In this document: piece after piece, positions 1 to 64,000 of the stretch
How positions within the stretch are numbered: the first letter of the stretch is position 1
Layout: each line of letters begins with the position of its first letter
Origin: Nitrososphaeria archaeon
GTDB taxonomy: Archaea; Thermoproteota; Nitrososphaeria; JACIWG01
Direction of reading: 5' to 3'
DNA: 64,000 bases
Assembly: GCA_029776065.1 (NCBI GenBank)
Contig: JARVJP010000011.1
Span: forward strand, 214,961 to 278,960
The notes under the pieces: model-generated
Database searches by the model: none
What the model saw: the letters and a program-made list of their open reading frames with translations, nothing else
What the model was told of the DNA's origin: nothing
Program-made: the position numbers and the translations under genes

Positions 1-372
1 ACACAATATAGTAACCCTCAACTTGACGAGCTTCTTGAAAAATGGTTGCGAACTTCAGAGCATAGCGAACAGGTTAAAGTACTACAGCAGATTGAAGACA
101 TAATAAGTCAAGATGTGCCCGTAATAGTACTTTATCAGATTAACTGGGTTTACGTTAGAAGCAACTTTATTCAAGGGCCTGATATACCTGACGGGAAATA
201 CGTGTTTGTAGATAGCCTTGCAAACGAGTACATTGTATCATCTACAACGACGCCGGGTTCAGGTCAGCTTTTCCCGATCGAGTATTTGGTTGCGGCTGTC
301 GCTGCAGTAATAGTAATAGTAGTTGCCGTATGGTTTATCCTGGTGAAAAGAAAGAAGCAACCTGCTAAATAG
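1..372 (+). CDS. ABC transporter substrate-binding protein (family 5, oligopeptide/dipeptide type), C-terminal fragment with C-terminal membrane anchor; 5'-partial (ORF is open to position 1)
   Basis: Frame 1 is open from nt 1 (TQYSNPQLDELLEKWL...), continuous with the listed ORF 46-372. C-terminus has a Thr-rich stretch, PGSG, a hydrophobic helix (LVAAVAAVIVIVVAVWFILV) and a KRKK tail, as in archaeal C-terminally anchored SBPs. Immediately followed by ABC ATPase and permease genes. Confidence 0.6.
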   Translation, partial: TQYSNPQLDELLEKWLRTSEHSEQVKVLQQIEDIISQDVPVIVLYQINWVYVRSNFIQGPDIPDGKYVFVDSLANEYIVSSTTTPGSGQLFPIEYLVAAVAAVIVIVVAVWFILVKRKKQPAK

Positions 373-403
373 ACCTCCTACCACGTAATTTCCAAGGATC
401 GGC

Positions 404-1396
404 ATGACATTAACGATGATCGAAAGAAAAAACTCATCGAAGCTACTTCTCTCTGTTCAAAATCTTAAGATTCAGTATAGAAAGAAAAACGAATATATCG
501 AAGCTGTAGAAGATGTTTCATTTAATATAGACAGAGGCAAGGTAGTTGCATTAGTTGGTGAGTCTGGCTCAGGAAAAACCACCACCGCATTAGCCATACC
601 TAATCTCCTCCCAGCGAACGCCATAATAAAAGAGGGTGTTATATTATACAAGGGAAAGAACCTGATTCAAGCCACTCACGAAGAGTTAAGGGCGATAAGA
701 GGTAAAGAAATTGGAATGGTTTTCCAAGACCCTACATCATTCCTTGACCCCTTAATGAGGGTAGGAGATCAAGTAGCAGAAGTCATCGTTAAACACGAAA
801 GCATTAAAAAAAAGGAGGCGATTTTAAAAGCTAAGAACATCCTAGAGAAGATGCGTGTAACGGAACCAGAAAGAATCTATTATTATTATCCTCATCAACT
901 TAGTGGAGGAATGGCGCAGAGGGTGGTTATAGGAATGGCTATTGCTTGTCAGCCATCACTTCTCATAGCTGATGAACCAACAAGTAATCTAGACTTGACA
1001 GTCCAAGCCCAGATCCTAAATCTTTTAAAAGCATTGAATCACGAGCTTGGTATGTCGATCTTGCTTATCAGTCATGATTTGGGTGTTGTGAGTGGTATAG
1101 CTGATCGTGTTGTAATAATGTACGCTGGTCGCATAATGGAAGAGGGTGACGTACACTCCATCTTTAAGAACCCAAGACACCCTTATACACGAGCTTTACT
1201 GGTAGCTAGTGAACTAGGGGAGGACATGGTTAAGCAACAGAATGATTTTCCATCTGATTTGTTAAGTTCATCTTCAGGTTGTTGTTATAGGCATAAATGT
1301 CCCTATGTGATGGAACGTTGCAAAGAAAACCCAATCGAAATATTACTCGATCAAGACTCAAGGGTTTATTGTTGGTTGTATAGTAATGAAAGTTAG
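404..1396 (+). CDS. Oligopeptide/dipeptide ABC transporter ATP-binding protein (OppD/DppD-like)
   Basis: Walker [13 protein letters not shown] signature LSGGMAQRV, Walker B LLIADEPTSNLD, C-terminal Cys-rich OppD/F extension (CCYRHKCPYVMERC). Confidence 0.9.
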   Translation: MTLTMIERKNSSKLLLSVQNLKIQYRKKNEYIEAVEDVSFNIDRGKVVALVGESGSGKTTTALAIPNLLPANAIIKEGVILYKGKNLIQATHEELRAIRGKEIGMVFQDPTSFLDPLMRVGDQVAEVIVKHESIKKKEAILKAKNILEKMRVTEPERIYYYYPHQLSGGMAQRVVIGMAIACQPSLLIADEPTSNLDLTVQAQILNLLKALNHELGMSILLISHDLGVVSGIADRVVIMYAGRIMEEGDVHSIFKNPRHPYTRALLVASELGEDMVKQQNDFPSDLLSSSSGCCYRHKCPYVMERCKENPIEILLDQDSRVYCWLYSNES

Positions 1397-2384
1397 TAAT
1401 TCTCCGCTGCTATCTGTTAAGGAATTAGTGAAATACTTTCCTGTAAAAAGGAGTATGTTTTCTAGATCTGTTAAATTCTTGAAGGCTGTTGACGGGGTGA
1501 GCTTCGAAGTATGGCAAGGTGAAAATATTGCAATCGTAGGTGAAAGTGGTTGTGGTAAGACGACTTTAGGTCGGATGCTCTGTGGTATAATACCTCCGAC
1601 TAAGGGTACGATTGAATACGAAGGTGAACCAATGAGTAAGGTTGATAAGAAGCAGTTTGTAAGTGTGGTTCAACCTATTTTTCAAGACCCGTACTCTGCG
1701 TTGAACCCTGTAATGAATGTGAGACAGATACTTTCTAAACCTTTCAAATTGCATGATATAGATTTTAATGATGAGACACTTTGCAGTCTCCTTGAGCAAG
1801 TAGGCCTATCCCCTCCTAGGTCTTTCCTTAAGAGGTATCCACATCAACTTAGCGGCGGGCAAAGGCAACGGATTGTGATCGCTAGAGCGCTAGCGCTCAA
1901 TCCTAAGCTTGCTGTTTGTGATGAACCTGTTTCAGGTCTTGACCCAACTGTTCAAATTTTAATCTTGAATTTGTTGAGAAAGTTCCAGCAAATGTATAGA
2001 ACAACCTACTTAATTATTTCGCATGATATTCGCTTGGTGAAATCTATTTGTCAAAGGACCATGGTGATGTATTTGGGGAAGATAGTTGAAGTCGGCCCAA
2101 CAGGTGATGTGTTACAAAGACCGTTTCATCCGTATACGAAGTCTCTGCTGCAGTCTTTCCCATCAAGGGACCCTGATGATACCTCTTGGGTGGATAACCC
2201 TCCTATATTTGGCGATGTACCATCAGCAATAGACCCGCCATCAGGGTGTGGGTTTAGAACTCGTTGTCCGTTAGCGGTTGAAGAGTGTGCCTTAAAAAAC
2301 CCGACTTTAACAACGTGCGGGCCAAATCATTACGTAGCATGTCACGTGGTTTTAGATGGCCTTAAAGTAGGTGGGAGTCATTGA
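1386..2384 (+). CDS. Oligopeptide/dipeptide ABC transporter ATP-binding protein (OppF/DppF-like)
   Basis: Walker A GESGCGKTT, signature LSGGQRQRI, Walker B LAVCDEPVSGLD. Overlaps upstream ATPase by 11 nt (operon). Confidence 0.9.
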   Translation: MKVSNSPLLSVKELVKYFPVKRSMFSRSVKFLKAVDGVSFEVWQGENIAIVGESGCGKTTLGRMLCGIIPPTKGTIEYEGEPMSKVDKKQFVSVVQPIFQDPYSALNPVMNVRQILSKPFKLHDIDFNDETLCSLLEQVGLSPPRSFLKRYPHQLSGGQRQRIVIARALALNPKLAVCDEPVSGLDPTVQILILNLLRKFQQMYRTTYLIISHDIRLVKSICQRTMVMYLGKIVEVGPTGDVLQRPFHPYTKSLLQSFPSRDPDDTSWVDNPPIFGDVPSAIDPPSGCGFRTRCPLAVEECALKNPTLTTCGPNHYVACHVVLDGLKVGGSH

Positions 2385-3352
2385 TTTGGCGTTTCATTAT
2401 AAAGAGGGTTGCACTTTCTTTTATCACAGTGCTTACAGTGGTTTTACTCTCCTTCATGATAATCAAACTTGCTCCTGGTGATCCTGCAGTTCTACTTGCT
2501 GGAGCAGGCGCAACCCCTGAATATCTAAAAGCTGTAAGGGAGGCCTATGGACTAAACCTCCCGATAACACAGCAACTAACAATATATCTAACATCAGTCC
2601 TAACTGGAAATCTGGGGCATTCTATAACATACAGTCGTACAGTCATCGATGTTATACTCGGTAGACTGATTCCAACGGTTCTTTTAGCAACTACCTCAAG
2701 TATAATTGCAATAGCCGGCGGCATCTTCCTAGGATTATTCTCTGCTGCAAAGCCTAACTCATTAAGAGACGAACTGATTAACATCTCTTCTTTAGTTTTA
2801 TTTTCAATTCCTGTGTTTTGGTTAGGGTTGTTTATGATACTGGCTTTTGCGGTAAATATCCCTCTCTTCCCCACAGGTGGAATGGCCAGTACTACACCAC
2901 CAACCGGCTTGTACGCTATTTTAGATGTGGTTTGGCACATGGTTTTGCCGGTAGCAACTTTATCCGCAGTTTTTTTTGGTATATACGCTAGGTTAACAAG
3001 GGGTGGACTGTTACAAGCGCTTTCAATGAATTACTCTGTTGCTGCACGCGCAAAGGGTTTATCTGAGCGTGAAATCCTGTATCACCATGCCCTTCGTAAT
3101 TCTCTCCTACCGATAATTTCACTTGCTGGGACTCAGATAAACTTGATAATAGGTGCATTAGTTCTAGTCGAAAACATTTTCTCTTGGCCAGGATTAGGAA
3201 CGTTGATTGTACAAGGTTTCTTGCACAGAGATTATCCATTAACTACTGGTCTTTTGATCTTCTTTGCAATTATCACCGCTTTAATGAACCTTTTCGCTGA
3301 CATACTTAACGCTATAGTTGATCCACGGATTAGGAGTAGTGTTGGTGAATGA
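2381..3352 (+). CDS. ABC transporter permease (OppB/DppB-like)
   Basis: Polytopic membrane protein with a BPD-transporter inner-membrane signature region (...SAARAKGLSEREILYHHALRNSLLPII...). 4-nt overlaps with flanking genes. Confidence 0.85.
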   Translation: MIWRFIIKRVALSFITVLTVVLLSFMIIKLAPGDPAVLLAGAGATPEYLKAVREAYGLNLPITQQLTIYLTSVLTGNLGHSITYSRTVIDVILGRLIPTVLLATTSSIIAIAGGIFLGLFSAAKPNSLRDELINISSLVLFSIPVFWLGLFMILAFAVNIPLFPTGGMASTTPPTGLYAILDVVWHMVLPVATLSAVFFGIYARLTRGGLLQALSMNYSVAARAKGLSEREILYHHALRNSLLPIISLAGTQINLIIGALVLVENIFSWPGLGTLIVQGFLHRDYPLTTGLLIFFAIITALMNLFADILNAIVDPRIRSSVGE

Positions 3353-4182
3353 AGAAACTTAGTTTCCATGGTTTTCAACTAATACCGGTAAAGGGAAGAG
3401 CGATTCTCCCATTAATTCTTCTTGCACCAATAATCCTTTTTGCAGTCTTTGCATATCAGATCGCTCCTTATAACCCTCTCCAAACTGGTGTTGGTGAATC
3501 TTTATCTCCTCCATCAAGTCGGAATTTTATGGGGACGGATCAGCTTGGTGAAGATATCTTTAGTCAAGTAGTACATGGGTCCAGAGTCGCATTGTATGTT
3601 GGAATTACTTCGTCTTTGATCACGGTCTTTCTTGCCTTAGTAATTGGAACCGTGGCAGGGTATCTTGGAGGAATGGTTGATGAGGTTTTAATGAGGTTCA
3701 CAGACGTGGTGCTTTCGATTCCTTCCTTCATTCTTATCATATTTATAGTTATTCTGTTTGGGAGTTCGATAAATGTAATCACACTCGTGATCGGCGTTGT
3801 TTCATGGCCTTCTATGGCGAGGGTCGTCAGGGCCCGAGTACTTTCATTTAAAGAACAAGAATTTGTTCTAGCTGCTAAAGCCCTAGGAGCTAATCCGCTA
3901 AATGTTATGTTATTCGAGATACTTCCAAACATTTGGCTAGGTATCATTCCTGCAATCACTCTGCAAATAGGAAATGGTATACTTACAGAGGCTGGATTGA
4001 GTTTCCTCGGACTCGGCGATCCTAACGTAGCAAGTTGGGGTAGAATTCTGTATTTGGCAAGTACAGCGATCTATTTAGGTTGTTGGTGGGGTGTGCTCTT
4101 CCCAGGGCTTGCAATCATTGTAACGATAATTTCGTTCAATCTTCTTGGTGATGTGCTAGGTACTTCTCTAAGTCCGAAATGA
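3349..4182 (+). CDS. ABC transporter permease (OppC/DppC-like)
   Basis: Polytopic. EAA-like loop region (LAAKALGANPLNVMLFEILPN). Last gene of the operon. Confidence 0.85.
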   Translation: MKKLSFHGFQLIPVKGRAILPLILLAPIILFAVFAYQIAPYNPLQTGVGESLSPPSSRNFMGTDQLGEDIFSQVVHGSRVALYVGITSSLITVFLALVIGTVAGYLGGMVDEVLMRFTDVVLSIPSFILIIFIVILFGSSINVITLVIGVVSWPSMARVVRARVLSFKEQEFVLAAKALGANPLNVMLFEILPNIWLGIIPAITLQIGNGILTEAGLSFLGLGDPNVASWGRILYLASTAIYLGCWWGVLFPGLAIIVTIISFNLLGDVLGTSLSPK

Positions 4183-4246
4183 TGATCAACTTTGGCTGAT
4201 AAAAAGGAAGGCTGTAACTATACCGGTTAATTCATGTTGGAAGCTA

Positions 4247-6106
4247 TTAATAAGTAGGATGTTTTAGTGCTTTGATATCGTTTTGATATAGTTTTAATAC
4301 GAAGTCTGACACTTTTATTATAAGCTCCGTCAACCTTTCCCTGCCCCTAATAATTATTAACGCGTTGATCAGATCGTACATCGATCCAAGGTACCAGTTC
4401 CAAATAATGTTATAGGGGCTCTTATCACTCACTTCTATTTCGTCATAACCTTTGGTTGCCTTTTGTATTCCTTGTAAGGCTGAATCAAGCAACGCTAATG
4501 CTCCTTGCCAACCATAGTCTTGTCTCCATTCAACAGGTCTTTTATAGTTGTAATCTTCGTTTATTCCAAGAATTTGATTTAAGATTCTTAATCTCATTTC
4601 GTCTAAAGTCTGAGCCAATGAGAACGTGTTCGGATTTTCTATCAAAATGGATTCAGCTAATTTCTCACATTTTTCTAGCCTAATTTTCAATTCGACGTGC
4701 CTTTCTTGGAGTGCTGCATCTTCCACTTCGATCTCATCTGGCAACTTAGTTAATCTCGCAATTATACTAGGCCATTTTTGAAGTGCTGTTAATCCGAATG
4801 TAGACTCTGCTCTCTCATCAGTTAACCATTGAGGAGTTGGTTTTAGCGGTTTTAAAGCTAGCTTTGCTACCTCTTTCCTTATTGCATCACATCTTTTAAC
4901 GAGTTTTTTATGTAAATATTTAGGAGCTGACATCGAAGCTGATTTGAAGGGTAAATGCTTAGTGCCTCTTTTCAAATAAGAGCAAGGTACACTACTTGAG
5001 ACAACCCAAAATACGAAGTTAACTATCATCTTTGCAGGTAGATCCCATTTTTCCAGAAGCCAGTCAAGACCGAATTCTGGGTGTCCTCCACAGGCACAGA
5101 CTTTTCCAAGGCCATAGTAACCAGCTATGATCCCAAATCGTTGTTCACTGATCGCTTTGCCAGCATAAGTTTTTTCAAGTGCACCCGTTTCTTTTTGTTT
5201 TGTAGGAGAATGTGTGAATTCAGCAGAAGTCCATTCTTTGGTAAAATCTTTTAATTGTAGTAGCGGGATCGGATCTGAAGCGTCTCTATTTCTTCTTTCT
5301 ATGGGATTGAGAAAGGGACCTAGATGCCATGTCATCTCAAATTCTTCTGGCATACCCAACATGATTGGGTGGTCTTTTCTAATGTTTTTCACAGTAAGCT
5401 TCCCAACTCCTGACATGCCTACTGACCAGTATTCAGCGTTAATAACCTCTAAACTGTACATGCCTCGCCAATCCTTAAAAAGTGGCTTCCAAGAATTAAT
5501 GGTTTCTTCAGGCATATAAATAATGTTACAGCAACCAGCACAGCTACCCCATAATCCTCCGCCTTTGTGCACAAACTCTCTTACGCGTTGTCTTCCAATT
5601 TCACCTAATAATTCTCCTTGAACAGGGGGACCAAGCTCCCCCCCGCCTGGAATTATTAATACATCATAATCTTCAAGTTCTCCGTTTCTGATGTCTACAG
5701 CTGTTAAGTCATTATATTCGATTCCTACATTTGATAAAATGTCTGCGAAGGGGTAGGGTGAACCTCCATCTGCATATAAGGCAACTCGGGCTGGCCGAAG
5801 ATATGCTGCATCAACATCTAATTCTCCAGAAATAGTATGTGCTCTAATTCTCCAATTTTCTACTTCTTTTTCAATCATTTCATAATTCTTTATGGGGTTT
5901 GTACTATAGTTAAACACTTGTCCAAATGGTACCATAATACTACCTGCTGCAAACAAGTTGTTGCTTTTTCCAACTTTAGCATTAAATGAATCTTGCGCCC
6001 AAAGGACAGTTAATCTAGATTCTAGGAGAAAGTTAGCAAACTTAGCTACAGTTCTCCAATCGTTATCATTATCTGAAATGATAATGGTTCTTTTTTCTTT
6101 TTTCAT
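4247..6106 (-). CDS. Uncharacterized 619-aa protein with N-terminal class-I glutamine amidotransferase-like / BPL_N-like domain
   Basis: VLIIPGGG...KGGGLWGSCAGCC resembles the GG-x-Y-L-G-x-C-A-G nucleophile elbow of BPL_N/GATase1-like folds. C-terminal ~300 aa is helical, with no motif I recognise. Confidence 0.35.
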   Translation of the reverse strand: MKKEKRTIIISDNDNDWRTVAKFANFLLESRLTVLWAQDSFNAKVGKSNNLFAAGSIMVPFGQVFNYSTNPIKNYEMIEKEVENWRIRAHTISGELDVDAAYLRPARVALYADGGSPYPFADILSNVGIEYNDLTAVDIRNGELEDYDVLIIPGGGELGPPVQGELLGEIGRQRVREFVHKGGGLWGSCAGCCNIIYMPEETINSWKPLFKDWRGMYSLEVINAEYWSVGMSGVGKLTVKNIRKDHPIMLGMPEEFEMTWHLGPFLNPIERRNRDASDPIPLLQLKDFTKEWTSAEFTHSPTKQKETGALEKTYAGKAISEQRFGIIAGYYGLGKVCACGGHPEFGLDWLLEKWDLPAKMIVNFVFWVVSSSVPCSYLKRGTKHLPFKSASMSAPKYLHKKLVKRCDAIRKEVAKLALKPLKPTPQWLTDERAESTFGLTALQKWPSIIARLTKLPDEIEVEDAALQERHVELKIRLEKCEKLAESILIENPNTFSLAQTLDEMRLRILNQILGINEDYNYKRPVEWRQDYGWQGALALLDSALQGIQKATKGYDEIEVSDKSPYNIIWNWYLGSMYDLINALIIIRGRERLTELIIKVSDFVLKLYQNDIKALKHPTY

Positions 6107-6283
6107 ACCTATGTTATTTATTGATAACTTTTAAAAGTTTTATTGAATATATACTTATACTCTAACAATATTCTTTATGGAAAAGTCAAATTCGATTTGT
6201 TTAATTTCAAATTCTATAAAACTTGGATGGTTAAAATTCATAGTATGATAAGGGATATTACCAGCGTTTAAGAAAGGTATTGT

Positions 6284-7051
6284 TCAGGCAGATCTAATTA
6301 GGTCTAGGCTTAGCCTAGCCCCCTTTAGTAGTAATGAGATATCCGATGTTAGAGTTATCATCTTGAAACCTTTCTTCAGATATTTTACTGCGTCTTGGCC
6401 ACCACTTGTGTATATTCCACCAGGCTTACCAGTCTTCCTTCCTGCTTCAAGGACTGTGTCTATTGCCGACTTGAAGGTTTCACATTCAAAATCAAGAGGA
6501 AAACCTAGAGAGACTGAGAGGTCGTATGGTCCTATAAAGAAGGCGTCAATACCATCGGTGGATAAAATGTCTACAACGTTATCTAAGGCTTCCCGTGTTT
6601 CTATTTGAGCGATTAAAGCAACGTCATCTTTTGCTCTTTTCCAGTATGTAGGGTCTAAGCCATATACAGCGGCTCTTCTAGGCCCCCATCCCCTTATACC
6701 TTCAGGAGGGTACCTGCAGGCTCTTACCGCGTTTATGGCTTGTTCCTTGTTGTTCACCCAAGGCACAAGGATGCCTTCTGGGCCGACGTCTAAGGCCAGC
6801 TTGATCATAACTGGGTCGTTCCAAGGGACTCTGATAATAGGGGATACATTGCTCCCATTTAGGGGCTGTATGAGTCTTTGGACTGTCTCGATAGTTAGTG
6901 GGGCGTGTTCCGTGTCAAAAACTAACCAATCGAATCCAATTCTAGAAAGAGCTTCTGTGACATCCGTATTATTTATAGTGATCCAGGTTCCAACTGAAAC
7001 TTTGTTTTCTTTTAAGATCTTTTTCAACTTTCCAGTCACAAACTCGGTCAT
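6284..7051 (-). CDS. HpcH/HpaI family aldolase (2-keto-3-deoxy-sugar-acid aldolase type)
   Basis: Full-length similarity pattern to 2-dehydro-3-deoxyglucarate/4-hydroxy-2-oxovalerate aldolases: ...WLVFDTEHAPL..., ...IAQIETREALDNVVDIL..., ...FFIGPYDLSVSLG... Confidence 0.8.
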   Translation of the reverse strand: MTEFVTGKLKKILKENKVSVGTWITINNTDVTEALSRIGFDWLVFDTEHAPLTIETVQRLIQPLNGSNVSPIIRVPWNDPVMIKLALDVGPEGILVPWVNNKEQAINAVRACRYPPEGIRGWGPRRAAVYGLDPTYWKRAKDDVALIAQIETREALDNVVDILSTDGIDAFFIGPYDLSVSLGFPLDFECETFKSAIDTVLEAGRKTGKPGGIYTSGGQDAVKYLKKGFKMITLTSDISLLLKGARLSLDLIRSA

Positions 7052-7121
7052 TAAAATCGCATTGTTTGCAATTATCGTCTATATAATTCTTATTATATGT
7101 GAGAAATAAAGTTATATTTAA

Positions 7122-7631
7122 TTGGCTTCTGTACACTATATGATGTTAAAGGTCCTAGTGGTCTCTGATACCCATTGTTCTACGCTAAACCAACTGCCAA
7201 AAAAGGTGATCGACGAAATTAGTAAAGTGGATGCAATAATTCATGCAGGAGACTATACAAGCATCGATCTAGTGAATGAGCTTAAATCTAGTAAAAACTT
7301 CTTTGGCGTATATGGGAACATGGATGACTTGAAGATAAAAACATCGTTAAGTGACCAATTGCTACTTGAATTGAACGGTTTTAAGATAGGTGTTACACAT
7401 CCACCTGAAGGCGGGCCACCATTTGGTATAAAGAAGAAGGTTATAGCCCAATTTGATGAAAAACTTGACGGAATCATCTACGGCCACACGCATAAACCTG
7501 AGATAATAGAGTCAGAGGGTGTTCTTTTTATGAACCCTGGTTCAACATCAAAACCATTTCCTATGTGCCCCAAGGCTATGATCATCCTAACCATATCAAA
7601 TAAGCTTGAGCCTAAGCTAGTTAACCTCTAG
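7122..7631 (+). CDS. YfcE/MJ0936-type metallophosphoesterase (phosphodiesterase). Probable real start at the ATG ~18 nt downstream (MMLKVLVVSDTHC)
   Basis: Motifs VVSDTHC, HAGDYTS, GNMD, GHTHKP typical of calcineurin-like phosphoesterases of the YfcE family. AT-rich TATA-like element ~25 nt upstream of the internal ATG suggests a leaderless transcript. Confidence 0.8.
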   Translation: MASVHYMMLKVLVVSDTHCSTLNQLPKKVIDEISKVDAIIHAGDYTSIDLVNELKSSKNFFGVYGNMDDLKIKTSLSDQLLLELNGFKIGVTHPPEGGPPFGIKKKVIAQFDEKLDGIIYGHTHKPEIIESEGVLFMNPGSTSKPFPMCPKAMIILTISNKLEPKLVNL

Positions 7632-7788
7632 ACATATTATTCAAATTATTGTACTAAGTGATTTTTATGGTGCGTTTAAACGCTCTTAGATTAGTTTAGG
7701 TTGTAGGAGTTTTGTGTTATGTGAGACCATTGTTTGAGTGGAGAGTTTAGTAACAATTTTTGGAAACGTTAATATAAGAATTGAGTAG

Positions 7789-7857
7789 ATGTTTGTAATG
7801 CGGGTGGTGGTCCTCCCACTGTTCCGCAGAATAAATCCCGGTAGGGAGGTAGAAAGT
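7789..7857 (+). promoter_or_regulatory. Structured 5' leader with potential Shine-Dalgarno-sequestering hairpin upstream of QueT-like transporter
   Basis: CCTCCC (7812-7817) can pair with GGGAGG (7844-7849), which is the SD for a TTG at 7858. A GCGG...CCGC stem lies just upstream. Confidence 0.3.
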
Positions 7858-8352
7858 TTGGGCATAAAAAATAATAGTAGAAAGGTTCTTACTTTGTCTA
7901 TCTTAATTGCTGCTATATACTCTGTTCTCACAATAGTTCTTTCTCCTATAAGCTATCTCGCAGCTTTTCAAATACGAGTTGCTGACGCGTTGATCCCTTT
8001 GAGCTATAATAAAAAGATCAGTAAAGCAGCCATATATGGTACTGCTTTAGGCGCCTTTGTAGCTAATATTTACTCTTTCTACGGCGTCTACGACATGTTG
8101 ATCGGGACCATTGCAAACTTCGTTGCAAGCTACTCTGCTTATTCGTTATCTAGATACAAGGGTCTCATTCCAAAGTTTCTAGCATCGTTAGTCTCATTTT
8201 TAATAATAGTTTTCCTCATAGGGGTTATACTGTTTCACTTGGTTCTGCAAATACCTATCGAGGTTTCCCTCTTCGGCATTTCGATCGGCTCTTTTATATC
8301 AATAGTAATTTTAGGAACTTTACTATTATTAGGCTTGGAAAAGGTCTACTAG
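7858..8352 (+). CDS. QueT-like (ECF S-component type) queuosine/archaeosine-precursor transporter. TTG start preferred over the upstream ATG at 7789
   Basis: Small 5-6 TM protein with the QueT-family motif RVADALIPL. GGAGGT located 7 nt upstream of in-frame TTG (7858). The N-terminal 23 aa of the longer ORF is not hydrophobic. Confidence 0.6.
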   Translation: MGIKNNSRKVLTLSILIAAIYSVLTIVLSPISYLAAFQIRVADALIPLSYNKKISKAAIYGTALGAFVANIYSFYGVYDMLIGTIANFVASYSAYSLSRYKGLIPKFLASLVSFLIIVFLIGVILFHLVLQIPIEVSLFGISIGSFISIVILGTLLLLGLEKVY

Positions 8353-8360
8353 CCGCTTCC

Positions 8361-9185
8361 TTATTCCCTTATTGTCTGAAATATGGCCTTACCTAATCTA
8401 TCGTTTGCTGCGACTATGCAACTGATTCTTCCATCATAGTCTAAATTTAGATCTTTATCGATGTTTAAGAGTTTGAAGTATGCCCCAGAAATCCTCGCCA
8501 TGTGGAGCGATGCTGCAAGATCCACTACACGTAATCTAGGATAAAGCTCTATGAAAGCGTCCAGTAGACCTACTGAAACATATGCAGACTCTATTGCCGC
8601 ACTACCGATAAACCTTGGATGTCTTATCATCTTTAGTAGTTTTAGGAGGCTCTCTGTGTACTTTGGGTCGTCTGTGTTGTATAGTCTTGGTATTATTGAC
8701 ACTATGGAGTGGTTAAGTTCGCTTACCTTCGACCTTTGTCTATACTCGTTATTATATAGTACACTATCTTGGGTGGCGAGGATTATGTCACCGGTGACCA
8801 CGTTCATGATCCCTGAAGCGAAGACATCGGAGAGTTTATTTCCATTTGCAACCGCTATAGACACGCAGTAGCATGGAAGCCCCCTTATTCCGTTGTTGCT
8901 TCCATCAAGTGGGTCTACTACCGCAACCATTCCCCCTCTATTTACCTCGGTTATCCCTGATTCTTCAGATATAATTGTGTACCCTCTACCGCTTTTCTTG
9001 AATTCATCAATTATTACCATTTCTGATTCAACATCGATGTTAAATGTTGTGTCTCCAAAACGGTTTCTTCCAACTACTCTTATCGACCCCCTGTTTTTTA
9101 AGAGGGTTTGCCTTGCACGGTTTAAAGCTAATCGTATTGTTTCAAGTACTTCTCCCTGTGCCATTTTACGTCGAGGAACCCTCAA
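8361..9185 (-). CDS. Inositol monophosphatase / fructose-1,6-bisphosphatase family protein (archaeal IMPase/FBPase, SuhB-like)
   Basis: Metal-binding motifs EES...DPLDGSNN and WDxAAG-region equivalents. Start may be the internal M (MAQGEV...). Confidence 0.8.
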   Translation of the reverse strand: MRVPRRKMAQGEVLETIRLALNRARQTLLKNRGSIRVVGRNRFGDTTFNIDVESEMVIIDEFKKSGRGYTIISEESGITEVNRGGMVAVVDPLDGSNNGIRGLPCYCVSIAVANGNKLSDVFASGIMNVVTGDIILATQDSVLYNNEYRQRSKVSELNHSIVSIIPRLYNTDDPKYTESLLKLLKMIRHPRFIGSAAIESAYVSVGLLDAFIELYPRLRVVDLAASLHMARISGAYFKLLNIDKDLNLDYDGRISCIVAANDRLGKAIFQTIRE

Positions 9186-9224
9186 ACTTACTCTTATAAA
9201 TCGATTAAATTTTTAGAATTGAGG

Positions 9225-11624
9225 TCATCCTTTCCACGCTCCTTTATGCTCCACTTTTAAGGTGGAATATAGGATAATTCCAAATATTATGAGGATCAAC
9301 GTGTATGCTATCGTCTCAAGGGCGTTGTACGGGATTGATGCTATTGATGGGGTAGGGATTGAGGTGCTTGTGGTTATTGGTATTGGTTGTTCATATGATT
9401 GCCCTATCGCTATGATATCGTATCCAACAAGTATCCCTGTTTTAGTGTTTGCTAAGACTGATACCCAATACTCACCAAGCATCGGCGTCTCAAAGGTTAT
9501 ATTCTCTTGGCTGGTGACGAAATGTGTTATCTGGATAGTTTCACCTGGGGTTTGAATTGTAATCCTCGCTGCGATAAAGTCCTTAGGTTGGAATGTGAAT
9601 GTTATGTGGTCCTTTGTATGCTCAACTATGGTTATGCCTACGCGGTTGACGTTGACTCTAATTAGGACTCTTTGGGTGACTTTGTTGCTTGAAATATTTA
9701 TCCAGCCATAAAATGTCCCATAGACTTCGCTTTTTAATTCGGCTTCGATTGTCAATTGAGTGGTGCCATTAATTGAACGCTTATCCTTTAATCGAACGTT
9801 AACATAATCCGGTCCTGTCCAAGTATCAGACACATTTAAAGTGATGTTATTCTCTGTTAAGGGTAAAACCGTGATATTTCTTTGTATTTTAGTCTGGTTT
9901 AAAGGTGACAAGTGAATGACTAGGGAATTCGGCATAACAAGGAAGTCGCTCATTATAGAATTGTAAACATCCATCAACCCTGCTCCTTGTGTGTCGATTG
10001 TGTAAGGTTGTCCTCCGGTCATTAAGGGTTCCGCGTTTCCCATTAGAAGGGACATCACCTCGTAAGGAGTGAGTTCTGGGTGTACTTGCTTTATTAGCGC
10101 TACTGCCCCTGCGACATGCGGTGAAGAAAAACTCGTACCAGAAAGTTGCACATATCTTCCTCGGTAATCGATCGTCGTTACATCGTTTCCAGGCGCTAGA
10201 AGGTTGGGTTTAATATAGAATGGGGATGCTGGTCCCCTTGAACTAAACCATACCACTTGGTAAGGATCTGGGGTTATGGAAAGCCTTCCATTGAGTTGAC
10301 GGCTCTTTAAAGTTTCTACTATAAATTCACCTTCACTCCCTGGAATTGAAGCCACAGGTATGGAAACTTCGTCCTTTAGTGCCCCTATAAAATTATACGA
10401 TTGGTTGTTAAAGACTATCAATGCGATTGCACCCTTCTCTTGGACGTTCTTAGCTTTATCGCTGAAGAAGTAAACTCCTCTTTTAGCGACAGCGATCGCC
10501 CCATTCAGATCCAACCCTAACACTTCCTCTTTGGAGGCTAGTCCTACATAGACTAGTTTTCCTTCTAATGGCTCCTTTGTTTGAACTGTTTTGTTTAAGG
10601 GTATTGCGTCAAAAGAGAGCTCTAGTTCAGGAATTGAAAACTCTGCTTTATAAGATTGCGAACCAATATTAGAGGAGGCACCCACTGATATTACGTTATT
10701 AAGTGCACTTGGGTACTCTATTGTGTAGGTTTCTGGGCCGGAGTTACCAGCTGCGGCAACAACAATAACACCTGCGTTAACCGCGTTGGCGATCGCTGTG
10801 CCTACCGCCTTGTTCTCACCAAGTCCACCAAAGCTTAAGTTGATAATATCTGCACCATCGGCAACAGCTCTATCTATAGCTTGTACAATAAGAGATGTCG
10901 ATGTTTCTTGAAATTCGCTCAGTGCCCTGTAAGCTAGTATTCTAGAATCAGGAGCAACCCCCTTCAGCTTCTCATCTTTACCAGATATTATTACGGCAAC
11001 CGCTGTCCCGTGTCCTTCATCATCCATTGGGTCTTTGTCTTTGTCGATGAAGTCATATCCTCCTACCACTTTGAAGTTCGGTCCAATTCCCCCTCCTAAA
11101 GCTGGTAGTAAGTAGTTGACCCCCGTATCTACAACAGCAACCTCTATCCCATTTCCAGTTACGTTATTACCGTTTATGTCTTGTAGGTTCCAAACTTTAT
11201 CCGAGTTTATCATTTTAACACTATTTTCAAGGTTTACTTTGTAGGTGTTGCTTTTCTCGCATAGTTCAACTTTTTTGTCATTTGAGATTATAGGGATATA
11301 TCTTGAGGGTATTTTGGCGATTACGCCGAGTACCACGGTTTGTAGATATTCTTCTACTTCTACTGGGTAACCTTTACTCTGTAGTTTTGAAACTGCGCTT
11401 AGTAATTCATGTTCTTTCTGTTTTGATATGTTTTGAATTATTGGATTACTTAAAGAAATGTTCATTTCACGCGTGATGGTCGCTAAAGGTTTGCCATTAA
11501 ATATTATTACAACGTCTACAATCGTGTCAAATGGTTCTGCTGAAGTGAAGAAGATTGAAAGCGTGAGTGTTGTTAAAAGGATCACGCAGATGATATGATG
11601 CCTTGCAAGTTTCATTTTCCACAT
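9225..11624 (-). CDS. Secreted subtilisin-like serine protease (peptidase S8) with PA-type insert and C-terminal transmembrane anchor
   Basis: Catalytic triad motifs VAVVDTGV (Asp), HGTAVAVIISG (His), GTSFSSPHVAGAVALI (Ser). N-terminal signal/TM. C-terminal hydrophobic helix TIAYTLILIIFGIILYSTL followed by basic tail. Confidence 0.9.
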   Translation of the reverse strand: MWKMKLARHHIICVILLTTLTLSIFFTSAEPFDTIVDVVIIFNGKPLATITREMNISLSNPIIQNISKQKEHELLSAVSKLQSKGYPVEVEEYLQTVVLGVIAKIPSRYIPIISNDKKVELCEKSNTYKVNLENSVKMINSDKVWNLQDINGNNVTGNGIEVAVVDTGVNYLLPALGGGIGPNFKVVGGYDFIDKDKDPMDDEGHGTAVAVIISGKDEKLKGVAPDSRILAYRALSEFQETSTSLIVQAIDRAVADGADIINLSFGGLGENKAVGTAIANAVNAGVIVVAAAGNSGPETYTIEYPSALNNVISVGASSNIGSQSYKAEFSIPELELSFDAIPLNKTVQTKEPLEGKLVYVGLASKEEVLGLDLNGAIAVAKRGVYFFSDKAKNVQEKGAIALIVFNNQSYNFIGALKDEVSIPVASIPGSEGEFIVETLKSRQLNGRLSITPDPYQVVWFSSRGPASPFYIKPNLLAPGNDVTTIDYRGRYVQLSGTSFSSPHVAGAVALIKQVHPELTPYEVMSLLMGNAEPLMTGGQPYTIDTQGAGLMDVYNSIMSDFLVMPNSLVIHLSPLNQTKIQRNITVLPLTENNITLNVSDTWTGPDYVNVRLKDKRSINGTTQLTIEAELKSEVYGTFYGWINISSNKVTQRVLIRVNVNRVGITIVEHTKDHITFTFQPKDFIAARITIQTPGETIQITHFVTSQENITFETPMLGEYWVSVLANTKTGILVGYDIIAIGQSYEQPIPITTSTSIPTPSIASIPYNALETIAYTLILIIFGIILYSTLKVEHKGAWKG

Positions 11625-11668
11625 TTATTTTTCTACCCTCAGTCACTTTCCCCAGTTAAAAAATCTTG

Positions 11669-12706
11669 CTATATCTCGCTAATCATACGATATATTTCTT
11701 GGTGTATCTTTAATGCGTCTTCTCTGTCCTTTGGTCCGATCAAAAGCATGTTTCCACTTTTCATAAGGGTTATCTTCACGTCAGGGCTATAGTCAAAGCT
11801 TATAGAGTTCTTTGTAAGTAGCCTTACCTTATATGTGTTAGATATCTTTTGCGCGACCTTTGGCATGTCGAAGTCAAATGTTCTTTTAGGTGTTGTTGTG
11901 TACTTATTCCTTCCACAGACTTCAACTATGCTCACCTCTTTTCTGGTAGTATCTATTATTGACTTGCAAGAGAGGCATTTCTCGTTCTTATAGAATGGTA
12001 TTATGTCCATACTAGGTTGGCTGAGGTCTACAACGCAGAGCTTGTTCTCTAAGAGCCCTTTTCCATGTACAACCAAGTTGACTACCTCGTTCACCTCTAA
12101 GCTGGCAACCAGAGTTACTGCACTAGGTAGTACTCCTACAGTTTCACACGTTAGAGTAGGCTGCCCTATTAGTGATGCGAGATTACATTCTAAGCATCCT
12201 GTTCTAGTTGGCGTAAATGTGCTTAAGTTGCCATATGTCTCAAGAACTCCCGCATAAACATATGGAATCTTATTTAGGATGCTTGCTCTATTGACCGCAA
12301 CCCTTGGGATGAAGCTATCCAACCCATCTACAACAATATCCGCATCCTTCAAGAATTGTATTGCCGTGTCTTCGTTTATTGTCTGTGTTGAAGAGCTGAC
12401 AATCGTGTTTGGGTTGACCTCTTTTATCCTCTCCTCAATTACCTCAACCTTTGGCTTCCCTATATCATTATGGTGAAAGTTGGTTTGTCTATGTATGTTC
12501 GATAGGTCTACTATATCATTGTCGATGATCTTTATAGCGCCGATACCAATGCCTGCCAACGATACTGCGATATGTCCTCCGAGTCCTCCTACACCAGCTA
12601 TGGCAACTCGTGCTCTTTTCAACTTCAGCTGCCCATTCTCACCTATATGTTTAAGGACCAGTTGTCTGGAATACCTGATCTTCTCTTCTGCACTTACTTC
12701 TGACAA
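11669..12706 (-). CDS. ThiF/MoeB/UbaA-family E1-like adenylyltransferase with ~100-aa C-terminal extension
   Basis: RYSRQLVL start, GVGGLGG nucleotide-binding loop, CxxC zinc motifs (TGCLEC...CLSC). Residues ~250-345 form an extra C-terminal domain. Confidence 0.8.
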   Translation of the reverse strand: MSEVSAEEKIRYSRQLVLKHIGENGQLKLKRARVAIAGVGGLGGHIAVSLAGIGIGAIKIIDNDIVDLSNIHRQTNFHHNDIGKPKVEVIEERIKEVNPNTIVSSSTQTINEDTAIQFLKDADIVVDGLDSFIPRVAVNRASILNKIPYVYAGVLETYGNLSTFTPTRTGCLECNLASLIGQPTLTCETVGVLPSAVTLVASLEVNEVVNLVVHGKGLLENKLCVVDLSQPSMDIIPFYKNEKCLSCKSIIDTTRKEVSIVEVCGRNKYTTTPKRTFDFDMPKVAQKISNTYKVRLLTKNSISFDYSPDVKITLMKSGNMLLIGPKDREDALKIHQEIYRMISEI

Positions 12707-12845
12707 TCTGACTGTTACACCACTTGGTCTGATGGTATCTTCTGTGATTTAAAAGATTTCTAAATTAAGTGCTATGTTGATAGAGTCTAATGATCTTTAG
12801 AAACCTCTTTATACCCTATTAAAAGATGGCAAATGAAGAACATAG

Positions 12846-13625
12846 ATGCTGAAGAGGGTAGAAGTCATCCCGTTAAAGTCTCACCTAGTTAAAGAAGGTG
12901 AAGACGTAGTAGGTATCATCATCAAATTACTAAAGAGGAGTAGAATTCGACTTAAAGATAAGGATGTGATCGTGATCGCTGACAAAATACTCGCTATTTC
13001 AGAAGGTAGGATCGTCAACTACGAGAAGACCATTTCAAGCGAAGAAGCGAAGATCCTCTCTGAGAAGTATGCTCTTGAACCTGGATTCGTGCAAATCGTA
13101 TTAGATGAATCCGAAAGAATATTTGGTGGTGTGAAGAGAGCTATACTCTCAATCAATAATGGCATACTAATGGCTAACGCTGGAGTAGACCATAAGAATG
13201 CGCCTGTCGGTTTTGCAGCTTTATGGCCTAAAGACCCTGATGGGACAGCGCGTAGGATTAGGGAAGAGCTTGAAAAGAGAACTGGCAAAAGAGTCGGGGT
13301 AGTAATATCTGACAGTAGAGTTAACCCGATGAGACGTGGAACGGTTGGAATTGCGATAGGCTCATCCGGTATACTGCCTGTAATAGACTGTAGGGGCAAA
13401 ACAGATCTTTTTGGTAAGTCTTTAAAAATTACCTTCATAAACGTGGTCGACGACCTGGCTTGTATGGCTCATATGGTGATGGGGGAGACAACAGAAATGA
13501 CGCCGGTAGTACTCATAAGGAATGCCAACATCATACTTGATGGTGAAGCGACTTCAGAGCAGGTTAAGATCAGTGAAGACGAATGTTTGATCGTTAGGAG
13601 CATTAAGGAGTACTTCGCATCATAG
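12846..13625 (+). CDS. cofE: F420-0:gamma-glutamyl ligase family protein (CofE-like)
   Basis: Length and conserved blocks of the CofE family (...IADKILAISEGR..., ...ANAGVDHKNAP..., ...VVISDSRVNPMRRGTVGIAIG...). Confidence 0.7.
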   Translation: MLKRVEVIPLKSHLVKEGEDVVGIIIKLLKRSRIRLKDKDVIVIADKILAISEGRIVNYEKTISSEEAKILSEKYALEPGFVQIVLDESERIFGGVKRAILSINNGILMANAGVDHKNAPVGFAALWPKDPDGTARRIREELEKRTGKRVGVVISDSRVNPMRRGTVGIAIGSSGILPVIDCRGKTDLFGKSLKITFINVVDDLACMAHMVMGETTEMTPVVLIRNANIILDGEATSEQVKISEDECLIVRSIKEYFAS

Positions 13626-13680
13626 TAAGGAAGTCTGTTTATATCCCGCACTAAATTTAAAAGGACATGTAACCCATTAA

Positions 13681-14157
13681 ATGTTATGGATGGCGTTGGA
13701 AAGCTTCGAAAGTGATCTATCAGCTATCTTTGAAGCGGTGGGTGGAAAGCAACGGGCACGTCTAATTTTAGCCCTTAGAGAAGGCGCTGAAAGGCCTTCA
13801 AAACTAAGTCATAAGTTAGATGTACCTCTCCCAAACTTATACAGGATATTCAACGAATTAAAGGAGGTAAATTTAGTCGAATCCATTGAGAAAGAGGGTA
13901 TCGTATACTGGGCGCTATCTCCTTTGGGTGAAAGATGGTTAAATGCGAACATCAGCGCACTATCTGAAAAGGTGTTAAAGACAGAGTCGAAACATGGTTT
14001 TTGGCGAAGGCAGAAACGGCACTTTCCTTTATATGTTTCGCTTTTAATATTCTCTTTCGCACTTATTCGTGGCCTTATGGTATCGCAGTCATCGTATATA
14101 ATCGGGGGTTTGATGCTCGCAGTCATAGTCTTCGTGGTCTTGGAAAAAGTTAAATGA
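13681..14157 (+). CDS. Membrane-anchored ArsR-like winged-helix transcription regulator
   Basis: N-terminal wHTH (RARLILALREG...PSKLSHKLDVPLPNLYRIFNELKEVNLVE) followed by two C-terminal hydrophobic helices. Confidence 0.55.
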   Translation: MLWMALESFESDLSAIFEAVGGKQRARLILALREGAERPSKLSHKLDVPLPNLYRIFNELKEVNLVESIEKEGIVYWALSPLGERWLNANISALSEKVLKTESKHGFWRRQKRHFPLYVSLLIFSFALIRGLMVSQSSYIIGGLMLAVIVFVVLEKVK

Positions 14158-14179
14158 TAAATTATGATCATGTTATCTT

Positions 14180-15124
14180 ATGGTAATGAAGGAAACGAAA
14201 GAATTTGATATTGTAGTGGTTGGAGCTGGGCCTGCTGGATTGACTTCTGCACTTTATACTGGGAGAAGTGGGAGAAGTTGTATTGTACTTGAGCGCCTTA
14301 CTGTAGGAGGACAAGTTACGCTTACCGATCTGATTGAAAATTATCCTGGATTTTCTAAGATAAGTGGGGAAGAACTGGCCCAGAGACTCATAGACCAAGT
14401 CAAACTCTATTCTGTCCCAATAGAAGTAAAGGAGGTAACACGACTCATAAATAAAGGTGAGCGTAAGCTTGTCGTAACCGATGAGACTGATTACATCGCT
14501 AAAGCTGTAATAATTGCTACAGGAACGAAGCCGAAGATGCTTATAGTTCCAGGTGAAAAAGAATTCTATGGAAAAGGAGTTTCCTATTGTGCTTTATGCG
14601 ATGGTAACTTCTTCAAGGAAAAAGTTGTTGCTGTGGTAGGTGGCGGAGACTCAGGTGTCAAAGAAGCAATCTACTTATCACGAATTGCCAGGAAGGTCTA
14701 TTTGATCCATCGACGCGATCGATTGAAAGCAGAAAAAGCTCTCCAGTTAAAGGCGTTTCAGATAAACAACATAGAAATACTTTGGTCGACAGTAATTTCT
14801 TCTATAAATGGCTTAGATAAAGTTGACAGTTTAACCCTAAAGAATCTCAAGACTAATGAATCATATAAGCTGCCTGTAGAAGGGGTCTTCATTTACGTTG
14901 GGTTAGCACCTAATACTAGTGTTTTTGATGTCGCTAAAGATAAATATGACTTCATTAGGGTGAACGATAAAATGATGACGTCGATACCAGGTGTTTTCGC
15001 GGCAGGAGATTGTGTTGTACAGAATTCTGCTGGTCCTTGGGGGCAGATTTCTACCGCGGTTGGGGATGGAGCGAAAGCCGCCATTTGTGCAGATGAGTAT
15101 ATTTCTAAAGTTTTAAATGAGTAG
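14180..15124 (+). CDS. trxB: Thioredoxin reductase
   Basis: FAD motif VVGAGPAG, redox-active CALCDG, NAD(P)H motif GGGDSG, C-terminal FAD motif GVFAAGD. Confidence 0.9.
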   Translation: MVMKETKEFDIVVVGAGPAGLTSALYTGRSGRSCIVLERLTVGGQVTLTDLIENYPGFSKISGEELAQRLIDQVKLYSVPIEVKEVTRLINKGERKLVVTDETDYIAKAVIIATGTKPKMLIVPGEKEFYGKGVSYCALCDGNFFKEKVVAVVGGGDSGVKEAIYLSRIARKVYLIHRRDRLKAEKALQLKAFQINNIEILWSTVISSINGLDKVDSLTLKNLKTNESYKLPVEGVFIYVGLAPNTSVFDVAKDKYDFIRVNDKMMTSIPGVFAAGDCVVQNSAGPWGQISTAVGDGAKAAICADEYISKVLNE

Positions 15125-15167
15125 AAGTCTTTTATATCTAATGATAATAAGTCTTTAGGAGAAAGAG

Positions 15168-15884
15168 TTGACTGTTCTCCTATTCCAAAGTGACAGTTAC
15201 TTGAAAGATTTTGAAGCGACGGTAGTAGGTTTTCAAGATAACGCCTTAATACTAGATAGAACCGCCTTCCATCCTCTTTCAGGTGGGGTTGACCACGATA
15301 TAGGTACCTTAACTGTGAATCGGAGCCAATATAATGTGATTCAAGTGAATGAAGACAGGCTTACAGGTAATGTTTTTCACGTTGTAGAAGGTAAGCCTAA
15401 TGTATCAGTTGGCGATAGAGTTAAAGGAAGCATTAACTGGGGAAGAAGATATAGTTTAATGAAACTGCATACGGCTGCGCACATACTATCTTCTATACTA
15501 TACAATAAATACAACGCGTATGTAACAGGGGGGCAAATCGACCCACAGCACGCCAGAGACGACTTTAGTCTTGATTCATCAGATAGGCAAGTATTTGAAG
15601 ATGCAATAGACGCCACAAACTCCATAATCGAGAAAGGGATAGAAGTGAAGGTGTACTTCTTATCACGTGAGGAGGCTCTGAAAATACCTGGTATAGTAAA
15701 GCTCGCACAACGTGCCCCTCCTAACTTGGACATTCTAAGGATAGTTGAAGTCCCAGGAGTTGATATTCAAGCAGATGGGGGGCCACATGTTCAAAACACA
15801 AAAGAAATTGGTGAAATCGCCCTTGAAAAGATAGAAAACAAAGGTAAAGGGAGAAAGCGGGTTTACTATAAACTTTCTGAGTAA
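15168..15884 (+). CDS. Alanyl-tRNA editing protein AlaX-M-like (Thr/Ala-tRNA synthetase second additional domain)
   Basis: HTAAHIL (HxxxH) and GGPHV zinc-site-like motifs. Size (~238 aa) matches AlaX-M. Confidence 0.6.
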   Translation: MTVLLFQSDSYLKDFEATVVGFQDNALILDRTAFHPLSGGVDHDIGTLTVNRSQYNVIQVNEDRLTGNVFHVVEGKPNVSVGDRVKGSINWGRRYSLMKLHTAAHILSSILYNKYNAYVTGGQIDPQHARDDFSLDSSDRQVFEDAIDATNSIIEKGIEVKVYFLSREEALKIPGIVKLAQRAPPNLDILRIVEVPGVDIQADGGPHVQNTKEIGEIALEKIENKGKGRKRVYYKLSE

Positions 15885-15925
15885 AAGCAAAAGCTCTTTA
15901 ACAAACAAGCTGAAGTCTATAAAGG

Positions 15926-16738
15926 ATGAGAAGTCCCCCTATTGTACTCTTTACAGACTTTGGAGAAGGAAGTATTTATGTTGGTGAAATGAAAGGAATC
16001 ATTTTAAAGGTGAACCCCTCCTGCACTATCGTAGACCTAACACATAATATACCACCTCAAAACGTTCTTCAAGGCGCTTTTCTGCTTAAGGAAACTTTCC
16101 GTTTTTTCCCTAGACAAAGCATATTTGTTTGCGTAGTCGATCCAGAGGTAGGTTCAACAAGGAAGAACCTTGCTATTAAAACTAGAAACTTCATTTTTTT
16201 AGGCCCAGATAACGGAATCCTCTTCCCAGCTGTACGCGAAGATAGAGTGGACAAGGTTGTGAGCATAGAAAATAAGGCTCAGTTACCAGAAAAGATCTCC
16301 CCCACTTTCCATGGGAGAGATGTTTTTGCTTATGTTGCAGCTAAGATTTCTAAGGGGTTACCTATCGAAGAATTAGGCCCAATGGTACGGGAAATTAAAG
16401 AGTTAGCCATACCTGTTCCTCATGTGGAAGGAGAAAAAATAGTATGCAAAGTTTTATTTATTGACTCCTTTGGTAACATTGTTACAAACCTCAAGAGAGT
16501 GAACTTCCGAGGAAAGTTAGATGAGTCTTTAGAGATATTGATAAGAGGAAGTCGATTTACAATACCTCTTGTAAGATCATATCATGAAGTAAAGGAGAAT
16601 CAGCCTTTAACTTTATTCAATAGCTTCGACTGCTTAGAAATTGCTGTGAACCGAGGTAATGCGTCCAAATGCTTCAAGGTTAAATGCGGTGACACAATCA
16701 GCATTAAAATTGGTAAAGAGAAAAATTTAATATCTTAA
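15926..16738 (+). CDS. S-adenosyl-L-methionine hydroxide adenosyltransferase / SAM hydrolase (DUF62; fluorinase/chlorinase superfamily)
   Basis: N-terminal LFTDFGEGSIYVGEMKG, VVDPEVGS, GPDNG, TFHGRD blocks and ~270-aa two-domain length typical of DUF62 enzymes. Confidence 0.75.
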   Translation: MRSPPIVLFTDFGEGSIYVGEMKGIILKVNPSCTIVDLTHNIPPQNVLQGAFLLKETFRFFPRQSIFVCVVDPEVGSTRKNLAIKTRNFIFLGPDNGILFPAVREDRVDKVVSIENKAQLPEKISPTFHGRDVFAYVAAKISKGLPIEELGPMVREIKELAIPVPHVEGEKIVCKVLFIDSFGNIVTNLKRVNFRGKLDESLEILIRGSRFTIPLVRSYHEVKENQPLTLFNSFDCLEIAVNRGNASKCFKVKCGDTISIKIGKEKNLIS

Positions 16739-16765
16739 GAAAACCAATACTTGAATTGATATTTA

Positions 16766-17389
16766 TTGAACACAAGCAAATCCAAGGTAACGAGCATAAT
16801 CATAGCAAATGAACTCACATACATGCCATTGCCCAACAGATTCTACAGCACCACTACCGAATCTTCTGTGCTCGAATACGTTCTGGACGCTTTATGGACC
16901 ATATACGATAATATTCTGATATTAACACCGATCGAACCTCCTATTGATATACTTGAGAGAATCAACCCTGTTGGCGCCAGAATCATTATGGGCAAGGGTA
17001 AAAGCCTTCCTGAAATGTTATCTACAGCATTGGAGTTTGTTGAAACACCTGTAACTGTCTTAGTCAGCGGTGATAGGCCCCTTCTAAAGCCAAATATTTT
17101 GTTTACTGTAGGTTATAGTATTAACGAATATGAAATTGCGATCCCCAGGTGGAAGGATAAGAAGGTCGACCCGTTCCTAGCCTCTTATAAAACATCGGTT
17201 CTTAAAAGGTTGATAAGTAAATTTAAGACTCAAGATGATTTTTATAAGCTTCATGATATGTTGACCGATGTTCTTTATTTATCTGTGGAAAGCGAACTCA
17301 AAACATTAGACCCTGAACTTTACTCGTTCATCAAGCTAGAGAGCCCTAATGATAGAGAAAGGGTTGTTAAGATTATAGATTTGAAGTAG
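16766..17389 (+). CDS. Uncharacterized NTP-transferase-like (MobA/CofC-like fold) protein
   Basis: Weak resemblance to MobA-like nucleotidyltransferases (IIIAN...; VLVSGDRPLL). Low confidence. Confidence 0.3.
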   Translation: MNTSKSKVTSIIIANELTYMPLPNRFYSTTTESSVLEYVLDALWTIYDNILILTPIEPPIDILERINPVGARIIMGKGKSLPEMLSTALEFVETPVTVLVSGDRPLLKPNILFTVGYSINEYEIAIPRWKDKKVDPFLASYKTSVLKRLISKFKTQDDFYKLHDMLTDVLYLSVESELKTLDPELYSFIKLESPNDRERVVKIIDLK

Positions 17390-17524
17390 TTAACTGCTCA
17401 TGGTTTAAGGAGCTTGTTATAGTTACTGTAGAAATATCAGATATTCCTCTATCTACTTTTTAATTTTTTAACAATTTTATACTCTAAAAAACTATTAAAT
17501 TCCACCATACAATAAGTAGGTTGT

Positions 17525-18478
17525 ATGAGAAAAGTTGGTGTTGCCTACGGTGAAGCGTTGCTTCAATATTCCTTTGGGATAGATCATCCAATGAACTTTA
17601 ATCGCATTAGATCTTTTTTTAGGATGTTCGATAAGCAATTCAAAGAAAATGGTTTGTTTGATGACATAATATTAATTAGCCCTGTTCTGGCTCAGGAGGA
17701 AGTTATAAAGTTGTTTCACACTGAAGAATACATTGAATATGTTAAGAAAGCGTCGCTCAATGGCTTTGGGTATCTGGATTACGGCGACACTCCTGCCTTT
17801 AAAGGCATCTTTGAGGCTTCATCGTACGTTGTAGGTACAACAATAGAGTGCGTTGAAAAAATTATGGACGACATCGTTGCCTTCGCCTTCAACCCCATGG
17901 GAGGGCTCCACCATGCTCGAAGAGATTCGGCTGCAGGTTTTTGCGTTTTCAATGATATTGGAGTTGCAATAGAGTTTTTACGTAAGAAGCATGGTGTCAA
18001 ATCTTTTTTGTATGTTGACATTGATGCACACCATGGAGATGGGATCTTCTATGAATATCTAGAAGATAAAGATGTTTGGATTGTGGACGTGCACGAGGAC
18101 TGGCGAACACTTTACCCTGGTACAGGTAAAGAAACTGAGAGGGGTGAAGGCAATGCTTTTGGTACTAAAATGAACATAACCCTGCCTGCAGGGTCTGATG
18201 ACGCAGACTTTTATAAGAGGTTCAATGAAATAAAGTTTTTCACCGCAGATTTAAAGCCTGATTTCATTATATTTCAGTGTGGTGGGGACTCCCTTAAAGG
18301 TGATCCAATTACCCACCTTAACCTGTCACCTCAGGTGCATAAGGATTTAGCGTCTTTGCTTAAAAAGGTCTGTTTGGAGAGTGGGAGTCACGGTATCTTG
18401 GCTCTTGGAGGTGGCGGTTATAATAATATAATGACCTCACAAGCTTGGATTAATGTTATAAATGCGCTGCTTGAATGA
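17525..18478 (+). CDS. Histone deacetylase superfamily protein (AcuC / acetylpolyamine amidohydrolase-like)
   Basis: GGLHHA, DIDAHHGDG and GGGGY signature blocks of the arginase/deacetylase fold. Confidence 0.85.
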   Translation: MRKVGVAYGEALLQYSFGIDHPMNFNRIRSFFRMFDKQFKENGLFDDIILISPVLAQEEVIKLFHTEEYIEYVKKASLNGFGYLDYGDTPAFKGIFEASSYVVGTTIECVEKIMDDIVAFAFNPMGGLHHARRDSAAGFCVFNDIGVAIEFLRKKHGVKSFLYVDIDAHHGDGIFYEYLEDKDVWIVDVHEDWRTLYPGTGKETERGEGNAFGTKMNITLPAGSDDADFYKRFNEIKFFTADLKPDFIIFQCGGDSLKGDPITHLNLSPQVHKDLASLLKKVCLESGSHGILALGGGGYNNIMTSQAWINVINALLE

Positions 18479-18484
18479 TCTATG

Positions 18485-20092
18485 TTAATAGTAAATTGGG
18501 GATACTGCTGTTAACAATATCGCATATATGATCGAGTTCCAGATGACTTGCTCGGTGATAGACCTGCTTTTTTGGAACAAATATAGTGAAATTAAGTCAA
18601 AGCTCAGCTGAAGTATTGCGACCATATATAATATAATGGTTAGAAACCCAAGGGTTCCCCCTGAAGTACCGAAGAGCATCATAATGACGATATAGAATAT
18701 TACCAGGCTAGAGACCCTCATCAGCATCGATAATGCTACCTTATAACGTAGCCCCTTTCCTAAAGTGCTTAAAACAGCTCGATAAAATATTTCGTTAAAT
18801 GTGACATAGGGTATTAGAAGGACTGCTAGAACTATAACCATCCCAATTCTATAAGAACTTATTTCTATGTTGAAGAAGTGTTGAAACATTAGATAGTAAA
18901 GTACATATACGACGATCGCTATTATTGCGGAATATAAGATTCTTAGGGGAAGCTTGTCTTTAACAAGGTAAGTGTTTAAGAGCTCTCTAAAACCATTATC
19001 TGTGTCTTTCTTGTGCACATAGAAGACTATGTAGAAAGCTACGATCTGAGAGTAGAAGAAGCCTAGGACGAACGTTGAAACAAACCCTGGAGAGAATAGC
19101 ATGAAAACAACTTGTAGAAGTAGAGTAAACGGGCCTGCAAAAAATGTGCCTGCAAGGTATGTGGGCGCTAGTTTAGAAACGCTAGAAACCTTATCAACCT
19201 TCTCTGGTGGTATCGCTAGATTTTCCCTGATGTCTCTGAGGAGAGGAAATACTAGTAAAAACGCTAAGACCGAGATAAGCAGGAAGAGTGCGAGTTTAAT
19301 ATCGTTTGAGAAGACTAGTTTACCAATTTTGTAAAACTGGCTCACCCACTCTACAGTCTTCTTTACTCCGTTGCTACTATATAGTATTGTTAAATGGTCA
19401 TTTAAACCGCTTATGTAGAGTTCCCTAGCATTGTTTTGTTCGAAGTCTCCATAAGTCACACCTACCTCAGGGTGTTCCACCTCTGTTATGTTCTTGAAAG
19501 CGCTTAAGGCTGTCTCTATGCTTGTGATCTCGTCATTCGCCCCGTTCAAAACAAGTACATTTATCTTTGAATCTTTATCTAGAAAGTCTGTGGTAGGTGT
19601 AGCGCCAATTATTACTAGACATTTTATTCTGCTATCGTTCTTTGCTAGCGATTGAGCATAATAAGCACCTATGCTATGGCCTATAATTGCTATTGAATTT
19701 AGATTTGCACCATATTTTAACCCAACTTCTAAGATCTTGCTAAAGTCGCTGTATATCAGCGTCTGGTTGAAAGATAAGTAAGAGCCACTTTTACCATGCC
19801 CCCTGTTATCATAAGCTATTGTAAGTATTCCATTGTTGGCGAGTTCACCTGCTATCATGTCCATCATTTCAGAACTTCCTCCGAAACCATGCATTAAGAT
19901 CGCAAGAGGTTTAGGTCCGTTTGCTTTAGGAATATGTGCTATGTAGAACAGTTTCTCCCCATCTTCAATATCCACTGTACCTACATTCGTTGAATAACCA
20001 CTGTTTATGTAGGAAATAGCAACATTAAATGCAATGATTAAAGTAATAGTTATTGAGACAAAGAGTAGCCTTTTGGATTTTACTTTTTGCAC
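18485..20092 (-). CDS. Alpha/beta-hydrolase domain fused to a C-terminal polytopic membrane domain
   Basis: N-terminal TM/signal, HGFGG oxyanion region, nucleophile elbow GHSIGA (GxSxG). After ~250 aa, 7-8 predicted TM helices to the C-terminus. Confidence 0.65.
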   Translation of the reverse strand: MQKVKSKRLLFVSITITLIIAFNVAISYINSGYSTNVGTVDIEDGEKLFYIAHIPKANGPKPLAILMHGFGGSSEMMDMIAGELANNGILTIAYDNRGHGKSGSYLSFNQTLIYSDFSKILEVGLKYGANLNSIAIIGHSIGAYYAQSLAKNDSRIKCLVIIGATPTTDFLDKDSKINVLVLNGANDEITSIETALSAFKNITEVEHPEVGVTYGDFEQNNARELYISGLNDHLTILYSSNGVKKTVEWVSQFYKIGKLVFSNDIKLALFLLISVLAFLLVFPLLRDIRENLAIPPEKVDKVSSVSKLAPTYLAGTFFAGPFTLLLQVVFMLFSPGFVSTFVLGFFYSQIVAFYIVFYVHKKDTDNGFRELLNTYLVKDKLPLRILYSAIIAIVVYVLYYLMFQHFFNIEISSYRIGMVIVLAVLLIPYVTFNEIFYRAVLSTLGKGLRYKVALSMLMRVSSLVIFYIVIMMLFGTSGGTLGFLTIILYMVAILQLSFDLISLYLFQKSRSITEQVIWNSIIYAILLTAVSPIYY

Positions 20093-20217
20093 AAAAAAGT
20101 CTTTTCTGCGCTATATTTATCCATTGCTATACCAACACCTTTATTCACCGTCTCACATATGACAATTTCCACAAGCCAGCTTAAAGGAAAGACTTATTTC
20201 TTTAATAGAATGTCTTT

Positions 20218-20709
20218 TTGTGTATGATAAAGTTAAAGGTTGTTAAAATAGATGTGCCAGAAGGGTTGAATGTAATTCTAGGCGCTACCCACTTCATAAA
20301 ATCGGTTGAGGACGTTTACGAAGCTGTGGTTAATAGTGTCCCTAGTGTGAAGTTCGCTGTCGCTTTCTGTGAGGCCTCAGGGAAGAGGCTAATTCGGAGT
20401 GAAGGGAATGATGAAGAGTTAATCTCTTTAGCGCAAAAGAACGCTATGAACCTGTCATGTGGGCATACCTTTATCGTTTATCTAAAGGACGCGTACCCAA
20501 TTAATGTACTCGAGAAGATAAAGAACGTCTACGAAGTCTGTTGCATCTTCGCTGCGACCGCTAACCCCTTGCAAGTGATAGTGGCTGAAACAGAACAAGG
20601 GAGGGGTGTACTAGGTGTTATAGACGGTTTCACATCCTTAGGTGTTGAATTAGAGAAAGATAGAGCAGAAAGAAAGGATTTCTTAAGGAAGATGGGTTAC
20701 AAGCTCTAG
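20218..20709 (+). CDS. Adenosine-specific kinase family-like small protein (archaeal DUF; tentative)
   Basis: ~160 aa archaeal-type protein with conserved GHTF / ILGATHFIK blocks I associate with PF04008-like proteins. Assignment from memory only. Confidence 0.35.
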
Positions 20710-21731
20710 CCTCTTATCTTTTTTAATTTATATGCAAACCTCCTTGCTTCTTCTAAGCTCTTACCTTGCGCCTCTAAATTTATCTCGTTTAGTATAGAGC
20801 TTGAAAAACTTAGCTTATTTTCTGTAACCTTGTTCTTTCTTAGGTCTAGTTCTTCTATAATCTTCGGATTAAATTGTGATACTTTTTCCATCGAACATAC
20901 TGTATGGTATAATTCTCTTACCGAATCCGTGTACCACTTGGTTGAAATAATATGCGCATTTAACGGCATTTTCTGTTCTATTGCGAACTGGCATTTTTTG
21001 AGAAGTTCATTTACTTTAATGTCGGAGAGGAGAATGGGCTTTTTTGAAAAATCTGTTGGTGGCCGGTTTTCAAATTCATAGAAGTCAGTCATCCTCATAA
21101 AAAGTGTCAATGTTGAAAATACCCTTTTAAAGGAAGTTGTTGTAGCATATTCCAATCCTAGGAAGTGAGCAATGCTTACAAAGAACTCAGAACCTTTGAA
21201 TAACGGGTTCTCTCTGATCTGCTGGATCAGATGGCTTGGTGAGCTGAGTTCTTTATTTAAAATATTCAGCGCAACAACTGCGTCGTAGCCGAGGACTAAG
21301 AGCCAGAATGCTGTTGAATAGAGTGCTTGTAAGCCATAAGCTTCCTCTGCATATGTTAAATGCTTTAGTAGCTTTAGGGTTTGGTCCTCGAATGCTTGTG
21401 AAAAGACTTCTTTCTCTTTCTTCAGTAACCCTTCTTTAAGTGATGCGAGGAAGAGGTTAGGGTCATTAAGTATCTTAGCCTTTAATAATGCAATATTAAT
21501 TTCATAATTTGTTCTGTCCTCAAGCTCCTGATGCGTACGATAGTAGATGTTTAAAATTATATCGTCTATTTGGACCGGTATCTGCCCTGTCACATTGTTA
21601 GTGAACACTATCACATCATACCCACAAACCGGCCATTGCAACTTACCGACTTTACAGCCTACTAAAATCGAGGGATCACTAGCGTGTTTCTTGATTAAGT
21701 ATTTATTTACTATCCCTACTTGTTGGCTCAC
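20706..21731 (-). CDS. Hypothetical protein (341 aa), possibly nucleotidyltransferase-like N-terminus
   Basis: Long ORF with consistent coding character. No motif I can confidently place. Confidence 0.4.
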
Positions 21732-21779
21732 GATGGATGTAAATATAAAGAGGGAAAAAAAGTTTTATTATTGTATCAA

Positions 21780-21866
21780 TTTTTATTTTTTTATTAACAA
21801 AATTAGTAACATTTAAATAATAGATATTTTAGTATTATTGGTGTATATAAACTTTGGTGTATTTTT
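21780..21866 (+). promoter_or_regulatory. AT-rich archaeal promoter region of tfb (TATA-like TTTAAATAA / TATATAA elements)
   Basis: TTTAAATAA at ~21813 and GTGTATATAA at ~21841, upstream of ATG 21867. Confidence 0.3.
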
Positions 21867-22820
21867 ATGAGTGATGATAAATCTTCTAGTGGAAGTTTAA
21901 CTTATTTAACTGAAAAATGCCCAAGATGTGGGCGTGCTAAACTAATACTTGATAATGCTCGAGGCGAAATATTCTGTAGCCATTGTGGATTCGTTGTTAG
22001 AGAGAAGCTTGAAGAAGCTGGCCCAGAATGGCGTGCCTTCTCTAAAGAGGAAAAGGAGAGCCGTAGTAGGACTGGTGTTCCATCATCGTTAGCCATGCAT
22101 GATATGGGCCTGTCAACAATCATTAGCCAACTTGATAAAGATGCTTCAGGTAAAAGTATTTCTTCGGCTATGAAGACTACGTTTGACAGGTTGAGAACTT
22201 GGGATGGAAGGAGCCAAGTCCACGAGCCTGTAGACCGTAACCTTAGACAAGCCTTCAGTGAACTCGATAGACTTGCAGATAAGCTAAGTGTGGGCGACGC
22301 TGTAGTTGAACGAGCTGCTTATATCTACAGGCAAGCTCTTGAAAAGGGGTTGGTTAGAGGTCGTTCTATTTCTGCCTTAATCGCTGCGTCACTATACGCT
22401 GCATGTCGAGAAACTGAGACTCCACGTACTCTAAAGGATGTGGGTGCAGCAAGTAACATCAAGAAGAAGGATATTGCAAGATGCTACCGTCTTCTTGTTC
22501 GTGAGTTAGATAAGAAGATGCCTGTTGCCGACCCGCTTAAAACGGTTTCTAGGATCGCTAGCGCTGCTGGGTTATCTGAGAAAACTAAACGTCGAGCTTT
22601 AGACATTATTACTAGGACAAAGGAGAGCCTCTCTTCAGCTGGAAAGGACCCTATGGGCCTCGCGGCAGCTGCCCTCTACGTATCGTGTGTTTTAGAGGGT
22701 GAAAATAAAACACAGAAGGATGTTGCCGAAGCAGCTGGTGTAACTGAAGTAACAATAAGAAATAGGTATAAGGGATTAAGGAACATATTAACACCCGATG
22801 AACTAAGAGTTGTCGAGTGA
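21867..22820 (+). CDS. tfb: Transcription initiation factor IIB (TFB)
   Basis: N-terminal zinc ribbon CPRCG...CSHCG, B-reader/linker, two cyclin-fold repeats. Confidence 0.95.
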   Translation: MSDDKSSSGSLTYLTEKCPRCGRAKLILDNARGEIFCSHCGFVVREKLEEAGPEWRAFSKEEKESRSRTGVPSSLAMHDMGLSTIISQLDKDASGKSISSAMKTTFDRLRTWDGRSQVHEPVDRNLRQAFSELDRLADKLSVGDAVVERAAYIYRQALEKGLVRGRSISALIAASLYAACRETETPRTLKDVGAASNIKKKDIARCYRLLVRELDKKMPVADPLKTVSRIASAAGLSEKTKRRALDIITRTKESLSSAGKDPMGLAAAALYVSCVLEGENKTQKDVAEAAGVTEVTIRNRYKGLRNILTPDELRVVE

Positions 22821-23037
22821 TTTAACCCTATTAGAAGGAGAAGTAATAAATATCATACGTAGAATGAACTATGCTAGTCAAGCAGATATTGTCTTAGCCC
22901 TCAAGCACCGGGCAACGCATGATGATGTTATTAATTGTCTCTCCACGTTGGTCAAGAAGAAGAAGATTAAAAAAATGAGTGTTGGGACTCGAGATAGACC
23001 TGATACCATGCGTATTGTCTACACTATTCTCGATTAG
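22810..23037 (+). CDS. Small hypothetical protein, possible winged-helix DNA-binding protein
   Basis: 75 aa, overlaps tfb stop by 11 nt. Helix-rich basic protein (..GEVINIIRRMNYASQADIVLALKHRATHDDVINCLSTLVKKKKI..). Could be spurious. Confidence 0.35.
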   Translation: MSSDLTLLEGEVINIIRRMNYASQADIVLALKHRATHDDVINCLSTLVKKKKIKKMSVGTRDRPDTMRIVYTILD

Positions 23038-23515
23038 GCTTAAAGCTAGGTACGATCTTTTTGAAATAAGGCATTGCTTCTTCAGTTTCTTCTTTTGTCA
23101 TGAACTGAAATTGGTATTCCCCTTCGTAGGGCGAAGGTTCGCCTATTCTTTGGATGAATTCAATATGCATGAACGGGTCATTTTCTCTTACGGTGATTGG
23201 AGTTCTCTCATTGGAAAGGTTCACTACCTCGAGAGCTAGCCTACCTACAAATCCGCTGTGGACCTTTGCCGCATTTAGGAAGGAAAGTCCTAGTCTACCG
23301 AATCTACTTTTTGCTGTAAGGTGTGCTATGATGTTTGTCGGAAGCATTATTATTTCCTTTGAAATCAGGTTTTTATGTTCAAGATAGTTTAAGACGACGT
23401 TGTCTTTCACTGTTAAGATGTATCCGTCGCCATCCAGTAACTTTTCTTCAAAGGGGTGGATCATACGGTATTCTTTTTGAAGCTTTAGAATCTCGCTTTT
23501 TCCTAGTATGCCCAT
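23024..23515 (-). CDS. dcd: dCTP deaminase / dUTPase-family protein
   Basis: Blocks AHLTAKSRFGRLGLSFLNAAKVHSGFVGRLALEVVNLS and C-terminal YEGEYQFQ align with archaeal Dcd. Confidence 0.8.
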   Translation of the reverse strand: MGILGKSEILKLQKEYRMIHPFEEKLLDGDGYILTVKDNVVLNYLEHKNLISKEIIMLPTNIIAHLTAKSRFGRLGLSFLNAAKVHSGFVGRLALEVVNLSNERTPITVRENDPFMHIEFIQRIGEPSPYEGEYQFQFMTKEETEEAMPYFKKIVPSFKPNRE

Positions 23516-23553
23516 TTACATCCCTATGGAGACATCATTGTAATGGATATAAA

Positions 23554-24534
23554 CTATTGCTCTTTCTTCTTTATTCTTGGCAGCAAGATTTTAGCTCCGT
23601 AATAGAGTATTAGAATTGTTCCTAGTACCAAAACGAACATGTCATTGAAAGTAGATAGATCTAAGTTGTATACATTTTGCTCGAATAAATATATTGAATT
23701 GGTGTAGTAATTGAACGCCCAGTGGACCATTATAGCCGCACCTAGCCCGTAAAACACATAGGCTACTCCAAGCATCAATCCTGCGATTGTGGCTTCAGTA
23801 AACTTTCCTATCTCCCATACCGAACCAGGTGCTATATGCGCAAATCCGAAAAAGAGTGACGATCCAATGATTAGTGGAAGGAATAGACCCCAAACCCTAC
23901 TCCTGAAATTAATGTAATTCTGCGACTTCTTTAACGTGGGCAAGGGGTTGAGTAAGAACTCTATTTTTGAGACGCCTGTTTTCCACCCTCTTATTGTTAA
24001 AAGGGCGAATAAGCCAATAATTGATAATCTGAATCCAATTTCTTCAGATAGAGGTGCATGTGTTATTGTTGCTAGAAGTTTTGCAGAATTGGTTTCAGGT
24101 AGAGTGCCAGATGGTATTCCAACGATAGTTTGGACAAGGTCTATTACAAGTACTAGGACTGCGGTTATTGAGAAGATCGCTATTGACGCAGAAAGGTCGT
24201 TCTTAAAGAAGCTGCTGACCCCTCCTTTATGGCTGTTCTTTAGAACTTTAGCAAGGGTTTTTTCTCCAGAAAATAAGAGGATAGAGAATATTGCGACATA
24301 CATAACCCATTCCGATACGAACTGTTGCTGTATCACTGCGGAAAAGGGGAATACAAGTAAGAACCCAACAATGAAGACATAGTAATAATCGATCTCTCCT
24401 TCTATTTGCTTCCCTTCTTCTGTATTGAAGACGATGTATGGGCCTAATATAAAAGAAAATACAACTGTCGCCACTATGAGCACTATTAGTACGGAAATAA
24501 CCAGTGCCAGAACGCTATTAAGAGTCTTCTCCAA
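23554..24534 (-). CDS. CPBP-family intramembrane metalloprotease (CAAX protease/Abi domain) membrane protein
   Basis: Motif 1 SEEIGFR (EExxxR), motif 2 FxxxH (FGFAHIAPG), motif 3 HWAFN. Multiple TM helices. Confidence 0.8.
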   Translation of the reverse strand: MEKTLNSVLALVISVLIVLIVATVVFSFILGPYIVFNTEEGKQIEGEIDYYYVFIVGFLLVFPFSAVIQQQFVSEWVMYVAIFSILLFSGEKTLAKVLKNSHKGGVSSFFKNDLSASIAIFSITAVLVLVIDLVQTIVGIPSGTLPETNSAKLLATITHAPLSEEIGFRLSIIGLFALLTIRGWKTGVSKIEFLLNPLPTLKKSQNYINFRSRVWGLFLPLIIGSSLFFGFAHIAPGSVWEIGKFTEATIAGLMLGVAYVFYGLGAAIMVHWAFNYYTNSIYLFEQNVYNLDLSTFNDMFVLVLGTILILYYGAKILLPRIKKKEQ

Positions 24535-24621
24535 CGATTTCCATATGGTATCTTAGTTAAATAACATTACGTTGTCCTAAGCCGTAAACAGCATAATTAT
24601 TAAAAAATATTGGAATGTTGT

Positions 24622-24810
24622 CTACTCATCTTTCTCAAGTCCAATAGGGCCCCTATACCCACAAGAAGGGCATTCGTATTCCTCCGGTAATAACCACCCA
24701 TGTAAGCCTAAAACCGGTTTAAGCTTGCCCAAGCATGTTGGGCAGTACTTGTTCTTCTTCTTCGTAACAGAAGTCCTTTTTATCTTTGGTTCAGTGCTCA
24801 GAATGCTCAC
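24622..24810 (-). CDS. Small C4 zinc-ribbon protein
   Basis: 62 aa, basic N-terminus, CPTC...(20)...CPSCGY. Starts immediately after the aSUI1 stop on the same strand. Confidence 0.5.
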   Translation of the reverse strand: MSILSTEPKIKRTSVTKKKNKYCPTCLGKLKPVLGLHGWLLPEEYECPSCGYRGPIGLEKDE

Positions 24811-25116
24811 CTACTGTATTTCTATTGAGTTACTGTTAAATCCTAGTTTGACCAACTTATCCTTAATCAAGTCTCGATGATCCCCTTGTAAGAGGATTGT
24901 ACCGTTTTTTGCAGTGCCACCACATGCTAGAGCTGATTTGAGTTGTTGTGCTATCTTTTGTAGATTATTACCCTTTGGGTCAATCCCTTCTATGACCGTG
25001 GTTTGTTTACCGAATCTCCTAACTTCTAATCTCACCGTTATCCTTGCACTTTCTTTGCTTATTTGTTCGCAGACACAGAGGTCTTTAGGTAATCCACAAA
25101 CTGGACAAATATCCAC
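24811..25116 (-). CDS. sui1: Translation initiation factor SUI1 (aSUI1/eIF1 homolog)
   Basis: N-terminal zinc knuckle CPVCG...CVC followed by SUI1 fold (..FGKQTTVIEG.., ..LACGGT..). Confidence 0.9.
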   Translation of the reverse strand: MDICPVCGLPKDLCVCEQISKESARITVRLEVRRFGKQTTVIEGIDPKGNNLQKIAQQLKSALACGGTAKNGTILLQGDHRDLIKDKLVKLGFNSNSIEIQ

Positions 25117-25281
25117 CAGAACTTGCCTCTGCGTAGATTATCGTTATAGGCATATTTAAATTTTTGAAATCTTGATTAATTAGTATCTATTTTTCTAACA
25201 AAAACTTTTATACATTAACTTAACTTTTTTTAACACACAGTAACTTAAATTAATAGTTCTCAAGTATGTTAAGTATAAGGC

Positions 25282-25890
25282 TTGGTGGTCACACTATACG
25301 AGGTATCAAAGTTAGCTTTAGAGCTAGCAGCTTTAGTGGTAACTGTTCTAGCCTTAATGGTTTCTTATGCTGGCTACTCAAAGACTAAAAAATCCGTTTT
25401 TGCGAGACTTTCTCTAGCTTTTATTGGTCTTTCTGTAAATTTTTTTCTAAATCTACTCGCTGACTCACTTTTTATGTTTGAAGTAATCGAAGACCTTTAC
25501 TATATAAAGCTGATTGCCTCTTTTTTCGAAATGGTCGGGTTCTTCTTTCTAGCTTTCTCCCATATGGTAAAAGTGTATCAAGAAAAGAGGTTTGTAGTTG
25601 CCCCTTTGATTATATTTAATCTAAACGCCGCATTCAAGACGTTGTCGATATATTTCATATTCTACGCAACTCTAGAAACAATGATCACATATTCTCGTTC
25701 TAAATCCCGGATTGTACTATCGACAGCTATTGGGCTGTTGGGCTTTGCCACATATTCTATACTAAGTTGGATTGCAGAGTTTGTCGTTGATCCAACAATA
25801 TATCAGGTTTTCTCCTTAATCTTCCAAGTATTTGGGATTTTAGCCTTCTTTGTTCCGATATGGATATATTATAGGGGTGTTAAAACATAG
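25282..25890 (+). CDS. Hypothetical polytopic membrane protein (6-7 TM)
   Basis: Hydrophobicity pattern. Directly abutting a downstream wHTH protein gene. Confidence 0.5.
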   Translation: MVVTLYEVSKLALELAALVVTVLALMVSYAGYSKTKKSVFARLSLAFIGLSVNFFLNLLADSLFMFEVIEDLYYIKLIASFFEMVGFFFLAFSHMVKVYQEKRFVVAPLIIFNLNAAFKTLSIYFIFYATLETMITYSRSKSRIVLSTAIGLLGFATYSILSWIAEFVVDPTIYQVFSLIFQVFGILAFFVPIWIYYRGVKT

Positions 25891-26172
25891 ATGATGAGCT
25901 ACCGTCACCAAGTCCGTATTGTTTCCGATGTTCTTCTAGCGGTTAAAGAGGGACATGAAGAAGGTGTCGGAATAGCTCAACTTATGCATAAGGCAAACAT
26001 ATCATATGTTCGTGTAACAAAGATTTTGAATGAACTAATCTCAGTAGGTTTAATCGAAGAAATCAGGAACGAAAAATCAACTAAGTATAAAATAACCTAT
26101 CTCGGAATAGAGTACCTTAACGAATATGAACGCTTTTCTACGTTCGCAAAAAACTTTGGTCTTGAAATATAA
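25891..26172 (+). CDS. Small winged helix-turn-helix DNA-binding protein
   Basis: 93 aa. ..GVGIAQLMHKANISYVRVTKILNELISVGLIEE.. typical wHTH recognition helix + wing. Confidence 0.55.
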   Translation: MMSYRHQVRIVSDVLLAVKEGHEEGVGIAQLMHKANISYVRVTKILNELISVGLIEEIRNEKSTKYKITYLGIEYLNEYERFSTFAKNFGLEI

Positions 26173-26220
26173 TTCTTCTAGTGCATGTTATGTTCTTAGG
26201 ATTAATAAATTCATCATCGT

Positions 26221-27084
26221 TCATGCTTCTGGCACTACAACCAACGTGACTACTGGCGCCTTCTTTACTGTACCATATTCCTTTTTACCTAGCAAGTTTC
26301 TGAATCTGGGTTTCGATACAGAAAGTAAGAGGATGTCTATATCATTATCTGATATGTAATTTATAACATCTTCTGCTTCCCTTACAGGTAGAATCAGTGG
26401 TGTGAGCGGTCTCCCAACTAGTCCTATGTATTCACCCACACTGCGAGTAAAAACTCTTCCAGCTTTCTTGAATTCTTTTGATTCTGCGACTTCATCTAAA
26501 GGTATAGTGGGTGGGAGCTCGACTATCTTCATAACCCTTATTTCAGCGTCACTGGTTGAAGCCGAGCTGGTGAGTAATGCCGAGAGAAGAATTACATCTT
26601 CAGAGACTGTTTCCTTAAATGTGGCTGCGAGAATACGCTTGAGCACCAGAGGCAGCTTTAATCCGATTTGAGGTGTCTCAACAATAACGACCTTCTTTTT
26701 AGTCTTTCTGACCACCCTATCAGAGACTCTTCCAAAGAATTCAACATAGGTTCTTTCTCTATGCGCGGGCATAACGATGTATTCGTAATCTTCTTTATTT
26801 GATTCATCGACTATAGAGGATGCTATCAAATTATGTGAGAATGTTTCACGGAGTGTTTTCTCCTTTAATTCATATTTTACCTTTAGCTCTTTGGCTAACT
26901 TCTCGAGTTCGATTGTGAAGTCTATCTCTTCTTTCTCATCAGGTGCTCTCACATGGAAGATTGTGATAGGGCTGCCACAGCATTCTGAAATGTAAAAGGC
27001 TATTTTAACAGCGTTCATTTCATATGGTGTATAAGATAGGGGGAGTAGAAGCCTGCCAGGATGCCAGGTTAGATCCCTACTCAT
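26221..27084 (-). CDS. Universal stress protein (tandem UspA domains)
   Basis: Two UspA-like alpha/beta domains, C-terminal ..ILLLSVS...G..TV.KKAPVVTLVVVP. 8-nt overlap with downstream APC permease. Confidence 0.7.
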   Translation of the reverse strand: MSRDLTWHPGRLLLPLSYTPYEMNAVKIAFYISECCGSPITIFHVRAPDEKEEIDFTIELEKLAKELKVKYELKEKTLRETFSHNLIASSIVDESNKEDYEYIVMPAHRERTYVEFFGRVSDRVVRKTKKKVVIVETPQIGLKLPLVLKRILAATFKETVSEDVILLSALLTSSASTSDAEIRVMKIVELPPTIPLDEVAESKEFKKAGRVFTRSVGEYIGLVGRPLTPLILPVREAEDVINYISDNDIDILLLSVSKPRFRNLLGKKEYGTVKKAPVVTLVVVPEA

Positions 27085-28486
27085 CTTTTCCTATCCTCCT
27101 TTTTAGACGCATAACTAAGTAGAGGATTACTCCAAAACTGAACCATGCAAAGCCTAATAGTCTCCCTTGTTCGTGCGTTATAACCATCATTACCCATATT
27201 GTAAAACAGGATATAAAACCTATCAGTGGGATAAGAGGGAGCTCAGTTTTCTTTCCATGGTAAGGTATCTTTATAACCCATGGAGTATGCCAACCTTCTT
27301 TACTTTCTTTATGTAGAATGACTAACGCAAGGTTCACATACATATAAGATATTAGTGCCCCAAAGTTGTAAAGAGAGGCGACGAGTTCGAGGAGGTCCAA
27401 ACTTGAGAGGAATATGTTAGACATGATGATTGCGATCGCTATTAATGGGAAGATTATTATCGTAACATAAGGTGTTCTAAACCTCTTGTGAACCCTTCTA
27501 AATATTTGTGGTGAAAGCTTTAATCTACCCATTGAAAACGTTACCCTCGATACACCGATGACTCCTGTGTTTGTTGAAACATAGCATATCATAAATCCCA
27601 TGAAACCTATCCAAAGGGAGAGTAGACCACCGATGTAGGGGATAGAAGAAGCAAGAGCCACCATAGGATCCTGTGCTCTGCTTCCTATTGTAGACACGTC
27701 TAAGAGGGTTACAGATAAGAGTGAGGCCATTAGGGCGACAATTAGAACAGAAATAATAGCTGCTTTCGTCGCCATAGGAATGATTCTTTTAGGGTTCTTA
27801 GTCTCCTCCGCTGCTTGAGAGATCGACTCAATTCCTATGTAGGACGCCATGCTAAGAGTAATTGCATAAGCAAAACCATTCCAAGAAGGTGTCTCCCCAA
27901 TATTCGATAGCGAGTTAAACCATAAGATAACCCTTCCAGAAAATAGTAATGTGGCTACACCTGACAGTAGTAAAACTCCTACTGTAAACAAATCAATCAT
28001 CACAAATAATTCGTTGAAACGTGACGAGTACTTTATCCCAATTATGTTCAAAACAATTAAGGCAAGTATTAAAAAGATCGCGGATATACCGTAATAAGGG
28101 TTCATAAGAATGATACCTGATCCCCAGAACGCTTCTACTAGAAAACCCAAGTACCCGACCGCAGCTAATGAAAAAAGAGCAATATTTACTGTATAGTCAA
28201 GCATCAATCCCCATCCTGCTAAGAAACCGTTTAATTTGCCAAAAGCTTTGTAAGCATAGTAGTGCGCTCCCCCTGCGACCGGGTAGGTTGAAGCGAGTTC
28301 TGCATAGCTCAGTCCAGTTGTTATGTAAGTTATTGAAGCTATAAGCAGAGCGATAGGAGCTGCTTGTAAGGCATAGAGCGCGATAAGGCCCAGTGAAATG
28401 TAAATGTCTGCGCCAACATCGGCGTAACCCATGCTGAAAGCGCCAAAAGCTCCTATCTCTCTTTTTAACTCGTCTTCCTCACTCAA
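27077..28486 (-). CDS. APC-superfamily amino acid permease
   Basis: 12-TM architecture with N-terminal conserved APC region (..GAFSMGYADVGADIYISLG..). Confidence 0.85.
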   Translation of the reverse strand: MSEEDELKREIGAFGAFSMGYADVGADIYISLGLIALYALQAAPIALLIASITYITTGLSYAELASTYPVAGGAHYYAYKAFGKLNGFLAGWGLMLDYTVNIALFSLAAVGYLGFLVEAFWGSGIILMNPYYGISAIFLILALIVLNIIGIKYSSRFNELFVMIDLFTVGVLLLSGVATLLFSGRVILWFNSLSNIGETPSWNGFAYAITLSMASYIGIESISQAAEETKNPKRIIPMATKAAIISVLIVALMASLLSVTLLDVSTIGSRAQDPMVALASSIPYIGGLLSLWIGFMGFMICYVSTNTGVIGVSRVTFSMGRLKLSPQIFRRVHKRFRTPYVTIIIFPLIAIAIIMSNIFLSSLDLLELVASLYNFGALISYMYVNLALVILHKESKEGWHTPWVIKIPYHGKKTELPLIPLIGFISCFTIWVMMVITHEQGRLLGFAWFSFGVILYLVMRLKRRIGKDE

Positions 28487-28595
28487 ACTTGTCTCACCTT
28501 TCTTTTAACAAATACTATAGTTTAGTTCAATATTACCCCATTGTAAATAACTCGCTGATATAGTTATTGCTCGTTAAGCGCACTTATCTATGATC

Positions 28596-28892
28596 CTATT
28601 CTTCTTTATTGATCAGCTCCGTTATCTGATCTGCTAAATAATGGTTTCTTAAATTTACTTTGATGGATTTGACGCCCTCTATACTTGAGACCACCTTCTT
28701 TATGTCTTGGCCTATTTTAATTGCGAACATAGGTGGACAGTATGGCATAGAGAGGTGGTAATCCACTATTATATCCCCATTTTGAATATCTATCTTATCA
28801 ACAAGCTTCATCTCTGTAATTGGGACACCTATTTCGGGGTCGTACACCTTTTCTAAAGCCTTTTCTATTTTGTTCTTCAGTGCTTTTTCCAT
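28596..28892 (-). CDS. DUF59/MIP18-family Fe-S cluster assembly protein (SufT-like)
   Basis: V-Y-DPEIG...GDIIVDYHLSMPYCPP motif characteristic of DUF59. Confidence 0.7.
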   Translation of the reverse strand: MEKALKNKIEKALEKVYDPEIGVPITEMKLVDKIDIQNGDIIVDYHLSMPYCPPMFAIKIGQDIKKVVSSIEGVKSIKVNLRNHYLADQITELINKEE

Positions 28893-28945
28893 GTCTTACA
28901 CTCGGATTTGGCTGGTATAAAAATTGTTCAAATACATTAAAATAC

Positions 28946-29464
28946 TTAATTGTTGTGCCTGTCTCCATTTTTGTTTTTTAGGTCGATTTCCATGACGTAG
29001 GCGTCTTCTCCATCATTATAATACCCTCTAATCCTTTGAGCGACATGGTACCCCAGCTTTTTGTACATGCTTATTGCAGGATCATTTGAAACTCTTACTT
29101 CAAGGAAAGACGTCTCACACCCATGCTTCTTAAACTCCTCTATGGCTCGTTGTAAGAGGGCTGTTGCTAGCCCTTTCCTTCTATGCTCTTCAAGAACTGC
29201 GATGGAGATTATATGCCCCTTTTTTACTATTTGAGGTTTTGTTTTAAAAGAAAAACCATACTCTATTCTACCCATATGGTAGGCTACAACTCTTCCATTA
29301 TACTCGATAACTAAGAATGTGTCAGGATTAGTTGAAAATATTGAGGTATAAAACGAGTGCGTATAGTGTTCGGGTAAGGCGACACTGTTAACGTTGATAA
29401 CCCCATCGATATCTTCCTCTCTTGCCTTCCTCAGAGTGTAACCATATGGGATTAGCATCTGCAT
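28946..29464 (-). CDS. GNAT N-acetyltransferase (RimI / archaeal N-alpha-acetyltransferase-like)
   Basis: Acetyl-CoA binding motif A: IISIAVLEEHRRKGLATALL. ~170 aa. Confidence 0.85.
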   Translation of the reverse strand: MQMLIPYGYTLRKAREEDIDGVINVNSVALPEHYTHSFYTSIFSTNPDTFLVIEYNGRVVAYHMGRIEYGFSFKTKPQIVKKGHIISIAVLEEHRRKGLATALLQRAIEEFKKHGCETSFLEVRVSNDPAISMYKKLGYHVAQRIRGYYNDGEDAYVMEIDLKNKNGDRHNN

Positions 29465-29513
29465 ACTTTACGCATAGTTTATTATGTAGATAAGTTTTAA
29501 AGCTGCCCCATTA

Positions 29514-30626
29514 TTGGCTTCTCAGATGCAAAGTTCTGATGGGCAAAACATTCTAGGCTATGAAGAAATTACCAAAGAAGTTAGTAAGAACTTCACAATC
29601 ATAGATTACTTTCTACGCTCTGATGGAGCGGTAGAATATAAGGTCATGAAGACCGAAAACATAAAGGAAAATTTTCTATCCCTTTGGTCTACTTTAAAGA
29701 AGAGTGGTTACATCCCTGTTCTCAGGAAAGGTGAACCATATTTAACGCTTTATGTAGCCCCTTATATTAAAAGGAAAAAGTATAGTTACAAAATGGGGGT
29801 CACACTTCTCGCGGCAACTATGGCATCTCTGTTAATAGATGGTTGGGTGAGGGCTTCATCTTCTACAAGTCAAAAGATATTCCCAGAGTGGAATCCTATA
29901 GTTGTGACTTTATCTTATGCTCTGGCATTTATAGGCATACTCGGTTTGCATGAGGTAGGACATCTAGTTATGTCTAGGAAGCGTGGGCTATCTTCAACAA
30001 TGCCCTACTTTATACCGGGAATTCCAGGCTCAGGCGTTCCAACATTTGGGGCTGTTATATTTGCTACAGAACCTATGGTAAATAAAGATACACAGTTTGA
30101 TATCGGTCTTTTAGGGCCAATTTCAGGATTTATTGTAGCTGTTTTTGTCAGTTTTCTTGGAGTTTTAACCTCAGTTCCTATGACTTTGGAGGAGTTCACT
30201 AAACTCTTTGGAGCAGGAGAAACGTCTTTTGTCGATGTCCCATTAATAATGAACCTTATGTTGATTGGAACGGGAAAGGTGTCGGCATCACAGCAAATGG
30301 TCGTAATACTCTCGCCTCTTGCTTACGCAGCATGGTTCGGTTTTCTAATAACATTCTTGAACACCCTTCCTGCTTGGCAACTTGATGGAGGTCATATGTC
30401 TCGTAGTGTGCTTAATGAGCGGCAGCAGAGAATTGCCACTTTGCTATCTGCTGTTATAATGGCGCTCTTCGGCTTCCTTCTAATGGCTATGCTGATTTTA
30501 TTTTTATCATTTGGGCAGAATGAGATAAAGCCTTTAGATGAAGTTTCACCGCTTTCTAGGTCGAGGAAGCTCGTCTACGGACTAGTGTTGGTGGTCACTA
30601 TTTTATGCGCCCCAATTCCTCTTTAA
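29514..30626 (+). CDS. Site-2 protease family (peptidase M50) membrane metalloprotease
   Basis: HEVGHLV (HExxH) in a TM helix and NTLPAWQLDGGHM (LDG motif). Confidence 0.85.
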   Translation: MASQMQSSDGQNILGYEEITKEVSKNFTIIDYFLRSDGAVEYKVMKTENIKENFLSLWSTLKKSGYIPVLRKGEPYLTLYVAPYIKRKKYSYKMGVTLLAATMASLLIDGWVRASSSTSQKIFPEWNPIVVTLSYALAFIGILGLHEVGHLVMSRKRGLSSTMPYFIPGIPGSGVPTFGAVIFATEPMVNKDTQFDIGLLGPISGFIVAVFVSFLGVLTSVPMTLEEFTKLFGAGETSFVDVPLIMNLMLIGTGKVSASQQMVVILSPLAYAAWFGFLITFLNTLPAWQLDGGHMSRSVLNERQQRIATLLSAVIMALFGFLLMAMLILFLSFGQNEIKPLDEVSPLSRSRKLVYGLVLVVTILCAPIPL

Positions 30627-31768
30627 GAATGTATTAGTAGTGTCTTATCCCCTCTGGCTAAAACGGTTATTTTTTTCCTTTTTTCCTGATCCTTTTCAAT
30701 CAAGTAGTTTACTGCGTCGTTGCCGGTTGTATAACTTTTATAACCTAATCTTTTCTCGATAAAAGACTTTGGTAGTGTCGTCAAGAATCCTAGGTCGAAT
30801 TGCGCTCCGTAGTTTAACAAATAGTAAAGGTTTTCTATCCCTTCAATGTACTGGTTTCTTTTGATACTTTCTTTTACTTCGAAACCTCGATATATGTATT
30901 GAGTAATAGCTTCTGAGCCAAGGCCACCGCTCGATTCTGTTAGAACGATCACTGACGCTCCTTCCTCGAGAGCTGGTAAAATGTTCCATAGCGAGTTAAG
31001 GGATTGATCGAAAGTTGAACATTTACTTTCCTCACCAGGTGTAACTACAGCTAATGGTATCTTCAAACCAACCTTCTTTGCTGAATACTTCAAAAGTTCT
31101 TGGGTTGCTGATTTATGGGCTTCAAGGACGTTCCCTGTAAAGACTTTACTGAAGTCGTCTCTACCAGGAAGGACCTCGATAGCTTTAACTTCCTTAAGTT
31201 CCTCTGCTACTCTTCCAGCAAACCAGCTCGCCGCAGTATCATTAGCTGGGTTAGGCTTTAACTCAGTCTCTCTTTTTAAGGCCTCAAACTTTAGGTTATC
31301 CCCTAAAAATTTTATTAAAGCTGTTGGCCCCCCTGAAAACCCGAAAAGCGGGTCTAAACCAACAGATGAAATGAAATAGAGATCTTTTCTGGAAAAGATG
31401 GTTGGCGACTTTAATACTACTCCATCAACTATTCCAATAGAGTGTTTCTCTTCATCTATCTTCGTAAAGGTGCACTGTGTTTCCTTGACCTCCCTTTTAT
31501 ATTGTCTTAAAATTTGTTCATTCGAGTATATATTGACTTTACTTGGTGAAACAAATTGGATTAGATGTCGTATGAACTTAACTGTCGATAACTCGTAGTC
31601 CCCTGCTAGAACATGTATTTCATCCATCTCCTTTAATTCCTGTAGTTCCTTGTTAATCACATCTACTATTTGGTCTGGTAAGGGGTCTTCTATGACTTGG
31701 GCAAGACGCTCCCTTCGGATCTCTATGGCGATTTCGACCTTTCCATATCTTAGCCAGATTTCAGGCAT
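30623..31768 (-). CDS. LarA-like (DUF2088, lactate racemase family) protein, apparently lacking the cofactor-tethering lysine
   Basis: N-terminus IWLRYGKVEIAIEI resembles LarA IYLPYGKTDTLTAEV. DPLFGFSGGPTALIKFLG aligns with LarA EPHFFAGFSGGRKSILPG but has L for His and PT for RK. Confidence 0.5.
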   Translation of the reverse strand: MPEIWLRYGKVEIAIEIRRERLAQVIEDPLPDQIVDVINKELQELKEMDEIHVLAGDYELSTVKFIRHLIQFVSPSKVNIYSNEQILRQYKREVKETQCTFTKIDEEKHSIGIVDGVVLKSPTIFSRKDLYFISSVGLDPLFGFSGGPTALIKFLGDNLKFEALKRETELKPNPANDTAASWFAGRVAEELKEVKAIEVLPGRDDFSKVFTGNVLEAHKSATQELLKYSAKKVGLKIPLAVVTPGEESKCSTFDQSLNSLWNILPALEEGASVIVLTESSGGLGSEAITQYIYRGFEVKESIKRNQYIEGIENLYYLLNYGAQFDLGFLTTLPKSFIEKRLGYKSYTTGNDAVNYLIEKDQEKRKKITVLARGDKTLLIHS

Positions 31769-31872
31769 GTTCTACCCACAACTAGTAAGCGCATTTAATA
31801 AATCCTTACTTTATTTTACTCTTTTCGTTTCCTGTTAAAGGTTTTATCTTAGAGGTGGGATACTAGTGTCAT

Positions 31873-32523
31873 ATGGTGAACAAGGCGGTTAAGATTTTAT
31901 GGTTAAACGAGTACAGCACCATAAAGGTGACCTATAATAATATATCATTAGTCACTGATCCTGCTCAGACCCTGTCTTCTAGCATAGGAGAAGTAAACTA
32001 CATACTTATCTCGCATGAGCACTACGACCACTTGGATGTTCGACTGGTGAACGAGCTCTCAAAGTATTCCCCAATGGTCATATCCGACTCGGAGTCAGGG
32101 AGTAGATTAAGAAGGTACATCCCAAAGGAGCGACTTAGAATTATGAGACCTGGGAACATTTACAAAGACTCTAATCTATCTATTACAGCTTATAAGAGCG
32201 TTCACCCCGCAGTTAACCCCGTCACTTATTTGATCGAATACTCTGATTGCGTTAAACTGTTTTATGCAAATGGCTCACTACTTACAGGTGAACATTCTCA
32301 ACTTGCAAAATTGAATGTTGACCTGGCTTTTGTGCCCATTGGTATCGCTCCAGGTGCCTCACCTAAGAGTGGTAGTGAGATGGTTCACGTGATTCAGCCT
32401 CGAGTCGCTATTCCTTTGCATGGTACTCGTTCTAATGATTTCAAATCTATAGTGGAGGCTAGAGACCCTAATATTAGAGTTCAAATAATCCCTAGAGATG
32501 TGGAAGTGGTGGTGGAGTTATGA
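31873..32523 (+). CDS. Metallo-beta-lactamase fold hydrolase
   Basis: SHEHYDHL (HxHxDH) motif. Downstream His (..AIPLHG..). Confidence 0.8.
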   Translation: MVNKAVKILWLNEYSTIKVTYNNISLVTDPAQTLSSSIGEVNYILISHEHYDHLDVRLVNELSKYSPMVISDSESGSRLRRYIPKERLRIMRPGNIYKDSNLSITAYKSVHPAVNPVTYLIEYSDCVKLFYANGSLLTGEHSQLAKLNVDLAFVPIGIAPGASPKSGSEMVHVIQPRVAIPLHGTRSNDFKSIVEARDPNIRVQIIPRDVEVVVEL

Positions 32524-33149
32524 ACTGGAATGAGGAGAAGTTACATTTGGTAAAAGATTTAGCCCGATCACTGGTTAAGGCACAGGCTCTTAAGTTCGGT
32601 GTTTTCACATTAACAAGTGGAAAGATGAGCAGTTATTACATAGACTTGAGGCTGGTTCCAAGTTATCCTTCAATTTTCAAGAAGATTATAAGCATGTTCT
32701 CTAGAGTTGTTGTTGAAGAAGTTGGCTTATCAAACTTCGATCTAATCTGTGGTATACCTACTTCCGGTCTTGTCTTTGCCTCTGCTGTCGCTTTCTCTTT
32801 AGAGAAACCTTTGATCTATGTCCGTAAGGAGGTTAGAGGTCACGGTACTCAGAAGAATATTGAAGGTTTACTTAAACCAGGGCAACGTGTATTATTGATC
32901 GACGATCTGATTACAACCGGTTCTTCTTTGATCACTGCTAAGGAGGCTGTGACCTTAGAGGGTGGTGAAGTATCAGATGCCGTTGTTCTTGTTGACCGTG
33001 AGGAAGGCGGGATCCAAAAGTTAAAAGAATTTGGGATAACTGTACATTATGTATCAAAGGTTACAGAAATAGCGAAAGAACTTTATCAAAATAATGTTAT
33101 CACTGACGAAGAATATAAAGCTGTTCTTAAACAGGTAGGGACAAAGTAA
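32520..33149 (+). CDS. pyrE: Orotate phosphoribosyltransferase
   Basis: PRPP-binding motif VLLIDDLITTGSS. Type-I PRTase length ~200 aa. 4-nt overlap with upstream gene. Confidence 0.75.
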   Translation: MNWNEEKLHLVKDLARSLVKAQALKFGVFTLTSGKMSSYYIDLRLVPSYPSIFKKIISMFSRVVVEEVGLSNFDLICGIPTSGLVFASAVAFSLEKPLIYVRKEVRGHGTQKNIEGLLKPGQRVLLIDDLITTGSSLITAKEAVTLEGGEVSDAVVLVDREEGGIQKLKEFGITVHYVSKVTEIAKELYQNNVITDEEYKAVLKQVGTK

Positions 33150-33156
33150 GGTTCTA

Positions 33157-33717
33157 TCATCGATATACCATTAACTTCATTTGTTCAAGTGTTTGATGTA
33201 AGTTAGCAACCGCTTCATATACTTCTTGCTCCTTCTTCGCCCCTGTACACACCAGCTTTCCACTAGCAAACAACAGAATAACTGTCTTCGGTTGAAGCAT
33301 TCGGTGTATAAGCCCTGGAAACTGTTCTGGTTCATACATAGACCGGGGTAACTTGATTGCTGCTTCCTCTAGGTCAACCCTACCACCTAAACTTGCTGAA
33401 GCAACGATATTCTGAATCTCGATAACTGGCTCGTTTGTGATCTCAATTCCACCATCCTTAAGCATCTTAACGACCGTGTGTACTGCTTTGAACGCTTGCT
33501 CCTCGGACTTTCCACCCGTACAAACCATCTTCCCAGAGCTAAATATTAGGGTAGCAGTCTTTGGTGTTTTCAACCTAAAGACTAAACCTGGGAACTGATC
33601 CGGTCTATATTCAACGTTTGTAAACCTTCTCGTTATTTCTATCAAATTAATGTTCTGGTTAACAGAAGCTGATGCGACAACGTTTTCTATGCTTACAATT
33701 CGCTTGCCCTTTGACAT
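33157..33717 (-). CDS. tbp: TATA-box binding protein
   Basis: Two direct repeats of the TBP fold (..IENVVASASVNQNINL.. and ..IQNIVASASLGGRVDL..). Confidence 0.95.
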   Translation of the reverse strand: MSKGKRIVSIENVVASASVNQNINLIEITRRFTNVEYRPDQFPGLVFRLKTPKTATLIFSSGKMVCTGGKSEEQAFKAVHTVVKMLKDGGIEITNEPVIEIQNIVASASLGGRVDLEEAAIKLPRSMYEPEQFPGLIHRMLQPKTVILLFASGKLVCTGAKKEQEVYEAVANLHQTLEQMKLMVYR

Positions 33718-33901
33718 TCTATCTCGTTAAATACTTATAAATAAGATATATAAATAGTTTATAAAGCCTCATCTACGTAGGATTCCTTTGATTTTAACCT
33801 AATGTACAGGTAGTGGAAGGCAAGTTTTGTCGAGGGAGCAGAAACCTTCTATGGAATCTGAACATGCTCTATTTAATATTCTTCATAGGCAAAGGGAAGT
33901 G

Positions 33902-34414
33902 TTAACCCGCCCTTTTCTTAGGCTGATAGATGTCTAAATATATTAGATAAATTACTAAAATCGCAATTATCGCATAATTCACAGGTGGTGCTAATGCCTG
34001 TCCAATAAAACCTGCATAAGGAATTCTTATTCCTACATATTTTCCAACGTAGTTATCACTTTTAACATAATTTGAATCAGGGACTTGATTGTTATCTCCC
34101 TTAGTTATAAACACTCTTTCCCCATTGATGTTTCTAACATCAACGATACGATGAACTACCTTATCATCCAATAAAGGCCTTTTAAAGACAATTATATCCC
34201 CAACCTTTAAGTCTTCAAATCTGGTCCAGTCTATTATTATTAAATCCCCATTCTCTATTGTAGGGTGCATGCTGATTCCTTCAACATAGTAGAAAGGAGA
34301 ATAACCTAGAATGGCACTAAATAGTAGTAAGATCAAGGAAGCGAACAAAACAACTAATACAATATCTTCAAGTATATTGAGCGCTTTCTTGTGTTTTTCT
34401 AAAAAGTCAACCAT
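33902..34414 (-). CDS. Signal peptidase I, archaeal/eukaryotic type (S26B, Sec11-like)
   Basis: N-terminal TM anchor then GISMHPTIENGDLIII (Ser nucleophile in SM-x-P). Catalytic His region ..VVHRIV... Confidence 0.8.
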   Translation of the reverse strand: MVDFLEKHKKALNILEDIVLVVLFASLILLLFSAILGYSPFYYVEGISMHPTIENGDLIIIDWTRFEDLKVGDIIVFKRPLLDDKVVHRIVDVRNINGERVFITKGDNNQVPDSNYVKSDNYVGKYVGIRIPYAGFIGQALAPPVNYAIIAILVIYLIYLDIYQPKKRAG

Positions 34415-35481
34415 ATCCTTTCTGTCCTCTCGACGAAGTTGAACTGAACTAAGTGGCCTGACCCGAATCTTATTGACACATAATTATTTGAACCGTTAAG
34501 AGGTATATATGGGACATATGTTTCTATTTCAAAGGATGTGAAGGGTGCTACAAATTCAGGCTTAACAGATAAACTCTGCGTTATGGTTCCGTTAACAGTA
34601 ATCTGTGAGATAAACATATTCATAGGTATTATCGAATTCGACTTCACAGTTATGAAAACATGTTTCGGTTCAACTAGGTAAAATGAAACCTTGTCAACAT
34701 ATGCAACCAAGTTCTCACACCAGATCGTTAACCCAACTACCTCATATTTATCAGAAGGGCTAGCGTCAATACCCCTCCATTTCCTAAGATATTCCGAGAA
34801 TAATCCTGTTAGGCTTGAGATCTGAAGCGAATACTCGATCCATTCATCAGATTCTGGCAAGTTTTTGTAAAGTAAAACTCGGTGTTTTGTCGAAGTCGCC
34901 CCGTTAGTAATGTTTTCCATCCTTTTATAAAGCACAAGGTCTAGAAAAAAGGCGGTTACATTCGTCTTTCCATGATGGAAGACTATCGTTTCCATCGCTA
35001 TATAAGAAGGTATTGTACCAAAAGGTGTCTTGGTGGTTCTTGCAGCAAATGAAAAAACCAAGTTCCCCCCTACGATATACCTTGTTGTAGCGTTTTTACC
35101 AGAATATATGATCTGTGGAATATTAATGGGTGTTGAAGGCGTCATATTTATTCCCATATTTCCTTCGTAGACCATCGTACGGCTGATCTTTGAACCATTA
35201 ATAAGATTCCAGCTACTCACAACCCCGTCTAAAACATTTTCAAATCCAGTATTTTCATACACTGGAAATAACTGTTCTTTAGTCGTGCGAAAGCCAGATA
35301 ACTCAACAGCTCCAGGTATGAATGGAAGAATCGCTGTTACCAGTAAGATGGCCGTAATGAGGAGTAATACTAAAACTTTTCTCGTTGAAAAGGATCGAAG
35401 TTTTCTCATATTAATGTCACACTGCTTAGGATACCTGTTCATTTTTTCTAATAAATAAACATTAGAGAACGCAATAATCAT
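34399..35481 (-). CDS. Hypothetical secreted/membrane-anchored protein (N-terminal TM, beta-rich ectodomain)
   Basis: 360 aa, N-terminal hydrophobic anchor VLVLLLITAILLVTAILPFIP. Many N-x-S/T sequons. 16-nt overlap with the signal peptidase gene. Confidence 0.5.
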   Translation of the reverse strand: MIIAFSNVYLLEKMNRYPKQCDINMRKLRSFSTRKVLVLLLITAILLVTAILPFIPGAVELSGFRTTKEQLFPVYENTGFENVLDGVVSSWNLINGSKISRTMVYEGNMGINMTPSTPINIPQIIYSGKNATTRYIVGGNLVFSFAARTTKTPFGTIPSYIAMETIVFHHGKTNVTAFFLDLVLYKRMENITNGATSTKHRVLLYKNLPESDEWIEYSLQISSLTGLFSEYLRKWRGIDASPSDKYEVVGLTIWCENLVAYVDKVSFYLVEPKHVFITVKSNSIIPMNMFISQITVNGTITQSLSVKPEFVAPFTSFEIETYVPYIPLNGSNNYVSIRFGSGHLVQFNFVERTERIWLTF

Positions 35482-35564
35482 TACTAAAATAAATGATTTA
35501 ATGAAGATGCTTATCCGATTATAGCAATATTTATATAGCGATAGTCTAAAATTACCAAGTTAAG

Positions 35565-37496
35565 GTGCAAAAAATGAGAGGAATTTCTCGCACAATATTA
35601 GCTGTTGCAGTGATCGTCTTAGTAGTTATAGTAGGTGCTGTTGCGGTCTTAATGCAACCTCCTACACCAACTATTACCACAACAACCACTACCACCACTG
35701 CTACTACTACAACTGCTACTACTTCCACGACAATCACAACAACTACCGCTACCACCACTACAGCCACTACTACAACTGTCACAACTTCGCCAACAACTAC
35801 GACTACAACGATAAAGCCTCCAAACCCTGACACACTTGTTCAAGAAACGATCGGTGAGCCTGATTACGTTGACCCAGCTGTAGACTATGAAACCGCTGGG
35901 GGAGAGATCATAATGAACGTATACGAAACATTGATGTGGTATGATGGTGAAAGTGCTACAAAGGTGATTCCATGGCTCGCAGAAAGTTACCAGATGTCTG
36001 CTGATGGCAAGAGTTACACATTCACACTCAGAAAGGGTATCAAGTTCCATGATGGTACGCCATTTAATGCGAAAGCTGTCAACTATTCTATTGTAAGAGC
36101 AATACTAATAGCTGACCCTAATGGACCAGCGTGGATGCTCGGGCCATTAAAGGGCGCAGAAGAGTTGATGTATAGTATCCAAGATGGTGTTGCAACACAG
36201 GATGATGTAGCTGCATGGCTTGCCTCTAAGCCAATAGAAGTACTTGACGAGTATACAGTTAGAATGAACCTAGACTACCCGTACTCTCCTTGGCTTTCTG
36301 TTCTAGCATATACTGTTACAGCGATAGTCTCCCCAACTTATGTTGAGGCACATGGAGGTATCGTAGTCGGCGAGCATAATGAATGGATGGATAGGCATGC
36401 TGAAGCAGGAACAGGGCCTTATATTCTAAAGTCCTGGGAACCAAATGTCCTGACATTGGTCAGGAACGACGCGTACTGGGGTGGACCCAAAGGCAATATC
36501 AAACCTGTTCTGAAGACCGTGATCATAAAAGGTGTTGCTGATGCGAATACTAGACTATTAGATCTATTAAAGGGGGACGCTGACTTTGCCTACGTGCCTG
36601 TAACTCACATAGACCAACTGATAGATATGACTACTTGGTTTAACGAAAAGAAGATCGTGGTCAAGCCAGAAGTAGCTGACAAGGTCCGAGTAACAGGACC
36701 ATATGAGACGTTCAACCTGGACTTTATCGCCTTCAACCTGAATATCAAAGATGAGATAACAAAACAACCTGCAGCCTTCCAACCATTTAGGGATATAAGA
36801 GTGCGAAAAGCCTTCGTATATGCTTTCGACATAGACCAATACCTTAGAGATGTGGTGAAATATTTCGCTATACAACCAAATGGACCCGTACCCAAAGGAA
36901 TGTTCGGATACAATCCAAGTATACCTACACAACAGTATAATTTAACAAAGGCTAAAGAACTCCTACTACAAGCTGGTCCAGATCTTGGATTTAGCCCACA
37001 GAATCCTAAGACCATGACATTATACTACAACACAGGAAACTTAGCCCGTGAAAAAGCAGCCCTTCTAATCGCAAGCGCGATCAACTCACTTAACGTAGGT
37101 TTGGTGATTCAAGTCGTACCACTTGATTGGCCAGCCTTCCTTGCAAAGCAGAGGGCAAGAGCGTTACCATTCTTCGTTCTAGGTTGGGCACCAGACTATG
37201 TTGATCCAGATGACTACCTTATACCATTCGGTCACGGTCAGAAAGGCACTTTCCCAATAGTAATTGGGTACAATAACCCTGAATTAAACACCTTGATTGA
37301 GCAACAAGCAGTTGAAGCAGATCCTGTGAAGAGGCAAGCGATAATAGACCAGATAGTGAACACTTTGAACTCAGAGTACATCTACCTTTGGACCGCTCAA
37401 GCAACTGCACGCCATGTTGAAAGAACATGGGTAAAAGGTTGGTACTATAACCCAGCTTATCCAGGCAACTATTTTGCAACAATATCTAAAGGGTGA
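35565..37496 (+). CDS. ABC transporter substrate-binding protein, family 5 (oligopeptide/dipeptide), N-terminally anchored with poly-Thr linker
   Basis: N-terminal TM, ~50-aa Thr-rich low-complexity linker, then full SBP_bac_5-like domain. Followed by permease and ATPase genes. Confidence 0.9.
   Translation: MQKMRGISRTILAVAVIVLVVIVGAVAVLMQPPTPTITTTTTTTTATTTTATTSTTITTTTATTTTATTTTVTTSPTTTTTTIKPPNPDTLVQETIGEPDYVDPAVDYETAGGEIIMNVYETLMWYDGESATKVIPWLAESYQMSADGKSYTFTLRKGIKFHDGTPFNAKAVNYSIVRAILIADPNGPAWMLGPLKGAEELMYSIQDGVATQDDVAAWLASKPIEVLDEYTVRMNLDYPYSPWLSVLAYTVTAIVSPTYVEAHGGIVVGEHNEWMDRHAEAGTGPYILKSWEPNVLTLVRNDAYWGGPKGNIKPVLKTVIIKGVADANTRLLDLLKGDADFAYVPVTHIDQLIDMTTWFNEKKIVVKPEVADKVRVTGPYETFNLDFIAFNLNIKDEITKQPAAFQPFRDIRVRKAFVYAFDIDQYLRDVVKYFAIQPNGPVPKGMFGYNPSIPTQQYNLTKAKELLLQAGPDLGFSPQNPKTMTLYYNTGNLAREKAALLIASAINSLNVGLVIQVVPLDWPAFLAKQRARALPFFVLGWAPDYVDPDDYLIPFGHGQKGTFPIVIGYNNPELNTLIEQQAVEADPVKRQAIIDQIVNTLNSEYIYLWTAQATARHVERTWVKGWYYNPAYPGNYFATISKG
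35690..35815 (+). repeat. Low-complexity ACN-codon (poly-Thr) coding repeat within SBP gene
   Basis: Run of ACT/ACA/ACC/GCT codons encoding TTTTTTTTATTTTATTSTTITTTTATTTTATTTTVTTSPTTTTTT. Generates spurious antisense ORFs (35552-35833, 35649-36050). Confidence 0.9.
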
Positions 37497-37524
37497 TTAC
37501 ACCCTTTTCCTCTTTTTCTTTTAG

Positions 37525-38565
37525 GTGATTTTTTTGAAATTATATGAATATTCTATAAGGAGAATATTCTTGTTGATTTTTGTGTTATTAGGTGTAACCA
37601 TTCTTACCTTTTATTTGTCAAGGATAGTTTTGAACCCTCTAGGTGCATACGTCACAGAGAGAACTAGACCTGAAGCAATACCTGCTATTGAAAAGAGGCT
37701 TGGTTTAGATAAACCTTTCTATATCCAATATATAATATATTTGCAAGACTTGGTGACTTTCAACTGGGGTTGGTCTAGGGTAGCGCATATGCCTGTTATT
37801 GAAGCTCTTTTTTATCGTTTTCCCGCAACCGTTGAGCTTGCAATAGCATCATTTATTATCATAATTCTGGTCGGTGTTCCTTTAGGTATTATAAGTGCAT
37901 TAAAGAATAACTCTGTTGTAGATCACGCTATTAGGATTTTCTCTTTAACGGGTATATCTATTCCGGTCTTCTGGCTCGCTTTGACATTGCAATATTCGTT
38001 CTCATACCTTCCAAAGGTCGCTGGCCTACCTAGTCTTCCTTCAAATGGGCGGGTTGACGCCCTTTTATATCAACAGTATCCTGTTAATAGGATAACAGGC
38101 TTGATGATATTCGATTCACTGATACAAGGCAACTTTATAATAGCATCTGACGCTCTGCTACATCTAATACTTCCGGCCATGACATTGGCTTTTCTGAGTA
38201 TAGGGGCTGTAACAAGGGTTGCGCGTTCAAGTATGCTCGAAGTCCTACGCCAAGACTACATATCAACAGCTAGAGCCTACGGGTTACCTGAACGTATGGT
38301 GATATACAAATACGCTCTAAAAAACGCTATGATCCCTGTAACGACGTTAAGCGGTCTTTTGTTCGGCGGGTTATTAGCTGGGGCTATAATAACTGAAAGC
38401 ATTTTCGCGTTCCCAGGTATGGGCCAGCTGACAGTATTCGCCATATCTTCAAACGATTCATACACTATTATGGCGTTTACGGTCTTAGCCTCATTCATTT
38501 ATGTGTTAATAAATCTCTTAGTGGATATAGTGTACGCTAAGCTCGATCCAAGAATTAAGTATTAA
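37525..38565 (+). CDS. ABC transporter permease (OppB-like)
   Basis: Polytopic. Conserved EAA-like region ..STARAYGLPERMVIYKYALKNAMIPV... Confidence 0.85.
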   Translation: MIFLKLYEYSIRRIFLLIFVLLGVTILTFYLSRIVLNPLGAYVTERTRPEAIPAIEKRLGLDKPFYIQYIIYLQDLVTFNWGWSRVAHMPVIEALFYRFPATVELAIASFIIIILVGVPLGIISALKNNSVVDHAIRIFSLTGISIPVFWLALTLQYSFSYLPKVAGLPSLPSNGRVDALLYQQYPVNRITGLMIFDSLIQGNFIIASDALLHLILPAMTLAFLSIGAVTRVARSSMLEVLRQDYISTARAYGLPERMVIYKYALKNAMIPVTTLSGLLFGGLLAGAIITESIFAFPGMGQLTVFAISSNDSYTIMAFTVLASFIYVLINLLVDIVYAKLDPRIKY

Positions 38566-38566
38566 G

Positions 38567-39445
38567 GTGATGCCATTGAAAAGTAGACAAACCAGAATGT
38601 TTTTGATGGACCTAAAATTTGCTTTAACTCTGCTAAGAAAGAACAAACTAGTAGTTTCTGGTTTTGTTATGGTGCTCTTCTTCATTTTCCTAGCTCTTTT
38701 CGGCGACTTTATTGTCGACCCAAACATCGCGAAGAGCGTTGATTACCCAAACGCTCTCAAGCCTCCTTCATGGGAGCATCCCTTTGGTACGGATGATAAT
38801 GGTAGAGATATAGTGGCCATGGTAGTACTCGCTGCTAAATACGATTTAGCTATAGCACTATCTGTTATACTGGCGTCAATTGGCGTAGGAATACTGGTCG
38901 GCTCGGTGTCTGGTTACTTTGGAGGAATTATTGATGAAGTAATCATGAGAATCACTGATATATTTTTGGCTTTCCCGGGATTGGTTTTAGCAATGGCGAT
39001 CGCCACTGTTTTAGGAAGGTCCTTTACAAACTTGATGCTAGCTTTGATCATAGTCTGGTGGTCAGGATATGCTAGAATCATGAGAGGTCAATTTATTTCT
39101 GAACGAGAAAAACCATACGTAGCTGCTGCTAAAATACTTAGCGTGCCAAGTTGGAGGATAATATTCAGGCACATTCTCCCAAACGCTATATACCCTATGC
39201 TCGTTGTTTTAACAATGGATATGGGTGGTGTGATATTGACTGCAGCGGGGCTGAGCTTTATTGGCCTAGGTCCATCACCTTTTGAGCCAGAGTGGGGTTC
39301 TCTTGCTTCCAGAGGCGCGGTATACCTCTTTCAAGCGCCTTGGATAATATTCTTCCCAGGTATAATGATCTTATTTGCATGTTTAGGCTTTAATCTTGTA
39401 GGTGATGGGTTAAGAGACGTGTTAGACCCGAGGCTTAGAAGGTGA
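38567..39445 (+). CDS. ABC transporter permease (OppC-like)
   Basis: Polytopic. ..AAAKILSVPSWRIIFRHILPNA.. EAA-like loop. Confidence 0.85.
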   Translation: MMPLKSRQTRMFLMDLKFALTLLRKNKLVVSGFVMVLFFIFLALFGDFIVDPNIAKSVDYPNALKPPSWEHPFGTDDNGRDIVAMVVLAAKYDLAIALSVILASIGVGILVGSVSGYFGGIIDEVIMRITDIFLAFPGLVLAMAIATVLGRSFTNLMLALIIVWWSGYARIMRGQFISEREKPYVAAAKILSVPSWRIIFRHILPNAIYPMLVVLTMDMGGVILTAAGLSFIGLGPSPFEPEWGSLASRGAVYLFQAPWIIFFPGIMILFACLGFNLVGDGLRDVLDPRLRR

Positions 39446-39449
39446 AAAG

Positions 39450-40433
39450 ATGCTGCTCAGTGTAAGGGACTTGATAGTAGAATTCTACACCTATAGAGGT
39501 ATAGTCCACGCGTTAAACGGTGTAAGTTTTGATCTAGATAAGGGAGAAGTTTTAGGACTCGCTGGTGAAACTGGGAGTGGAAAATCTGTAACTGCCTTCT
39601 CTATACAAAGATTACTTCCGGCGAATGCTAAGATTGTGTCAGGCAAGATCGTATTTGATGGAGTAGACCTGCTCGAGCTAAGTGAGGAAAAGATGCGTGA
39701 GATTAGAGGTCAAAGAATTGCAACGATCTTCCAAGACCCTCATACCTACCTTAACCCCGTCTTTAAGATAGAAAGACAGTTTTTAGATGTTCTAAAGTAT
39801 AATGACCCAGAAATCAAGGCTTTAGAGAATAAAAAGGAGGCTGAGAGAATCGCTTTCGAGAAGGCTGTTGAAATGTTGAAAAAGGTCAAGATGCCTGCCC
39901 CTGAACGCGTTCTTAAGATGTATCCTCACGAACTCAGTGGTGGGATGAAGCAAAGAGTCCTACTTGCTATGGCTTACTCTCTGACTCCAGACCTAATAAT
40001 AGCTGACGAGGCCACAACTGCTCTAGATGTAACTATACAAGCTCAAGTCTTGGAAATAATGAAAGAGCTTCAGAAAGAGAAGAACTTGTCCGTGCTACTC
40101 ATCACCCACGATTTAGGTGTTATTGCTGAAAATTGTCAAAAGGCTGCGATAATGTACGCTGGGAGAGTGGTTGAAATTGGGGACGTAAAGAAAGTTCTTA
40201 TTTCTCCAAAGCATCCTTATACACAGGGGTTACTTAAGGCACTACCTAGAACAGATAAGGAAGTTGAACTGGTAGGTATTCCTGGGACGGTGCCAGATTT
40301 GGTGAACCCACCAACCGGTTGTGCATTTAACTTGCGATGCCCCTATGCTAAAGAAATTTGTAGAACGAAGGTTCCTCCTTACACGTTAGAGGAGGGTTCT
40401 ACGGTTGCATGCTATCTTTATGGTGGGAAGTAA
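39450..40433 (+). CDS. Oligopeptide ABC transporter ATP-binding protein (OppD-like)
   Basis: GETGSGKS Walker A, LSGGMKQRV signature, LIIADEATTALD Walker B. Confidence 0.9.
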   Translation: MLLSVRDLIVEFYTYRGIVHALNGVSFDLDKGEVLGLAGETGSGKSVTAFSIQRLLPANAKIVSGKIVFDGVDLLELSEEKMREIRGQRIATIFQDPHTYLNPVFKIERQFLDVLKYNDPEIKALENKKEAERIAFEKAVEMLKKVKMPAPERVLKMYPHELSGGMKQRVLLAMAYSLTPDLIIADEATTALDVTIQAQVLEIMKELQKEKNLSVLLITHDLGVIAENCQKAAIMYAGRVVEIGDVKKVLISPKHPYTQGLLKALPRTDKEVELVGIPGTVPDLVNPPTGCAFNLRCPYAKEICRTKVPPYTLEEGSTVACYLYGGK

Positions 40434-41398
40434 TGGTGACTGAAGTAGTAAAAATAGAAAATCTTACAAAACACTTCCCTATAGTAGGAGGGATTCTTCA
40501 AAAGACAATAGGGTACGTCTACGCTGTGAACGATGTAACAATGTCCGTTCGCGAAGGTGAAACACATGGCCTAGTAGGTGAATCTGGTAGCGGGAAGACA
40601 ACTGTTGGTAGAATTATCGTGAAACTAACTAACCCAACATCGGGTAGAATTATCTTTGATGGCGAAGACATCACTAGAGTAAAAGGTGAAGCGCTAAGAA
40701 ACTATAGAAGAAAGGTCCAAATGGTCTTTCAGGATCCTTACGCATCTATGAACCCTAGGATGACCGTGAAGAGTGCCTTACTTGAAGTTATGAAGATTCA
40801 TTCGATGCATAAGGGCTCAGAGTATGAATATGCAACTAAGTTGATGGAGAGAGTCGGAATGAGTGAAGAACACCTCTATAGGTATCCACACGAGCTCTCC
40901 GGTGGTCAAAGACAGAGGGTTGTAATAGCAAGGGCTCTCAGTGTAGAACCAAAGTTCATCGTGTTAGATGAGCCTACAGCATCGTTAGATGTGTCTGTTC
41001 AAGCCCAAGTCCTTGATCTTTTAAAGGAATTACAGAAGCAGTATAGTTACTCTTACCTACTGATTACCCACAATTTAGCTATAATCAAGTATATAAGTCA
41101 CAGAACTACTGTGATGTATAGAGGGGTATGGGTTGAAACTGCACCCACACAAGAGCTCTTCAAAAACCCTCAACATCCATACACCATCGCTTTAATGTCG
41201 GCTGTACCTGTACCCGATCCAACATTGAGAAGAGAAAAGATAATCCTGAAAGGGGAACCACCGAATCCGATCGAAAAGGTAGTAGCTTGCCCGTTCCAAG
41301 ATAGATGCCCCTATGTTATGGACGTCTGTAGAGAAAAGATGCCGCCAGACACCGATCTAGGAAGTGAACATTTGGTGAGATGTTGGCTAAGAGCGTGA
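40409..41398 (+). CDS. Oligopeptide ABC transporter ATP-binding protein (OppF-like)
   Basis: [29 protein letters not shown]. 25-nt overlap with upstream ATPase gene. Confidence 0.9.
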
Positions 41399-41502
41399 AA
41401 CCTGATTACAAAGACTTTCTAGCCCTGTTTCTAGCATACCTTAGAATTTTACTCCCAATGATTATAATATTCATAGTGATTCTGGTACTTATATCAATCC
41501 TA

Positions 41503-41521
41503 TTCTTCCACTAAAGTGGAA
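41503..41521 (+). promoter_or_regulatory. Perfect 7-bp stem hairpin (TTCCACT-AAA-AGTGGAA) between the opp operon end and the next gene
   Basis: Inverted repeat read directly from the sequence. It overlaps the GTG that the ORF track uses as the start of the 41516 ORF. Confidence 0.4.
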
Positions 41522-42205
41522 ACTTACAAGAGATCTGTTGTCATGGCTTACCTTAACTCAAACACTCTGCTGAAGATTCTCCCCTACTTGAGAGGACGAA
41601 CGTTCTCTATTCAAAAAGTTGCCGATTCAACAGGGCTTCCAGGTGAAACTGTGATCGAAGTACTTTCGCCCTTGATCGAACAGAACTATTTAGAAATAGA
41701 CGAAGATAAGGTATTTGTTAAGAAGAATTCGATCCCCATACTCTCCATACAGGCATTAAAGGCTGGTGCAAGTTTCAACGAAATCCTCAAGCTAGTGGGA
41801 TGGCAGGACTTTGAAGACTTCGTTCACAACCTAGTCTTAGAATATGGTTTTACCTCTTTTAAGAATTATAGGGTGAAGGAGCCAAGAGTCGAAATAGATG
41901 TGTTGGCTTTAAAAGGATCCTTCGGACTTGTAATTGATTGTAAACAATGGCATAAGGTTCTTGGAGGGTCCGATCTAGATCGGGTTGTCGCCAAACAAAT
42001 AAGTCGAGCCAAAGTTTTATTAGCAATTGATAAGAATCTTTTAAAGGACAAGGTTCTAGTTCCTGTAATCGTCACTTTACTTCCCTCTTCTGAAAGATAC
42101 TATTACGGTGTACCTATAGTGCCTTGTGAGATGTTCAAATCTTTTGTTGGGGAGATTGACGGGCGATTAAGTGAAGTTCTGACAATTTCAAGAGAAAGTG
42201 TTTAA
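41516..42205 (+). CDS. wHTH-domain protein fused to a PD-(D/E)xK (restriction-endonuclease-like/Hjc-like) nuclease fold. Probable real start at ATG 41543
   Basis: N-terminal wHTH (..RTFSIQKVADSTGLPGETVIEVLSPLIEQNYLEI..). C-terminal E..GF...R...EIDVLA...GLVIDCKQW matches the E-x(n)-D-x(n)-(D/E)xK nuclease core. Confidence 0.5.
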   Translation: METYKRSVVMAYLNSNTLLKILPYLRGRTFSIQKVADSTGLPGETVIEVLSPLIEQNYLEIDEDKVFVKKNSIPILSIQALKAGASFNEILKLVGWQDFEDFVHNLVLEYGFTSFKNYRVKEPRVEIDVLALKGSFGLVIDCKQWHKVLGGSDLDRVVAKQISRAKVLLAIDKNLLKDKVLVPVIVTLLPSSERYYYGVPIVPCEMFKSFVGEIDGRLSEVLTISRESV

Positions 42206-42311
42206 GAATGCATAGAAATGTCGATGTTCGCAAAAAAGCCACTACTTGAGTAAATTGTTTGAATAATTAATTTCCAATCTTTAAATATAACTAATATGGA
42301 AAAAAAGGTAA

Positions 42312-42689
42312 ATGCGTGATTGTCATTCCGAAGTCTTGAGACGGAGAGCCCTAGGTCTTCTCAATAACGCTAGAGATAACTTTCAGAGGGAGGAGTATGA
42401 TTTAGTATTATTTCACGTAGAGCAGTTTCTTCAGCTGTACCTAAAACGCATTTTATATGAGAAGATAGGCACTTATATAAAAACCCACTCCCTAACATCA
42501 CTCTTAAAGGAGCTTCAGAAGGTTTACGAAGACAAAGCCTTATTCGAGTTATACAATTCAAATATAGAAACTATAAATCTACTCGAAGACGCGTATATAA
42601 CGTCCAGGTACCTTCCAAGAGAATACGATAAAGAGGTAGCCGAGAAAGTGTTAAAGTTTGCGGAACAGACCTTGGAGGTGTTGCGATGA
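42312..42689 (+). CDS. HEPN-domain protein (HepT-like toxin component)
   Basis: All-alpha ~125 aa, HEPN-family ..EDAYITSRYLPREY.. region. Directly followed and overlapped by an MNT gene. Confidence 0.6.
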   Translation: MRDCHSEVLRRRALGLLNNARDNFQREEYDLVLFHVEQFLQLYLKRILYEKIGTYIKTHSLTSLLKELQKVYEDKALFELYNSNIETINLLEDAYITSRYLPREYDKEVAEKVLKFAEQTLEVLR

Positions 42690-43039
42690 GCATAAGAACC
42701 GAAGTGGATGTACAGCTCGAAATCTTGAGTGCCTTCAAAAAGTACTATGAAAATGTAAACCATTATGTTAATAAGATTAAAGCCCTAGTTAGGAAGTACG
42801 ATCCCTCAGCAAGGGTTATTTTGTTTGGGAGCTATGTTAGAGGAAATATGGGGCCTGACAGCGATATTGACGTACTCCTGATCACAAGGCTTGCGAGTGA
42901 TGTGAAAGAGAGAGTTAGACTGAGAATAGAGATTAAAAGGGCAATAGGCGATCTAACACCCTTCGAAATACACATTGTGACAGAAGAAGAATACAAGAGC
43001 TGGTATAAGAAGTTTATAGATCAACATGTAGAGGTCTAG
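42686..43039 (+). CDS. Minimal nucleotidyltransferase (MNT/MntA-like antitoxin component)
   Basis: GS-x(9-13)-DxD motif: LFGSYVRGNMGPDSDIDVLL. 4-nt overlap with HEPN gene. Confidence 0.8.
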   Translation: MSIRTEVDVQLEILSAFKKYYENVNHYVNKIKALVRKYDPSARVILFGSYVRGNMGPDSDIDVLLITRLASDVKERVRLRIEIKRAIGDLTPFEIHIVTEEEYKSWYKKFIDQHVEV

Positions 43040-43125
43040 AGATGGAATTTGTTCTTCTCTACCTTCTTGTATAGAAGCTATTAGTTAAAATTCCAATCAT
43101 TCTATTTAGAAATAAGCACAAACTT

Positions 43126-43527
43126 CTATTTTTTCGATCGTCCCTCAAGAAGTTGTCTTATCTTCGTTACCTCTTCAAGAATCCTATCATTTACTTTTTC
43201 TTCGTATGTCTCAACTGCTTGCGGTTTCCTGCTTTTAATATAATTCATTATGGTCTCTCTTAAGGATTCGTAGTTCTCCACACATTCTATTCTTATTTCA
43301 GCGGAAGTCTTTTGAGCTGAGTACCCTGCTGTTTGGATCTTAAGAGAGGCGACCTTTAGTCTTCTTGATAAAGGCCATTGGGTTACATCTATGTTCGTTA
43401 TTCTATTGTATGGTACTATACCAGTTGTTTTGAACCATACGCCTCTTCTCCAGACTATCTCGTTTTCGGTAAGCCTATAGAATACCGTCTCATAGTATCG
43501 AGGTATCCAGACGAAGGCTAAAGACAT
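43126..43527 (-). CDS. Bacterial-type PH domain protein (bPH_2 / DUF304-like)
   Basis: ..YRLTENEIVWRRGVWFKTTGIVPYNRITNIDVTQ.PLSRRLKVASLKIQTAG.. matches the YdbS/YdbT PH-domain consensus. Confidence 0.6.
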   Translation of the reverse strand: MSLAFVWIPRYYETVFYRLTENEIVWRRGVWFKTTGIVPYNRITNIDVTQWPLSRRLKVASLKIQTAGYSAQKTSAEIRIECVENYESLRETIMNYIKSRKPQAVETYEEKVNDRILEEVTKIRQLLEGRSKK

Positions 43528-43820
43528 AAACTAGAAAAAATATAGCAAACAAAGAGACTAAAGCTACTTCTTGCACAAACAGGATAAGGGGAATGTACTA
43601 AGAAAGAAAGCCTCCAAAGAACACTATGTTCAGGTAATAGCTGTAAAGTCTCTTAAGTTGGGATGCGGGTTTAAAATCTTCTCCAATATTCACCTTTGTC
43701 CTTTCCATCTAGCTAAAATCAACGGTGCCGCTCCTTATATTCCTTTACTCTATATTATATTATAAAGTTGGAATCAGGTATTAGAATGAAAGTCATGTTA
43801 GAAAATATATTAGTCGTTAA

Positions 43821-45056
43821 TCACGCGTCTACGTTCTTCGCCTTAAAGGTTCTCGCTCCAATTAAAGAGACTAAGTTTGTAGCTATTATGACCATCGTAA
43901 CTATAGAAAGTATCTCTTGCGAGTAGGGTGTACCATATTCTATCATCAAGGTCGCTACAACAGCGGGTGTTAAACCCTGTCCCATTAATGTGAAGATAAA
44001 TCTTTTCTCAAATCCTGGTCTAGAATGGTCGGCCACATAGGTTGCAACAAACCTTGAAGATAATAGCGCCAACATTATAGCACCTAACATAATGTAATTC
44101 TTAAGGCTAAGGAATGTTGAGATACTCATCTCTAAACCCAAGAGGACAAAGAAGAACGTTCTAAGGAAAAAGGAGATCTCGTCTTGAAACCGGCTCAGAT
44201 ATATCATAACATTTTCAGGCATTTCTAACCTCAACGATAGGGGATCAGAAATGAGCTTGCTGTTGGCAAAAACCAGACCTAAGGTGATTGCAGATATTAT
44301 CCCACTCCCATCGATGACCTCAACAAATGCATACGTCATCAGAAGGTAACCAAATGTAGCTATGTACAGGTATTTCACGTCATATGCGACCCTAATAAGC
44401 CTAAGCCAGAAAAGCGCGGCAACAACTCCGATCAAGAAGCTTACAGAAAACTTAGAAAAGAACGAGGCGATGATAACCTTTGCTCCATCGAGATCAAGTG
44501 CAATATTATTAAGGTAACTGTTTAGAAAGGTTGAGAAAAGCACTATAATTATCAGACTATTTAAGGCCGCCTCCATCGTTACACTAACGAACAGATTCTT
44601 GTTTGTGGAAAGCATTTTAGCATAATACCCGACAACAGCGACTGTTGTTTCGCCACCAATAGTCACACTTAAGAATAGAGCTGGGTAAAGAGGCCAGTTG
44701 AATAAGTATGTCAATATATAGAAAACCGATACTATACTTAACCCTACATATATTAATGTCCTAATTAACGCAGAAAAACTTTCTTTCAAAAGTTCTTTGA
44801 CATATATTTCTAGTCCGAAGCCGAAAAGTATCATAGCTAATGTAAGACTGCTCATTACGGGCGCGATCAACTTAACAAGGTCAACAGGAAAGAAGCCTAG
44901 AACTGGCCCTACAACGAAACCGAAAGCGATTAAAAAGAATATTTCCGGAAAGCCTGTCTTCTTGAAAGCTATGTTACCAAAGAAGCCTATAAAAATTATG
45001 GCAGAGAGAAAGACAAAAACCGAAATGGCAGAAATCATCATAAATGATTTGCCCAT
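43821..45056 (-). CDS. Cation:proton antiporter family membrane protein (CPA/NhaP-KefB-like)
   Basis: ~11-12 TM. N-terminal ..IAFKKTGFPEIFFLIAFGFVVGP.. resembles the CPA1/2 first helix-loop motif. Confidence 0.55.
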   Translation of the reverse strand: MGKSFMMISAISVFVFLSAIIFIGFFGNIAFKKTGFPEIFFLIAFGFVVGPVLGFFPVDLVKLIAPVMSSLTLAMILFGFGLEIYVKELLKESFSALIRTLIYVGLSIVSVFYILTYLFNWPLYPALFLSVTIGGETTVAVVGYYAKMLSTNKNLFVSVTMEAALNSLIIIVLFSTFLNSYLNNIALDLDGAKVIIASFFSKFSVSFLIGVVAALFWLRLIRVAYDVKYLYIATFGYLLMTYAFVEVIDGSGIISAITLGLVFANSKLISDPLSLRLEMPENVMIYLSRFQDEISFFLRTFFFVLLGLEMSISTFLSLKNYIMLGAIMLALLSSRFVATYVADHSRPGFEKRFIFTLMGQGLTPAVVATLMIEYGTPYSQEILSIVTMVIIATNLVSLIGARTFKAKNVDA

Positions 45057-45141
45057 TCTGAATATAAGTTTTTAGAAGGAAAGTTAGAGAAAAAAGGAAC
45101 CCGACTATTTTATATAGTATTTTAATAGGAAATATGATAAG

Positions 45142-46056
45142 TTGGAGAACAACCTTTTGAGTCTGCAAAATAGAATTAAAGATCTCAAGATCAAGAGAAA
45201 CGCGATCATACTAGCCCATAATTACCAACCAGCCGAAGTACAAGATATAGCTGACTTCGTTGGAGACTCGTTAGAACTGAGTCAAAAGGCTGCAATGAGC
45301 GATGCTACCACAATTGTATTTTGTGGGGTACATTTCATGGCTGAAACAGCTGTCATACTGTGCCCTGAAAAAAAGGTGTTGATGCCAGAAGTGAATGCCG
45401 GATGCCCTATGGCCAATATGATTACCGTGGAAGGCTTGAAGTCGCTCAAGCGAGCGTATCCAAATGCAAAGGTTGTGTGCTACGTCAACACAAAGGCTGA
45501 AGTCAAGGCGGAAAGTGATATATGTTGCTCCTCCTCTAACGCTGTCAAGGTTGTAGAATCGATCAGGGATCATGAAATCATTTTTATCCCAGACAAATAT
45601 CTAGCACACTATGTATATACCAAGACAGGGAAGAAGATTATATCATGGCATGGTTACTGCCCAACTCACGCCAAGATTCTACCCGAACATATCATGAGAC
45701 AGAAGAAGATTCACCCCCAAGCAGAGGTTATAGTCCATCCAGAATGCGCACCAACCACAATTGCCTTGGCTGACAGAGTACTTTCTACAGGAGGCATGTG
45801 CAAGTACGCTAGAGAGTCTAAAGTACGTGAGATGATCATTGGCACAGAAACCAGTATACTTCACAGACTTAGAAAGGAAAACCCTGAAAAGGAATTCTAT
45901 CCAGCATCTGAATTAGCCATATGCCCAAACATGAAGATGACAACCATCGAAAAGGTACTTTGGTCTCTTCAAGACATGAGTACCGAAATCAAGATCCCAT
46001 ACGACATTCGATTCAGAGCCAAGGCTGCTGTTGATAAAATGTTAGAAATATCTTGA
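45142..46056 (+). CDS. nadA: Quinolinate synthase A
   Basis: ..AIILAHNYQPAEVQDIADFVGDSLELS...VFCGVHFMAETA.. three-repeat NadA architecture with conserved Cys ligands. Confidence 0.9.
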   Translation: MENNLLSLQNRIKDLKIKRNAIILAHNYQPAEVQDIADFVGDSLELSQKAAMSDATTIVFCGVHFMAETAVILCPEKKVLMPEVNAGCPMANMITVEGLKSLKRAYPNAKVVCYVNTKAEVKAESDICCSSSNAVKVVESIRDHEIIFIPDKYLAHYVYTKTGKKIISWHGYCPTHAKILPEHIMRQKKIHPQAEVIVHPECAPTTIALADRVLSTGGMCKYARESKVREMIIGTETSILHRLRKENPEKEFYPASELAICPNMKMTTIEKVLWSLQDMSTEIKIPYDIRFRAKAAVDKMLEIS

Positions 46057-46280
46057 CCAAGTATTTTCATGGCAACGATTACGATATTTTATGAAGACCC
46101 TCTTCTAGCTATCTCTTTGGTTGAAAAGAAAGGTCATTATAATATTGCTTTTTGGTCGCTTGAAACCTGGCTACAAAGGAAATGTATCAAGGAATGAGGG
46201 GAAACATTAGTTGAGGTTAAATGTCACCATTGCCTTTATAAAGGAGCCACAAGTCGGGCATTACCGAAGATGCTTAGAAC

Positions 46281-47141
46281 TTGAAGAACCTAAAGAACTC
46301 AATAATGCTTTTGGCTGTGATCCTAATATGGGGTGCCAACTGGGTGAACATGAAAGTAGGTCTTTATTATACTACACCGTTAAATTACCTATTCCAAAGG
46401 TTCTTCTTTTCAAGTTTCATGATAGCACCGTTTCTTCTCTTCGCTAAAAACGGGTTCAAGAGAGCCCCCAAAGTATACGCAAATGTCGTCATATTATGCA
46501 TTATCTACGCGTTCAGTGTTACCTTCTTAATGATCGGATTAGAGCATGAGAGTGCCGGCATAAGTTCGGTGGTAACATTTACGCAGCCACTGTTCGTCTT
46601 CGCTTTGTCAGCCATCTTTTTGAGGAACGAAATCACAAAAGTTAGAGTTATAGGTGTTCTGATCGGATTTGGGGGCATAGCAATGATATACATTGAGAAG
46701 ATTGGGGGTCTAGAATATACTACAATGTCGATCGTCTTTTTGTTGGCAAGCGCCTTTCTCTGGGCTGTCACAATAGTCCATTATAAGATAATCTCCGATA
46801 AAGTTCATCCTTACTGGATAAGCTTCTTTCAAGTTGCGATCGGTTCTATCATAGTCTACCCATTCGCCTTCTGGACGGGAGGTGTCGTATTCGTATCCGA
46901 TCTACCATACATCTTTTCTTTAGTGTATGTGACGGTCCTGTCGACTGTGGTAGCGTTCTTTCTATGGTTTTACCTTCTAAGGAGCGAAGATGCTGCAAAA
47001 GTGTCTTCTTCAAGCCTTATGATCCCTGTAGTTGCTCTAGTTTCTGGCAATTTGTTACTCGGGGAGATGATCAATTTTTCTCAGATGGTGGGTGTCATGA
47101 TGGTTTTAACAGGTGTCTATCTTGTCAACAGAAGAGACTAG
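46281..47141 (+). CDS. EamA/DMT-superfamily transporter
   Basis: 10-TM, two EamA repeats. Confidence 0.75.
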   Translation: MKNLKNSIMLLAVILIWGANWVNMKVGLYYTTPLNYLFQRFFFSSFMIAPFLLFAKNGFKRAPKVYANVVILCIIYAFSVTFLMIGLEHESAGISSVVTFTQPLFVFALSAIFLRNEITKVRVIGVLIGFGGIAMIYIEKIGGLEYTTMSIVFLLASAFLWAVTIVHYKIISDKVHPYWISFFQVAIGSIIVYPFAFWTGGVVFVSDLPYIFSLVYVTVLSTVVAFFLWFYLLRSEDAAKVSSSSLMIPVVALVSGNLLLGEMINFSQMVGVMMVLTGVYLVNRRD

Positions 47142-47385
47142 TTCTTACTAATATATTTCCAATCTTCATATACCTATGACGTAATAATATGTTCCACATA
47201 TGTCTATAACTTCCAATAAATAGGTCCGTCTTCGACAACGATCTTTATGTTATAAGGTTTTATAGGTAAGTTATTAAATCATAACAGGAAGTAATTGATA
47301 TGGTGTAGTGGTTGATGGTATGAAAAACCTAATCAATTTGCCATATTGAAGAACGCGCACATGTATTACTCTAAGAATTAGTTAA

Positions 47386-49320
47386 CTATATGCTTGCCAA
47401 AGTCAGCAATCTAAATGCAACGCCACCTAAAATTATTGCAAATGTAATCTCAAAAATCGTTATGAACAAGGCTTTTTTCCAACCGAATTCTTTAACTAAA
47501 GCAGCTATAGTTGCAACGCATGGTATATAGAGCATAGCAACTAAAGCTAGTACGAACATTTGAACATGGGTCAAGACTACTGCAAAATCGGTTGTCCCCA
47601 TAAGAGTAGCGAGCATGACTAATGTTAACTCCTTCCTCAGTACGCCAAATATCAACGTGATTCCAGTAACAGCTGGTAATCCCAACCATATAACAGTTAC
47701 TGGGCTGAGGATGGTGGCTACTGGCTCCAAAAGGTCAAAGAATTCTGCAAGCTTTATCGTAAGACTTCCAACAACTATTAAGGGAAAGGCTATCTTTATA
47801 AATTCGGTTACTCTAAACCATGTTTCCTTTAAAACAGTATTCAGATGTGGCAGCTTGTAATCATGCATCTCCATAATTAAGGCTGTCGACTCCCCTGGCA
47901 GAGCTTTAAACGCAAGTCTCCCAAGAGAAAAAATGATTAACAGGTCAATGATATAAAGCATTAAGGCCCACTGAATACCCACAAACGCGCCTACCAAACC
48001 AAGTATTATGACAGAGCGTGCGGCGCAAGGAACTAACGTTGAAACGAACGCAGCTATAAGTCGTTCTCTCTCCGTCTCCATTATCCTGCAACCTAGGCAG
48101 GCTGGAACGTTGCATCCGAATCCTAACATGACAGGTATGAATGCTTTTCCATGAAGCCCCATCTTATGCATTACGTTATCCATCAGGAATGCGATTCGAC
48201 TGAGATAACCTGAATCTTCTAACAAGTACAATATTATGTAAAATGGGACGATGTATGGTAGGGCTATTGTAGTGCCTGCTATGATACCTTCGATAGCTCC
48301 CCAAACAATTGTGCCTAAGAAACCACTTCCAAATAGGTCAACAAAGAGAGGCTTGAAGCCGTATAAGATGTTGCTCAACAAGTCTGAAGTATAGTTTCCA
48401 AAGGTGAAGATAAGATAAAATATTAAAAGTAATAACGAGATCATAATAGGATACCCAATAATTTTATGTGTTGTCATGTTATGGAGTTTCTCATTTATTG
48501 AAGGTTTTGCTGGTATAACTAGCTTTTGAACTTCTCTTGCAATGCATCCCGCAACCTCATATCGTTCAGAAGTTATCACTGTTGGGCAAGAATGGCCGTG
48601 TAGTCGTTCAATTTCCTTTGCAACTTCCTTTGCAGTAGACACTATCTGAGGGCTTATTTCATTAACTCTTTGTTCAATTTCTTGGTCTCCTTCTAAGAGT
48701 TTTATTGCAACATATCTTCGAGGGTACTTTAATTGAAGTTTTTCAAGCATCTTTATCAGATTATTAACCTTCTCCTCAACTTCTCCTCCATACTTAATTT
48801 TTGTTGGTTTAACAGTTCCTTTCTCAATCATTTCTACTGCTTTTTCCAGGAGTTGAAAGACACCAACCCCCTTTGTTGCGATCGTTGGTATGATCGGTAT
48901 ATTCAGAATTTTCTCCAACTTTTTTATATCGATTTCTATGCCTTTTTCTCTAGCTATATCCATCTGGTTTAAAGCAATAACCATTGGCGTTTCAAGTTCG
49001 ATTAATTGTAGTGTGAAGAACAGATTTCTTTCGAGAACAGACGCATCAATTACATTTATCACTAAATCCGGTTTTTCTACAGCAATAAAATTTCTTGAAA
49101 CCAACTCTTCTAGGGAATAAGCTGAAAGTGAATATATGCCTGGTAAATCAATTATATCTATCGTATACCCCCTAAAGTGTAGAGTACCCTCTGCTTTCTC
49201 AACAGTCTTCCCAGGCCAGTTTCCTATGTGCTGATGTAAACCAGTTAAATGGTTGAAGATAACCGATTTCCCGACATTCGCATTTCCGGCTAAAGCGATC
49301 ACCAGTTTCTTCTTGCTCAC
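47386..49320 (-). CDS. feoB: Ferrous iron transport protein B
   Basis: N-terminal G-domain ([16 protein letters not shown]) followed by polytopic permease domain with Gate motifs. Confidence 0.95.
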
Positions 49321-49589
49321 TTCCTATCAACCTCAACGAAAATTCTGTCAGCCATACCTCTGCCAAGAGCCAATCTCGACCCCCTCACTAAGACCTCTAC
49401 TGGTCCATGGAATGGTGCTGACTTCACAACCGTTATCCTCGTACCAGGTGTTATACCCAAGTCCATAAGCCTCTTCTCAAAGCCCCAACCTTTCCCATGA
49501 CGGGGCATTATGGAGGAGACAACACCGCTTTCCCCGTCTCTTAGGGTGGATAATGGTACTTCAACTCTTCCAGAGCTCTGTCTTTCCAT
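49317..49589 (-). CDS. feoA: FeoA family protein
   Basis: SH3-like FeoA domain (..GESGVVSSI...LMDLGITPGTRITVV..). 4-nt overlap with feoB. Confidence 0.85.
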   Translation of the reverse strand: MERQSSGRVEVPLSTLRDGESGVVSSIMPRHGKGWGFEKRLMDLGITPGTRITVVKSAPFHGPVEVLVRGSRLALGRGMADRIFVEVDRK

Positions 49590-49603
49590 AGAATATCAAT
49601 CAC

Positions 49604-50269
49604 CTATTCTATCCGTCTTACTTTTATTATTGATGCGACTTCGTGACTTAATACTCGATTGGCCTTGCCGACCTTTAGAGTTATAGGGCCATCAAAAGGG
49701 GCCTTATCTAAGATTTCTATTTTAGTATTAGGTACAAGTCCAAGTGTACCTAAATAATGCAATAGTTCAGGTTTTTCTTCTATTACTTTCATTATCATGC
49801 AGCTTTCTTTTACGTTAAGCTCTACCAGAGGTTGTGATTTTTCTTCGATTATTCCTCCACACTTAGTGGGGATAGGGTTGCCATGGGGGCATGTCTTAGG
49901 GTGGTTAAGAGCCTTCTCAAGTTTCTTTATTACATCGTTATCGATAGCGTGTTCAAGCTTACATGCCGCCTCATGTGCTTTCTCCCACTCCACATGTAAA
50001 ATGTCAGTAAGTAGTCTCTCAGATAATCGGTGCCTTCTAATAACGTTCAAAGCTATCCTTTGGCCCTTGTCAGTGAGCTTTGCACCTTTATAAGGCACAT
50101 GAACTATTAAACCATCCCTTTCCAGTCTTTCAACAGTATTAGTAACGGTTCCAGGAGATACTTTAAGCGATGCAACAATATCAGATGTTCGAGCAACTTC
50201 TTTTTTTTCTTGAAGCTTATAAATAACTTCAAGATATTCCTCAACTATCGGCGTAACCTCTTTGCTCAT
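49604..50269 (-). CDS. DtxR/MntR-family metal-dependent transcriptional repressor with C-terminal FeoA-like domain
   Basis: N-terminal wHTH + dimerization/metal domain (..RHRLSERLLTDIL..H..E..). C-terminal FeoA/SH3-like (..LGLVPNTKIEIL..). Confidence 0.85.
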   Translation of the reverse strand: MSKEVTPIVEEYLEVIYKLQEKKEVARTSDIVASLKVSPGTVTNTVERLERDGLIVHVPYKGAKLTDKGQRIALNVIRRHRLSERLLTDILHVEWEKAHEAACKLEHAIDNDVIKKLEKALNHPKTCPHGNPIPTKCGGIIEEKSQPLVELNVKESCMIMKVIEEKPELLHYLGTLGLVPNTKIEILDKAPFDGPITLKVGKANRVLSHEVASIIKVRRIE

Positions 50270-50905
50270 ACAACATCACTACGAACGCACTAAATCAAAA
50301 CTACGATAAGTCGTATATTTAAACATGATGCCTTATAAAAACTAACGAAAAAGTTGGATTGTAACTTAAACCAATTTGCAACTACGTTTATTTTTCATTG
50401 TAGCTCATTCACTAATGTTCAAAGGCCATCCTTCGCTAAGCGCCTGAGCTGCCTTATTCCTTGCGCTCTGAAGAAGTCTCCAAACCGTTCCTTTGAAAAT
50501 TCCCATCTTGATCAACTAAGCTACTATCTCCAACTCTTGCCGCACATATAAGTTGGCTTACGCAGGCTATGTGTGGGACTTCATCTTTCCTTTTATAAAA
50601 AAGAAGAGGAACTGGGACTATGTTGATTTATGCTACTTCCTTTGACACTTTCTTGGCCATAGCGTATACTATTGGTACTAGCATTATAGCGAGAGTTATT
50701 GCGAAATCCCATGAAATAATTAGAATTCCAGAAATATTTCTGTCATCACATTTTCTTGATATAAATAATACTTATTTACTATACAAATTTTATCGTGAAT
50801 TCTTTGGCTTTATTGACAAGTTACGTCTTCACTGGTTTCTATTAACCGTATTTTATATGGTTCTTAGCTATTACTCTTTTGTCCTCGATTAGTGCACGTT
50901 TTACT

Positions 50906-51190
50906 CTAGTTCTTAAGGAATAAAATTATCTTACTTACTTGAAGTTCGCATATCTTCCTTATTCCTCTTTTCCCTGGGGAATAGCTTACCTTGATCAAAT
51001 TTAAATCTTCTAAATTACTAATTTCTTCGCTAATGTATGCCTCGCTAAGATCAAGGCGAAGAGCGATTGTTGAGATATCTAACTTTTCATTAGCTAGCAA
51101 TTGTAATATCCTAAAGCTTGTCCTTGATGAAAGTGCTTGAGCCATTTTGAAGACTTCCTCTCCTTCAACGTATATCTCATTAAGCGGCAA
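50906..51190 (-). CDS. ArsR-family HTH transcriptional regulator
   Basis: ..SRTSFRILQLLANEKLDISTIALRLDLSEAYISEEISNLEDLNLIK.. canonical ArsR HTH. Confidence 0.65.
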   Translation of the reverse strand: MPLNEIYVEGEEVFKMAQALSSRTSFRILQLLANEKLDISTIALRLDLSEAYISEEISNLEDLNLIKVSYSPGKRGIRKICELQVSKIILFLKN

Positions 51191-51302
51191 TCATGATCGC
51201 CTTAGACGTATAATTTCCCCATATAAATACTTATAAGTATAATTAATTTATTAATAGTATAATATATTAGTAATATTTATAAGTTATATTCAATAAGTAT
51301 GG

Positions 51303-51926
51303 GTGGTCGAAGCACTTATGTCAAAAAAGGAAGAAGTAAAAACTGAAGAGACAACAGGAGGGAAAGGTATCGACGTCTATGGAGCTGAGGCCTACGCTGA
51401 ATCTGCAAAAGCTGTTCGTGAAGTCGGTGCAAGAGTAGTCCTATCAATAATAGCAGCTATACTAATATGGCTATTTGGAGAAATGATTTTCTTACCTATA
51501 GCGAAGTCGATGGCACAAGTATTCTACGGATATCCAGTACATTCAATAATTAGCTTCATAATTGTGGTTGTACTTGCTATCATAATATTTTCAGTATTCG
51601 TGGATATAAGGAAACTGACTAGTGGAATCGCGGGAATACTGGCTTTCGAAGTTGGGAAAGTAAGCGGAGAATCTAACATCGAATCATTTAGGCATTACAG
51701 GATAGCCTTAGATGGCATAATATATGTAATTGTCGTGTCATTAGCGTACCTATTGTTTGCGGATTACCTAGGGCAAATTCACCCAGCAATACCTGCTATA
51801 CTATTGATCCTGATCGTAATATGGTCTGTATTTGCCTTGTGGAGGAGTACAAGAGCTATAGCATCTGAATTAGGACGCCATACATCGAAGTGGGCTGAAG
51901 AACTTGAAAAACGTTCCAAAAAGTAA
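51303..51926 (+). CDS. Hypothetical membrane protein (paralog 1 of tandem pair)
   Basis: 4 TM. Shares ..LIWLFG..(I/V)F(L/I)PIA.. block with the next gene. Confidence 0.55.
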   Translation: MVEALMSKKEEVKTEETTGGKGIDVYGAEAYAESAKAVREVGARVVLSIIAAILIWLFGEMIFLPIAKSMAQVFYGYPVHSIISFIIVVVLAIIIFSVFVDIRKLTSGIAGILAFEVGKVSGESNIESFRHYRIALDGIIYVIVVSLAYLLFADYLGQIHPAIPAILLILIVIWSVFALWRSTRAIASELGRHTSKWAEELEKRSKK

Positions 51927-51986
51927 TGGTTGCTCTATACTGAGCTATTCCCTTTTTTTTGCTAAAAAAATTTTAAGTGAACCGCC

Positions 51987-52466
51987 TTGAACTCTAAAAA
52001 GGAAGTCTTCGAAGAAGACGAGACGGCTGTAAAAAGTATCAAATATAGTACAACATATAACCTTTCTGCTGCAGTCTTAATATGGCTCTTCGGGGTTCTG
52101 GTATTTATCCCTATAGCGGACACAATTAACGTTCAAACAAGACTTTTTGTAAATCTGATTGTATTTATTCCCTTTACAATTCTATTACTCAAAGCTGTTC
52201 CAAGAGTTAAAAGATTGTTAGAGGTTTTTGCAGTAGTTTTAGCTAAGAAATTTAAATTTATGGAAGTCAAAGAGGATGAACAGATTATAGTCTTCAAAAA
52301 GTTTCTTCACATGATGTTTATTATAGTCGTATATTTGTTTTATTTTCCTTTTTTGAATAATTTTCATCCTGCGATAAATGGTATAGTACTTATTGTTGCT
52401 CTACTTTGGAACTTCTTTTTACTCTTTGGAATATTACAAATAGCACTCAACAGTAAAATGAAATAA
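51987..52466 (+). CDS. Hypothetical membrane protein (paralog 2 of tandem pair)
   Basis: VLIWLFGVLVFIPIADT vs ILIWLFGEMIFLPIAKS in upstream gene. Similar topology. Confidence 0.5.
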   Translation: MNSKKEVFEEDETAVKSIKYSTTYNLSAAVLIWLFGVLVFIPIADTINVQTRLFVNLIVFIPFTILLLKAVPRVKRLLEVFAVVLAKKFKFMEVKEDEQIIVFKKFLHMMFIIVVYLFYFPFLNNFHPAINGIVLIVALLWNFFLLFGILQIALNSKMK

Positions 52467-52478
52467 AGGTGAGTTGAA

Positions 52479-53453
52479 TTGTTTGAAGAACTTGGTCTTT
52501 TAGGTAATGCTATAGTCTTACTATTGTCATTTCTCGTCTTAAGTAAAGCAAGCGATGTAGTTGTAGAATACGCAGAGAAACTTGCGTTTGTGACCGGCAT
52601 TTCAGCTACAACAATAGGCTTTTTGCTAATTTCTTTTTCCACATCTTTGCCAGAGTTCTCAATAGCGCTATCTGTGCTGATCACAGGTGAAGGAATAGGT
52701 TTACCCTTTGGTAACGTCTTAGGTGCGAACATTACCAACATAACCCTAATATTGGGTATTTGTTATCTGGTATTATTCCTAAAAAAAGGGAACTCTAACT
52801 CCATAAATCAGATTCAAAAAGAAGAAATCAACAGTTTAAATTTTGGTCTTTTCATTGCATCCACGATCCCTTTAGCCTTACTCTATCTAGGAGAAGCTAG
52901 CAAGTTTATTGGCATAATACTTGTATTTGTATTCATTTTGTCCTCCTTCCAAATTTCAGTTTCCGAGAAGGAAAAAAGTGAGAAGGCATCAAAAGAAGAA
53001 AGAAAGAAGATTAAAAAATATGCCCTGCTCATATTTATAGGTATTATTGGCGTACTTATGTGCGGGGCACTTATTGTTGACTCGGCAACCTACATCGCGT
53101 TAGAATTAGGTGTGCCTGAAGTTATAATTGGGGCGACAATCGTGGCGTTTGGAACTACTGTCCCTGAGTTATCTGTGAACATATCCGCTGTGCGGAAAGG
53201 AAAGATAGGGATTATGCTTGGAAACGTTATTGGGAGTTGTTTTATCAATATAACATGTATCTTAGGTCTCGCATTAATAGCCTTACCATTCGCTGTAAGC
53301 TTATCTGCGTTTACGAACCTAGTACTATTCTCTATAATAGCTAAGTTGTTTTTATGGTACTTTCTCTCAGGATTAAAAATGACATGGAAAGAGGGTATAA
53401 TCTTCCTATTTCTGTATGGTCTGTTCTTAGCTACTAGTTTTAGTTCTTATTAA
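52479..53453 (+). CDS. Ca2+/cation antiporter (CaCA family, YrbG-like Na+/Ca2+ exchanger)
   Basis: Alpha-1 (..GISATTIGFLLISFSTSLPEFSIAL..) and alpha-2 (..GVPEVIIGATIVAFGTTVPELSVNI..) repeats. Confidence 0.85.
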   Translation: MFEELGLLGNAIVLLLSFLVLSKASDVVVEYAEKLAFVTGISATTIGFLLISFSTSLPEFSIALSVLITGEGIGLPFGNVLGANITNITLILGICYLVLFLKKGNSNSINQIQKEEINSLNFGLFIASTIPLALLYLGEASKFIGIILVFVFILSSFQISVSEKEKSEKASKEERKKIKKYALLIFIGIIGVLMCGALIVDSATYIALELGVPEVIIGATIVAFGTTVPELSVNISAVRKGKIGIMLGNVIGSCFINITCILGLALIALPFAVSLSAFTNLVLFSIIAKLFLWYFLSGLKMTWKEGIIFLFLYGLFLATSFSSY

Positions 53454-53519
53454 AAGGTTAATGAAGAAAGTAATCTCGCATCAAAGCTTTAATAATGTTG
53501 AATCGATAAGATAATCATC

Positions 53520-54836
53520 ATGGATGTTAAAAAAGAAAAAGGAGATAACTCAATATTATTCGACTCCTTACGTGGCCATAAAAAGTGTGTCGGAATCATC
53601 CACTATTCGGCTCCGCCAACTGAGAAAGGGGGGGTTGAGAGGGTCATCGACGCACATATAAGATTTCTCGCTAAAAGGATTGAATATACGATTCATATGA
53701 TCTATGGAGTTGGCGGTGGATACAAAAATGACAAAATCCTTGAAAGTAAGATTTCAGTACTATCTCCACAAAATCAAGAAGTCAAGACAACTCAAGAGTT
53801 GATACTTTCTGAGAGAAGAGAGGTTAAATCTTTCATTAGCCTTAAAAATAAAATTAAATCTCGGCTGAACCCTATTTTAACGGACTTAGATGTTTGTATA
53901 GTTCATAATATTCCTTCGATGCCTTTTAATCTTGCTGCCACTGCTGCTATAAATGAGCTTGCCGATGAATTAAAAACAAGATTTGTCTTCTGGATCCATG
54001 ATATTGCCCTATTAAGGCAAGAGTGGATAGGGAAGGAAAAAGAATTCCCAGCAAATCTATTCCTCCATAAGAGTCCTAATATAACCTATGTCACTGTTAC
54101 TGAATACAGAGCACGTCAACTGAGGGAACTGCAACTTGATAACGTTCAAGTTATACCAAATGGGGTAAACATTGAAGATTATCTTAAAATTGATAAAGTG
54201 ACTCTTGAGTTAATGCATAGATTAGGTATTAAGTTTCAGGACCTTATCATTCTAGTTCCCGTGAGAGTTACGCCTAGAAAGAACATTGAGATGGCTATTT
54301 GGGTCGCTGACGAGTTAAAGCATTTATTAGGTTCCGATCAGACGCTCAAAGTTTTAGTGACAGGCCCACCAGATCACCAAGCGACAACCATGGGTATGGA
54401 TTATTTAGAGTATCTTAATAAGTTAATAAAGAGAAGGGGGCTAGAAGAAGAAATCATCTTTTGCCATGACCTAATCTCATATGATAGAGTGTTTGTAGGT
54501 AATAGAGTGTTGAAGTGGAGCGTAGGTGATGTATATTCAATTTCGGATTTAGTCTTTGTACCTAGCAAAGAAGAAGGTTTTGGTCTACCAGTAATAGAAG
54601 CTGGTGCAGCAAGAAAGATGGTTTTTTGTTCACGGATACCCCCATTCCAAGAGCTGATTAAGGAAGATATTGACGGTTTCATGTTCGACTTAAATGGAAG
54701 TCCTAAAGATGTGGCTTTCCGAATTTATAAAGAATATATTCTTGACATTGTCGGTTCAAACTTTAACAATGTCGCAAGAAGGTTCACATGGGACGCCATA
54801 CTTGCTAAAAGATTTCTTAGTCTTCTAAACATTTAG
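53520..54836 (+). CDS. Glycosyltransferase family 4 (GT-B, retaining)
   Basis: C-terminal E-x7-E motif region ..VPSKEEGFGLPVIEAGAARKMVF... Confidence 0.75.
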   Translation: MDVKKEKGDNSILFDSLRGHKKCVGIIHYSAPPTEKGGVERVIDAHIRFLAKRIEYTIHMIYGVGGGYKNDKILESKISVLSPQNQEVKTTQELILSERREVKSFISLKNKIKSRLNPILTDLDVCIVHNIPSMPFNLAATAAINELADELKTRFVFWIHDIALLRQEWIGKEKEFPANLFLHKSPNITYVTVTEYRARQLRELQLDNVQVIPNGVNIEDYLKIDKVTLELMHRLGIKFQDLIILVPVRVTPRKNIEMAIWVADELKHLLGSDQTLKVLVTGPPDHQATTMGMDYLEYLNKLIKRRGLEEEIIFCHDLISYDRVFVGNRVLKWSVGDVYSISDLVFVPSKEEGFGLPVIEAGAARKMVFCSRIPPFQELIKEDIDGFMFDLNGSPKDVAFRIYKEYILDIVGSNFNNVARRFTWDAILAKRFLSLLNI

Positions 54837-56248
54837 ATTTTAGGTATTAACTCTGCGCTCCTTAATCGACTGTAAGTAGATTGGTTTGAGCGTCTTTTCA
54901 TCAACGTGCTTAATACTAGATAATCTGAGTTACTGACGCAAGAACTCCAAGCTGGTAAGCAGTCTTTTAATTGTATGGGGTTCTGCAAAGTTTCAGTCAT
55001 TATTGAAGAAAATAGGTTAAGCCTCTGGGTATCTGTCTGTTTAGAGTAAAATATGGGTTCCTTAACTCTCCGCTTAACATCCTTTTTTAATGCGTTAAAA
55101 ACTCTACGATGCTCTTTAAATAATGAATAGGCTTCTTCTACGTACATTTGAACTAATCCATCGACTTCTTCTTTGGTTAGTTGTACATTGTTCTTTTTCA
55201 GGATGTTTATAAAATATGTTGTGATCTGTTGTACCATGTTTTGAAGACCCTTTGTCGATTGGCCAATATGATAGAATAGGTCTAAATCCGATTGACATAT
55301 GTATTTAAGGCCATGTTTTTGGGCGATTTGGTAGAGGATTGCTATCTCAACACTATAATCATAGGGAAATTCAATTTTTTCGAGTACCTCTCTAATGATC
55401 GCGCTCTCGCCTGAAAGGGGATATCTTAAAGTCTCTAAACCCCCAAAGATCGTTGGATACCTCATCGACAATACTTTGATTAAAGGTAACGCAAAAAGTC
55501 TTGAGACTCTACCACCGAAAACGTAATCTTTATGCTCTGATTCATACCTTAAAGTTAACCTTTTATAAAACGCTTTCGTCATTTGATAATTTAACCTTTT
55601 GTTTCTTATGGAACTAACTAAGGGATGGCATAAGGCAACCACCATTTCCTTCTCAAAGTTCATGATATCGGAGTCAAGAAAACATAAAATGTCACCTTTT
55701 GTTAATGGTATAAACATCCACAAAGCAGTCCCCTTGCCAGGTGGCATATGACTTGCATTTTTCAGTTGGGGGACCTTCGAAGTTATCAGCTTAGCTATAT
55801 TGGGGTCATATTGGTGGACCACCTTCACGAAAAAGTCAAAAAAACCTCTACTTGCATGCATAGCTTCTGCTTTACTAGAGGCGATCAGCCCTACCTCTCT
55901 TCTAAAAAGGCTTAGGTAAAGATATGCAGTTTTAATCACCTTAATCAACACGCTGTAATCAGGTTTATTTAGTTTGTTCACCGAACCATCCAAGACTATG
56001 ATTTCATCCACATATCCAAGGTCAGCTAACTGACTACACTCTCTAAGCATCTTCCCTAAAGTTTCAAGTTCCTTTCTTCTTGACTTTCTTCCAACGTCGA
56101 TTTTGGTTGGAATTGCGATCGAAATTGTTAAAGGCCTTTTTAATCCAGCTTCGTCTACAACCATTGTATCTAATTTTTCCCTAACAGACCGCTTTAAGTC
56201 AACTTCCTTGACTGAACCAACAACAGGAGCTGATACAACTTTAACCAT
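54833..56248 (-). CDS. Glucosyl-/mannosyl-3-phosphoglycerate synthase-like GT-A glycosyltransferase (GpgS/MpgS family, GT81/GT55-like)
   Basis: PGKGTALWMFIPLTKGDILCFLDSDI closely matches the GpgS block PGKGEALWRSLAATSGDIVVFIDSDL (DxD). N-terminal ISIAIPTK.. matches ISVVLPALNEE... Confidence 0.65.
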   Translation of the reverse strand: MVKVVSAPVVGSVKEVDLKRSVREKLDTMVVDEAGLKRPLTISIAIPTKIDVGRKSRRKELETLGKMLRECSQLADLGYVDEIIVLDGSVNKLNKPDYSVLIKVIKTAYLYLSLFRREVGLIASSKAEAMHASRGFFDFFVKVVHQYDPNIAKLITSKVPQLKNASHMPPGKGTALWMFIPLTKGDILCFLDSDIMNFEKEMVVALCHPLVSSIRNKRLNYQMTKAFYKRLTLRYESEHKDYVFGGRVSRLFALPLIKVLSMRYPTIFGGLETLRYPLSGESAIIREVLEKIEFPYDYSVEIAILYQIAQKHGLKYICQSDLDLFYHIGQSTKGLQNMVQQITTYFINILKKNNVQLTKEEVDGLVQMYVEEAYSLFKEHRRVFNALKKDVKRRVKEPIFYSKQTDTQRLNLFSSIMTETLQNPIQLKDCLPAWSSCVSNSDYLVLSTLMKRRSNQSTYSRLRSAELIPKI

Positions 56249-56272
56249 GATAATTTAATAATAACAATTATC

Positions 56273-56926
56273 CTATATAAATTTGCTATAATCAAGATCT
56301 AGTAACTCCGAAAAACTGGAAACCTTTAGGTCACAGACTCCCTCTAAACTTTTACTTTTTGGGTTAAAAGCAATAGCAAAATCAGATTCAGTGCTCATGC
56401 AAAAATCGCTTTCCCCATCTCCTATCGTTATTGTCCAAGGGTTAAACAGTCTACGACACTGACGTAGAAACCAAAGTTTACATACGTAATATCTTCTACA
56501 GCCTCTAATTTCTTGGCATTTATACTCAGAAGTTATGCGTCCAGTAAATCTTCCATTTATAATTTCAACATCAAGGCCATATACAAGGTTGACGTTTAGT
56601 TTCTTAGCTAAATTTTCAGCTAAAAATTGATAAGAATCAGTAGCGATAGCTGTTATAAACCCTTCTTGCCTAATAAATTCTATGAACTCTTCCACATAGG
56701 GGTTTAATGGGATTTTGTTAAATGTGCTTTGGATATCCCTAACCGCTATGTCTTGGAATAGCTTTGCTACTTTCTCTGCAATCTTAAAGGCTGGGAGTTT
56801 GCTACTTTCTTTATCGATTTTATCAAGTTCATTCTTTAAATTGTAAGCTTCGCATAATACGTCAACAGTCCTCTGCGCTAAAAGAGTTCCATCCATATCT
56901 AAAATCACAAGCTTGTTCAACACCAA
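56273..56926 (-). CDS. HAD-superfamily phosphatase (phosphoserine-phosphatase-like, HAD-IB)
   Basis: Motif I ILDMDGTL, motif IV ..IGDGESD... 10-nt overlap with downstream GT4 gene. Confidence 0.75.
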   Translation of the reverse strand: MVLNKLVILDMDGTLLAQRTVDVLCEAYNLKNELDKIDKESSKLPAFKIAEKVAKLFQDIAVRDIQSTFNKIPLNPYVEEFIEFIRQEGFITAIATDSYQFLAENLAKKLNVNLVYGLDVEIINGRFTGRITSEYKCQEIRGCRRYYVCKLWFLRQCRRLFNPWTITIGDGESDFCMSTESDFAIAFNPKSKSLEGVCDLKVSSFSELLDLDYSKFI

Positions 56927-58065
56927 ACACCATGGTAATTAACTGCTCGTTTATAGGCTTCAGATACAACAGTGGCGACCTTTTCCCAAGTGAATTGGTT
57001 GGTAACCCATTTGTTTCCATCTAATCCCATTTTAATTGCTCTATCAGGATCTTTTAGAAGCATTGATGTTGCTTTTGCTAGTGATCGCCAATCTCTTGGA
57101 GGAACCAATATACCTGTTTCAAAGTTCTTAACAACTTCAGGGATAGCACAGTTGTTAAAAGCAACTACGGGTTTGCCGCATGCTTGAGCCTCAGCTGGTG
57201 GGATTCCAAAACCCTCCCATAAACTAGGAAAGCAAAAGACGTCGCACGTTGAATAAAACTGAGGAACTTCTTCATCGGGTATATATCCTGTGAAGATGAA
57301 TCTTTCTCTGATTTTTTGGTTGGTTAATAATCTGCTGATTTTGATGAAATCATGCCTTGAAGTACCTGCAACAATGAAATATGTGTTAGGAACCTCTTTT
57401 AATATTAAGGGTGCTGCTTGAAGTATGTATTGAACACCTTTATATGGTACTAAGCGTCCAAAAAATAGGACTAAAGGTTTGTCTCCGAGTTTATAGCGTT
57501 CCCTTATCAAATCACCTTTCACACTTAGGTTAAATCGTCTAAAATCAATCCCATTATAACATACTAGAATCCTATCACTTGGAAAGTAATACTTCTCAAC
57601 AAGTTCACGCTTTAAATATTCGCTTACTGTTAAAATGTAGTCAATACCATACTTTAAGGCTATAAACGTTCCTAATCGGTGGTCGATCATCTTTAACATT
57701 TGCCTAATACTTGACCAAACTCTAACAGGTGCGAAACCATGATAGGTAAAAACATGAGGTTTCCCTTTTATTAAATGAGATAAACTTCCCGCTAAGACGC
57801 CAGGATGATATTGAGAATGAACTATGTCGAAGTCTTCAATGAACTTAAGAAGCGAGAGAGAAAAGGTAAAGTGACGGAAGAAGAGGGTGTTCTTTAAAGG
57901 GTCATTCACTATATTCACAGGAATATCTCCTAAATTTTCTAAAGATTGTCTACAAAAGACTTCAACATAGTGATTCTTTGCCTTTAGTGCTTTAGCTGTT
58001 TCCTTTATGTGAACAACCTGCCCTGACCCTCTATTTAACGTAGTTCGAATAACTGCAACTCTCAT
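56917..58065 (-). CDS. Glycosyltransferase family 4 (GT-B)
   Basis: ..FCFPSLWEGFGIPPAEAQACGKPVVA.. E-x7-E motif. Rossmann-like halves. Confidence 0.8.
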   Translation of the reverse strand: MRVAVIRTTLNRGSGQVVHIKETAKALKAKNHYVEVFCRQSLENLGDIPVNIVNDPLKNTLFFRHFTFSLSLLKFIEDFDIVHSQYHPGVLAGSLSHLIKGKPHVFTYHGFAPVRVWSSIRQMLKMIDHRLGTFIALKYGIDYILTVSEYLKRELVEKYYFPSDRILVCYNGIDFRRFNLSVKGDLIRERYKLGDKPLVLFFGRLVPYKGVQYILQAAPLILKEVPNTYFIVAGTSRHDFIKISRLLTNQKIRERFIFTGYIPDEEVPQFYSTCDVFCFPSLWEGFGIPPAEAQACGKPVVAFNNCAIPEVVKNFETGILVPPRDWRSLAKATSMLLKDPDRAIKMGLDGNKWVTNQFTWEKVATVVSEAYKRAVNYHGVWC

Positions 58066-58151
58066 TTTATATAATCTACCATTAAATATCTAATAAGTGT
58101 TTTCAATGCTGGGAAAGATATATTAAATATGTTTATCTTATTTCTAATGAA

Positions 58152-59366
58152 ATGGGGATCAGAAAACCCTTAGAAGTAGGACGTGCAGACATCCTTGTAG
58201 GGATACCATCATATAATAATGTTTCAACAATAGCTTATGTGATCGATCAAGTTTCAAAAGGCCTGGACAAATTCTTTCCCGGCATGAAGAGTGTCATAGT
58301 TGTTTCTGATGGCAACTCTAATGATGGAACATTTGAAATCGCTAAATCAGTTAATTTACCAAAGAATATCCACTTGATTGCCAAAATTTATGATGGGGTA
58401 CCTGGAAAAGGTTCTGCTATAAAATTAGCCTTAAAAATCGCAAAAAGGCTTGGATGTCGAGCAATGGCCATGGTTGACTCAGATCTAAGGAGCATAACCC
58501 CAGAATGGATGCACCTACTCATAAAACCAATATTCGAAGGAACAGGACTCACCACTCCTAGATATTCCAGATATAAATACGACGGGACAATTACAAATCA
58601 AGTGATCTACCCCTTCACGTTATCCCTTTTTGGTGTAAATATCCGTCAGCCAATAGGTGGGGATTTTGGGTTGTCAAAAGAGCTTATAGAATTAATGATA
58701 AACTCGCTTTTATGGCGCACACCCTACACACCTCGATTTGGAATCGACATATCGATAACCCATACCGCTTTAGCACATGATCTTGAAGTAAAAGAAGCAT
58801 TTTTAGGAAGTAAGATACACGACGTTAAGGATCCTACGAAGCATCTAGGACCTATGTTCAAACAAGTTATCGGGGCTCTTTTCACATGCACTGACCTCTA
58901 CTTTGATAAGTGGAAGAATGTTAACACAATAAGCGACCCAAACCTTATTAGAGGAAGTATGGGAGATCAAGAACCTGAACCCTTTGAAGTAGGCTATGAG
59001 GGTGCGTTGGATACTTTTAAATGCGAATTAGAAAGGCATCAGGAAACAATACAAAGAGTTTTACCAAAGTACCTATTACAATCTCTGAAGGAGAGCTCGG
59101 TTAGTGAAGCATCGATCACCGCCAAAGATTGGGCCAGAATCACCTACCATTTTGCCAACTATTTCAATCAAGTCAGAGAAGAAGATAAGGATGAAGTGAT
59201 TGAAGCTTTTAAAGTCTGCTGGATTGGGAGAGTAGGTAATTTCGTGAAGGAGACATTGGAATTATCAAACTCTGAAGCGGAAGCAAAGATAATTTCTGAC
59301 GCAATGGCCTTCGTACAAGAGAAACCATATCTAGTATCTCTATGGTGTAATAAGTTTGGTTTTTGA
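58152..59366 (+). CDS. Second GpgS/MpgS-family GT-A glycosyltransferase paralog
   Basis: ..GVPGKGSAIKLALKIAKRLGCRAMAMVDSDL.. and ..IGGDFGLSKELIELM.. (cf. GpgS SGEYAASRELLTSL). N-terminal ..ILVGIPSYNN... Confidence 0.6.
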   Translation: MGIRKPLEVGRADILVGIPSYNNVSTIAYVIDQVSKGLDKFFPGMKSVIVVSDGNSNDGTFEIAKSVNLPKNIHLIAKIYDGVPGKGSAIKLALKIAKRLGCRAMAMVDSDLRSITPEWMHLLIKPIFEGTGLTTPRYSRYKYDGTITNQVIYPFTLSLFGVNIRQPIGGDFGLSKELIELMINSLLWRTPYTPRFGIDISITHTALAHDLEVKEAFLGSKIHDVKDPTKHLGPMFKQVIGALFTCTDLYFDKWKNVNTISDPNLIRGSMGDQEPEPFEVGYEGALDTFKCELERHQETIQRVLPKYLLQSLKESSVSEASITAKDWARITYHFANYFNQVREEDKDEVIEAFKVCWIGRVGNFVKETLELSNSEAEAKIISDAMAFVQEKPYLVSLWCNKFGF

Positions 59367-59498
59367 TTCATTATGATTTTTAATCGACTGTTTTTTTAAG
59401 AGTTATAGAAGTCGCTACTAACGTGAGCATGTTGTCTTTATCAGGGGTTTAAAGAAGAAAAATAATAAATACCATTAAATCAGTTAAATTGAAATGAA

Positions 59499-60575
59499 AT
59501 GGAGTTAAAGGATATTTATGCCAAAAAGGTTCAATCCATAAAAGTGGAAAACAAAGTTAGTATATCTAAACTGTTATCTAAAATGGCAAAGACAGGTTAT
59601 CAAGGTAGAATGCTTGCAGAAGCCACTAATGTCGTAAATGAAATGATACGGGACAAAGACGTAACAATCTTCATGGGTTTAGCTGGCTCGATGTCTACTG
59701 CAGGGCAATGGCGTATCATAAACTGGTTTATAGAAAATAATTATGTTGACGTCTTAGTGCCAACAGGAGCTAATATTTCGGAAGATATCGTAGAGGCGAT
59801 GGGTTACAGCTACTTCCAAGGTCCACATTTGGTCGATGACAAGGAGGTTTTTGACCTAGGCCTAAACAGATACTATGACGTCTATGGAAAAGAGGATGAT
59901 TATTTAAAGATGACCGAACTCATAGCTGATTTCATTCAAACACTAGATAAGGATTACAAATACTCCTCTAGAGAGTTCCTGTACTTGTTTGGGAGATTTC
60001 TCTATAAAAAAGAAATAAAGAGTATCGTTGCAACCGCAGCAGAAAAGAAGGTTCCAATATTTTGTCCAGCAATTATAGATAGCCCATATGGAGATGCTGC
60101 CTTAATTGCAGAAAGCAATGGTTTCCATTTAACAATCGATGCGATTAAAGATTATGTTGAATTTATGAAGCTTGCAGAAGAAGTAAAGGATACAGGGGTG
60201 ATCTATATTGGTGGAGGAGTTCCAAAGGATTTCATTCAGCTTTTCGCTGTAACCGCAGATCTCTTATATAAAGATAGAATAATACCAAGTAGGAATAAGA
60301 AACCGATATATTGCAATCTAACAAATGAGAGTTACTACCCCCATAAATACGCAGTCCAAATTACAACAGATGCACCCCAATGGGGTGGATTATCAGGATG
60401 TACATTTGAAGAGGCAATATCATGGGGCAAAGAATCACTAGATGGGAAGTTCGTGCAATGTTATTGCGACGCGACAATTGCTTTACCAATAATTTCGCAT
60501 GCATTAGCAGAGACCATTAAATCAAATAGGAAACCTAAATCTTTCCGTTTGAAAAAGGACTTTTGGCCTAAATAA
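59499..60575 (+). CDS. dys: Deoxyhypusine synthase (DHS-like)
   Basis: ~358 aa. ..VPTGANISEDIVEA.. and ..VIYIGGGVPKDFIQL.. (GGGxPK catalytic-Lys region) typical of deoxyhypusine synthase. Confidence 0.7.
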   Translation: MELKDIYAKKVQSIKVENKVSISKLLSKMAKTGYQGRMLAEATNVVNEMIRDKDVTIFMGLAGSMSTAGQWRIINWFIENNYVDVLVPTGANISEDIVEAMGYSYFQGPHLVDDKEVFDLGLNRYYDVYGKEDDYLKMTELIADFIQTLDKDYKYSSREFLYLFGRFLYKKEIKSIVATAAEKKVPIFCPAIIDSPYGDAALIAESNGFHLTIDAIKDYVEFMKLAEEVKDTGVIYIGGGVPKDFIQLFAVTADLLYKDRIIPSRNKKPIYCNLTNESYYPHKYAVQITTDAPQWGGLSGCTFEEAISWGKESLDGKFVQCYCDATIALPIISHALAETIKSNRKPKSFRLKKDFWPK

Positions 60576-60756
60576 TTTAATCTTAATGCGCATTTACCAC
60601 TTATTAGAAACGTCTTAAAAGATGTTTCCACATCCTATACTTGAATAGGTTTATCATCGATTAAATATTGAGGTCGTTTGATGCTAAACCCAAGTCTTAT
60701 AAATATAAGCCTATTATGGTAATCGCTCCCAAAACCATTATCATCCAAAGATCGAC

Positions 60757-61565
60757 TTATTTTACAGTCTTTAGAGCTCTATCCCTTGTAGGTTCCATTA
60801 AAAGGTAGATAATAGAAAAAAAGAAACCTCCTTCTGATATAAGAACAACTAAAGTCCTTAGAACATCTAGCTTGTTAAATAGATAAAGAAAAATAATTGG
60901 GCCAAATAGAGCTGTTATAGAGTAAAAGACTGAAGCGAGGAGAGCTGCTGTATGAGGTCCATTAATTATTGCAACACTTCTAACGCTCTTAACTCTATCA
61001 CCTTCCATGTCAGCTATGCCTTGGGTTATTTCCCTCCCTAAGTTCGAGAAAAAACTCAAAGTAAATAGTGTAGCTACCGTAAGACCGATAGAATTCGTAG
61101 TTGACAAGAAACCAAAGATAAACGTGATAGAGACGCAATAGGCTACCATTATGTTTCCTAGTAAATCATAACCCTTATCATATAAACTGTAGAGCACTGA
61201 TAAAATAAAAGCAATGCCAATAACATCGCTAACAAGTTTATCATAATGGAAAATAAAGAACCCAATGCAAATAATGTTAAGCCAAAGTAAAGCGTCGCCT
61301 TCTTTGAAACTAAACCACATGGGATGGGCCTATTAGGTCTATTTATACGATCGATTTCAACATCTAAGTAATCATTTATTACAAAGGACGATGCAGTTAG
61401 AAAAACTGAAGTTGAAAATGGAAAGAAGCTTAATGGTAACTCAGGTAATGCCTTTAGAGGAATCACTTGACCGGCAAATGTGACCAATCCTATAAGAATG
61501 GTGCCTAACGGTCGAATCAATCGAATATAAGCAATGAACGAAGGACTATTTAAGCCATATTTCAA
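60757..61565 (-). pseudogene. UbiA-family prenyltransferase of the DGGGP-synthase type, split by a -1 frameshift in a T homopolymer (pseudogene or sequencing error)
   Basis: ORF 61158-61565 encodes the N-terminal half with motif NDYLDVEIDRINRPNRPIP. ORF 60757-61320 encodes the C-terminal half with DMEGDRVKSVRSVAI. Frames switch around 61201-61210. Adding one T restores ...LLALLLFLSVLYSLYDK.... Confidence 0.75.
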
Positions 61566-61800
61566 ACTTAAACCATTTAAATAATATTAACTTATCTATA
61601 TGTCTCTTATTAAAAACTTACAGAACGTCTTACTTATCTCCTATGATATGAGTATAAACTTGGGCGCAAGATATCAATAAGAACTTTGGTCAAATCAATA
61701 TAGTTTCGGTTGTCTAAAACATCGCTACGTTATACTTGTGAAAGCCTCTATTCTTATATCAAAAAGCTTAAAAACCTACTACAAGGAGAGATTAAATTAC

Positions 61801-62718
61801 ATGACTAGAAAAAAGTTTTTGATTTTAACCATAATCATGATAACAACTCTAACTTATACTATGGGACAAGCCTGTGCAGCACCCCTTCCATCTAAAGTGA
61901 AGGCTGGTGTGTGGATAACAAGCATAGACAAAGTAGACCTGGCTGCTGGAACTTATTCGATAGATTTTTATCTTTGGTTCATCTACGATGATGCTCCTCC
62001 TAACTTTGAATTCATCAACGGCGCACCAACTAGAATAGAGAAAACAGTCGAAAGGGAAGGTTACGTTGAATATAGGGTTAAGGCAACATTCGTCCAACAA
62101 TACGATTTCAAGAACTTCCCATTCGATACTCAAAACTTGGATATAATGATTGAAGACAAAACACAGAATATAACTTCGTTAGAATTGATCCCGGATTCTG
62201 AGCAAAGCGGTTTGGATTCACAAGCCTACGTTGTCGGATGGCAACCAAAGGAGTTTACATATCAAAGTTATGTTCACGAATACCCAGGTGAAAACTACTC
62301 CAGATTAGTCTTCACAGTGTCAATACAAAGAGAAATTTTTCCAGTCTTTATGAAAAACTTTGTCCCAATTACTTTGATCACGTTGATAAGCCTGCTATCG
62401 TTTGCAGTTAGCATACAGAACTATTCACAGAGGATATCAATAGGTATAACGACATTGTTCTCGGCAGTTGCATACCATTTGGCAACACTTGGAAGCTTAC
62501 CCCCGCTTTCATATCTAACTCTATTCGATAGAGTTATGTTAGCCATCTACTCCCTATTCCTCTATAACATAGGTGTAAGTGTGCAAGGAATGAGGCTAGT
62601 CGACAAAAAGCAAATAGACAAGGCCATTAGTTTTGAAGATAAAGCGCAAAAACTCCTACCCGTAGTTACTTTGTTCTTGATCATACTCTACACCGTACTA
62701 TTGGCGCCTTTTATATGA
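61801..62718 (+). CDS. Prokaryotic pentameric ligand-gated ion channel homolog (GLIC/ELIC-like Cys-loop receptor family); start at ATG 61801 preferred
   Basis: Signal peptide MTRKKFLILTIIMITTLTYTMGQA. Beta-rich ectodomain with FPFDTQNLDIMIE (cf. GLIC YPFDSQTLHIYL). VGWQPKEFT (cf. GLIC TGWDIESFT). Four TM helices M1-M4. Confidence 0.8.
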   Translation: MTRKKFLILTIIMITTLTYTMGQACAAPLPSKVKAGVWITSIDKVDLAAGTYSIDFYLWFIYDDAPPNFEFINGAPTRIEKTVEREGYVEYRVKATFVQQYDFKNFPFDTQNLDIMIEDKTQNITSLELIPDSEQSGLDSQAYVVGWQPKEFTYQSYVHEYPGENYSRLVFTVSIQREIFPVFMKNFVPITLITLISLLSFAVSIQNYSQRISIGITTLFSAVAYHLATLGSLPPLSYLTLFDRVMLAIYSLFLYNIGVSVQGMRLVDKKQIDKAISFEDKAQKLLPVVTLFLIILYTVLLAPFI

Positions 62719-62821
62719 GTCACTTACATATGAATGGTAAGTTAATCAAACCCCCATTCAGCAAGTATTCAACACGTTGGAAGCCGAAAGATTAATAATA
62801 ACTGCATAAAATATATCACCG

Positions 62822-63430
62822 ATGTCTGTCAAGAGGCAAGTCGTATTCTTTGAGAAACCTGGGCCAGAAAACACAATATCTGTAGTTGATGCGGTTAAGG
62901 ATAGACTTGGTCTAGGCGATTTAAGGAAAGTTATTGTACCTGTCACTACAGGTAAAACTGCTAAGATGTTCTCTGAAAGATTAGGTGACTTAGCTGACAT
63001 TGTGACCATATCTGAAAGCGAACTAATATCTATCTATAAGAAGAAAGATGTTAAACATGTAAAAGGCAGTTTCCTAGACGAATTATTGCATGAACGATTA
63101 AGAGATTTGGATAGAACTATCTCTGAAAGACTGAGGCGCGAAATCTTCGATATCGTCTTATTGCCCTTTTTCGGGGAGAAATGGGACGCAATTAAGGAGA
63201 CACTTTACATCTTTGGCCAAGGTATGAAAGTAGCTATAGAAGTATCCATAGCATCAGTTGAACTTAATAAAACAGAACCGTACCTCAAAGTGATTGCTGT
63301 AGGTGGAACAGAAAGTGGTGCCGACACAGCGGTAGTGATAAGAACCGCCCCTCAAAGACAAGCATTGGGGAAGAATAAAGAAAGACGACTCATAGTTGAA
63401 GAAATATTATGCATGCCTAGAGAGAAATAA
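62822..63430 (+). CDS. Pyruvate-kinase C-terminal (alpha/beta) domain-like protein
   Basis: ..RKVIVPVTTGKTAKMFSERLGDLADIVTIS.. resembles the PK C-terminal domain block. Confidence 0.45.
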   Translation: MSVKRQVVFFEKPGPENTISVVDAVKDRLGLGDLRKVIVPVTTGKTAKMFSERLGDLADIVTISESELISIYKKKDVKHVKGSFLDELLHERLRDLDRTISERLRREIFDIVLLPFFGEKWDAIKETLYIFGQGMKVAIEVSIASVELNKTEPYLKVIAVGGTESGADTAVVIRTAPQRQALGKNKERRLIVEEILCMPREK

Positions 63431-63544
63431 AGTTTACTTTGTGAAATTTTACAGTTAAATGCATTACACTCTAAAATGCTCGTGCTAAGACGTTACACAG
63501 CTAAGATTAAGTTTGCGAATTCATTTTCATTGAATTATCTGACA

Positions 63545-63562
63545 GAAAGTATTTAAATTAGA
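63545..63562 (+). promoter_or_regulatory. TATA-like promoter element for leaderless heliorhodopsin-like gene
   Basis: AAAGTATTTAAATTA centred ~24 nt upstream of ATG 63578. Confidence 0.35.
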
Positions 63563-63577
63563 TCTGTTTATTTTTTT

Positions 63578-64000
63578 ATGACCTTTAGGAAAAAGCAAGA
63601 AATAATTTCTAGTTCTCCAATATCATTCCGTTATTTAAGACGTCTTAACATAGCAGCAGGCTTTCTACATCTCTCCCAAGGAATAATAATGCTAATCTTA
63701 GGCTCTCTTCTGAAATGGGAGCGTAGCATATACACATTTTACCTAAATATTACTATAATTCAAGGTCCTCCCGTAAAAATAGAATTGGTTCCAAATCCAC
63801 AAGTTATTTTCACTGTGAGCTACTTAGGAGCTATAGTCGCCTCATTTCCACTAATATCTGCTATAGCCCATTTTATGATCGCTTTCGTAGTAAATGACAA
63901 GTACAATGAGAACTTGAAGAAAGGTATGAACCCTTTCCGATGGTATGAATATGCATTTTCCAGCTCTATTATGATAGTGTTGATCGCTCTATTCCTAGGG
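63578..64000 (+). CDS. Heliorhodopsin-like 7-TM protein, N-terminal ~141 aa (3'-partial, runs off window)
   Basis: Not in ORF track because no stop before window end. Translation has 3 hydrophobic helices, His31 and His98, and NPFRWYEYAFSSSIM with Glu124/Ser128. This mirrors the His23/His82/Glu108/Ser112 spacing I recall for heliorhodopsins. Confidence 0.55.
   Translation, partial: MTFRKKQEIISSSPISFRYLRRLNIAAGFLHLSQGIIMLILGSLLKWERSIYTFYLNITIIQGPPVKIELVPNPQVIFTVSYLGAIVASFPLISAIAHFMIAFVVNDKYNENLKKGMNPFRWYEYAFSSSIMIVLIALFLG

Follow-up and report, generated by a model that had tools for sequence, protein, structure and literature searches.

The gene at positions 30623–31768 raises the question of what becomes of a LarA-type protein once the lysine that tethers the nickel-pincer cofactor (NPN) has been lost. 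The reading frame was confirmed at exactly the positions given in the earlier note on this DNA; it lies on the minus strand and encodes 381 aa. Its product, a LarA-fold protein of LarAH Group 12 according to the ORF list, an AF2 model, Foldseek and hhalign, was identical to NCBI MEM3403176.1 (QXJ17_01290), which carries the database name "hypothetical protein" and whose source is recorded as a Nitrososphaeria archaeon MAG.

Homology to LarA

A Pfam scan of the single query sequence gave no match to Lar_N (PF09861) or LarA_C (PF21113), and other single-sequence matches were weak and restricted to the C-terminal part (NCBIfam LarAH6, E 4.5e-9; PDB 6d6z, E 5e-5). The cut-off of no curated NCBIfam LarA/LarAH equivalog was reached, the best score being 35.4 bits with the LarAH6 MAR model, for which the cut-off is 500. 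When 45 members of the family were scanned, LarA_C was matched by 22 (best E 7.8e-6) and Lar_N by 2 at E 0.059. Profile and fold were needed to expose the homology, for which the single-sequence Pfam scan was insufficient. Comparison of the family with canonical LarAs by hhalign gave a probability of 99.73% (E 8.9e-27, 362 columns), and the family profile matched both Mar2 (2e-15) and, over residues 48–368, the LarA apoprotein 2yjg. The AF2 model of the query (pLDDT 93.2, pTM 0.90) was used in Foldseek, and the 18 best matches were all of the LarA family (TM 0.78–0.82, E about 1e-22; for 5huq_A and 9eia_B the TMq was 0.80 and 0.82, respectively), the next unrelated match having an E of only 1e-3. 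The two-domain LarA fold was matched over the whole length of the query, at 13–16% identity to solved LarAs. The relationship to LarA proposed in the earlier note was thus upheld, and the fold, as modelled, proves that the query is a true LarA homolog. Such a fold-based proof is new relative to the paper in which the family was described (Desguin et al. 2020, Sci Rep 10:18123, PMC7583248).

Membership of LarAH Group 12

The family was catalogued in that paper as LarAH Group 12, with Nmar_0290, NKOR_01295, NSED_01400, CENSYa_1687 and Ngar_c34640 (LarAH12) as listed members; loss of catalytic and NPN-binding residues was noted and non-use of NPN was inferred (PMC7583248). LarAH12, supplied with NPN, was inactive in seven assays (PMC7583248), a negative result that is weak because the protein was insoluble and had been refolded. 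We found no functional data on Nmar_0290 or Ngar_c34640 in the main texts of the literature.

The query aligned end to end with Ngar_c34640 (27% identity, E 2e-37) and Nmar_0290 (26% identity, E 3e-30), and it carried the residues of the published signature (Table S3), namely D at His174, T at Lys184 and no His at His200. The synteny reported for Group 12 consists of RimI, PyrE and a protease, with PyrE in 100% (Table S1, PMC7583248), and the query locus at 28946–33149 had the same RimI, PyrE and Zn-protease context; the source MAG also falls within the Group 12 host range (Thaumarchaeota/Nitrososphaeria). Alignment further revealed the N-terminal signature MPEIWLRYG (31742–31768, minus strand), of which M1, P2, E3, W5, Y8 and G9 were invariant in the 45-sequence alignment and 91–97% conserved across all 172 members; Y8 and G9 are superfamily-wide, and the Bathyarchaeal relatives have MVEVWLPYG in its place. 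The query is a divergent member of LarAH Group 12, and the residue loss pointed out in the earlier note repeats a published observation, which alone adds one divergent member to the group.

Loss of cofactor-binding and catalytic residues

In LarA, Asp72 binds the ribose and Arg75 the phosphate of NPN, Lys184 is the thioamide tether and His200 is a Ni ligand. In the query, the block DPLFGFSGGPT (31322–31354, minus strand) has Asp139 at the position of His174 and Thr149 at that of Lys184, according to our alignments and the published Table S3. Replacement of the tether, described in the earlier note as GGRK to GGPT, was found in every alignment; Lys occurred in 0 of 172 members, and T, V, S, A or I occupied the position across the 45-sequence alignment. 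The accompanying claim that the His of the xPHF motif was replaced by Leu turned out to be a register error of two residues, since His174 was placed on Asp139 by MAFFT (with intermediate sequences), by hhalign (without them) and by Table S3, which overrule the gapped register equating His174 with Leu141 that appeared in a single HMMER alignment only. Asp fills the Asp139 column in 92% of family members, and one member (P0008) still reads YHPLFGF.

The losses extended beyond those in the earlier note: His200 was absent, the His108 loop was deleted, and Asp72 and Arg75 were not conserved. In KFEALKRET (31265–31291, minus strand), aligned to the LarA region containing the Ni ligand, the His200 position was L164 or K165 depending on the alignment method, and in the family it was F, Y, L or I or variable, never His. 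In HVLAGDYELSTVK (31577–31615, minus strand), aligned to the region of the LarA SDxTR motif, the positions of Asp72 and Arg75 were D57 and L60, respectively, and both columns varied across the family. With the His108 loop deleted and Asp139 at the His174 position, neither catalytic His was present. Because Lys184, His200, His108 and His174 are lost, as are Asp72 and Arg75 in the family as a whole, the protein cannot be an NPN-dependent racemase of the canonical kind.

Conservation of the remodelled positions

The Group 12-type family was carried by at least 459 species genomes, with 117 cluster representatives scoring E≤1e-30, and it occurred as a single copy in nearly all Nitrososphaeria, among them the ammonia oxidisers that abound worldwide; despite this abundance, databases mislabel it as a "transcriptional regulator" or a "nickel-dependent lactate racemase". 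Alignments located three further regions on the minus strand. TFDQSLNSLWN (30983–31015) is the equivalent of LarA helix α11 (Tyr294/Gln295/Lys298 region), with W261 and N262 conserved 90–93% in the family and Asn at the Lys298 position. ESSGGLG (30917–30937) forms the E278...G282.G284 loop common to canonical LarAs (AEC..G.G). YIEGIE (30833–30850), whose Y307, G310 and E312 were conserved 95–98%, aligned to the α14 helix of LarA, namely its loop and first turn (T353/D356/W358 region), a part that is turned towards the substrate in both LarA and Mar2 (region definitions from PMC7583248). The former active-site positions are therefore remodelled yet strongly conserved in the family alignment, and the protein is under purifying selection. 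This conservation, together with the wide distribution, indicates a repurposed rather than a decaying protein, as the earlier note had suspected; a pseudogene or decaying relic is ruled out by conservation in the at least 459 species genomes and by the invariant residues. Both that count and the conserved remodelled positions are new relative to the 2020 paper.

Chromosomal context and ancestry

Neighbouring genes were assigned from Pfam and context. A Peptidase_M50 gene (RseP/S2P-type membrane metalloprotease; 29526–30626, plus strand) is convergent with the LarAH gene, the two stop codons overlapping in a common 4-nt TTAA; the convergent arrangement was also seen in Nitrosopumilus, at locus L006 and at the Bathyarchaeal loci L010 and L094. 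The most persistent neighbour was a RimI-type GNAT acetyltransferase gene (28946–29464, minus strand). Divergent from the LarAH gene, with a 104-nt spacer, lies an MBL-fold hydrolase gene (31873–32523, plus strand), a pairing also present upstream of canonical Bathyarchaeal orthologs, and then another conserved neighbour, a PyrE-type phosphoribosyltransferase gene (32520–33149, plus strand). It was also noticed that the neighbourhood is a housekeeping region (TBP, PyrE, RLI, Trm5).

The same chromosomal slot, PyrE-MBL/LarAH/GNAT, was occupied in Bathyarchaeia by fully canonical Mar-type enzymes, at locus L011 and at 79 metagenomic loci with canonical DRHHKH, which makes these enzymes positional orthologs of the query. 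In 66 of 67 Bathyarchaeal loci, the gene directly downstream of the canonical ortholog, within 300 nt, was GNAT. When scored with the MAR/LarAH6 model, the sequences formed a graded series from the canonical enzymes to the query (444, 315, 262, 214 and 35 bits), the tree showed this ladder nested inside the Mar2 branch, and degenerate Bathyarchaeal forms had M50/GNAT flanks as in Group 12. The shared slot and the graded intermediates are new relative to the 2020 paper; with canonical ortholog, intermediates and stripped form at one conserved locus, evolution from an enzyme to a putative non-enzyme becomes traceable.

Possible functions

We favour, with some reserve, vertical descent from a Mar2-type NPN enzyme in which fold and position were kept, the cofactor apparatus was lost, and the cleft was rebuilt as a cofactor-independent site serving a GNAT-coupled housekeeping role. 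The ancestral enzyme, malate-racemase-like, would have been present in the ancestor that Bathyarchaeia and Nitrososphaeria share, and inherited vertically. The Group 12 lineage would then have retained the two-domain LarA fold and the chromosomal position but nothing of the canonical machinery for cofactor binding and catalysis; it presumably no longer binds NPN in the manner of LarA and is probably not a 2-hydroxyacid racemase. The former active-site positions appear to have been not relaxed but fixed to a new set of residues, comprising Asp139 in place of His174, Tyr307/Gly310/Glu312 on the α14 loop, Trp261/Asn262 on the Lys298 helix and the invariant N-terminal Pro-Glu-Ile-Trp. By sequence equivalence to LarA, the conserved residues would most likely line one pocket. 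Since the new set occupies former active-site positions, the interdomain cleft has most likely been rebuilt as a cofactor-independent, carboxylate/aromatic site for binding a small ligand, possibly with acid-base conversion. The housekeeping role would be coupled to the RimI-type acetyltransferase gene, a companion since before the residue loss. Support from the published negative assays is weak, as LarAH12 was refolded, and, given the lar clusters considered below, some link to NPN may exist.

A partner role of a purely non-catalytic kind would account just as well for the persistent linkage to GNAT, and a dead pseudoenzyme, kept after NPN chemistry was lost solely as a partner, structural or regulatory, of the RimI-type N-acetyltransferase, the adjoining M50 intramembrane protease or both, is an unlikely but serious alternative. 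It would agree with the loss of all catalytic residues, with the lack of activity of LarAH12 in the published assays, and with a LarAH-GNAT linkage that is older than the residue loss and outlives it; in addition, M50 is convergent with the LarAH gene and overlaps it in Group 12 and in the degenerate forms from Bathyarchaeia, but does not flank any of the 79 canonical loci. However, the best-conserved family-specific residues (D139, Y307, E312, W261 and N262) lie at former active-site or substrate positions and form no obvious surface patch, for which a ligand site is the better fit. Moreover, convergent genes are not co-transcribed, and synteny in a housekeeping region may be mere slow rearrangement.

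It is distinctly improbable that Group 12 holds NPN, or a biosynthetic precursor, non-covalently in a remodelled site and serves as an enzyme, a carrier or a sensor, which would make it a "missing" NPN-binding protein. The absence of larB, larC and larE from the window (the whole 64-kb stretch of DNA analysed), stated in the earlier note, was verified by Pfam calls on the source contig and by tblastn searches that used LarB/C/E from Lactobacillus and from archaea; none was found at the roughly 95 loci searched, nor near any of about 90 Group 12 loci. This absence carries no weight and is neutral here, because the 79 canonical Bathyarchaeia orthologs likewise had no lar genes nearby. What speaks for an NPN link is that pelagic ammonia-oxidising archaea (AOA) MAGs with Group 12 as the only LarA-type gene carry a NifS-LarE-LarC-Mdh-LarB cluster, that this cluster includes an Mdh gene and malate racemases are the closest relatives to have been characterised, and that a Bathyarchaeal form without Lys184, His200 and His108 (P0258) adjoins verified LarB, LarC and LarE genes; it is also acknowledged in the field that in about 15% of genomes larBCE are present but no user can be recognised. 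On the other hand, all known NPN contacts are gone, including the Ni-ligating His and the ribose-phosphate Asp/Arg, LarAH12 remained inactive when given NPN, sediment AOA with larB/C also have a canonical LarA, and a second Lys-less locus (L096) had no lar genes. With a Bathyarchaeal LarC as query, the best 120 matches listed were all Bathyarchaeia-like; one match labelled Nitrososphaerota (L095) had a larB/larC/larE cluster with no LarA nearby.

The broader proposal, that non-covalent binding of NPN or a precursor, in a rebuilt site using neither Lys184 nor His200, is common to Group 12 and partly degenerate Bathyarchaeal forms such as P0258, must be regarded as very unlikely. If true, it would explain why pelagic AOA without canonical LarA keep NifS-LarE-LarC-Mdh-LarB, and would place a long-sought non-canonical NPN-binding protein in some of Earth's most abundant archaea; the presence of larB/C/E in Group 12-only genomes bears in any case on who uses NPN without a canonical LarA. 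Overall, the finding is modestly important. Finally, there is next to no chance that the query is not a LarA homolog at all and resembles LarA motifs by accident, a doubt that the 2020 paper raised for Groups 12, 13 and 16 (PMC7583248) and that the missing single-sequence Pfam match and the low identity to solved LarAs might encourage, as it is refuted by the full-length Foldseek match, by hhalign, and by the continuous intermediates and synteny shared with canonical enzymes.

Comparison with known LarA-type proteins

The query resembles the listed Group 12 members in its full-length alignment, MPEIWLxYG N-terminus, thaumarchaeal host and RimI/PyrE/Zn-protease synteny, but is just 26–27% identical to them. 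Its source is a deep Nitrososphaeria MAG (GCA_038874315.1), apparently of a peptide scavenger, and not a cultured ammonia oxidiser; its locus differs in having the MBL-fold hydrolase between the LarAH gene and PyrE. Its loop keeps SGG (DPLFGFSGGPT) like members from Nitrososphaerales, whereas those from Nitrosopumilales have DGLFGYETxxT.

L. plantarum LarA (PDB 5HUQ, 6C1W) has a similar fold (TM 0.80), but identity is 15% and all of its catalytic and cofactor residues are missing from the query. The single-histidine LarAHs (LarA_Sp and LarA_Bw; PDB 9Q3J and 9Q2U), octamers of ~500-aa subunits, have also lost the catalytic His174; unlike the query, they retain Asp72, His108, the His that binds Ni and the Lys, to which NPN was seen to be covalently attached. 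Loss of one His is thus compatible with NPN use, whereas the query has lost everything.

The closest characterised enzyme, and the best sequence and NCBIfam match, is the malate racemase Mar2/LarAH6 (PDB 6D6Z, 7S91), which shares with the query the two-domain LarA fold, the E..G.G loop, Asn at 302 and [FY]xxG before helix α14. Mar2 has D, R, H, H, K and H at 72/75/108/174/184/200 and uses NPN, whereas the query has functionally none of them, D57 being present at the Asp72 position in a column that its family does not conserve. The Bathyarchaeal MVEVWLPYG LarAHs (P0229-like), canonical by sequence, keep all six key residues, are ~40 residues longer including the His108 loop, and usually have no M50 inserted before GNAT. 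Nevertheless, they belong with the query to the Mar-type branch, carry the same N-terminal signature except for Val2 in place of Pro2, and occupy the same slot, with PyrE-MBL divergent upstream and GNAT downstream.

Identity and fold of the LarA-like protein

The coding sequence at 30623-31768 (minus strand, 381 aa), in which the earlier note had recognised a LarA-like protein, was recovered with exactly these boundaries, and its product (the query) was identical to a hypothetical protein (NCBI MEM3403176.1; QXJ17_01290) encoded on the 796-kb contig JAVZCQ010000001.1 of the Nitrososphaeria MAG GCA_038874315.1. A single-sequence scan gave no Pfam LarA match; the NCBIfam LarAH6 malate racemase model (cut-off, 500 bits) and, in a single-sequence search, PDB 6d6z matched only the C-terminal half, with E-values of 4.5e-9 (35 bits) and 5e-5, respectively. 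A profile of 45 aligned homologs matched Mar2 (2e-15) and, across residues 48-368, the LarA apoprotein 2yjg; profile-profile comparison with five canonical LarAs (hhalign) gave a probability of 99.7% and an E-value of 8.9e-27 over 362 aligned columns. The AlphaFold2 model (pLDDT 93.2, pTM 0.90), a check that the earlier note had proposed, folded like LarA: its top PDB matches were all of the LarA family (5huq, 6c1w and 9eia; TM 0.78-0.82, E ~1e-22), and the first unrelated match appeared at E 1e-3. The fold and profile results therefore identify the query as a true LarA homolog across both domains, refuting the opposite view, and the doubt raised in 2020 about the homology of its family, LarAH Group 12, is settled by them.

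Replacement of the cofactor and catalytic residues

The LarA sequences of L. plantarum, T. thermosaccharolyticum and I. pallida and that of Mar2 were rebuilt from HMMER output, in which the published key residues fell at the correct numbers, and aligned with 189 relatives. Every alignment method placed Thr149 at the position of Lys184, the GGRK residue tethering the nickel-pincer cofactor (NPN); this position is occupied by T, V, S, A or I in the 45-sequence alignment and by Lys in none of the 172 members of the larger family set, so that the loss of this lysine was upheld. The replacement of the xPHF His by Leu, claimed alongside it, proved to be a register error, since His174 falls on Asp139 and not on Leu141: Bathyarchaeal intermediates grade from HPxxG[FY] to DPxxG[FY] around this position, family member P0008 retains YHPLFGF there, hhalign without the intermediates gave the same ungapped register, and the published Table S3 has D at this position (PMC7583248). 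Save for this error, the earlier observation was essentially right. The position of the Ni ligand His200 corresponds, according to the alignment method, to L164 or K165, and His occurs there in no family member; the loop carrying His108 is deleted, and the Asp72 and Arg75 positions vary within the family.

With conservation defined as a residue kept in at least 85% of the 172 members, Asp139 is conserved, as are Tyr307, Gly310 and Glu312 in the loop and first turn of helix alpha14, a region facing the substrate in LarA and Mar2 (PMC7583248), Trp261 and Asn262, one turn past the Lys298 position, and an N-terminal Met-Pro-Glu-x-Trp..Tyr-Gly. Gly143, Glu278, Gly282 and Gly284, which are structural positions superfamily-wide, also reach this level. 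The family is under purifying selection and its active-site region is remodelled, not decaying; a pseudogene reading of the query was refuted.

Judging from sequence and predicted fold, it is somewhat probable, and the likeliest reading, that Group 12 proteins, which retain the LarA fold, have lost dependence on NPN and have a cleft rebuilt around carboxylate and aromatic residues. The conserved residues may form one site, which would bind, or possibly convert, a small ligand, and the protein would serve a housekeeping role coupled to a RimI-type acetyltransferase. The interpretation proposed in the earlier note, that this may be a LarA homolog repurposed for a non-NPN function, agrees with the published inference of NPN independence for this family (PMC7583248).

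Relation to Bathyarchaeal proteins and gene neighbourhood

Below the family proper, profile search found Bathyarchaeal proteins of 405-428 aa with an N-terminal MVEVWLPYG. One of them, P0229, retains the full set of six key residues and matched Mar2 at E 1e-92; in others, residues were lost piecemeal, positions 72/75/108/174/184/200 reading DQKHKY in P0219, GN-HEH in P0228, PRRHDR in P0258 and GPVDAL in P0260. Scores against the MAR/LarAH6 model step down from 444, 315, 262 and 214 bits in the relatives to the 35 bits of the query. Group 12 was nested at the crown of the Mar-type archaeal branch in a neighbour-joining tree, of which the nesting alone is relied upon because such ladders may overstate branching order. 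This series from canonical to degenerate is one part of the results worth following.

In the window, the gene lies among those for a RimI-type acetyltransferase (GNAT, 28946-29464), an M50 protease (29526-30626), an MBL-fold hydrolase (31873-32523) and PyrE (32520-33149), which is the arrangement at Bathyarchaeal loci, marking the genes as positional orthologs. The P0229 locus has the order PyrE-MBL / LarAH ... M50-GNAT, and the degenerate P0237 and P0260 genes are convergent and overlapping with M50. Canonical DRHHKH proteins are encoded in 79 of the 80 metagenomic loci of P0229 type; a same-strand GNAT gene lies within 300 nt downstream in 66 of the 67 canonical loci whose downstream flank is long enough, typically at 70-140 nt (L098-L176, 79 loci, and L011), and a divergent MBL-PyrE pair lies upstream of many. 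An M50 gene separating GNAT from the LarA-like gene is restricted to loci with a degenerate LarA-like protein (L010, L094 and Group 12); at L011, M50 precedes GNAT and four carboxylase genes separate it from LarAH. These genes (biotin ligase, carboxyltransferase, PYC/OADA subunit and biotin carrier; L011 8376-12859), inserted in this one Bathyarchaeon between the canonical LarAH and M50-GNAT, hint that the ancestral enzyme worked in a malate/oxaloacetate context. Given such constant company, Group 12 proteins might be purely non-catalytic partners of GNAT or the M50 protease; with the substrate-facing region so conserved, we consider this rather unlikely and retain the ligand-binding, NPN-independent reading.

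Pro2 (codon 2, 31763-31765) is invariant in the 45-sequence alignment and present in 91% of the 172 members, the Bathyarchaeal relatives having Val2. Speculatively, Met excision would leave Pro2 as the N-terminal residue, the constant neighbour being a RimI-type N-acetyltransferase gene. A palindromic TTAA (30623-30626) provides the stop codons of both the query gene and the convergent M50 gene; overlap of convergent 3' ends, by 4-30 nt, is seen again in Nitrosopumilus (L001), L006, L010 and L094. Genes for TFIIB (21867-22820) and TBP (33157-33717) are both in the window; in three lineages distant from one another, TBP adjoins the block containing the Group 12 gene (the window and L004-L006 surveyed), and in the Nitrososphaeraceae the Group 12 gene lies between TBP and rpoH-rpoB-rpoA. 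This proximity may be the source of 'transcriptional regulator', a frequent NCBI name for Nitrosopumilus members; no support was found for it or for 'nickel-dependent lactate racemase' (arCOG02046), an arCOG-based label for the same gene.

The window further contains two operons for oligopeptide-type ABC transporters and a gene for an S8/PA-domain peptidase of 799 aa (404-6106, 35565-41398 and 9225-11624), and no ammonia-oxidation genes were found in it; the host appears to be a Nitrososphaeria member that scavenges peptides, not an ammonia oxidiser. The product of 61738-62718 (plus strand, ~305 aa) weakly matched PF02931, the ligand-binding domain of pentameric (Cys-loop type) channels. A heliorhodopsin gene (PF18761) runs from ~63578 to 64000 and off the end (L009 20059-20879); it was apparently called as two pieces (214 and 58 aa) on the source contig, which could reflect a frameshift or an assembly error.

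Occurrence of larB, larC and larE

As the earlier note had stated, the window contains no larB, larC or larE by precomputed Pfam calls or by tblastn with Lactobacillus and archaeal LarB/C/E. None was found within 8 kb of the canonical Bathyarchaeal LarAHs (L098-L176, 79 loci, and L011), and lar genes are also missing from 19 canonical loci flanked by 6 kb or more on each side, so that their absence around Group 12 genes argues neither way.

In the supplementary tables of PMC8397731 (file 5), the pelagic ammonia-oxidising archaeal (AOA) MAG Alpha_AOA_ma1 is listed with a contiguous NifS-LarE-LarC-Mdh-LarB cluster (genes _107 to _111) and its sister Alpha_AOA_ma2 with at least a NifS-LarE pair; the only LarA-type gene listed in either is that of Group 12, between RseP and PyrE. 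By these entries, the ma1 NPN-biosynthesis cluster includes a malate/lactate dehydrogenase and a canonical NPN user is missing; no discussion of this was apparent in the searchable literature. The same source places canonical LarA in three sediment clades only, all with larB and larC. The field acknowledges that ~15% of genomes have larBCE but no recognisable user.

P0258 (Bathyarchaeia), without Lys184, His200 and His108, adjoins LarB, LarC and LarE genes passing NCBIfam cut-offs. In Bathyarchaeota from hydrothermal-vent metagenomes (L093 1444-6845, and again L097), LarE and LarC, a divergent LarB and a 139-aa ORF are followed by P0258 and then GNAT. The P0258 cluster has 16 members and is thus not a one-off pseudogene; a second Lys-less form showed no lar linkage (L096). 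The non-NPN reading is complicated by this adjacency and by the lar genes of ma1 and ma2 accompanied by Group 12 only, and the co-occurrence of larBCE with Group 12 is the other part worth following. Non-canonical binding of NPN, to which these linkages could point, nevertheless appears improbable for a family devoid of both Lys184 and His200.

Comparison with LarAH Group 12

Word-index search placed Group 12 in 95 clusters, all from Nitrososphaeria. Exhaustive profile search returned 1248 representatives at E<=1e-3, 117 of them at E<=1e-30; a relative is encoded in at least 459 species-representative genomes, and all titles listed were Nitrososphaeria, Thaumarchaeota or Thermoproteota. Desguin et al. 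(2020; PMC7583248) described Nmar_0290, NKOR_01295, NSED_01400, CENSYa_1687 and Ngar_c34640 (LarAH12) as 'Group 12', with RimI (100%), PyrE (100%) and a Zn-protease (80%) as gene context (Table S1); LarAH12 was insoluble, and the refolded protein had no activity in seven assays. The query gave full-length alignments with Ngar_c34640 (27% identity, E 2e-37) and Nmar_0290 (26% identity, E 3e-30) and shares the signature residues and neighbour genes of Group 12; it is a new, divergent member of this known, functionally orphan family.

Follow-up and report, generated by a model that had tools for sequence, protein, structure and literature searches.

Two probably unrelated units downstream of an opp operon: a lineage-wide winged-helix PD-(D/E)xK nuclease gene of the Nitrososphaeria and a mobile HEPN-MNT cassette

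Fusion of a winged-helix domain (wHTH) to a PD-(D/E)xK nuclease is a common design, and the Mrr architecture, with an N-terminal winged helix followed by the nuclease domain, is one example. Among the proteins that resemble the nuclease described here, AF1548, for which we know of no assigned function, and the families Mrr_cat (PF04471) and NERD (PF08378) have the core fold and the E...D...(D/E)xK signature in common with it. The Mrr-type (type IV) enzymes of E. coli combine an N-terminal winged helix with an Mrr_cat-like domain. The Hjc proteins (PF01870) have a single domain and about 120–140 aa, and a separate Hjc is reported to be encoded by Nitrosocaldus (PMC5797428). Finally, the Card1/Can2 nucleases are defined by an N-terminal CARF domain, which senses cyclic oligoadenylate.

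For pairs of a HEPN protein and a minimal nucleotidyltransferase (MNT), one reference is provided by the Type VII HepT/MntA systems of Shewanella, Aphanizomenon and Legionella, in which the HEPN belongs to PF01934 and carries an Rx4-6H motif and the MNT gene comes first. Another HEPN family, PF05168, is presumably identical to COG2250. It typifies the COG1708/COG2250 “thermophile” MNT-HEPN class, in which small proteins (<150 aa) of PF05168 and PF01909 are encoded in overlapping two-gene operons that are mobile and abundant in thermophilic archaea, with D replacing the canonical H (PMC2701414, PMC3710099). The “HEPN-T PF05168” class was named by Anantharaman et al. in 2013 (PMC3710099), and these pairs had been predicted to be toxin-antitoxin (TA) systems by Makarova et al. 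in 2009 (PMC2701414). The MNT gene is stated to lie “almost always” 5' of the HEPN gene, conforming to an antitoxin-first rule (PMC3710099).

In the window, the whole 64,000-nt stretch of DNA that was analysed, three co-directional ORFs follow an opp-type ABC operon, as the original prediction had described. It had interpreted them as a single three-gene defence islet, preceded by a hairpin. We consider instead that the interval probably comprises two unrelated units, a lineage-wide nuclease gene and a mobile HEPN-MNT cassette. The features are as follows:

35565–41398, + strand: Opp/Dpp-type ABC transporter operon (SBP_bac_5, two permeases, two ATPases)
41380–41514, + strand: small hydrophobic ORF of 44 aa at the 3' end of the opp operon, from the ORF list
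41506–41521, no strand: inverted repeat TTCCACT-AA-AGTGGAA, 16 nt (7-nt arms, 2-nt spacer)
41543–42205, + strand: wHTH::PD-(D/E)xK gene, 220 aa, from a conserved ATG (homologues, AF2 model, fold matches)
41558–41719, + strand: winged-helix domain, residues 6–59 (secondary structure H-E-H-H-E-E; weak profile and fold matches)
41801–42175, + strand: PD-(D/E)xK nuclease core, residues 87–211 (E91, D119, D132, K134)
41813–41815, 41897–41899, 41936–41938 and 41942–41944, + strand: catalytic codons for E91, D119, D132 and K134, respectively
42280–42287, + strand: TATA-box-like element TTTAAATA, ~28 nt 5' of the HEPN ATG, read directly from the sequence
42312–42689, + strand: HEPN, 125 aa, PF05168/COG2250 “HEPN-T” type (Pfam, alignment of 33 homologues, PMC3710099 Table 1)
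42686–43039, + strand: MNT, 117 aa, PF01909 (G48-S49-x10-D60-x-D62)

The feature described earlier as a perfect 7-bp hairpin does exist as an inverted repeat, but its spacer is 2 nt and it does not have a 7+3+7 arrangement; the hairpin that could realistically fold from it would consist of a stem of 6 bp and the loop TAAA. The window contains 5 such perfect repeats, compared with 5.5 ± 1.9 in shuffled sequences, and 22 examples of the form with a 6-bp stem and 4-nt loop, compared with 21.3 ± 3.2. Moreover, the repeat is broken in the related loci L001 and L003, where the nuclease protein is 86% identical (TTCCATTAAAATAGTAA). Given this shuffle-level frequency and lack of conservation, the repeat is a chance feature and no functional element, and a role as a terminator or regulatory element was rejected on the same grounds, and on account of its overlap with a stop codon. 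This is the TAA of the 44-aa ORF, which overlaps the end of oppF and is intact at the same position in L001 (84% identity) and L007 (61% identity), with a dN/dS of 0.12 relative to L001. No structured RNAs, or tRNAs that might serve as integration landmarks, were found in the window. The ORF track starts the nuclease gene at GTG 41516, yielding 229 aa; this start was discarded because the GTG is missing from relatives with an 86% identical nuclease and because all homologues align from ATG 41543, which gives 220 aa.

Both proteins of the HEPN/MNT pair match their Pfam families above the gathering cut-offs, the HEPN to PF05168 (E 1.7e-26, 93.1 bits, cut-off 22) and the MNT to NTP_transf_2, PF01909 (E 1.5e-15, 57.8 bits, cut-off 21), and their genes overlap by the four nucleotides ATGA (42686–42689), all in line with what had been predicted. 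The predicted GS...DSDID motif is also present in the MNT, as G48-S49...D58-S-D60-I-D62, and the consensus hG[GS]x9-13Dh[DE]h is satisfied by F47-G48-S49-x10-D60-I-D62-V, which aligns with that of the closest solved relative AF0614 (1ylq, E 6.3e-07).

The pair had, however, been taken for a classic HepT/MntA system, and this assignment fails on several counts. The HEPN gave no match to PF01934 (DUF86/HepT) at E ≤ 1, and none in NCBIfam. The gene order is HEPN then MNT, here and in homologous pairs, the reverse of that in the Type VII systems, and the MNT scores 36.3 bits against the MntA equivalog NF047752 of NCBIfam, for which the cut-off is 60. The original prediction had made the assignment depend on an Rx4-6H motif in the HEPN. 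In an alignment of 33 homologues R99 is invariant and is followed in the window protein by YLPREY-D106 (Rx6D), and none of the 33 carries a His within 4–6 residues after R99, so that the HepT/MntA identity has to be abandoned. The other invariant residues are E37/Q38, K45, Y95 and Y100, while H59, in KTHS, is mostly conserved, both it and D106 being variable. The two-gene logic of HEPN plus MNT is still held in common with Type VII, as are the GS...DxD of the MNT and conserved tyrosines near the conserved Arg of the HEPN, which are candidate AMPylation sites. Judged by its sequences, the pair is an ordinary member of the mobile COG1708/COG2250-type MNT-HEPN class, from which nothing substantive separates it. 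It is routine and adds nothing new beyond a lesson in annotation: pairs of the PF05168 type should not be annotated as HepT/MntA, since they lack Rx4-6H, have the reversed order and score below the MntA cut-off.

Several observations suggest that the pair is an autonomous and horizontally mobile cassette. Overlapping HEPN-MNT genes with a 117-aa MNT also occur in L001, L094 and L096–L098, and pairs with 60–69% identity lie in unrelated contexts without the nuclease in the three contexts examined, one of them by Cas6/Csa3 genes and another between Lactamase_B and aminotransferase genes. HEPN homologues with 55–69% identity are spread over Thermoproteota, Asgard, Methanomethylicota and Bathyarchaeia, and relatives lack the cassette at the orthologous locus. 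In the window, a 106-nt AT-rich gap containing the TATA-like box separates the nuclease and HEPN genes, and this box is the cassette's putative own promoter, from which transcripts would start with a short leader or none. The cassette sits at a breakpoint of synteny just 3' of the nuclease gene and would have landed there in this lineage only. To judge from HEPN/MNT systems that have been characterised, the MNT presumably either nucleotidylates its HEPN partner, with Y95, Y100 and Y105 beside the invariant R99 as candidate targets, or binds and masks it. Since the canonical catalytic His is lacking, RNase toxicity is something that we infer by analogy, and the missing His, together with the variable D106 and H59, suggests that the HEPN may be no RNase at all.

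This last point leads to an alternative, which is rather unlikely, namely that the pair is no TA system but a two-subunit nucleotidyltransferase, with an inert HEPN acting as the substrate-binding subunit in the manner of the C-terminal domain of kanamycin nucleotidyltransferase. The lack of a His after R99 in all 33 homologues and the variability of D106 and H59 are in agreement with this, as is the remark that a HEPN domain devoid of the RNase residues is probably inactive and partners an MNT in substrate binding or regulation (PMC3710099). The HEPN-first order also fits, the antitoxin-first rule predicting the MNT first. Against it, the invariance of R99, E37/Q38, K45, Y95 and Y100 suggests a conserved functional site, PF05168 proteins with D for H are possibly active via another His (PMC3710099, Table 1), and mobility and patchy spread are typical of TA modules. 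We retain the mobile cassette of the COG1708/COG2250 type as the preferred reading of the pair.

For the nuclease gene, the predicted fusion of a wHTH to a restriction-endonuclease-fold core was borne out. The catalytic signature is intact, and the motifs are all in place as E91, E117-I-D119-VLA and VI-D132-C-K134. The AF2 model (pLDDT 89.3) shows the wHTH and the alpha-beta-beta-beta-alpha-beta topology of the restriction-endonuclease-like core fold. E91, D119 and D132-C-K134 are invariant in 77 sequences from across the class, and among 68 representatives E91, D119 and K134 are invariant and D132 is at least 90% conserved. The family carries its own signature of W-x-D-F-E and D-C-K-[HQ]-W, with an invariant Cys. 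At the level of sequence, these conserved catalytic residues imply that the family would bind metal and be catalytically active. The winged helix, with weak TrmB/MarR/IclR/ArsR-type profile matches in some family members and fold matches of the MarR/IclR/Z-alpha-like kind, is the least conserved part (mean pairwise identity 27%, versus 45% for the core). Relative to the closest homologue it shows 69% identity against 94% for the remainder of the protein. Positive selection on this domain was ruled out, its dN/dS of 0.20 not being above 1.

The family comprises 633 representatives at 50% identity (E ≤ 1e-10), all about 200–260 aa with the same architecture, and it is found in at least 152 GTDB species, nearly all of them Nitrososphaeria, with a few copies in other Thermoproteota. 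The suggestion that it is an uncharacterised family stands: it has no curated family, NCBIfam gave no match, and the window protein falls just below the Pfam cut-offs for both Mrr_cat (19.8 versus 21 bits) and NERD (19.2 versus 22.1 bits). These two, together with AF1548, are its closest relatives; 61 and 50 of the 68 members match Mrr_cat and NERD, respectively, at E < 0.01 (best 1.6e-9), and the family profile reaches AF1548 (PDB 1y88) at E 2.4e-4. AF1548 is the best match in both sequence and structure, EIDV...(I/V)(D/E)CK aligning residue for residue. In sequence searches it was reached by the family profile alone, and searches of PDB sequences with single proteins returned nothing for the nuclease or the HEPN. 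Foldseek searches of the PDB with the nuclease returned nothing at E ≤ 1e-3. What sets it apart from AF1548, Mrr_cat and NERD is that the window protein scores below the two Pfam cut-offs, and that the family has its own signature, a fixed N-terminal wHTH and a distribution confined to one lineage. Source annotations read “hypothetical” or, for some members at NCBI, “restriction endonuclease”, one member is labelled “predicted transcriptional regulator” by JGI, and our literature search found nothing specific on a thaumarchaeal wHTH-nuclease.

The protein had also been likened to Hjc with an extra DNA-binding domain. The extra domain is real, and the protein exceeds Hjc by a wHTH and two linker helices, but the Hjc Pfam profile gave no match to the window nuclease and weak ones to only 3 of 68 family members. 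Moreover, the separate Hjc reported for Nitrosocaldus (PMC5797428) indicates that the family is not the Hjc of the lineage. Card1/Can2 can likewise be set aside: the N-terminus is a wHTH and no CARF, the CRISPR neighbourhood is missing and identity is only 13–15%. In PADLOC and PHROGs, neither the nuclease nor the HEPN matched any defence or viral family convincingly; for the nuclease, PADLOC gave marginal matches only (E 5e-4 and 2e-3), that to CARF_PDDEXK being confined to the nuclease part.

Comparison of related loci places the gene beside transport functions. About 45 of 80 nuclease loci adjoin opp-type or SBP_bac_5 transporter genes, a link that spans several archaeal orders and comes in two orientations. 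Within the clade of the window the nuclease is co-directional with, and downstream of, the opp genes, which are its conserved upstream neighbour, whereas in Nitrosopumilales, Nitrosocaldus, Nitrosomirales and some Nitrososphaerales it is divergent from SBP_bac_5 with 17–100 nt between the starts. The slot SBP5< NUC> DUF2070< is kept from Nitrosocaldus to Nitrosopelagicus, and in L009 and L016, where the SBP gene has moved to the operon end, adjacency to the nuclease is retained. It has gone in Nitrososphaeraceae/Nitrosocosmicus, in L019–L024 and in the Desulfurococcales copies, where the neighbours are NUDIX/UPPS, TBP/PriS or PCNA. Since PCNA is the neighbour in two Desulfurococcales MAGs, the nuclease C-terminus was inspected by eye for a canonical PIP box and none was seen. 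Adjacency to transporters and the short divergent intergenic region of the ammonia oxidisers are no less natural for a local regulator of transcription than for a housekeeping nuclease. The SBP5–nuclease intergenic sequences, when listed, were either too similar or too far diverged for operator signals to stand out from phylogeny.

Among 92 related loci, the nuclease lies next to HEPN/MNT solely in the window (L093) and in L001–L003 (86% identity), and not in L004–L092, so that the trio is limited to its own species and closest relatives and elsewhere the nuclease keeps its opp/SBP_bac_5 slot. Relatives whose opp genes are 75–84% identical have the order opp, small ORF, nuclease, HAD, GDH and AP_endonuc_2, and the last three genes are absent from the window. 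Relative to L001, dS is 0.7–1.1 in the opp genes and nuclease codons 1–72 and 0.22–0.29 in nuclease codons 73–220, HEPN and MNT, a drop that fits a recent recombination event bringing in the cassette, for one genome pair with few sites and with a low dS in FeoB as well. The block of low dS extends over about 41.75–43.3 kb.

One reading of the transporter link, which we regard as doubtful, is that the protein locally regulates the transcription of peptide/oligopeptide uptake genes, its wHTH binding the opp or SBP_bac_5 promoter and its PD-(D/E)xK domain acting in dimerisation, or in the sensing of a metal or ligand effector, and not as a DNase. The two orientations, the compact divergent gaps, the persistence of adjacency through operon reshuffling in L009 and L016, the regulator-type profile matches and the JGI label all speak for it. 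Conversely, it is the catalytic tetrad that stays invariant across the class and the DNA-binding domain that varies most, the opposite of what is typical for orthologous regulators, adjacency has been lost in the groups named above, and one ancestral inversion with inherited synteny would explain the two orientations.

A restriction enzyme is an improbable reading. The protein would then be a domesticated or stand-alone Mrr-like type IV enzyme, its variable winged helix recognising modified foreign DNA for cleavage by the core, and the parallel domain order, the position of Mrr_cat as best Pfam relative and of AF1548 as best solved relative, the fast divergence of the wHTH and the NCBI “restriction endonuclease” labels point in that direction. 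The comparison with Mrr was made via Pfam Mrr_cat only, and Mrr_N (PF14338) matched neither the window nuclease nor any of the 68 members. The protein is also ~90 aa shorter than Mrr, its locus is fixed and vertically inherited across the class, including streamlined marine ammonia oxidisers, whereas Mrr and restriction genes are patchily distributed, defence-island neighbours are lacking outside the window, and the dN/dS of the wHTH is low. The same class-wide vertical inheritance speaks against a defence-type nuclease, and the gene is probably not part of a defence module.

That the three genes form one joint defence or addiction islet is very improbable indeed, for although they lie near each other on one strand in the window and L001–L003, and the block of low divergence covers the nuclease C-terminus and HEPN-MNT, the trio is absent at 88 other nuclease loci and from the three HEPN-MNT contexts, the AT-rich gap with its TATA-like box splits the units, and the nuclease has only marginal PADLOC matches.

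With two unrelated units as the preferred explanation, the nuclease would be a small, probably dimeric, Mg2+-dependent DNA endonuclease, in which the fast-evolving N-terminal winged helix positions an Mrr_cat/NERD-like core on DNA and the active site is predicted to consist of E91, D119 and D132-x-K134 plus Q152 and R155. Its gene appears to be chromosomal and vertically inherited in the Nitrososphaeria, and its ancestral place was probably immediately next to an SBP_bac_5 gene or a peptide-type ABC transporter. In the window it is probably co-transcribed with the opp operon or read just after it. The protein may serve in a DNA transaction of the housekeeping kind, or bind DNA in connection with the transporter.

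The Nitrososphaeria are globally important and few of their DNA-transaction or regulatory proteins have been characterised. A compact wHTH-nuclease with intact catalytic residues occupies a fixed locus in Nitrososphaeria ranging from thermophilic heterotrophs to the ammonia oxidisers of sea and soil, and this family, with neither curated name nor function, is a more useful outcome than the HEPN/MNT pair; it is no surprise of principle and is moderately interesting. As a class-wide gene whose active site can be tested and whose position hints at a link to peptide-transporter genes, it makes a reasonable target for biochemistry. Quite tentatively, the family could be a Nitrososphaeria-specific factor coupled to the uptake of peptides and organic nitrogen, either as a nuclease-fold transcription factor or as a DNA-cleaving or nicking regulator of SBP_bac_5/opp acting from a shared compact promoter. 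To our knowledge almost nothing is established about transcriptional control in ammonia-oxidising archaea and, if true, this would represent a new type of regulator in these organisms.

The three genes considered here follow an opp/dpp-type ABC transporter operon and are co-directional, with all of the predicted motifs present and the HEPN and MNT reading frames overlapping by 4 nt (ATGA). The arrangement is as follows.

35565-41398: opp/dpp-type ABC operon, upstream of the nuclease gene
41380-41514 (+): very hydrophobic 44-aa small ORF that overlaps the second ABC ATPase gene at its end (5838-5972 in comparison locus L001; 6787-6921 in L007)
41516/41543-42205 (+): wHTH::PD-(D/E)xK nuclease ORF, with two possible starts
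42312-42689 (+): HEPN ORF
42686-43039 (+): MNT ORF

The GTG start used in the original prediction is lost in the closest relatives, whose nuclease is 86% identical, whereas ATG 41543 is kept there and is the point from which all homologues align, so that the protein has 220 aa and not 229. The nuclease gene occurs in a single copy within the window. A first opp-like gene set at 404-6106, with two ATPase-like and two permease-like ORFs, encodes proteins 30-40% identical to those of the second operon and has no adjoining nuclease homologue.

A perfect hairpin had been reported ahead of the nuclease gene. Its 7-nt arms are present at 41506-41521 (TTCCACT-AA-AGTGGAA) but the spacer is AA, one A fewer than was given. 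Five such perfect repeats occur in the window versus 5.5 +/- 1.9 in shuffled sequences and, for the sterically realistic form with a 6-bp stem and a 4-nt loop, the counts are 22 versus 21.3 +/- 3.2. Since, in addition, the second arm, which contains the GTG, is mutated away in the relatives with the 86%-identical nuclease, and the repeat spans the TAA stop of the 44-aa ORF, we rejected the hairpin as noise. The small ORF is intact in L001 (84% identity, dN/dS 0.12) and L007 (61%), is annotated in L007 and L008 and missing from the annotation of L001-L003 and of L093, the window's own record. It is probably a genuine gene, for a small membrane protein that belongs with the opp operon.

The proposal of a three-gene islet did not survive comparison, because HEPN/MNT genes lie 3' of the nuclease gene only in the window and in the relatives with the 86%-identical nuclease. 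All nuclease homologues of at least 44% identity are located directly 3' of an opp-type operon carrying SBP_bac_5 (the substrate-binding protein), two permeases, two ATPases and often a small ORF, and in the remainder the next genes are HAD hydrolase, glutamate dehydrogenase and AP_endonuc_2. None of these three is present in the 64-kb window, so that synteny breaks immediately 3' of the nuclease gene.

In Pfam, HEPN clearly matches PF05168 (93 bits) and gives no DUF86 signal. MNT matches PF01909, carries the motif G48-S49-x10-D60-x-D62 and has AF0614 as its closest solved relative. Among 33 HEPN homologues R12, E37, Q38, K45, Y95, S98, R99 and Y100 are invariant, and H59 (KTHS) is kept in most but not all; none of the 33 has a His 4-6 residues after R99, the motif being R99-YLPREY-D106, where some homologues have E, G, S or T instead of D106. 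This residue pattern agrees with Table 1 of Anantharaman et al. (PMC3710099). According to the same paper the MNT gene is almost always the 5' one. The absence of DUF86 and of the His, the HEPN-first gene order in the window and in homologous pairs, and a score of 36.3 against the NCBIfam MntA equivalog model (cut-off 60) argue against the classic HepT/MntA pair that was originally named. The PF05168 match, together with the correspondence of PF05168 to COG2250, assigns the cassette to the COG1708/COG2250 pair, an already known kind. Makarova et al. 2009 (PMC2701414) set that thermophile-associated pair apart from DUF86-type pairs.

Thermoproteota, Asgard, Methanomethylicota and Bathyarchaeia all have HEPN homologues, with 55-69% identity. 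The overlapping HEPN-MNT (117 aa) pair recurs on other contigs: on one it lies between metallo-beta-lactamase and aminotransferase genes, and in comparison locus L094 (174-4728), on another archaeal contig, a 60%-identical pair adjoins Cas6 and Csa3/CARF-like genes, an association with CRISPR loci that is noted in the HEPN literature. From this spread across archaeal phyla in unrelated contexts, the pair is mobile. A TTTAAATA box read at 42280-42287, about 28 nt 5' of the HEPN ATG, suggests a putative promoter of its own for the cassette.

Synonymous divergence (dS) from L001, the closest relative, for one genome pair with few synonymous sites
opp genes: 0.72-1.10
nuclease codons 1-72: 0.91
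nuclease codons 73-220: 0.24
HEPN: 0.22
MNT: 0.29
bPH (3' part): 0.46
Na/H antiporter: 0.67

A block of about 1.5 kb (41750-43300) shows identities to L001 of 0.91-0.95 versus 0.84-0.88 in most flanking sequence; compared with the opp genes beside it, nucleotide divergence is roughly halved and dS 3-4-fold lower. The block starts at the boundary between the wHTH and nuclease domains and covers HEPN-MNT, which fits a recent homologous exchange that carried the cassette with one crossover at this junction, for a single genome pair in which FeoB dS is likewise low (0.20). No positive selection was detected on the wHTH (dN/dS 0.20). Just 3' of MNT, a bPH_2 (bacterial PH domain) gene at 43126-43708 (-) is disrupted relative to the 194-aa L001 orthologue: a frameshift has occurred, and a stop codon stands in frame where FLSWY has its W. 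What remains is a 133-aa ORF that lacks the N-terminal transmembrane part. The gene is also split in L003, and the disruption reflects either loss of function as a pseudogene or an error in the assembly.

In a confident AlphaFold2 model of the nuclease protein, built on nine homologues (pLDDT 89.3, pTM 0.83), residues 6-59 fold as a winged helix, which two linker helices join to an alpha-beta-beta-beta-alpha-beta core. Pfam matches are sub-threshold (Mrr_cat 19.8 bits, cut-off 21; NERD 19.2, cut-off 22.1), NCBIfam gave none, and Foldseek yielded no match at E<=1e-3, its top match being AF1548. A profile of 68 family members matches AF1548 at E 2.4e-4, with EIDV...DCK aligned to EIDV...ECK, and Mrr_cat and NERD are matched by 61 and 50 of the 68, respectively. 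These comparisons support the predicted restriction-endonuclease fold and bear out the domain description, while the resemblance to Hjc is only distant. Within the PD-(D/E)xK superfamily they assign the family, with its fixed N-terminal wHTH, to the Mrr_cat/NERD part, as a branch that is divergent and uncurated. Several public names are in use ('hypothetical protein', 'restriction endonuclease', 'winged helix-turn-helix domain-containing protein', 'predicted transcriptional regulator') and, as had been suspected, the family is uncharacterised: a new, uncurated variant inside a superfamily that is itself very well known.

A word-seeded search gave only 9 close homologues. When 1.84 billion representatives were searched exhaustively with a profile, there were 833 matches (633 at E<=1e-10); among the 150 matches listed, lengths were 140-295 aa, mostly about 200-260 aa, covering most of the profile, and the shorter members look like fragments. 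Scanning the GTDB species genomes for a sequence pattern confirmed the family in at least 152 species, nearly all Nitrososphaeria, including Nitrosopumilus, Nitrosarchaeum, Nitrosotenuis, Nitrosopelagicus, Nitrososphaera, Nitrosocosmicus, Nitrosocaldus, Nitrosomirales and lineages other than ammonia-oxidising archaea (AOA), together with a few Desulfurococcales/Acidilobales MAGs. Across 77 sequences drawn from all of these groups, W87, F90, E91, D119, L129, D132, C133, K134, W136, R155 and P174 do not vary, and Q152 hardly does. The pattern is the same in 68 representatives at 50% identity, with D132 kept at 90% or above.

AOA share a fixed slot, SBP_bac_5< NUC> DUF2070< p27-like Zn-ribbon< SUI1> Rce1>, with the downstream order conserved. 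A divergent SBP_bac_5 gene of 820-1000 aa lies upstream of the nuclease in 29 loci, mostly with a start-to-start gap of 17-100 nt, and in several AOA loci the nearest 4.5 kb or so upstream showed no further ABC transporter gene.

~6200-9000 of each of L028, L031, L035, L037-L039, L047, L050-L057, L061-L067, L073-L086: divergent SBP_bac_5/nuclease loci

Elsewhere the neighbours are different housekeeping genes: Nitrosocosmicus has NUDIX and UPP synthase, L019-L024 have TBP, signal peptidase and PriS, and CofC/CofD adjoin the nuclease in other lineages. In two Desulfurococcales/Acidilobales MAGs a co-directional PCNA gene follows directly (L082, 541-1983; L089, 4734-~6300), which hints at a tie to replication or repair outside the Nitrososphaeria. 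Among the loci examined none placed the nuclease in a defence island, and PADLOC matches were only marginal. On this picture the nuclease gene is chromosomal and vertically inherited, and a peptide-type transporter gene was its neighbour ancestrally.

That adjacency may be functional or simply inherited. It is kept in two orientations, survives internal operon reshuffling (L009/L016) and includes a compact promoter region common to both genes, which favours a functional link and so a regulator of the transporter. We consider such a role unlikely and adopt instead the reading that the protein would be a nuclease with a broader role: its catalytic residues do not vary, conservation of the DNA-binding domain is poor (mean pairwise identity 27% for the wHTH versus 45% for the nuclease core) and the transporter adjacency is lost in several clades. 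What makes this nuclease notable is its class-wide conservation in the Nitrososphaeria and its recurrent place beside peptide-transporter genes.

Follow-up and report, generated by a model that had tools for sequence, protein, structure and literature searches.

The five-gene cluster described here is fairly likely to direct the synthesis of a glycosyl-glycerate compatible solute through two converging routes. This reading draws on the family and fold assignments of the five proteins, the conservation of their active-site residues and the linkage of their genes.

Layout of the five genes

The first-pass annotation of the DNA stretch analyzed (the window, 64,000 nucleotides) had listed five open reading frames, and all of them were confirmed with the coordinates and lengths given below; the NCBI record of the contig carries the same calls. 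Genes D (56917-58065, minus strand, 382 aa), C (56273-56926, minus strand) and B (54833-56248, minus strand, 471 aa) are co-directional and form one operon, opened by D and with B as its 3'-most gene. The start codon of C is ambiguous (56926, 56923 or 56920), giving a product of 215-217 aa and an overlap of 4-10 nt between the D stop and the C start. Gene A (53520-54836, plus strand, 438 aa) is convergent with B, their stop codons overlapping. Gene E (58152-59366, plus strand, 404 aa) is divergent from D, from which it is separated by an AT-rich spacer of 86 bp (58066-58151, no strand). TATA-like AT-rich runs can be read ~20-30 nt 5' of both start codons, and the spacer is probably a shared promoter region.

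The motifs quoted in the annotation were all found, with PGKG (residues 170-173) and DSD (192-194) in B, DMDGT (10-14) and GDGESD (169-174) in C, and PGKG (84-87), DSD (109-111) and GGDFGLSKEL (169-178) in E.

The two GT-A synthases

[quoted passage not shown] When the B model was compared with solved structures, the best matches ranked in the order GT81 GpgS/MpgS, GT55 MpgS and mannosylglycerate synthase (MGS). B retains the Lys-Asp-Glu network, the DSD and PLSGE motifs, the metal-binding His and the acceptor loop GGRV(S/T) of MtGpgS (residue roles from PMC2581804).

Compared with GT81 GpgS (M. tuberculosis Rv1208; R. xylanophilus MpgS/GpgS) and with the ~400-aa GpgS of the Methanococcoides burtonii/Persephonella type, B stays below the curated cut-offs. 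It carries two insertions, a helical one of ~50 residues (at ~95-145) within the nucleotide-binding half and one of 11 residues following the IPTK loop, shows HIGQS where the RAHRNR loop stands and ends in a family-specific RRRxNQSTxSRL tail at the C terminus. The C-terminal extension of ~120 aa previously ascribed to B stood in part: the last ~30 residues are specific to the B family, as is the helical insert, but the rest, up to ~residue 441, aligns with the helical domain at the C terminus of Methanococcoides-type GpgS. The B family is small; a cut at E<=1e-30 left only 17 representatives out of 1.84 billion.

The product of gene E is probably a one-step glycosylglycerate synthase using free D-glycerate. 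Its similarity to GpgS is, like that of B, far beyond chance (E 1.5e-12 against NF010496 and 2e-7 against solved GpgS chains). In Pfam, E passed the GT2 threshold (33.8 bits) and remained under the MGS_GT cut-off (19.6 against 27 bits). Foldseek searches with the E model (pLDDT 91.6) returned R. marinus MGS (GT78) as all of the top 8 matches, covering the full length (~405 columns) with TM scores of 0.69-0.77, whereas GpgS matches spanned only the ~250 columns of the GT-A core. E has the whole two-domain architecture of MGS; the sequence identity is only 16-17%.

The acceptor loop of E contains Thr at the position where every compared 3-phosphoglycerate-type GT-A sequence keeps Arg. Within the invariant DGTIT (144-148), Ile-Thr corresponds to MGS Ile138-Thr139, with Thr replacing GpgS Arg185; the invariant PIGGD (167-171) has the Gly of MGS PLGGE, and D199 (MGS Asp192) and H223 are likewise invariant (MGS residues from PMC2581804). 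Based on the Thr-for-Arg exchange and the full-length fit to MGS, the most plausible role for E is that of a one-step synthase, and the cluster would hence hold two routes rather than one step in duplicate. As E has PIGGD and Asp199 in common with MGS, an enzyme for mannose, the hexose that it transfers may be glucose or mannose. The E family is large, and its relatives at 45-47% identity carry the JGI name “glucosylglycerate synthase”; it is through these names that E is likened to the glucosylglycerate synthase (GgS) of Persephonella marina.

The phosphatase and the GT4 glycosyltransferases

The C protein scored 68.9 bits against the HAD-SF-IB model TIGR01488, above the cut-off of 45, and fell under the cut-off of the SerB model. 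Among solved structures it comes closest to the phosphoserine phosphatase (PSP) of M. jannaschii (E 2e-13). The two have the HAD-IB fold in common, as well as the catalytic motifs DxDGT, K and GDxxxD. In contrast, the substrate-binding Glu20 and Arg56 of PSP are substituted in C by Arg19 (kept in 50/53 family members) and Val, respectively, and three invariant Cys have been gained (positions 143, 149 and 176, in 55/55). C is predicted to remove the 3-phosphate from the product of B. Beside distant B-like genes this place is taken by the MPGP family of glycosyl-3-phosphoglycerate phosphatases (HAD-IIB): in loci of Methanobacteriota, Altiarchaeota and unclassified archaea (L012-L016) such a gene is followed by one for an MPGP-like phosphatase, that of L014 passing the TIGR01486 cut-off (201.8 against 164.75 bits). 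As C lies outside the MPGP family, it looks like a non-orthologous replacement.

Both A and D contain Pfam Glycos_transf_1 and Glyco_transf_4, in agreement with their initial description as GT4 enzymes. For D, a retaining GT4, the best NCBIfam matches were the glgA_Coryne/GlgM family (TIGR02149, 161 bits) and MshA (124 bits), both under cut-off. The best solved relatives were the maltose-1-phosphate synthase GlgM (6tvp, 9e-28) and 6kih (Tll1590, a sucrose-phosphate synthase; 1e-25), followed by MshA. None of these matches links D specifically to a known MggA; its operon position and general likeness to GT4s using small phosphorylated acceptors lead us to predict that D adds a second hexose. 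The top NCBIfam match of A was mannosylglucosylglycerate synthase (MggS, NF041101; 70 bits, E 1e-19), the next one scoring 45 bits, and an A-like GT4 of a Lokiarchaeota locus had the same top match. Judged from this weak family match (cut-off 640), A is predicted to add the second hexose to glycosylglycerate in an MggS-like role.

In the HMM family classification that the annotation had called for, B and E matched NF010496, but the curated cut-offs for GpgS, MggS and SerB were reached by none of the five proteins. Orthology of A-E to characterized enzymes is therefore not established.

Genomic context and proposed pathway

The cluster recurs in uncultured archaea. Of 27 related loci with sufficient flanking sequence, 17 have all five genes together, the commonest arrangement being a co-directional E>D>C>B>A operon, and the cluster occurs in Bathyarchaeia, Lokiarchaeota and Bipolaricaulota. 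Upstream of B, C is found at a distance of <=300 bp in 49/58 loci and D at <=1.2 kb in 46/52. Gene A accompanies B in 20/27 sufficiently flanked loci, and among the 39 loci tallied, 15 have it as the final gene of E>D>C>B>A. Some loci (L113-L115) have D-B without C, and Methanocellales have a C-type HAD gene before a short B-like gene, together with an E-like gene and a MOFRL kinase, GT4 being absent. E-like genes adjoin a gene resembling glycerate-2-kinase in L013, L014 and L161, and in L130-L132 such a gene lies no more than a few kb away; in L013 and L014 the two come after the phosphatase gene. MscS-like genes are near the cluster in 8/27 loci, and sucrose-phosphorylase-like GH13 genes adjoin it in three (L008, L088 and L089). 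No MscS-like, GH13 or glycerate-kinase-like gene was found within the 64-kb window. Ion-exchanger genes are also among the recurrent neighbors of the cluster.

The GlgM/Rv3032-type matches of D and the conservation of two distinct GT4 enzymes would also fit a glycosylglycerate that primes a larger intracellular polysaccharide or glycolipid, with D and A as chain-extending transferases. Glucosylglycerate is the known primer of the mycobacterial methylglucose lipopolysaccharide (PMC2581804, PMC3736172). We consider such a role unlikely, since genes for a methyltransferase, an acyltransferase or a branching enzyme are not conserved in the cluster across the loci compared, mechanosensitive-channel-like and ion-exchanger genes recur beside it, and the cluster, a compact set of five genes, parallels the solute pathway of Petrotoga. 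The Methanocellales and Methanobacteriota loci with B-like, phosphatase and E-like genes and no GT4 indicate a self-sufficient core, and in P. marina the GpgS, GpgP and GgS genes reportedly lie in one operon-like unit, as Fernandes and co-workers are said to have found in 2007. The product could accordingly be a monoglycosyl-glycerate (glucosylglycerate or mannosylglycerate) made by B plus C and by E, the GT4s serving unrelated glycosylation. Against this quite unlikely arrangement, D sits within the operon and keeps its place upstream of B across three phyla, and A, with MggS as its best family match, repeatedly ends the operon.

The annotation had taken B and E for two GpgS paralogues, which would both act on 3-phosphoglycerate, possibly with different sugar donors. 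Both do match NF010496 and solved GpgS chains, and PGKG, DSD and the metal-binding His are common to them. Yet the B and E profiles are remote (E 2e-7 over 154 columns) when set against those of B and the GpgS types. B groups by profile with the GpgS types and E by fold with MGS, and the Thr for Arg in E, the glycerate-kinase-like neighbors of E-like genes and the JGI name of E relatives also speak against duplication, making it very unlikely. An assignment to GT2-type dolichyl-phosphate sugar synthases or AglJ-like N-glycosylation enzymes, acting in cell-surface glycosylation, had been set against the original proposal. It could appeal to the Pfam GT2 score of E, to a weak AglJ match (28.5 bits, cut-off 325) and to the database name “cell wall biosynthesis glycosyltransferase” of B/E-type proteins. 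This was not borne out and seems extremely improbable: transmembrane segments are absent from all five proteins, fold searches placed Dol-P-mannose synthase under all (phospho)glycerate enzymes, with GpgS, MpgS and MGS nearest, the cluster has no linked gene for an oligosaccharyltransferase or a flippase, and a soluble HAD phosphatase is encoded inside the operon.

We thus return to the two converging routes, for which we infer the following substrates, sugars, step order and physiological role. In the phosphorylating route, that of the D-C-B operon, B would transfer a hexose, suggested by the PLSGE loop to be glucose, from an NDP-sugar onto 3-phospho-D-glycerate at its 2-OH. C, in which Arg replaces the Glu that binds the amino group in PSP, would take off the 3-phosphate. 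D would add a second hexose before or after dephosphorylation, either order being conceivable given that C-type and B-like pairs occur without GT4 and D-B loci without C. In the non-phosphorylating route, E would glycosylate free D-glycerate in one step and A would add the second hexose. We predict that the pathway ends in a dihexosyl-glycerate (mannosylglucosylglycerate or glucosylglucosylglycerate, for example) serving as a cytoplasmic osmo- or thermoprotectant. Both the synthase/phosphatase-type glycosyl-glycerate pathway of the annotation and its suggestion that the extra GT4s indicate a product longer than a monoglycoside are supported.

The nearest parallels are the mannosylglucosylglycerate pathways of Petrotoga mobilis and Rhodopirellula baltica. 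In P. mobilis, GpgS, MggA (a GT4) and MggB act in sequence beside a GgS/MggS route, and R. baltica MggB is HAD-like (PMC3736172). The cluster follows the same logic and draws on the same classes of enzyme, namely a GT-A of the GpgS type for 3-phosphoglycerate, a retaining GT4 for the second sugar and a HAD-type phosphatase, and likewise has a predicted non-phosphorylating branch of a one-step synthase and a second glycosyltransferase. It differs in that B forms a separate ~470-aa clade under the GpgS model cut-offs, D is far shorter than R. baltica MggA (382 against 530 aa, compared by length only), C is a phosphoserine-phosphatase-like HAD-IB protein with a conserved Cys triad, and A reaches only a fraction of the score required for MggS. 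Moreover, all five genes are clustered, often in one operon, in Bathyarchaeia, Lokiarchaeota and Bipolaricaulota. The cluster would thus represent a divergent, undescribed version of a pathway known from a few bacteria and one methanogen.

Layout and surroundings of the cluster

The five ORFs proposed in the first-pass annotation agree exactly in their coordinates with our ORF calls, and all the motifs quoted there were found in the translated proteins. The cluster comprises the GT4 glycosyltransferase A (53520-54836, + strand, 438 aa), the GpgS-like GT-A enzyme B (54833-56248, − strand, 471 aa), the HAD-IB protein C (56273-56926, − strand, 217 aa), a second GT4 glycosyltransferase, D (56917-58065, − strand, 382 aa), and the MGS/GgS-type GT-A enzyme E (58152-59366, + strand, 404 aa), where GpgS, MGS and GgS stand for glucosyl-3-phosphoglycerate, mannosylglycerate and glucosylglycerate synthase, respectively. 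Genes D, C and B are co-directional, with the D stop codon overlapped by the C start (TTG 56926, GTG 56923 or TTG 56920). A and B are convergent and their stop codons overlap, and E and D are divergent, with 86 AT-rich bases between them. None of the five proteins contains a hydrophobic segment of membrane-helix length. No tRNA or Rfam match was obtained in the window, and the sigma-70 promoter and terminator scan, which relies on a bacterial-type model not applicable to archaea, gave only background levels.

The closest relatives of the cluster genes were found in Bathyarchaeia MAGs. The window also carries genes for TFIIB and deoxyhypusine synthase, which fit an archaeal origin. A Na+/Ca2+ exchanger gene (52479-53453, + strand) lies directly upstream of A and a Na+/H+ exchanger gene (43821-45056, − strand) is located 8 kb away; the two would provide an ion-homeostasis context that is compatible with an osmoadaptation neighborhood.

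Three further features of this region were recorded. The 326-aa protein encoded at 61738-62718 (+ strand) matched Neur_chan_LBD, the ligand-binding domain of Cys-loop receptors, with 31 bits (cut-off 26), and has hydrophobic stretches toward the C-terminus, after this domain. Judging from its sequence, it looks like a homologue of prokaryotic pentameric ligand-gated ion channels in an archaeal MAG. A UbiA-family prenyltransferase (60757-61565, − strand) appears to be divided between two ORFs that overlap each other (60757-61320 and 61158-61565), with the NCBI record showing a single 187-aa UbiA gene at this place; the apparent split could come from a frameshift or from faulty assembly, or the gene could be a pseudogene. 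Finally, a heliorhodopsin gene in two pieces (58 and 214 aa) is found on the same contig (locus L001, 1851-2671), a few kb from the cluster and at or just past the 3' end of the window.

Two different predicted GT-A synthases

Protein B matched no Pfam family at E ≤ 0.01 and scored below the cut-offs of both NCBIfam GpgS models, with 137.2 bits for NF010496 (GpgS, cut-off 262) and 92.3 bits for NF040724 (Methanococcoides-type GpgS, cut-off 700). Its match to the solved mycobacterial GpgS had an E-value of 1.6e-17. The AlphaFold model of B, for which 36 homologues were used as input, reached a pLDDT of 92 and a pTM of 0.92. When this model was compared to the PDB with Foldseek, the best 41 matches were all GT81 enzymes (GpgS and the R. 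xylanophilus MpgS), followed by GT55 MpgS and then by MGS. Thus, the four closest folds all belong to enzymes that have glycerate or 3-phosphoglycerate as their acceptor.

The residues of B were matched through a HMMER alignment to the roles described for MtGpgS (PMC2581804). These include the Lys114-Asp134-Glu232 network, the metal ligand Asp136, His258, the GGRVT loop, which binds the carboxylate of the acceptor through Thr187 and the backbone of Val186, and the PLSGE loop, for which a role in keeping out mannose has been proposed (PMC2581804). The network corresponds to K172, D192 and E301 of B and the metal ligand to D194, with K162, Y165 and R167 of MtGpgS being represented by K225, Y228 and R230. 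The G183-G184-R185-V186-T187 loop appears as G245-G246-R247-V248-S249, with most B family members having Thr in the last position, and PLSGE is found at 277-281; Y298, H327 (His258) and M338 (Met269) are also kept. The majority of these matched residues are invariant across the B family, and among 36 members little or no variation is seen at the DSD motif (192-194), K172, E301 and H327.

Profile-profile comparison strongly related the B family to short GT81-like proteins (E-value of 1e-42, 243 columns) and to the ~400-aa Methanococcoides/Persephonella-like proteins named GpgS by JGI (2.8e-37, 375 columns), with which B shares an LP(S/A)W motif. Since the latter match covers residues 1-441 of B, the C-terminal extension to which the first-pass annotation could assign no function mostly corresponds to the helical C-terminal domain of this second GpgS type, and it is the conserved RRRxNQSTxSRL tail that proved specific to B. 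Other features particular to B are a helical insert of ~50 residues at about 95-145, an 11-residue insert following IPTK, and HIGQS in the place of the RAHRNR loop. The B family has few members: when 1.84 billion cluster representatives were searched exhaustively with phmmer, only 17 were matched at E ≤ 1e-30, nearly all full-length (450-485 aa), below which the matches were partial and GT81-like. B presents every structural feature tested and is predicted to work like a GpgS, probably converting NDP-glucose and 3-phosphoglycerate to glucosyl-3-phosphoglycerate.

The E family is very large (>7,900 clusters at E < 1e-3), and several relatives with 45-47% identity carry the JGI name "glucosylglycerate synthase." E itself scored 19.6 bits with the Pfam family MGS_GT (PF21969), under the gathering score of 27, and a precomputed PF21969 match exists for many homologues with 45-55% identity to E. 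In the Foldseek search with the E model (pLDDT of 91.6), the best eight matches were all R. marinus MGS chains, aligned over the full length (about 405 columns) with TM-scores of 0.69-0.77, whereas GpgS aligned only over the ~250-residue GT-A core. The profiles of B and E are remote from each other (E-value of 2e-7, 154 columns).

The acceptor loop of E is an invariant D-G-T-I-T, and T146, I147-T148, PIGGD (167-171) and D199 are invariant among 32 sequences. I147-T148 corresponds to Ile138-Thr139 of MGS, the PIGGD glycine is as in the PLGGE of MGS, and D199 is equivalent to MGS Asp192, whereas GpgS has Glu at this position. T146 occupies the position of GpgS Arg185, which is Arg in every 3-phosphoglycerate-type sequence compared, including B. 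The first-pass annotation had taken both B and E for GpgS paralogues; the fold, profile and acceptor-loop residues of E all speak against this. Based on the full-length MGS fold, the remote B and E profiles and the MGS-like acceptor residues, E is read as a putative one-step glycosylglycerate synthase, with free D-glycerate as the predicted acceptor and either glucose or mannose as the transferred sugar.

A phosphoserine phosphatase-like enzyme and two GT4 glycosyltransferases

Protein C scored 68.9 bits with the HAD-IB model TIGR01488 (cut-off 45) and 72.2 bits with the SerB model TIGR00338, under its cut-off of 144.15. The model of the HAD-IIB glycosyl-3-phosphoglycerate phosphatase family (MPGP, TIGR01486) was not among its matches in the NCBIfam search. 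Its closest solved relative is the M. jannaschii phosphoserine phosphatase (PSP, E-value of 2e-13). HAD motifs I-IV are represented by D10, D12, T14, T96/D97, K150, G169-D170 and D174; across 55 family sequences, each of these is conserved in 93% or more, and the majority are conserved throughout. On these scores and motifs, C is assigned to the HAD-IB subfamily. In the alignment with M. jannaschii PSP, Glu20 and Arg56, which bind the amino group and the carboxylate of the substrate, respectively, are replaced in C by Arg19 and Val, and 50 of the 53 family members share Arg19. Phosphoserine and 2-O-glycosyl-3-phosphoglycerate are both 3-phospho-propanoates, so that recruitment of a PSP-like enzyme with an altered pocket for the 2-substituent would be chemically sensible. 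C seems to have taken the place of the MPGP-type phosphatase as a non-orthologous substitute. Cys143, Cys149 and Cys176 are present in all 55 family members and absent from M. jannaschii PSP, and this triad could bind a metal or act as a redox switch. We have also considered that the C-type phosphatase might be limited to loci with the GT4 D, in a diglycoside role like that of MggB; this was rejected, as Methanocellales pair a C-type HAD with a B-like protein without a GT4.

The best relatives of D were the maltose-1-phosphate synthase GlgM (9e-28), Tll1590 (6kih, 1e-25), presumably a sucrose-phosphate synthase, and MshA. The acceptors of these three enzymes are small and phosphorylated. D, a candidate for an MggA-type role, has GT4 domains and is encoded in one operon with B and C; its length is 382 aa, versus 530 aa in R. 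baltica MggA. The top NCBIfam match of A was mannosylglucosylglycerate synthase (MggS, NF041101), with 70.2 bits, far under the 640 required, and the second-best family reached 45 bits; MggS was likewise the top match of the A-like gene of a Lokiarchaeota locus. The scores of A-E all stay under the curated equivalog thresholds, so that orthology to a characterized enzyme should not be assigned to any of them.

Conservation of the cluster and the predicted pathway

Related loci were obtained by exact look-up, by a profile search of genome contigs and by a metagenome-contig search seeded with the B-specific insert. In the genome-contig search, which used the full B alignment, actinobacterial GpgS dominated the matches and no more than 11 loci were archaeal. 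The five proteins were placed on the collected loci by tblastn, and the core B gene was present in 68 non-redundant loci. C was found ≤300 bp upstream of B in 49 of 58 loci and D ≤1.2 kb upstream in 46 of 52. Among the 27 loci with enough flank, E was present in 21, A in 20, and all five genes in 17. The commonest architecture was the co-directional E>D>C>B>A (15/39). The D-C-B triad also occurs in one Bipolaricaulota bacterium, a Lokiarchaeota MAG has D, C, an A-like gene and B together, and some loci have D-B without C. In one Bathyarchaeia locus, a defense-type OLD-family AAA/TOPRIM nuclease gene (L011, 9549-11243) is inserted between B and A, indicating that this junction tolerates insertions.

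Several loci carry additional genes. In Altiarchaeota, Methanobacteriota and unclassified archaea (L012-L016), a B-like gene of ~470 aa is followed by a gene for an MPGP-like HAD-IIB phosphatase, that of L014 scoring 201.8 bits with TIGR01486 (cut-off 164.75). The MPGP-like gene of L013 and L014 is in turn followed by an E-like gene and then a glycerate-2-kinase-like gene; a gene of the latter type also adjoins the E-like gene in L161 and is near one in L130-L132, which indirectly supports free D-glycerate as the predicted acceptor of E. In Methanobacteriota and related loci, the last gene of this B-like/MPGP/E-like/kinase-like operon encodes a conserved 452-458-aa protein (L014, 12818-14194; L013, 7607-8965), which had no NCBIfam match. 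Methanocellales have a C-type HAD followed by a short B-like gene, and their E-like gene adjoins a MOFRL glycerate-kinase-like gene.

In Lokiarchaeota and other loci, the cluster is flanked by genes for GH13 proteins (L088, 2307-4049; L089, 9469-11193; L008, 7850-9277). These GH13 proteins, of 574-580 aa, most resemble sucrose phosphorylase, with a TIGR03852 score of about 224 bits (under the cut-off of 334). The sucrose-phosphorylase-like GH13 family includes glucosylglycerate phosphorylases, and the flanking proteins may serve in the turnover of solutes, as phosphorylases of glycosylglycerate or sucrose. Small membrane proteins of 190-240 aa with the conserved MscS TM helix (PF05552) are encoded between or beside B and A in 8 of 27 loci (e.g., L008, 3788-4510; L009, 9385-10104; L011, 12852-13424; L089, 1947-2666), and a full MscS gene adjoins A in L002 (10823-11812). 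Genes of the MPGP, sucrose-phosphorylase-like GH13, glycerate-kinase-like and MscS-like types were searched for in the 64-kb window and none was found. The independent context seen in the related loci (MPGP, kinase, GH13 and channels) supports a glycosyl-glycerate chemistry.

Other explanations have been weighed against this chemistry. The glycosylglycerate could be the primer of a larger glycan, as in the mycobacterial methylglucose lipopolysaccharide (MGLP), which we consider less likely because tailoring genes are not linked to the cluster. If only a monoglycoside were produced and the GT4 genes were unrelated to the pathway, the presence of D inside the operon in three phyla would be hard to reconcile. 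That B and E are two GpgS enzymes is contradicted by the evidence on E. A role in Dol-P synthesis or N-glycosylation (AglJ-like) is contradicted by the fold ranking and by the absence of membrane segments in A-E, on which grounds it was rejected.

The closest documented scheme for the glycosyl-glycerate reading is the dual pathway for mannosylglucosylglycerate of Petrotoga mobilis, which comprises GpgS, the retaining GT4 MggA and the phosphatase MggB, plus a second route through GgS, glucosylglycerate and MggS, the R. baltica MggB being HAD-like (PMC3736172). The cluster offers one candidate for each of the five roles. In the first route, B would make a hexosyl-3-phosphoglycerate, probably the glucosyl form, D would add the second hexose, and C would remove the phosphate, either before or after the action of D. 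In the second, E would make the hexosyl-glycerate directly and A would add a second hexose to the E product. The channel and exchanger neighbors, together with the known biology of glycosyl-glycerates, suggest that the predicted product is a solute.

In a more far-reaching reading, which we hold to be rather unlikely, Bathyarchaeia and some Asgard archaea would have an undescribed diglycosyl-glycerate, made by the cluster, as their main organic osmolyte or thermoprotectant. B would then found a new GpgS-related clade, set apart by the insert in its nucleotide loop and by its C-terminal tail, and C would be a new PSP-recruited glycosyl-3-phosphoglycerate phosphatase, whose Cys triad is perhaps metal-binding or redox-sensing.

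Bathyarchaeia belong to the uncultured archaea that are most abundant in sediments and hot springs. In the literature that could be searched, no description of this cluster or of glycosyl-glycerate synthesis in this group was found; one paper mentions only that a GGS gene was gained in Thermoprofundales. Glycosyl-glycerates have been reported as protein stabilizers, according to the titles of cited references. The chemistry itself is already established in bacteria and in one methanogen, and the finding is therefore useful to the specialist rather than startling. The cluster reading amends database entries in which these proteins are labeled, for example, "hypothetical protein" or "cell wall biosynthesis glycosyltransferase," and provides new sequence clades for enzyme discovery, namely a GpgS-like enzyme, a PSP-derived phosphatase and two GT4 enzymes. 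The conservation of the five genes leads to the testable prediction that a major uncultured archaeal group would make a glycerate-based stress solute, and would do so by two routes.
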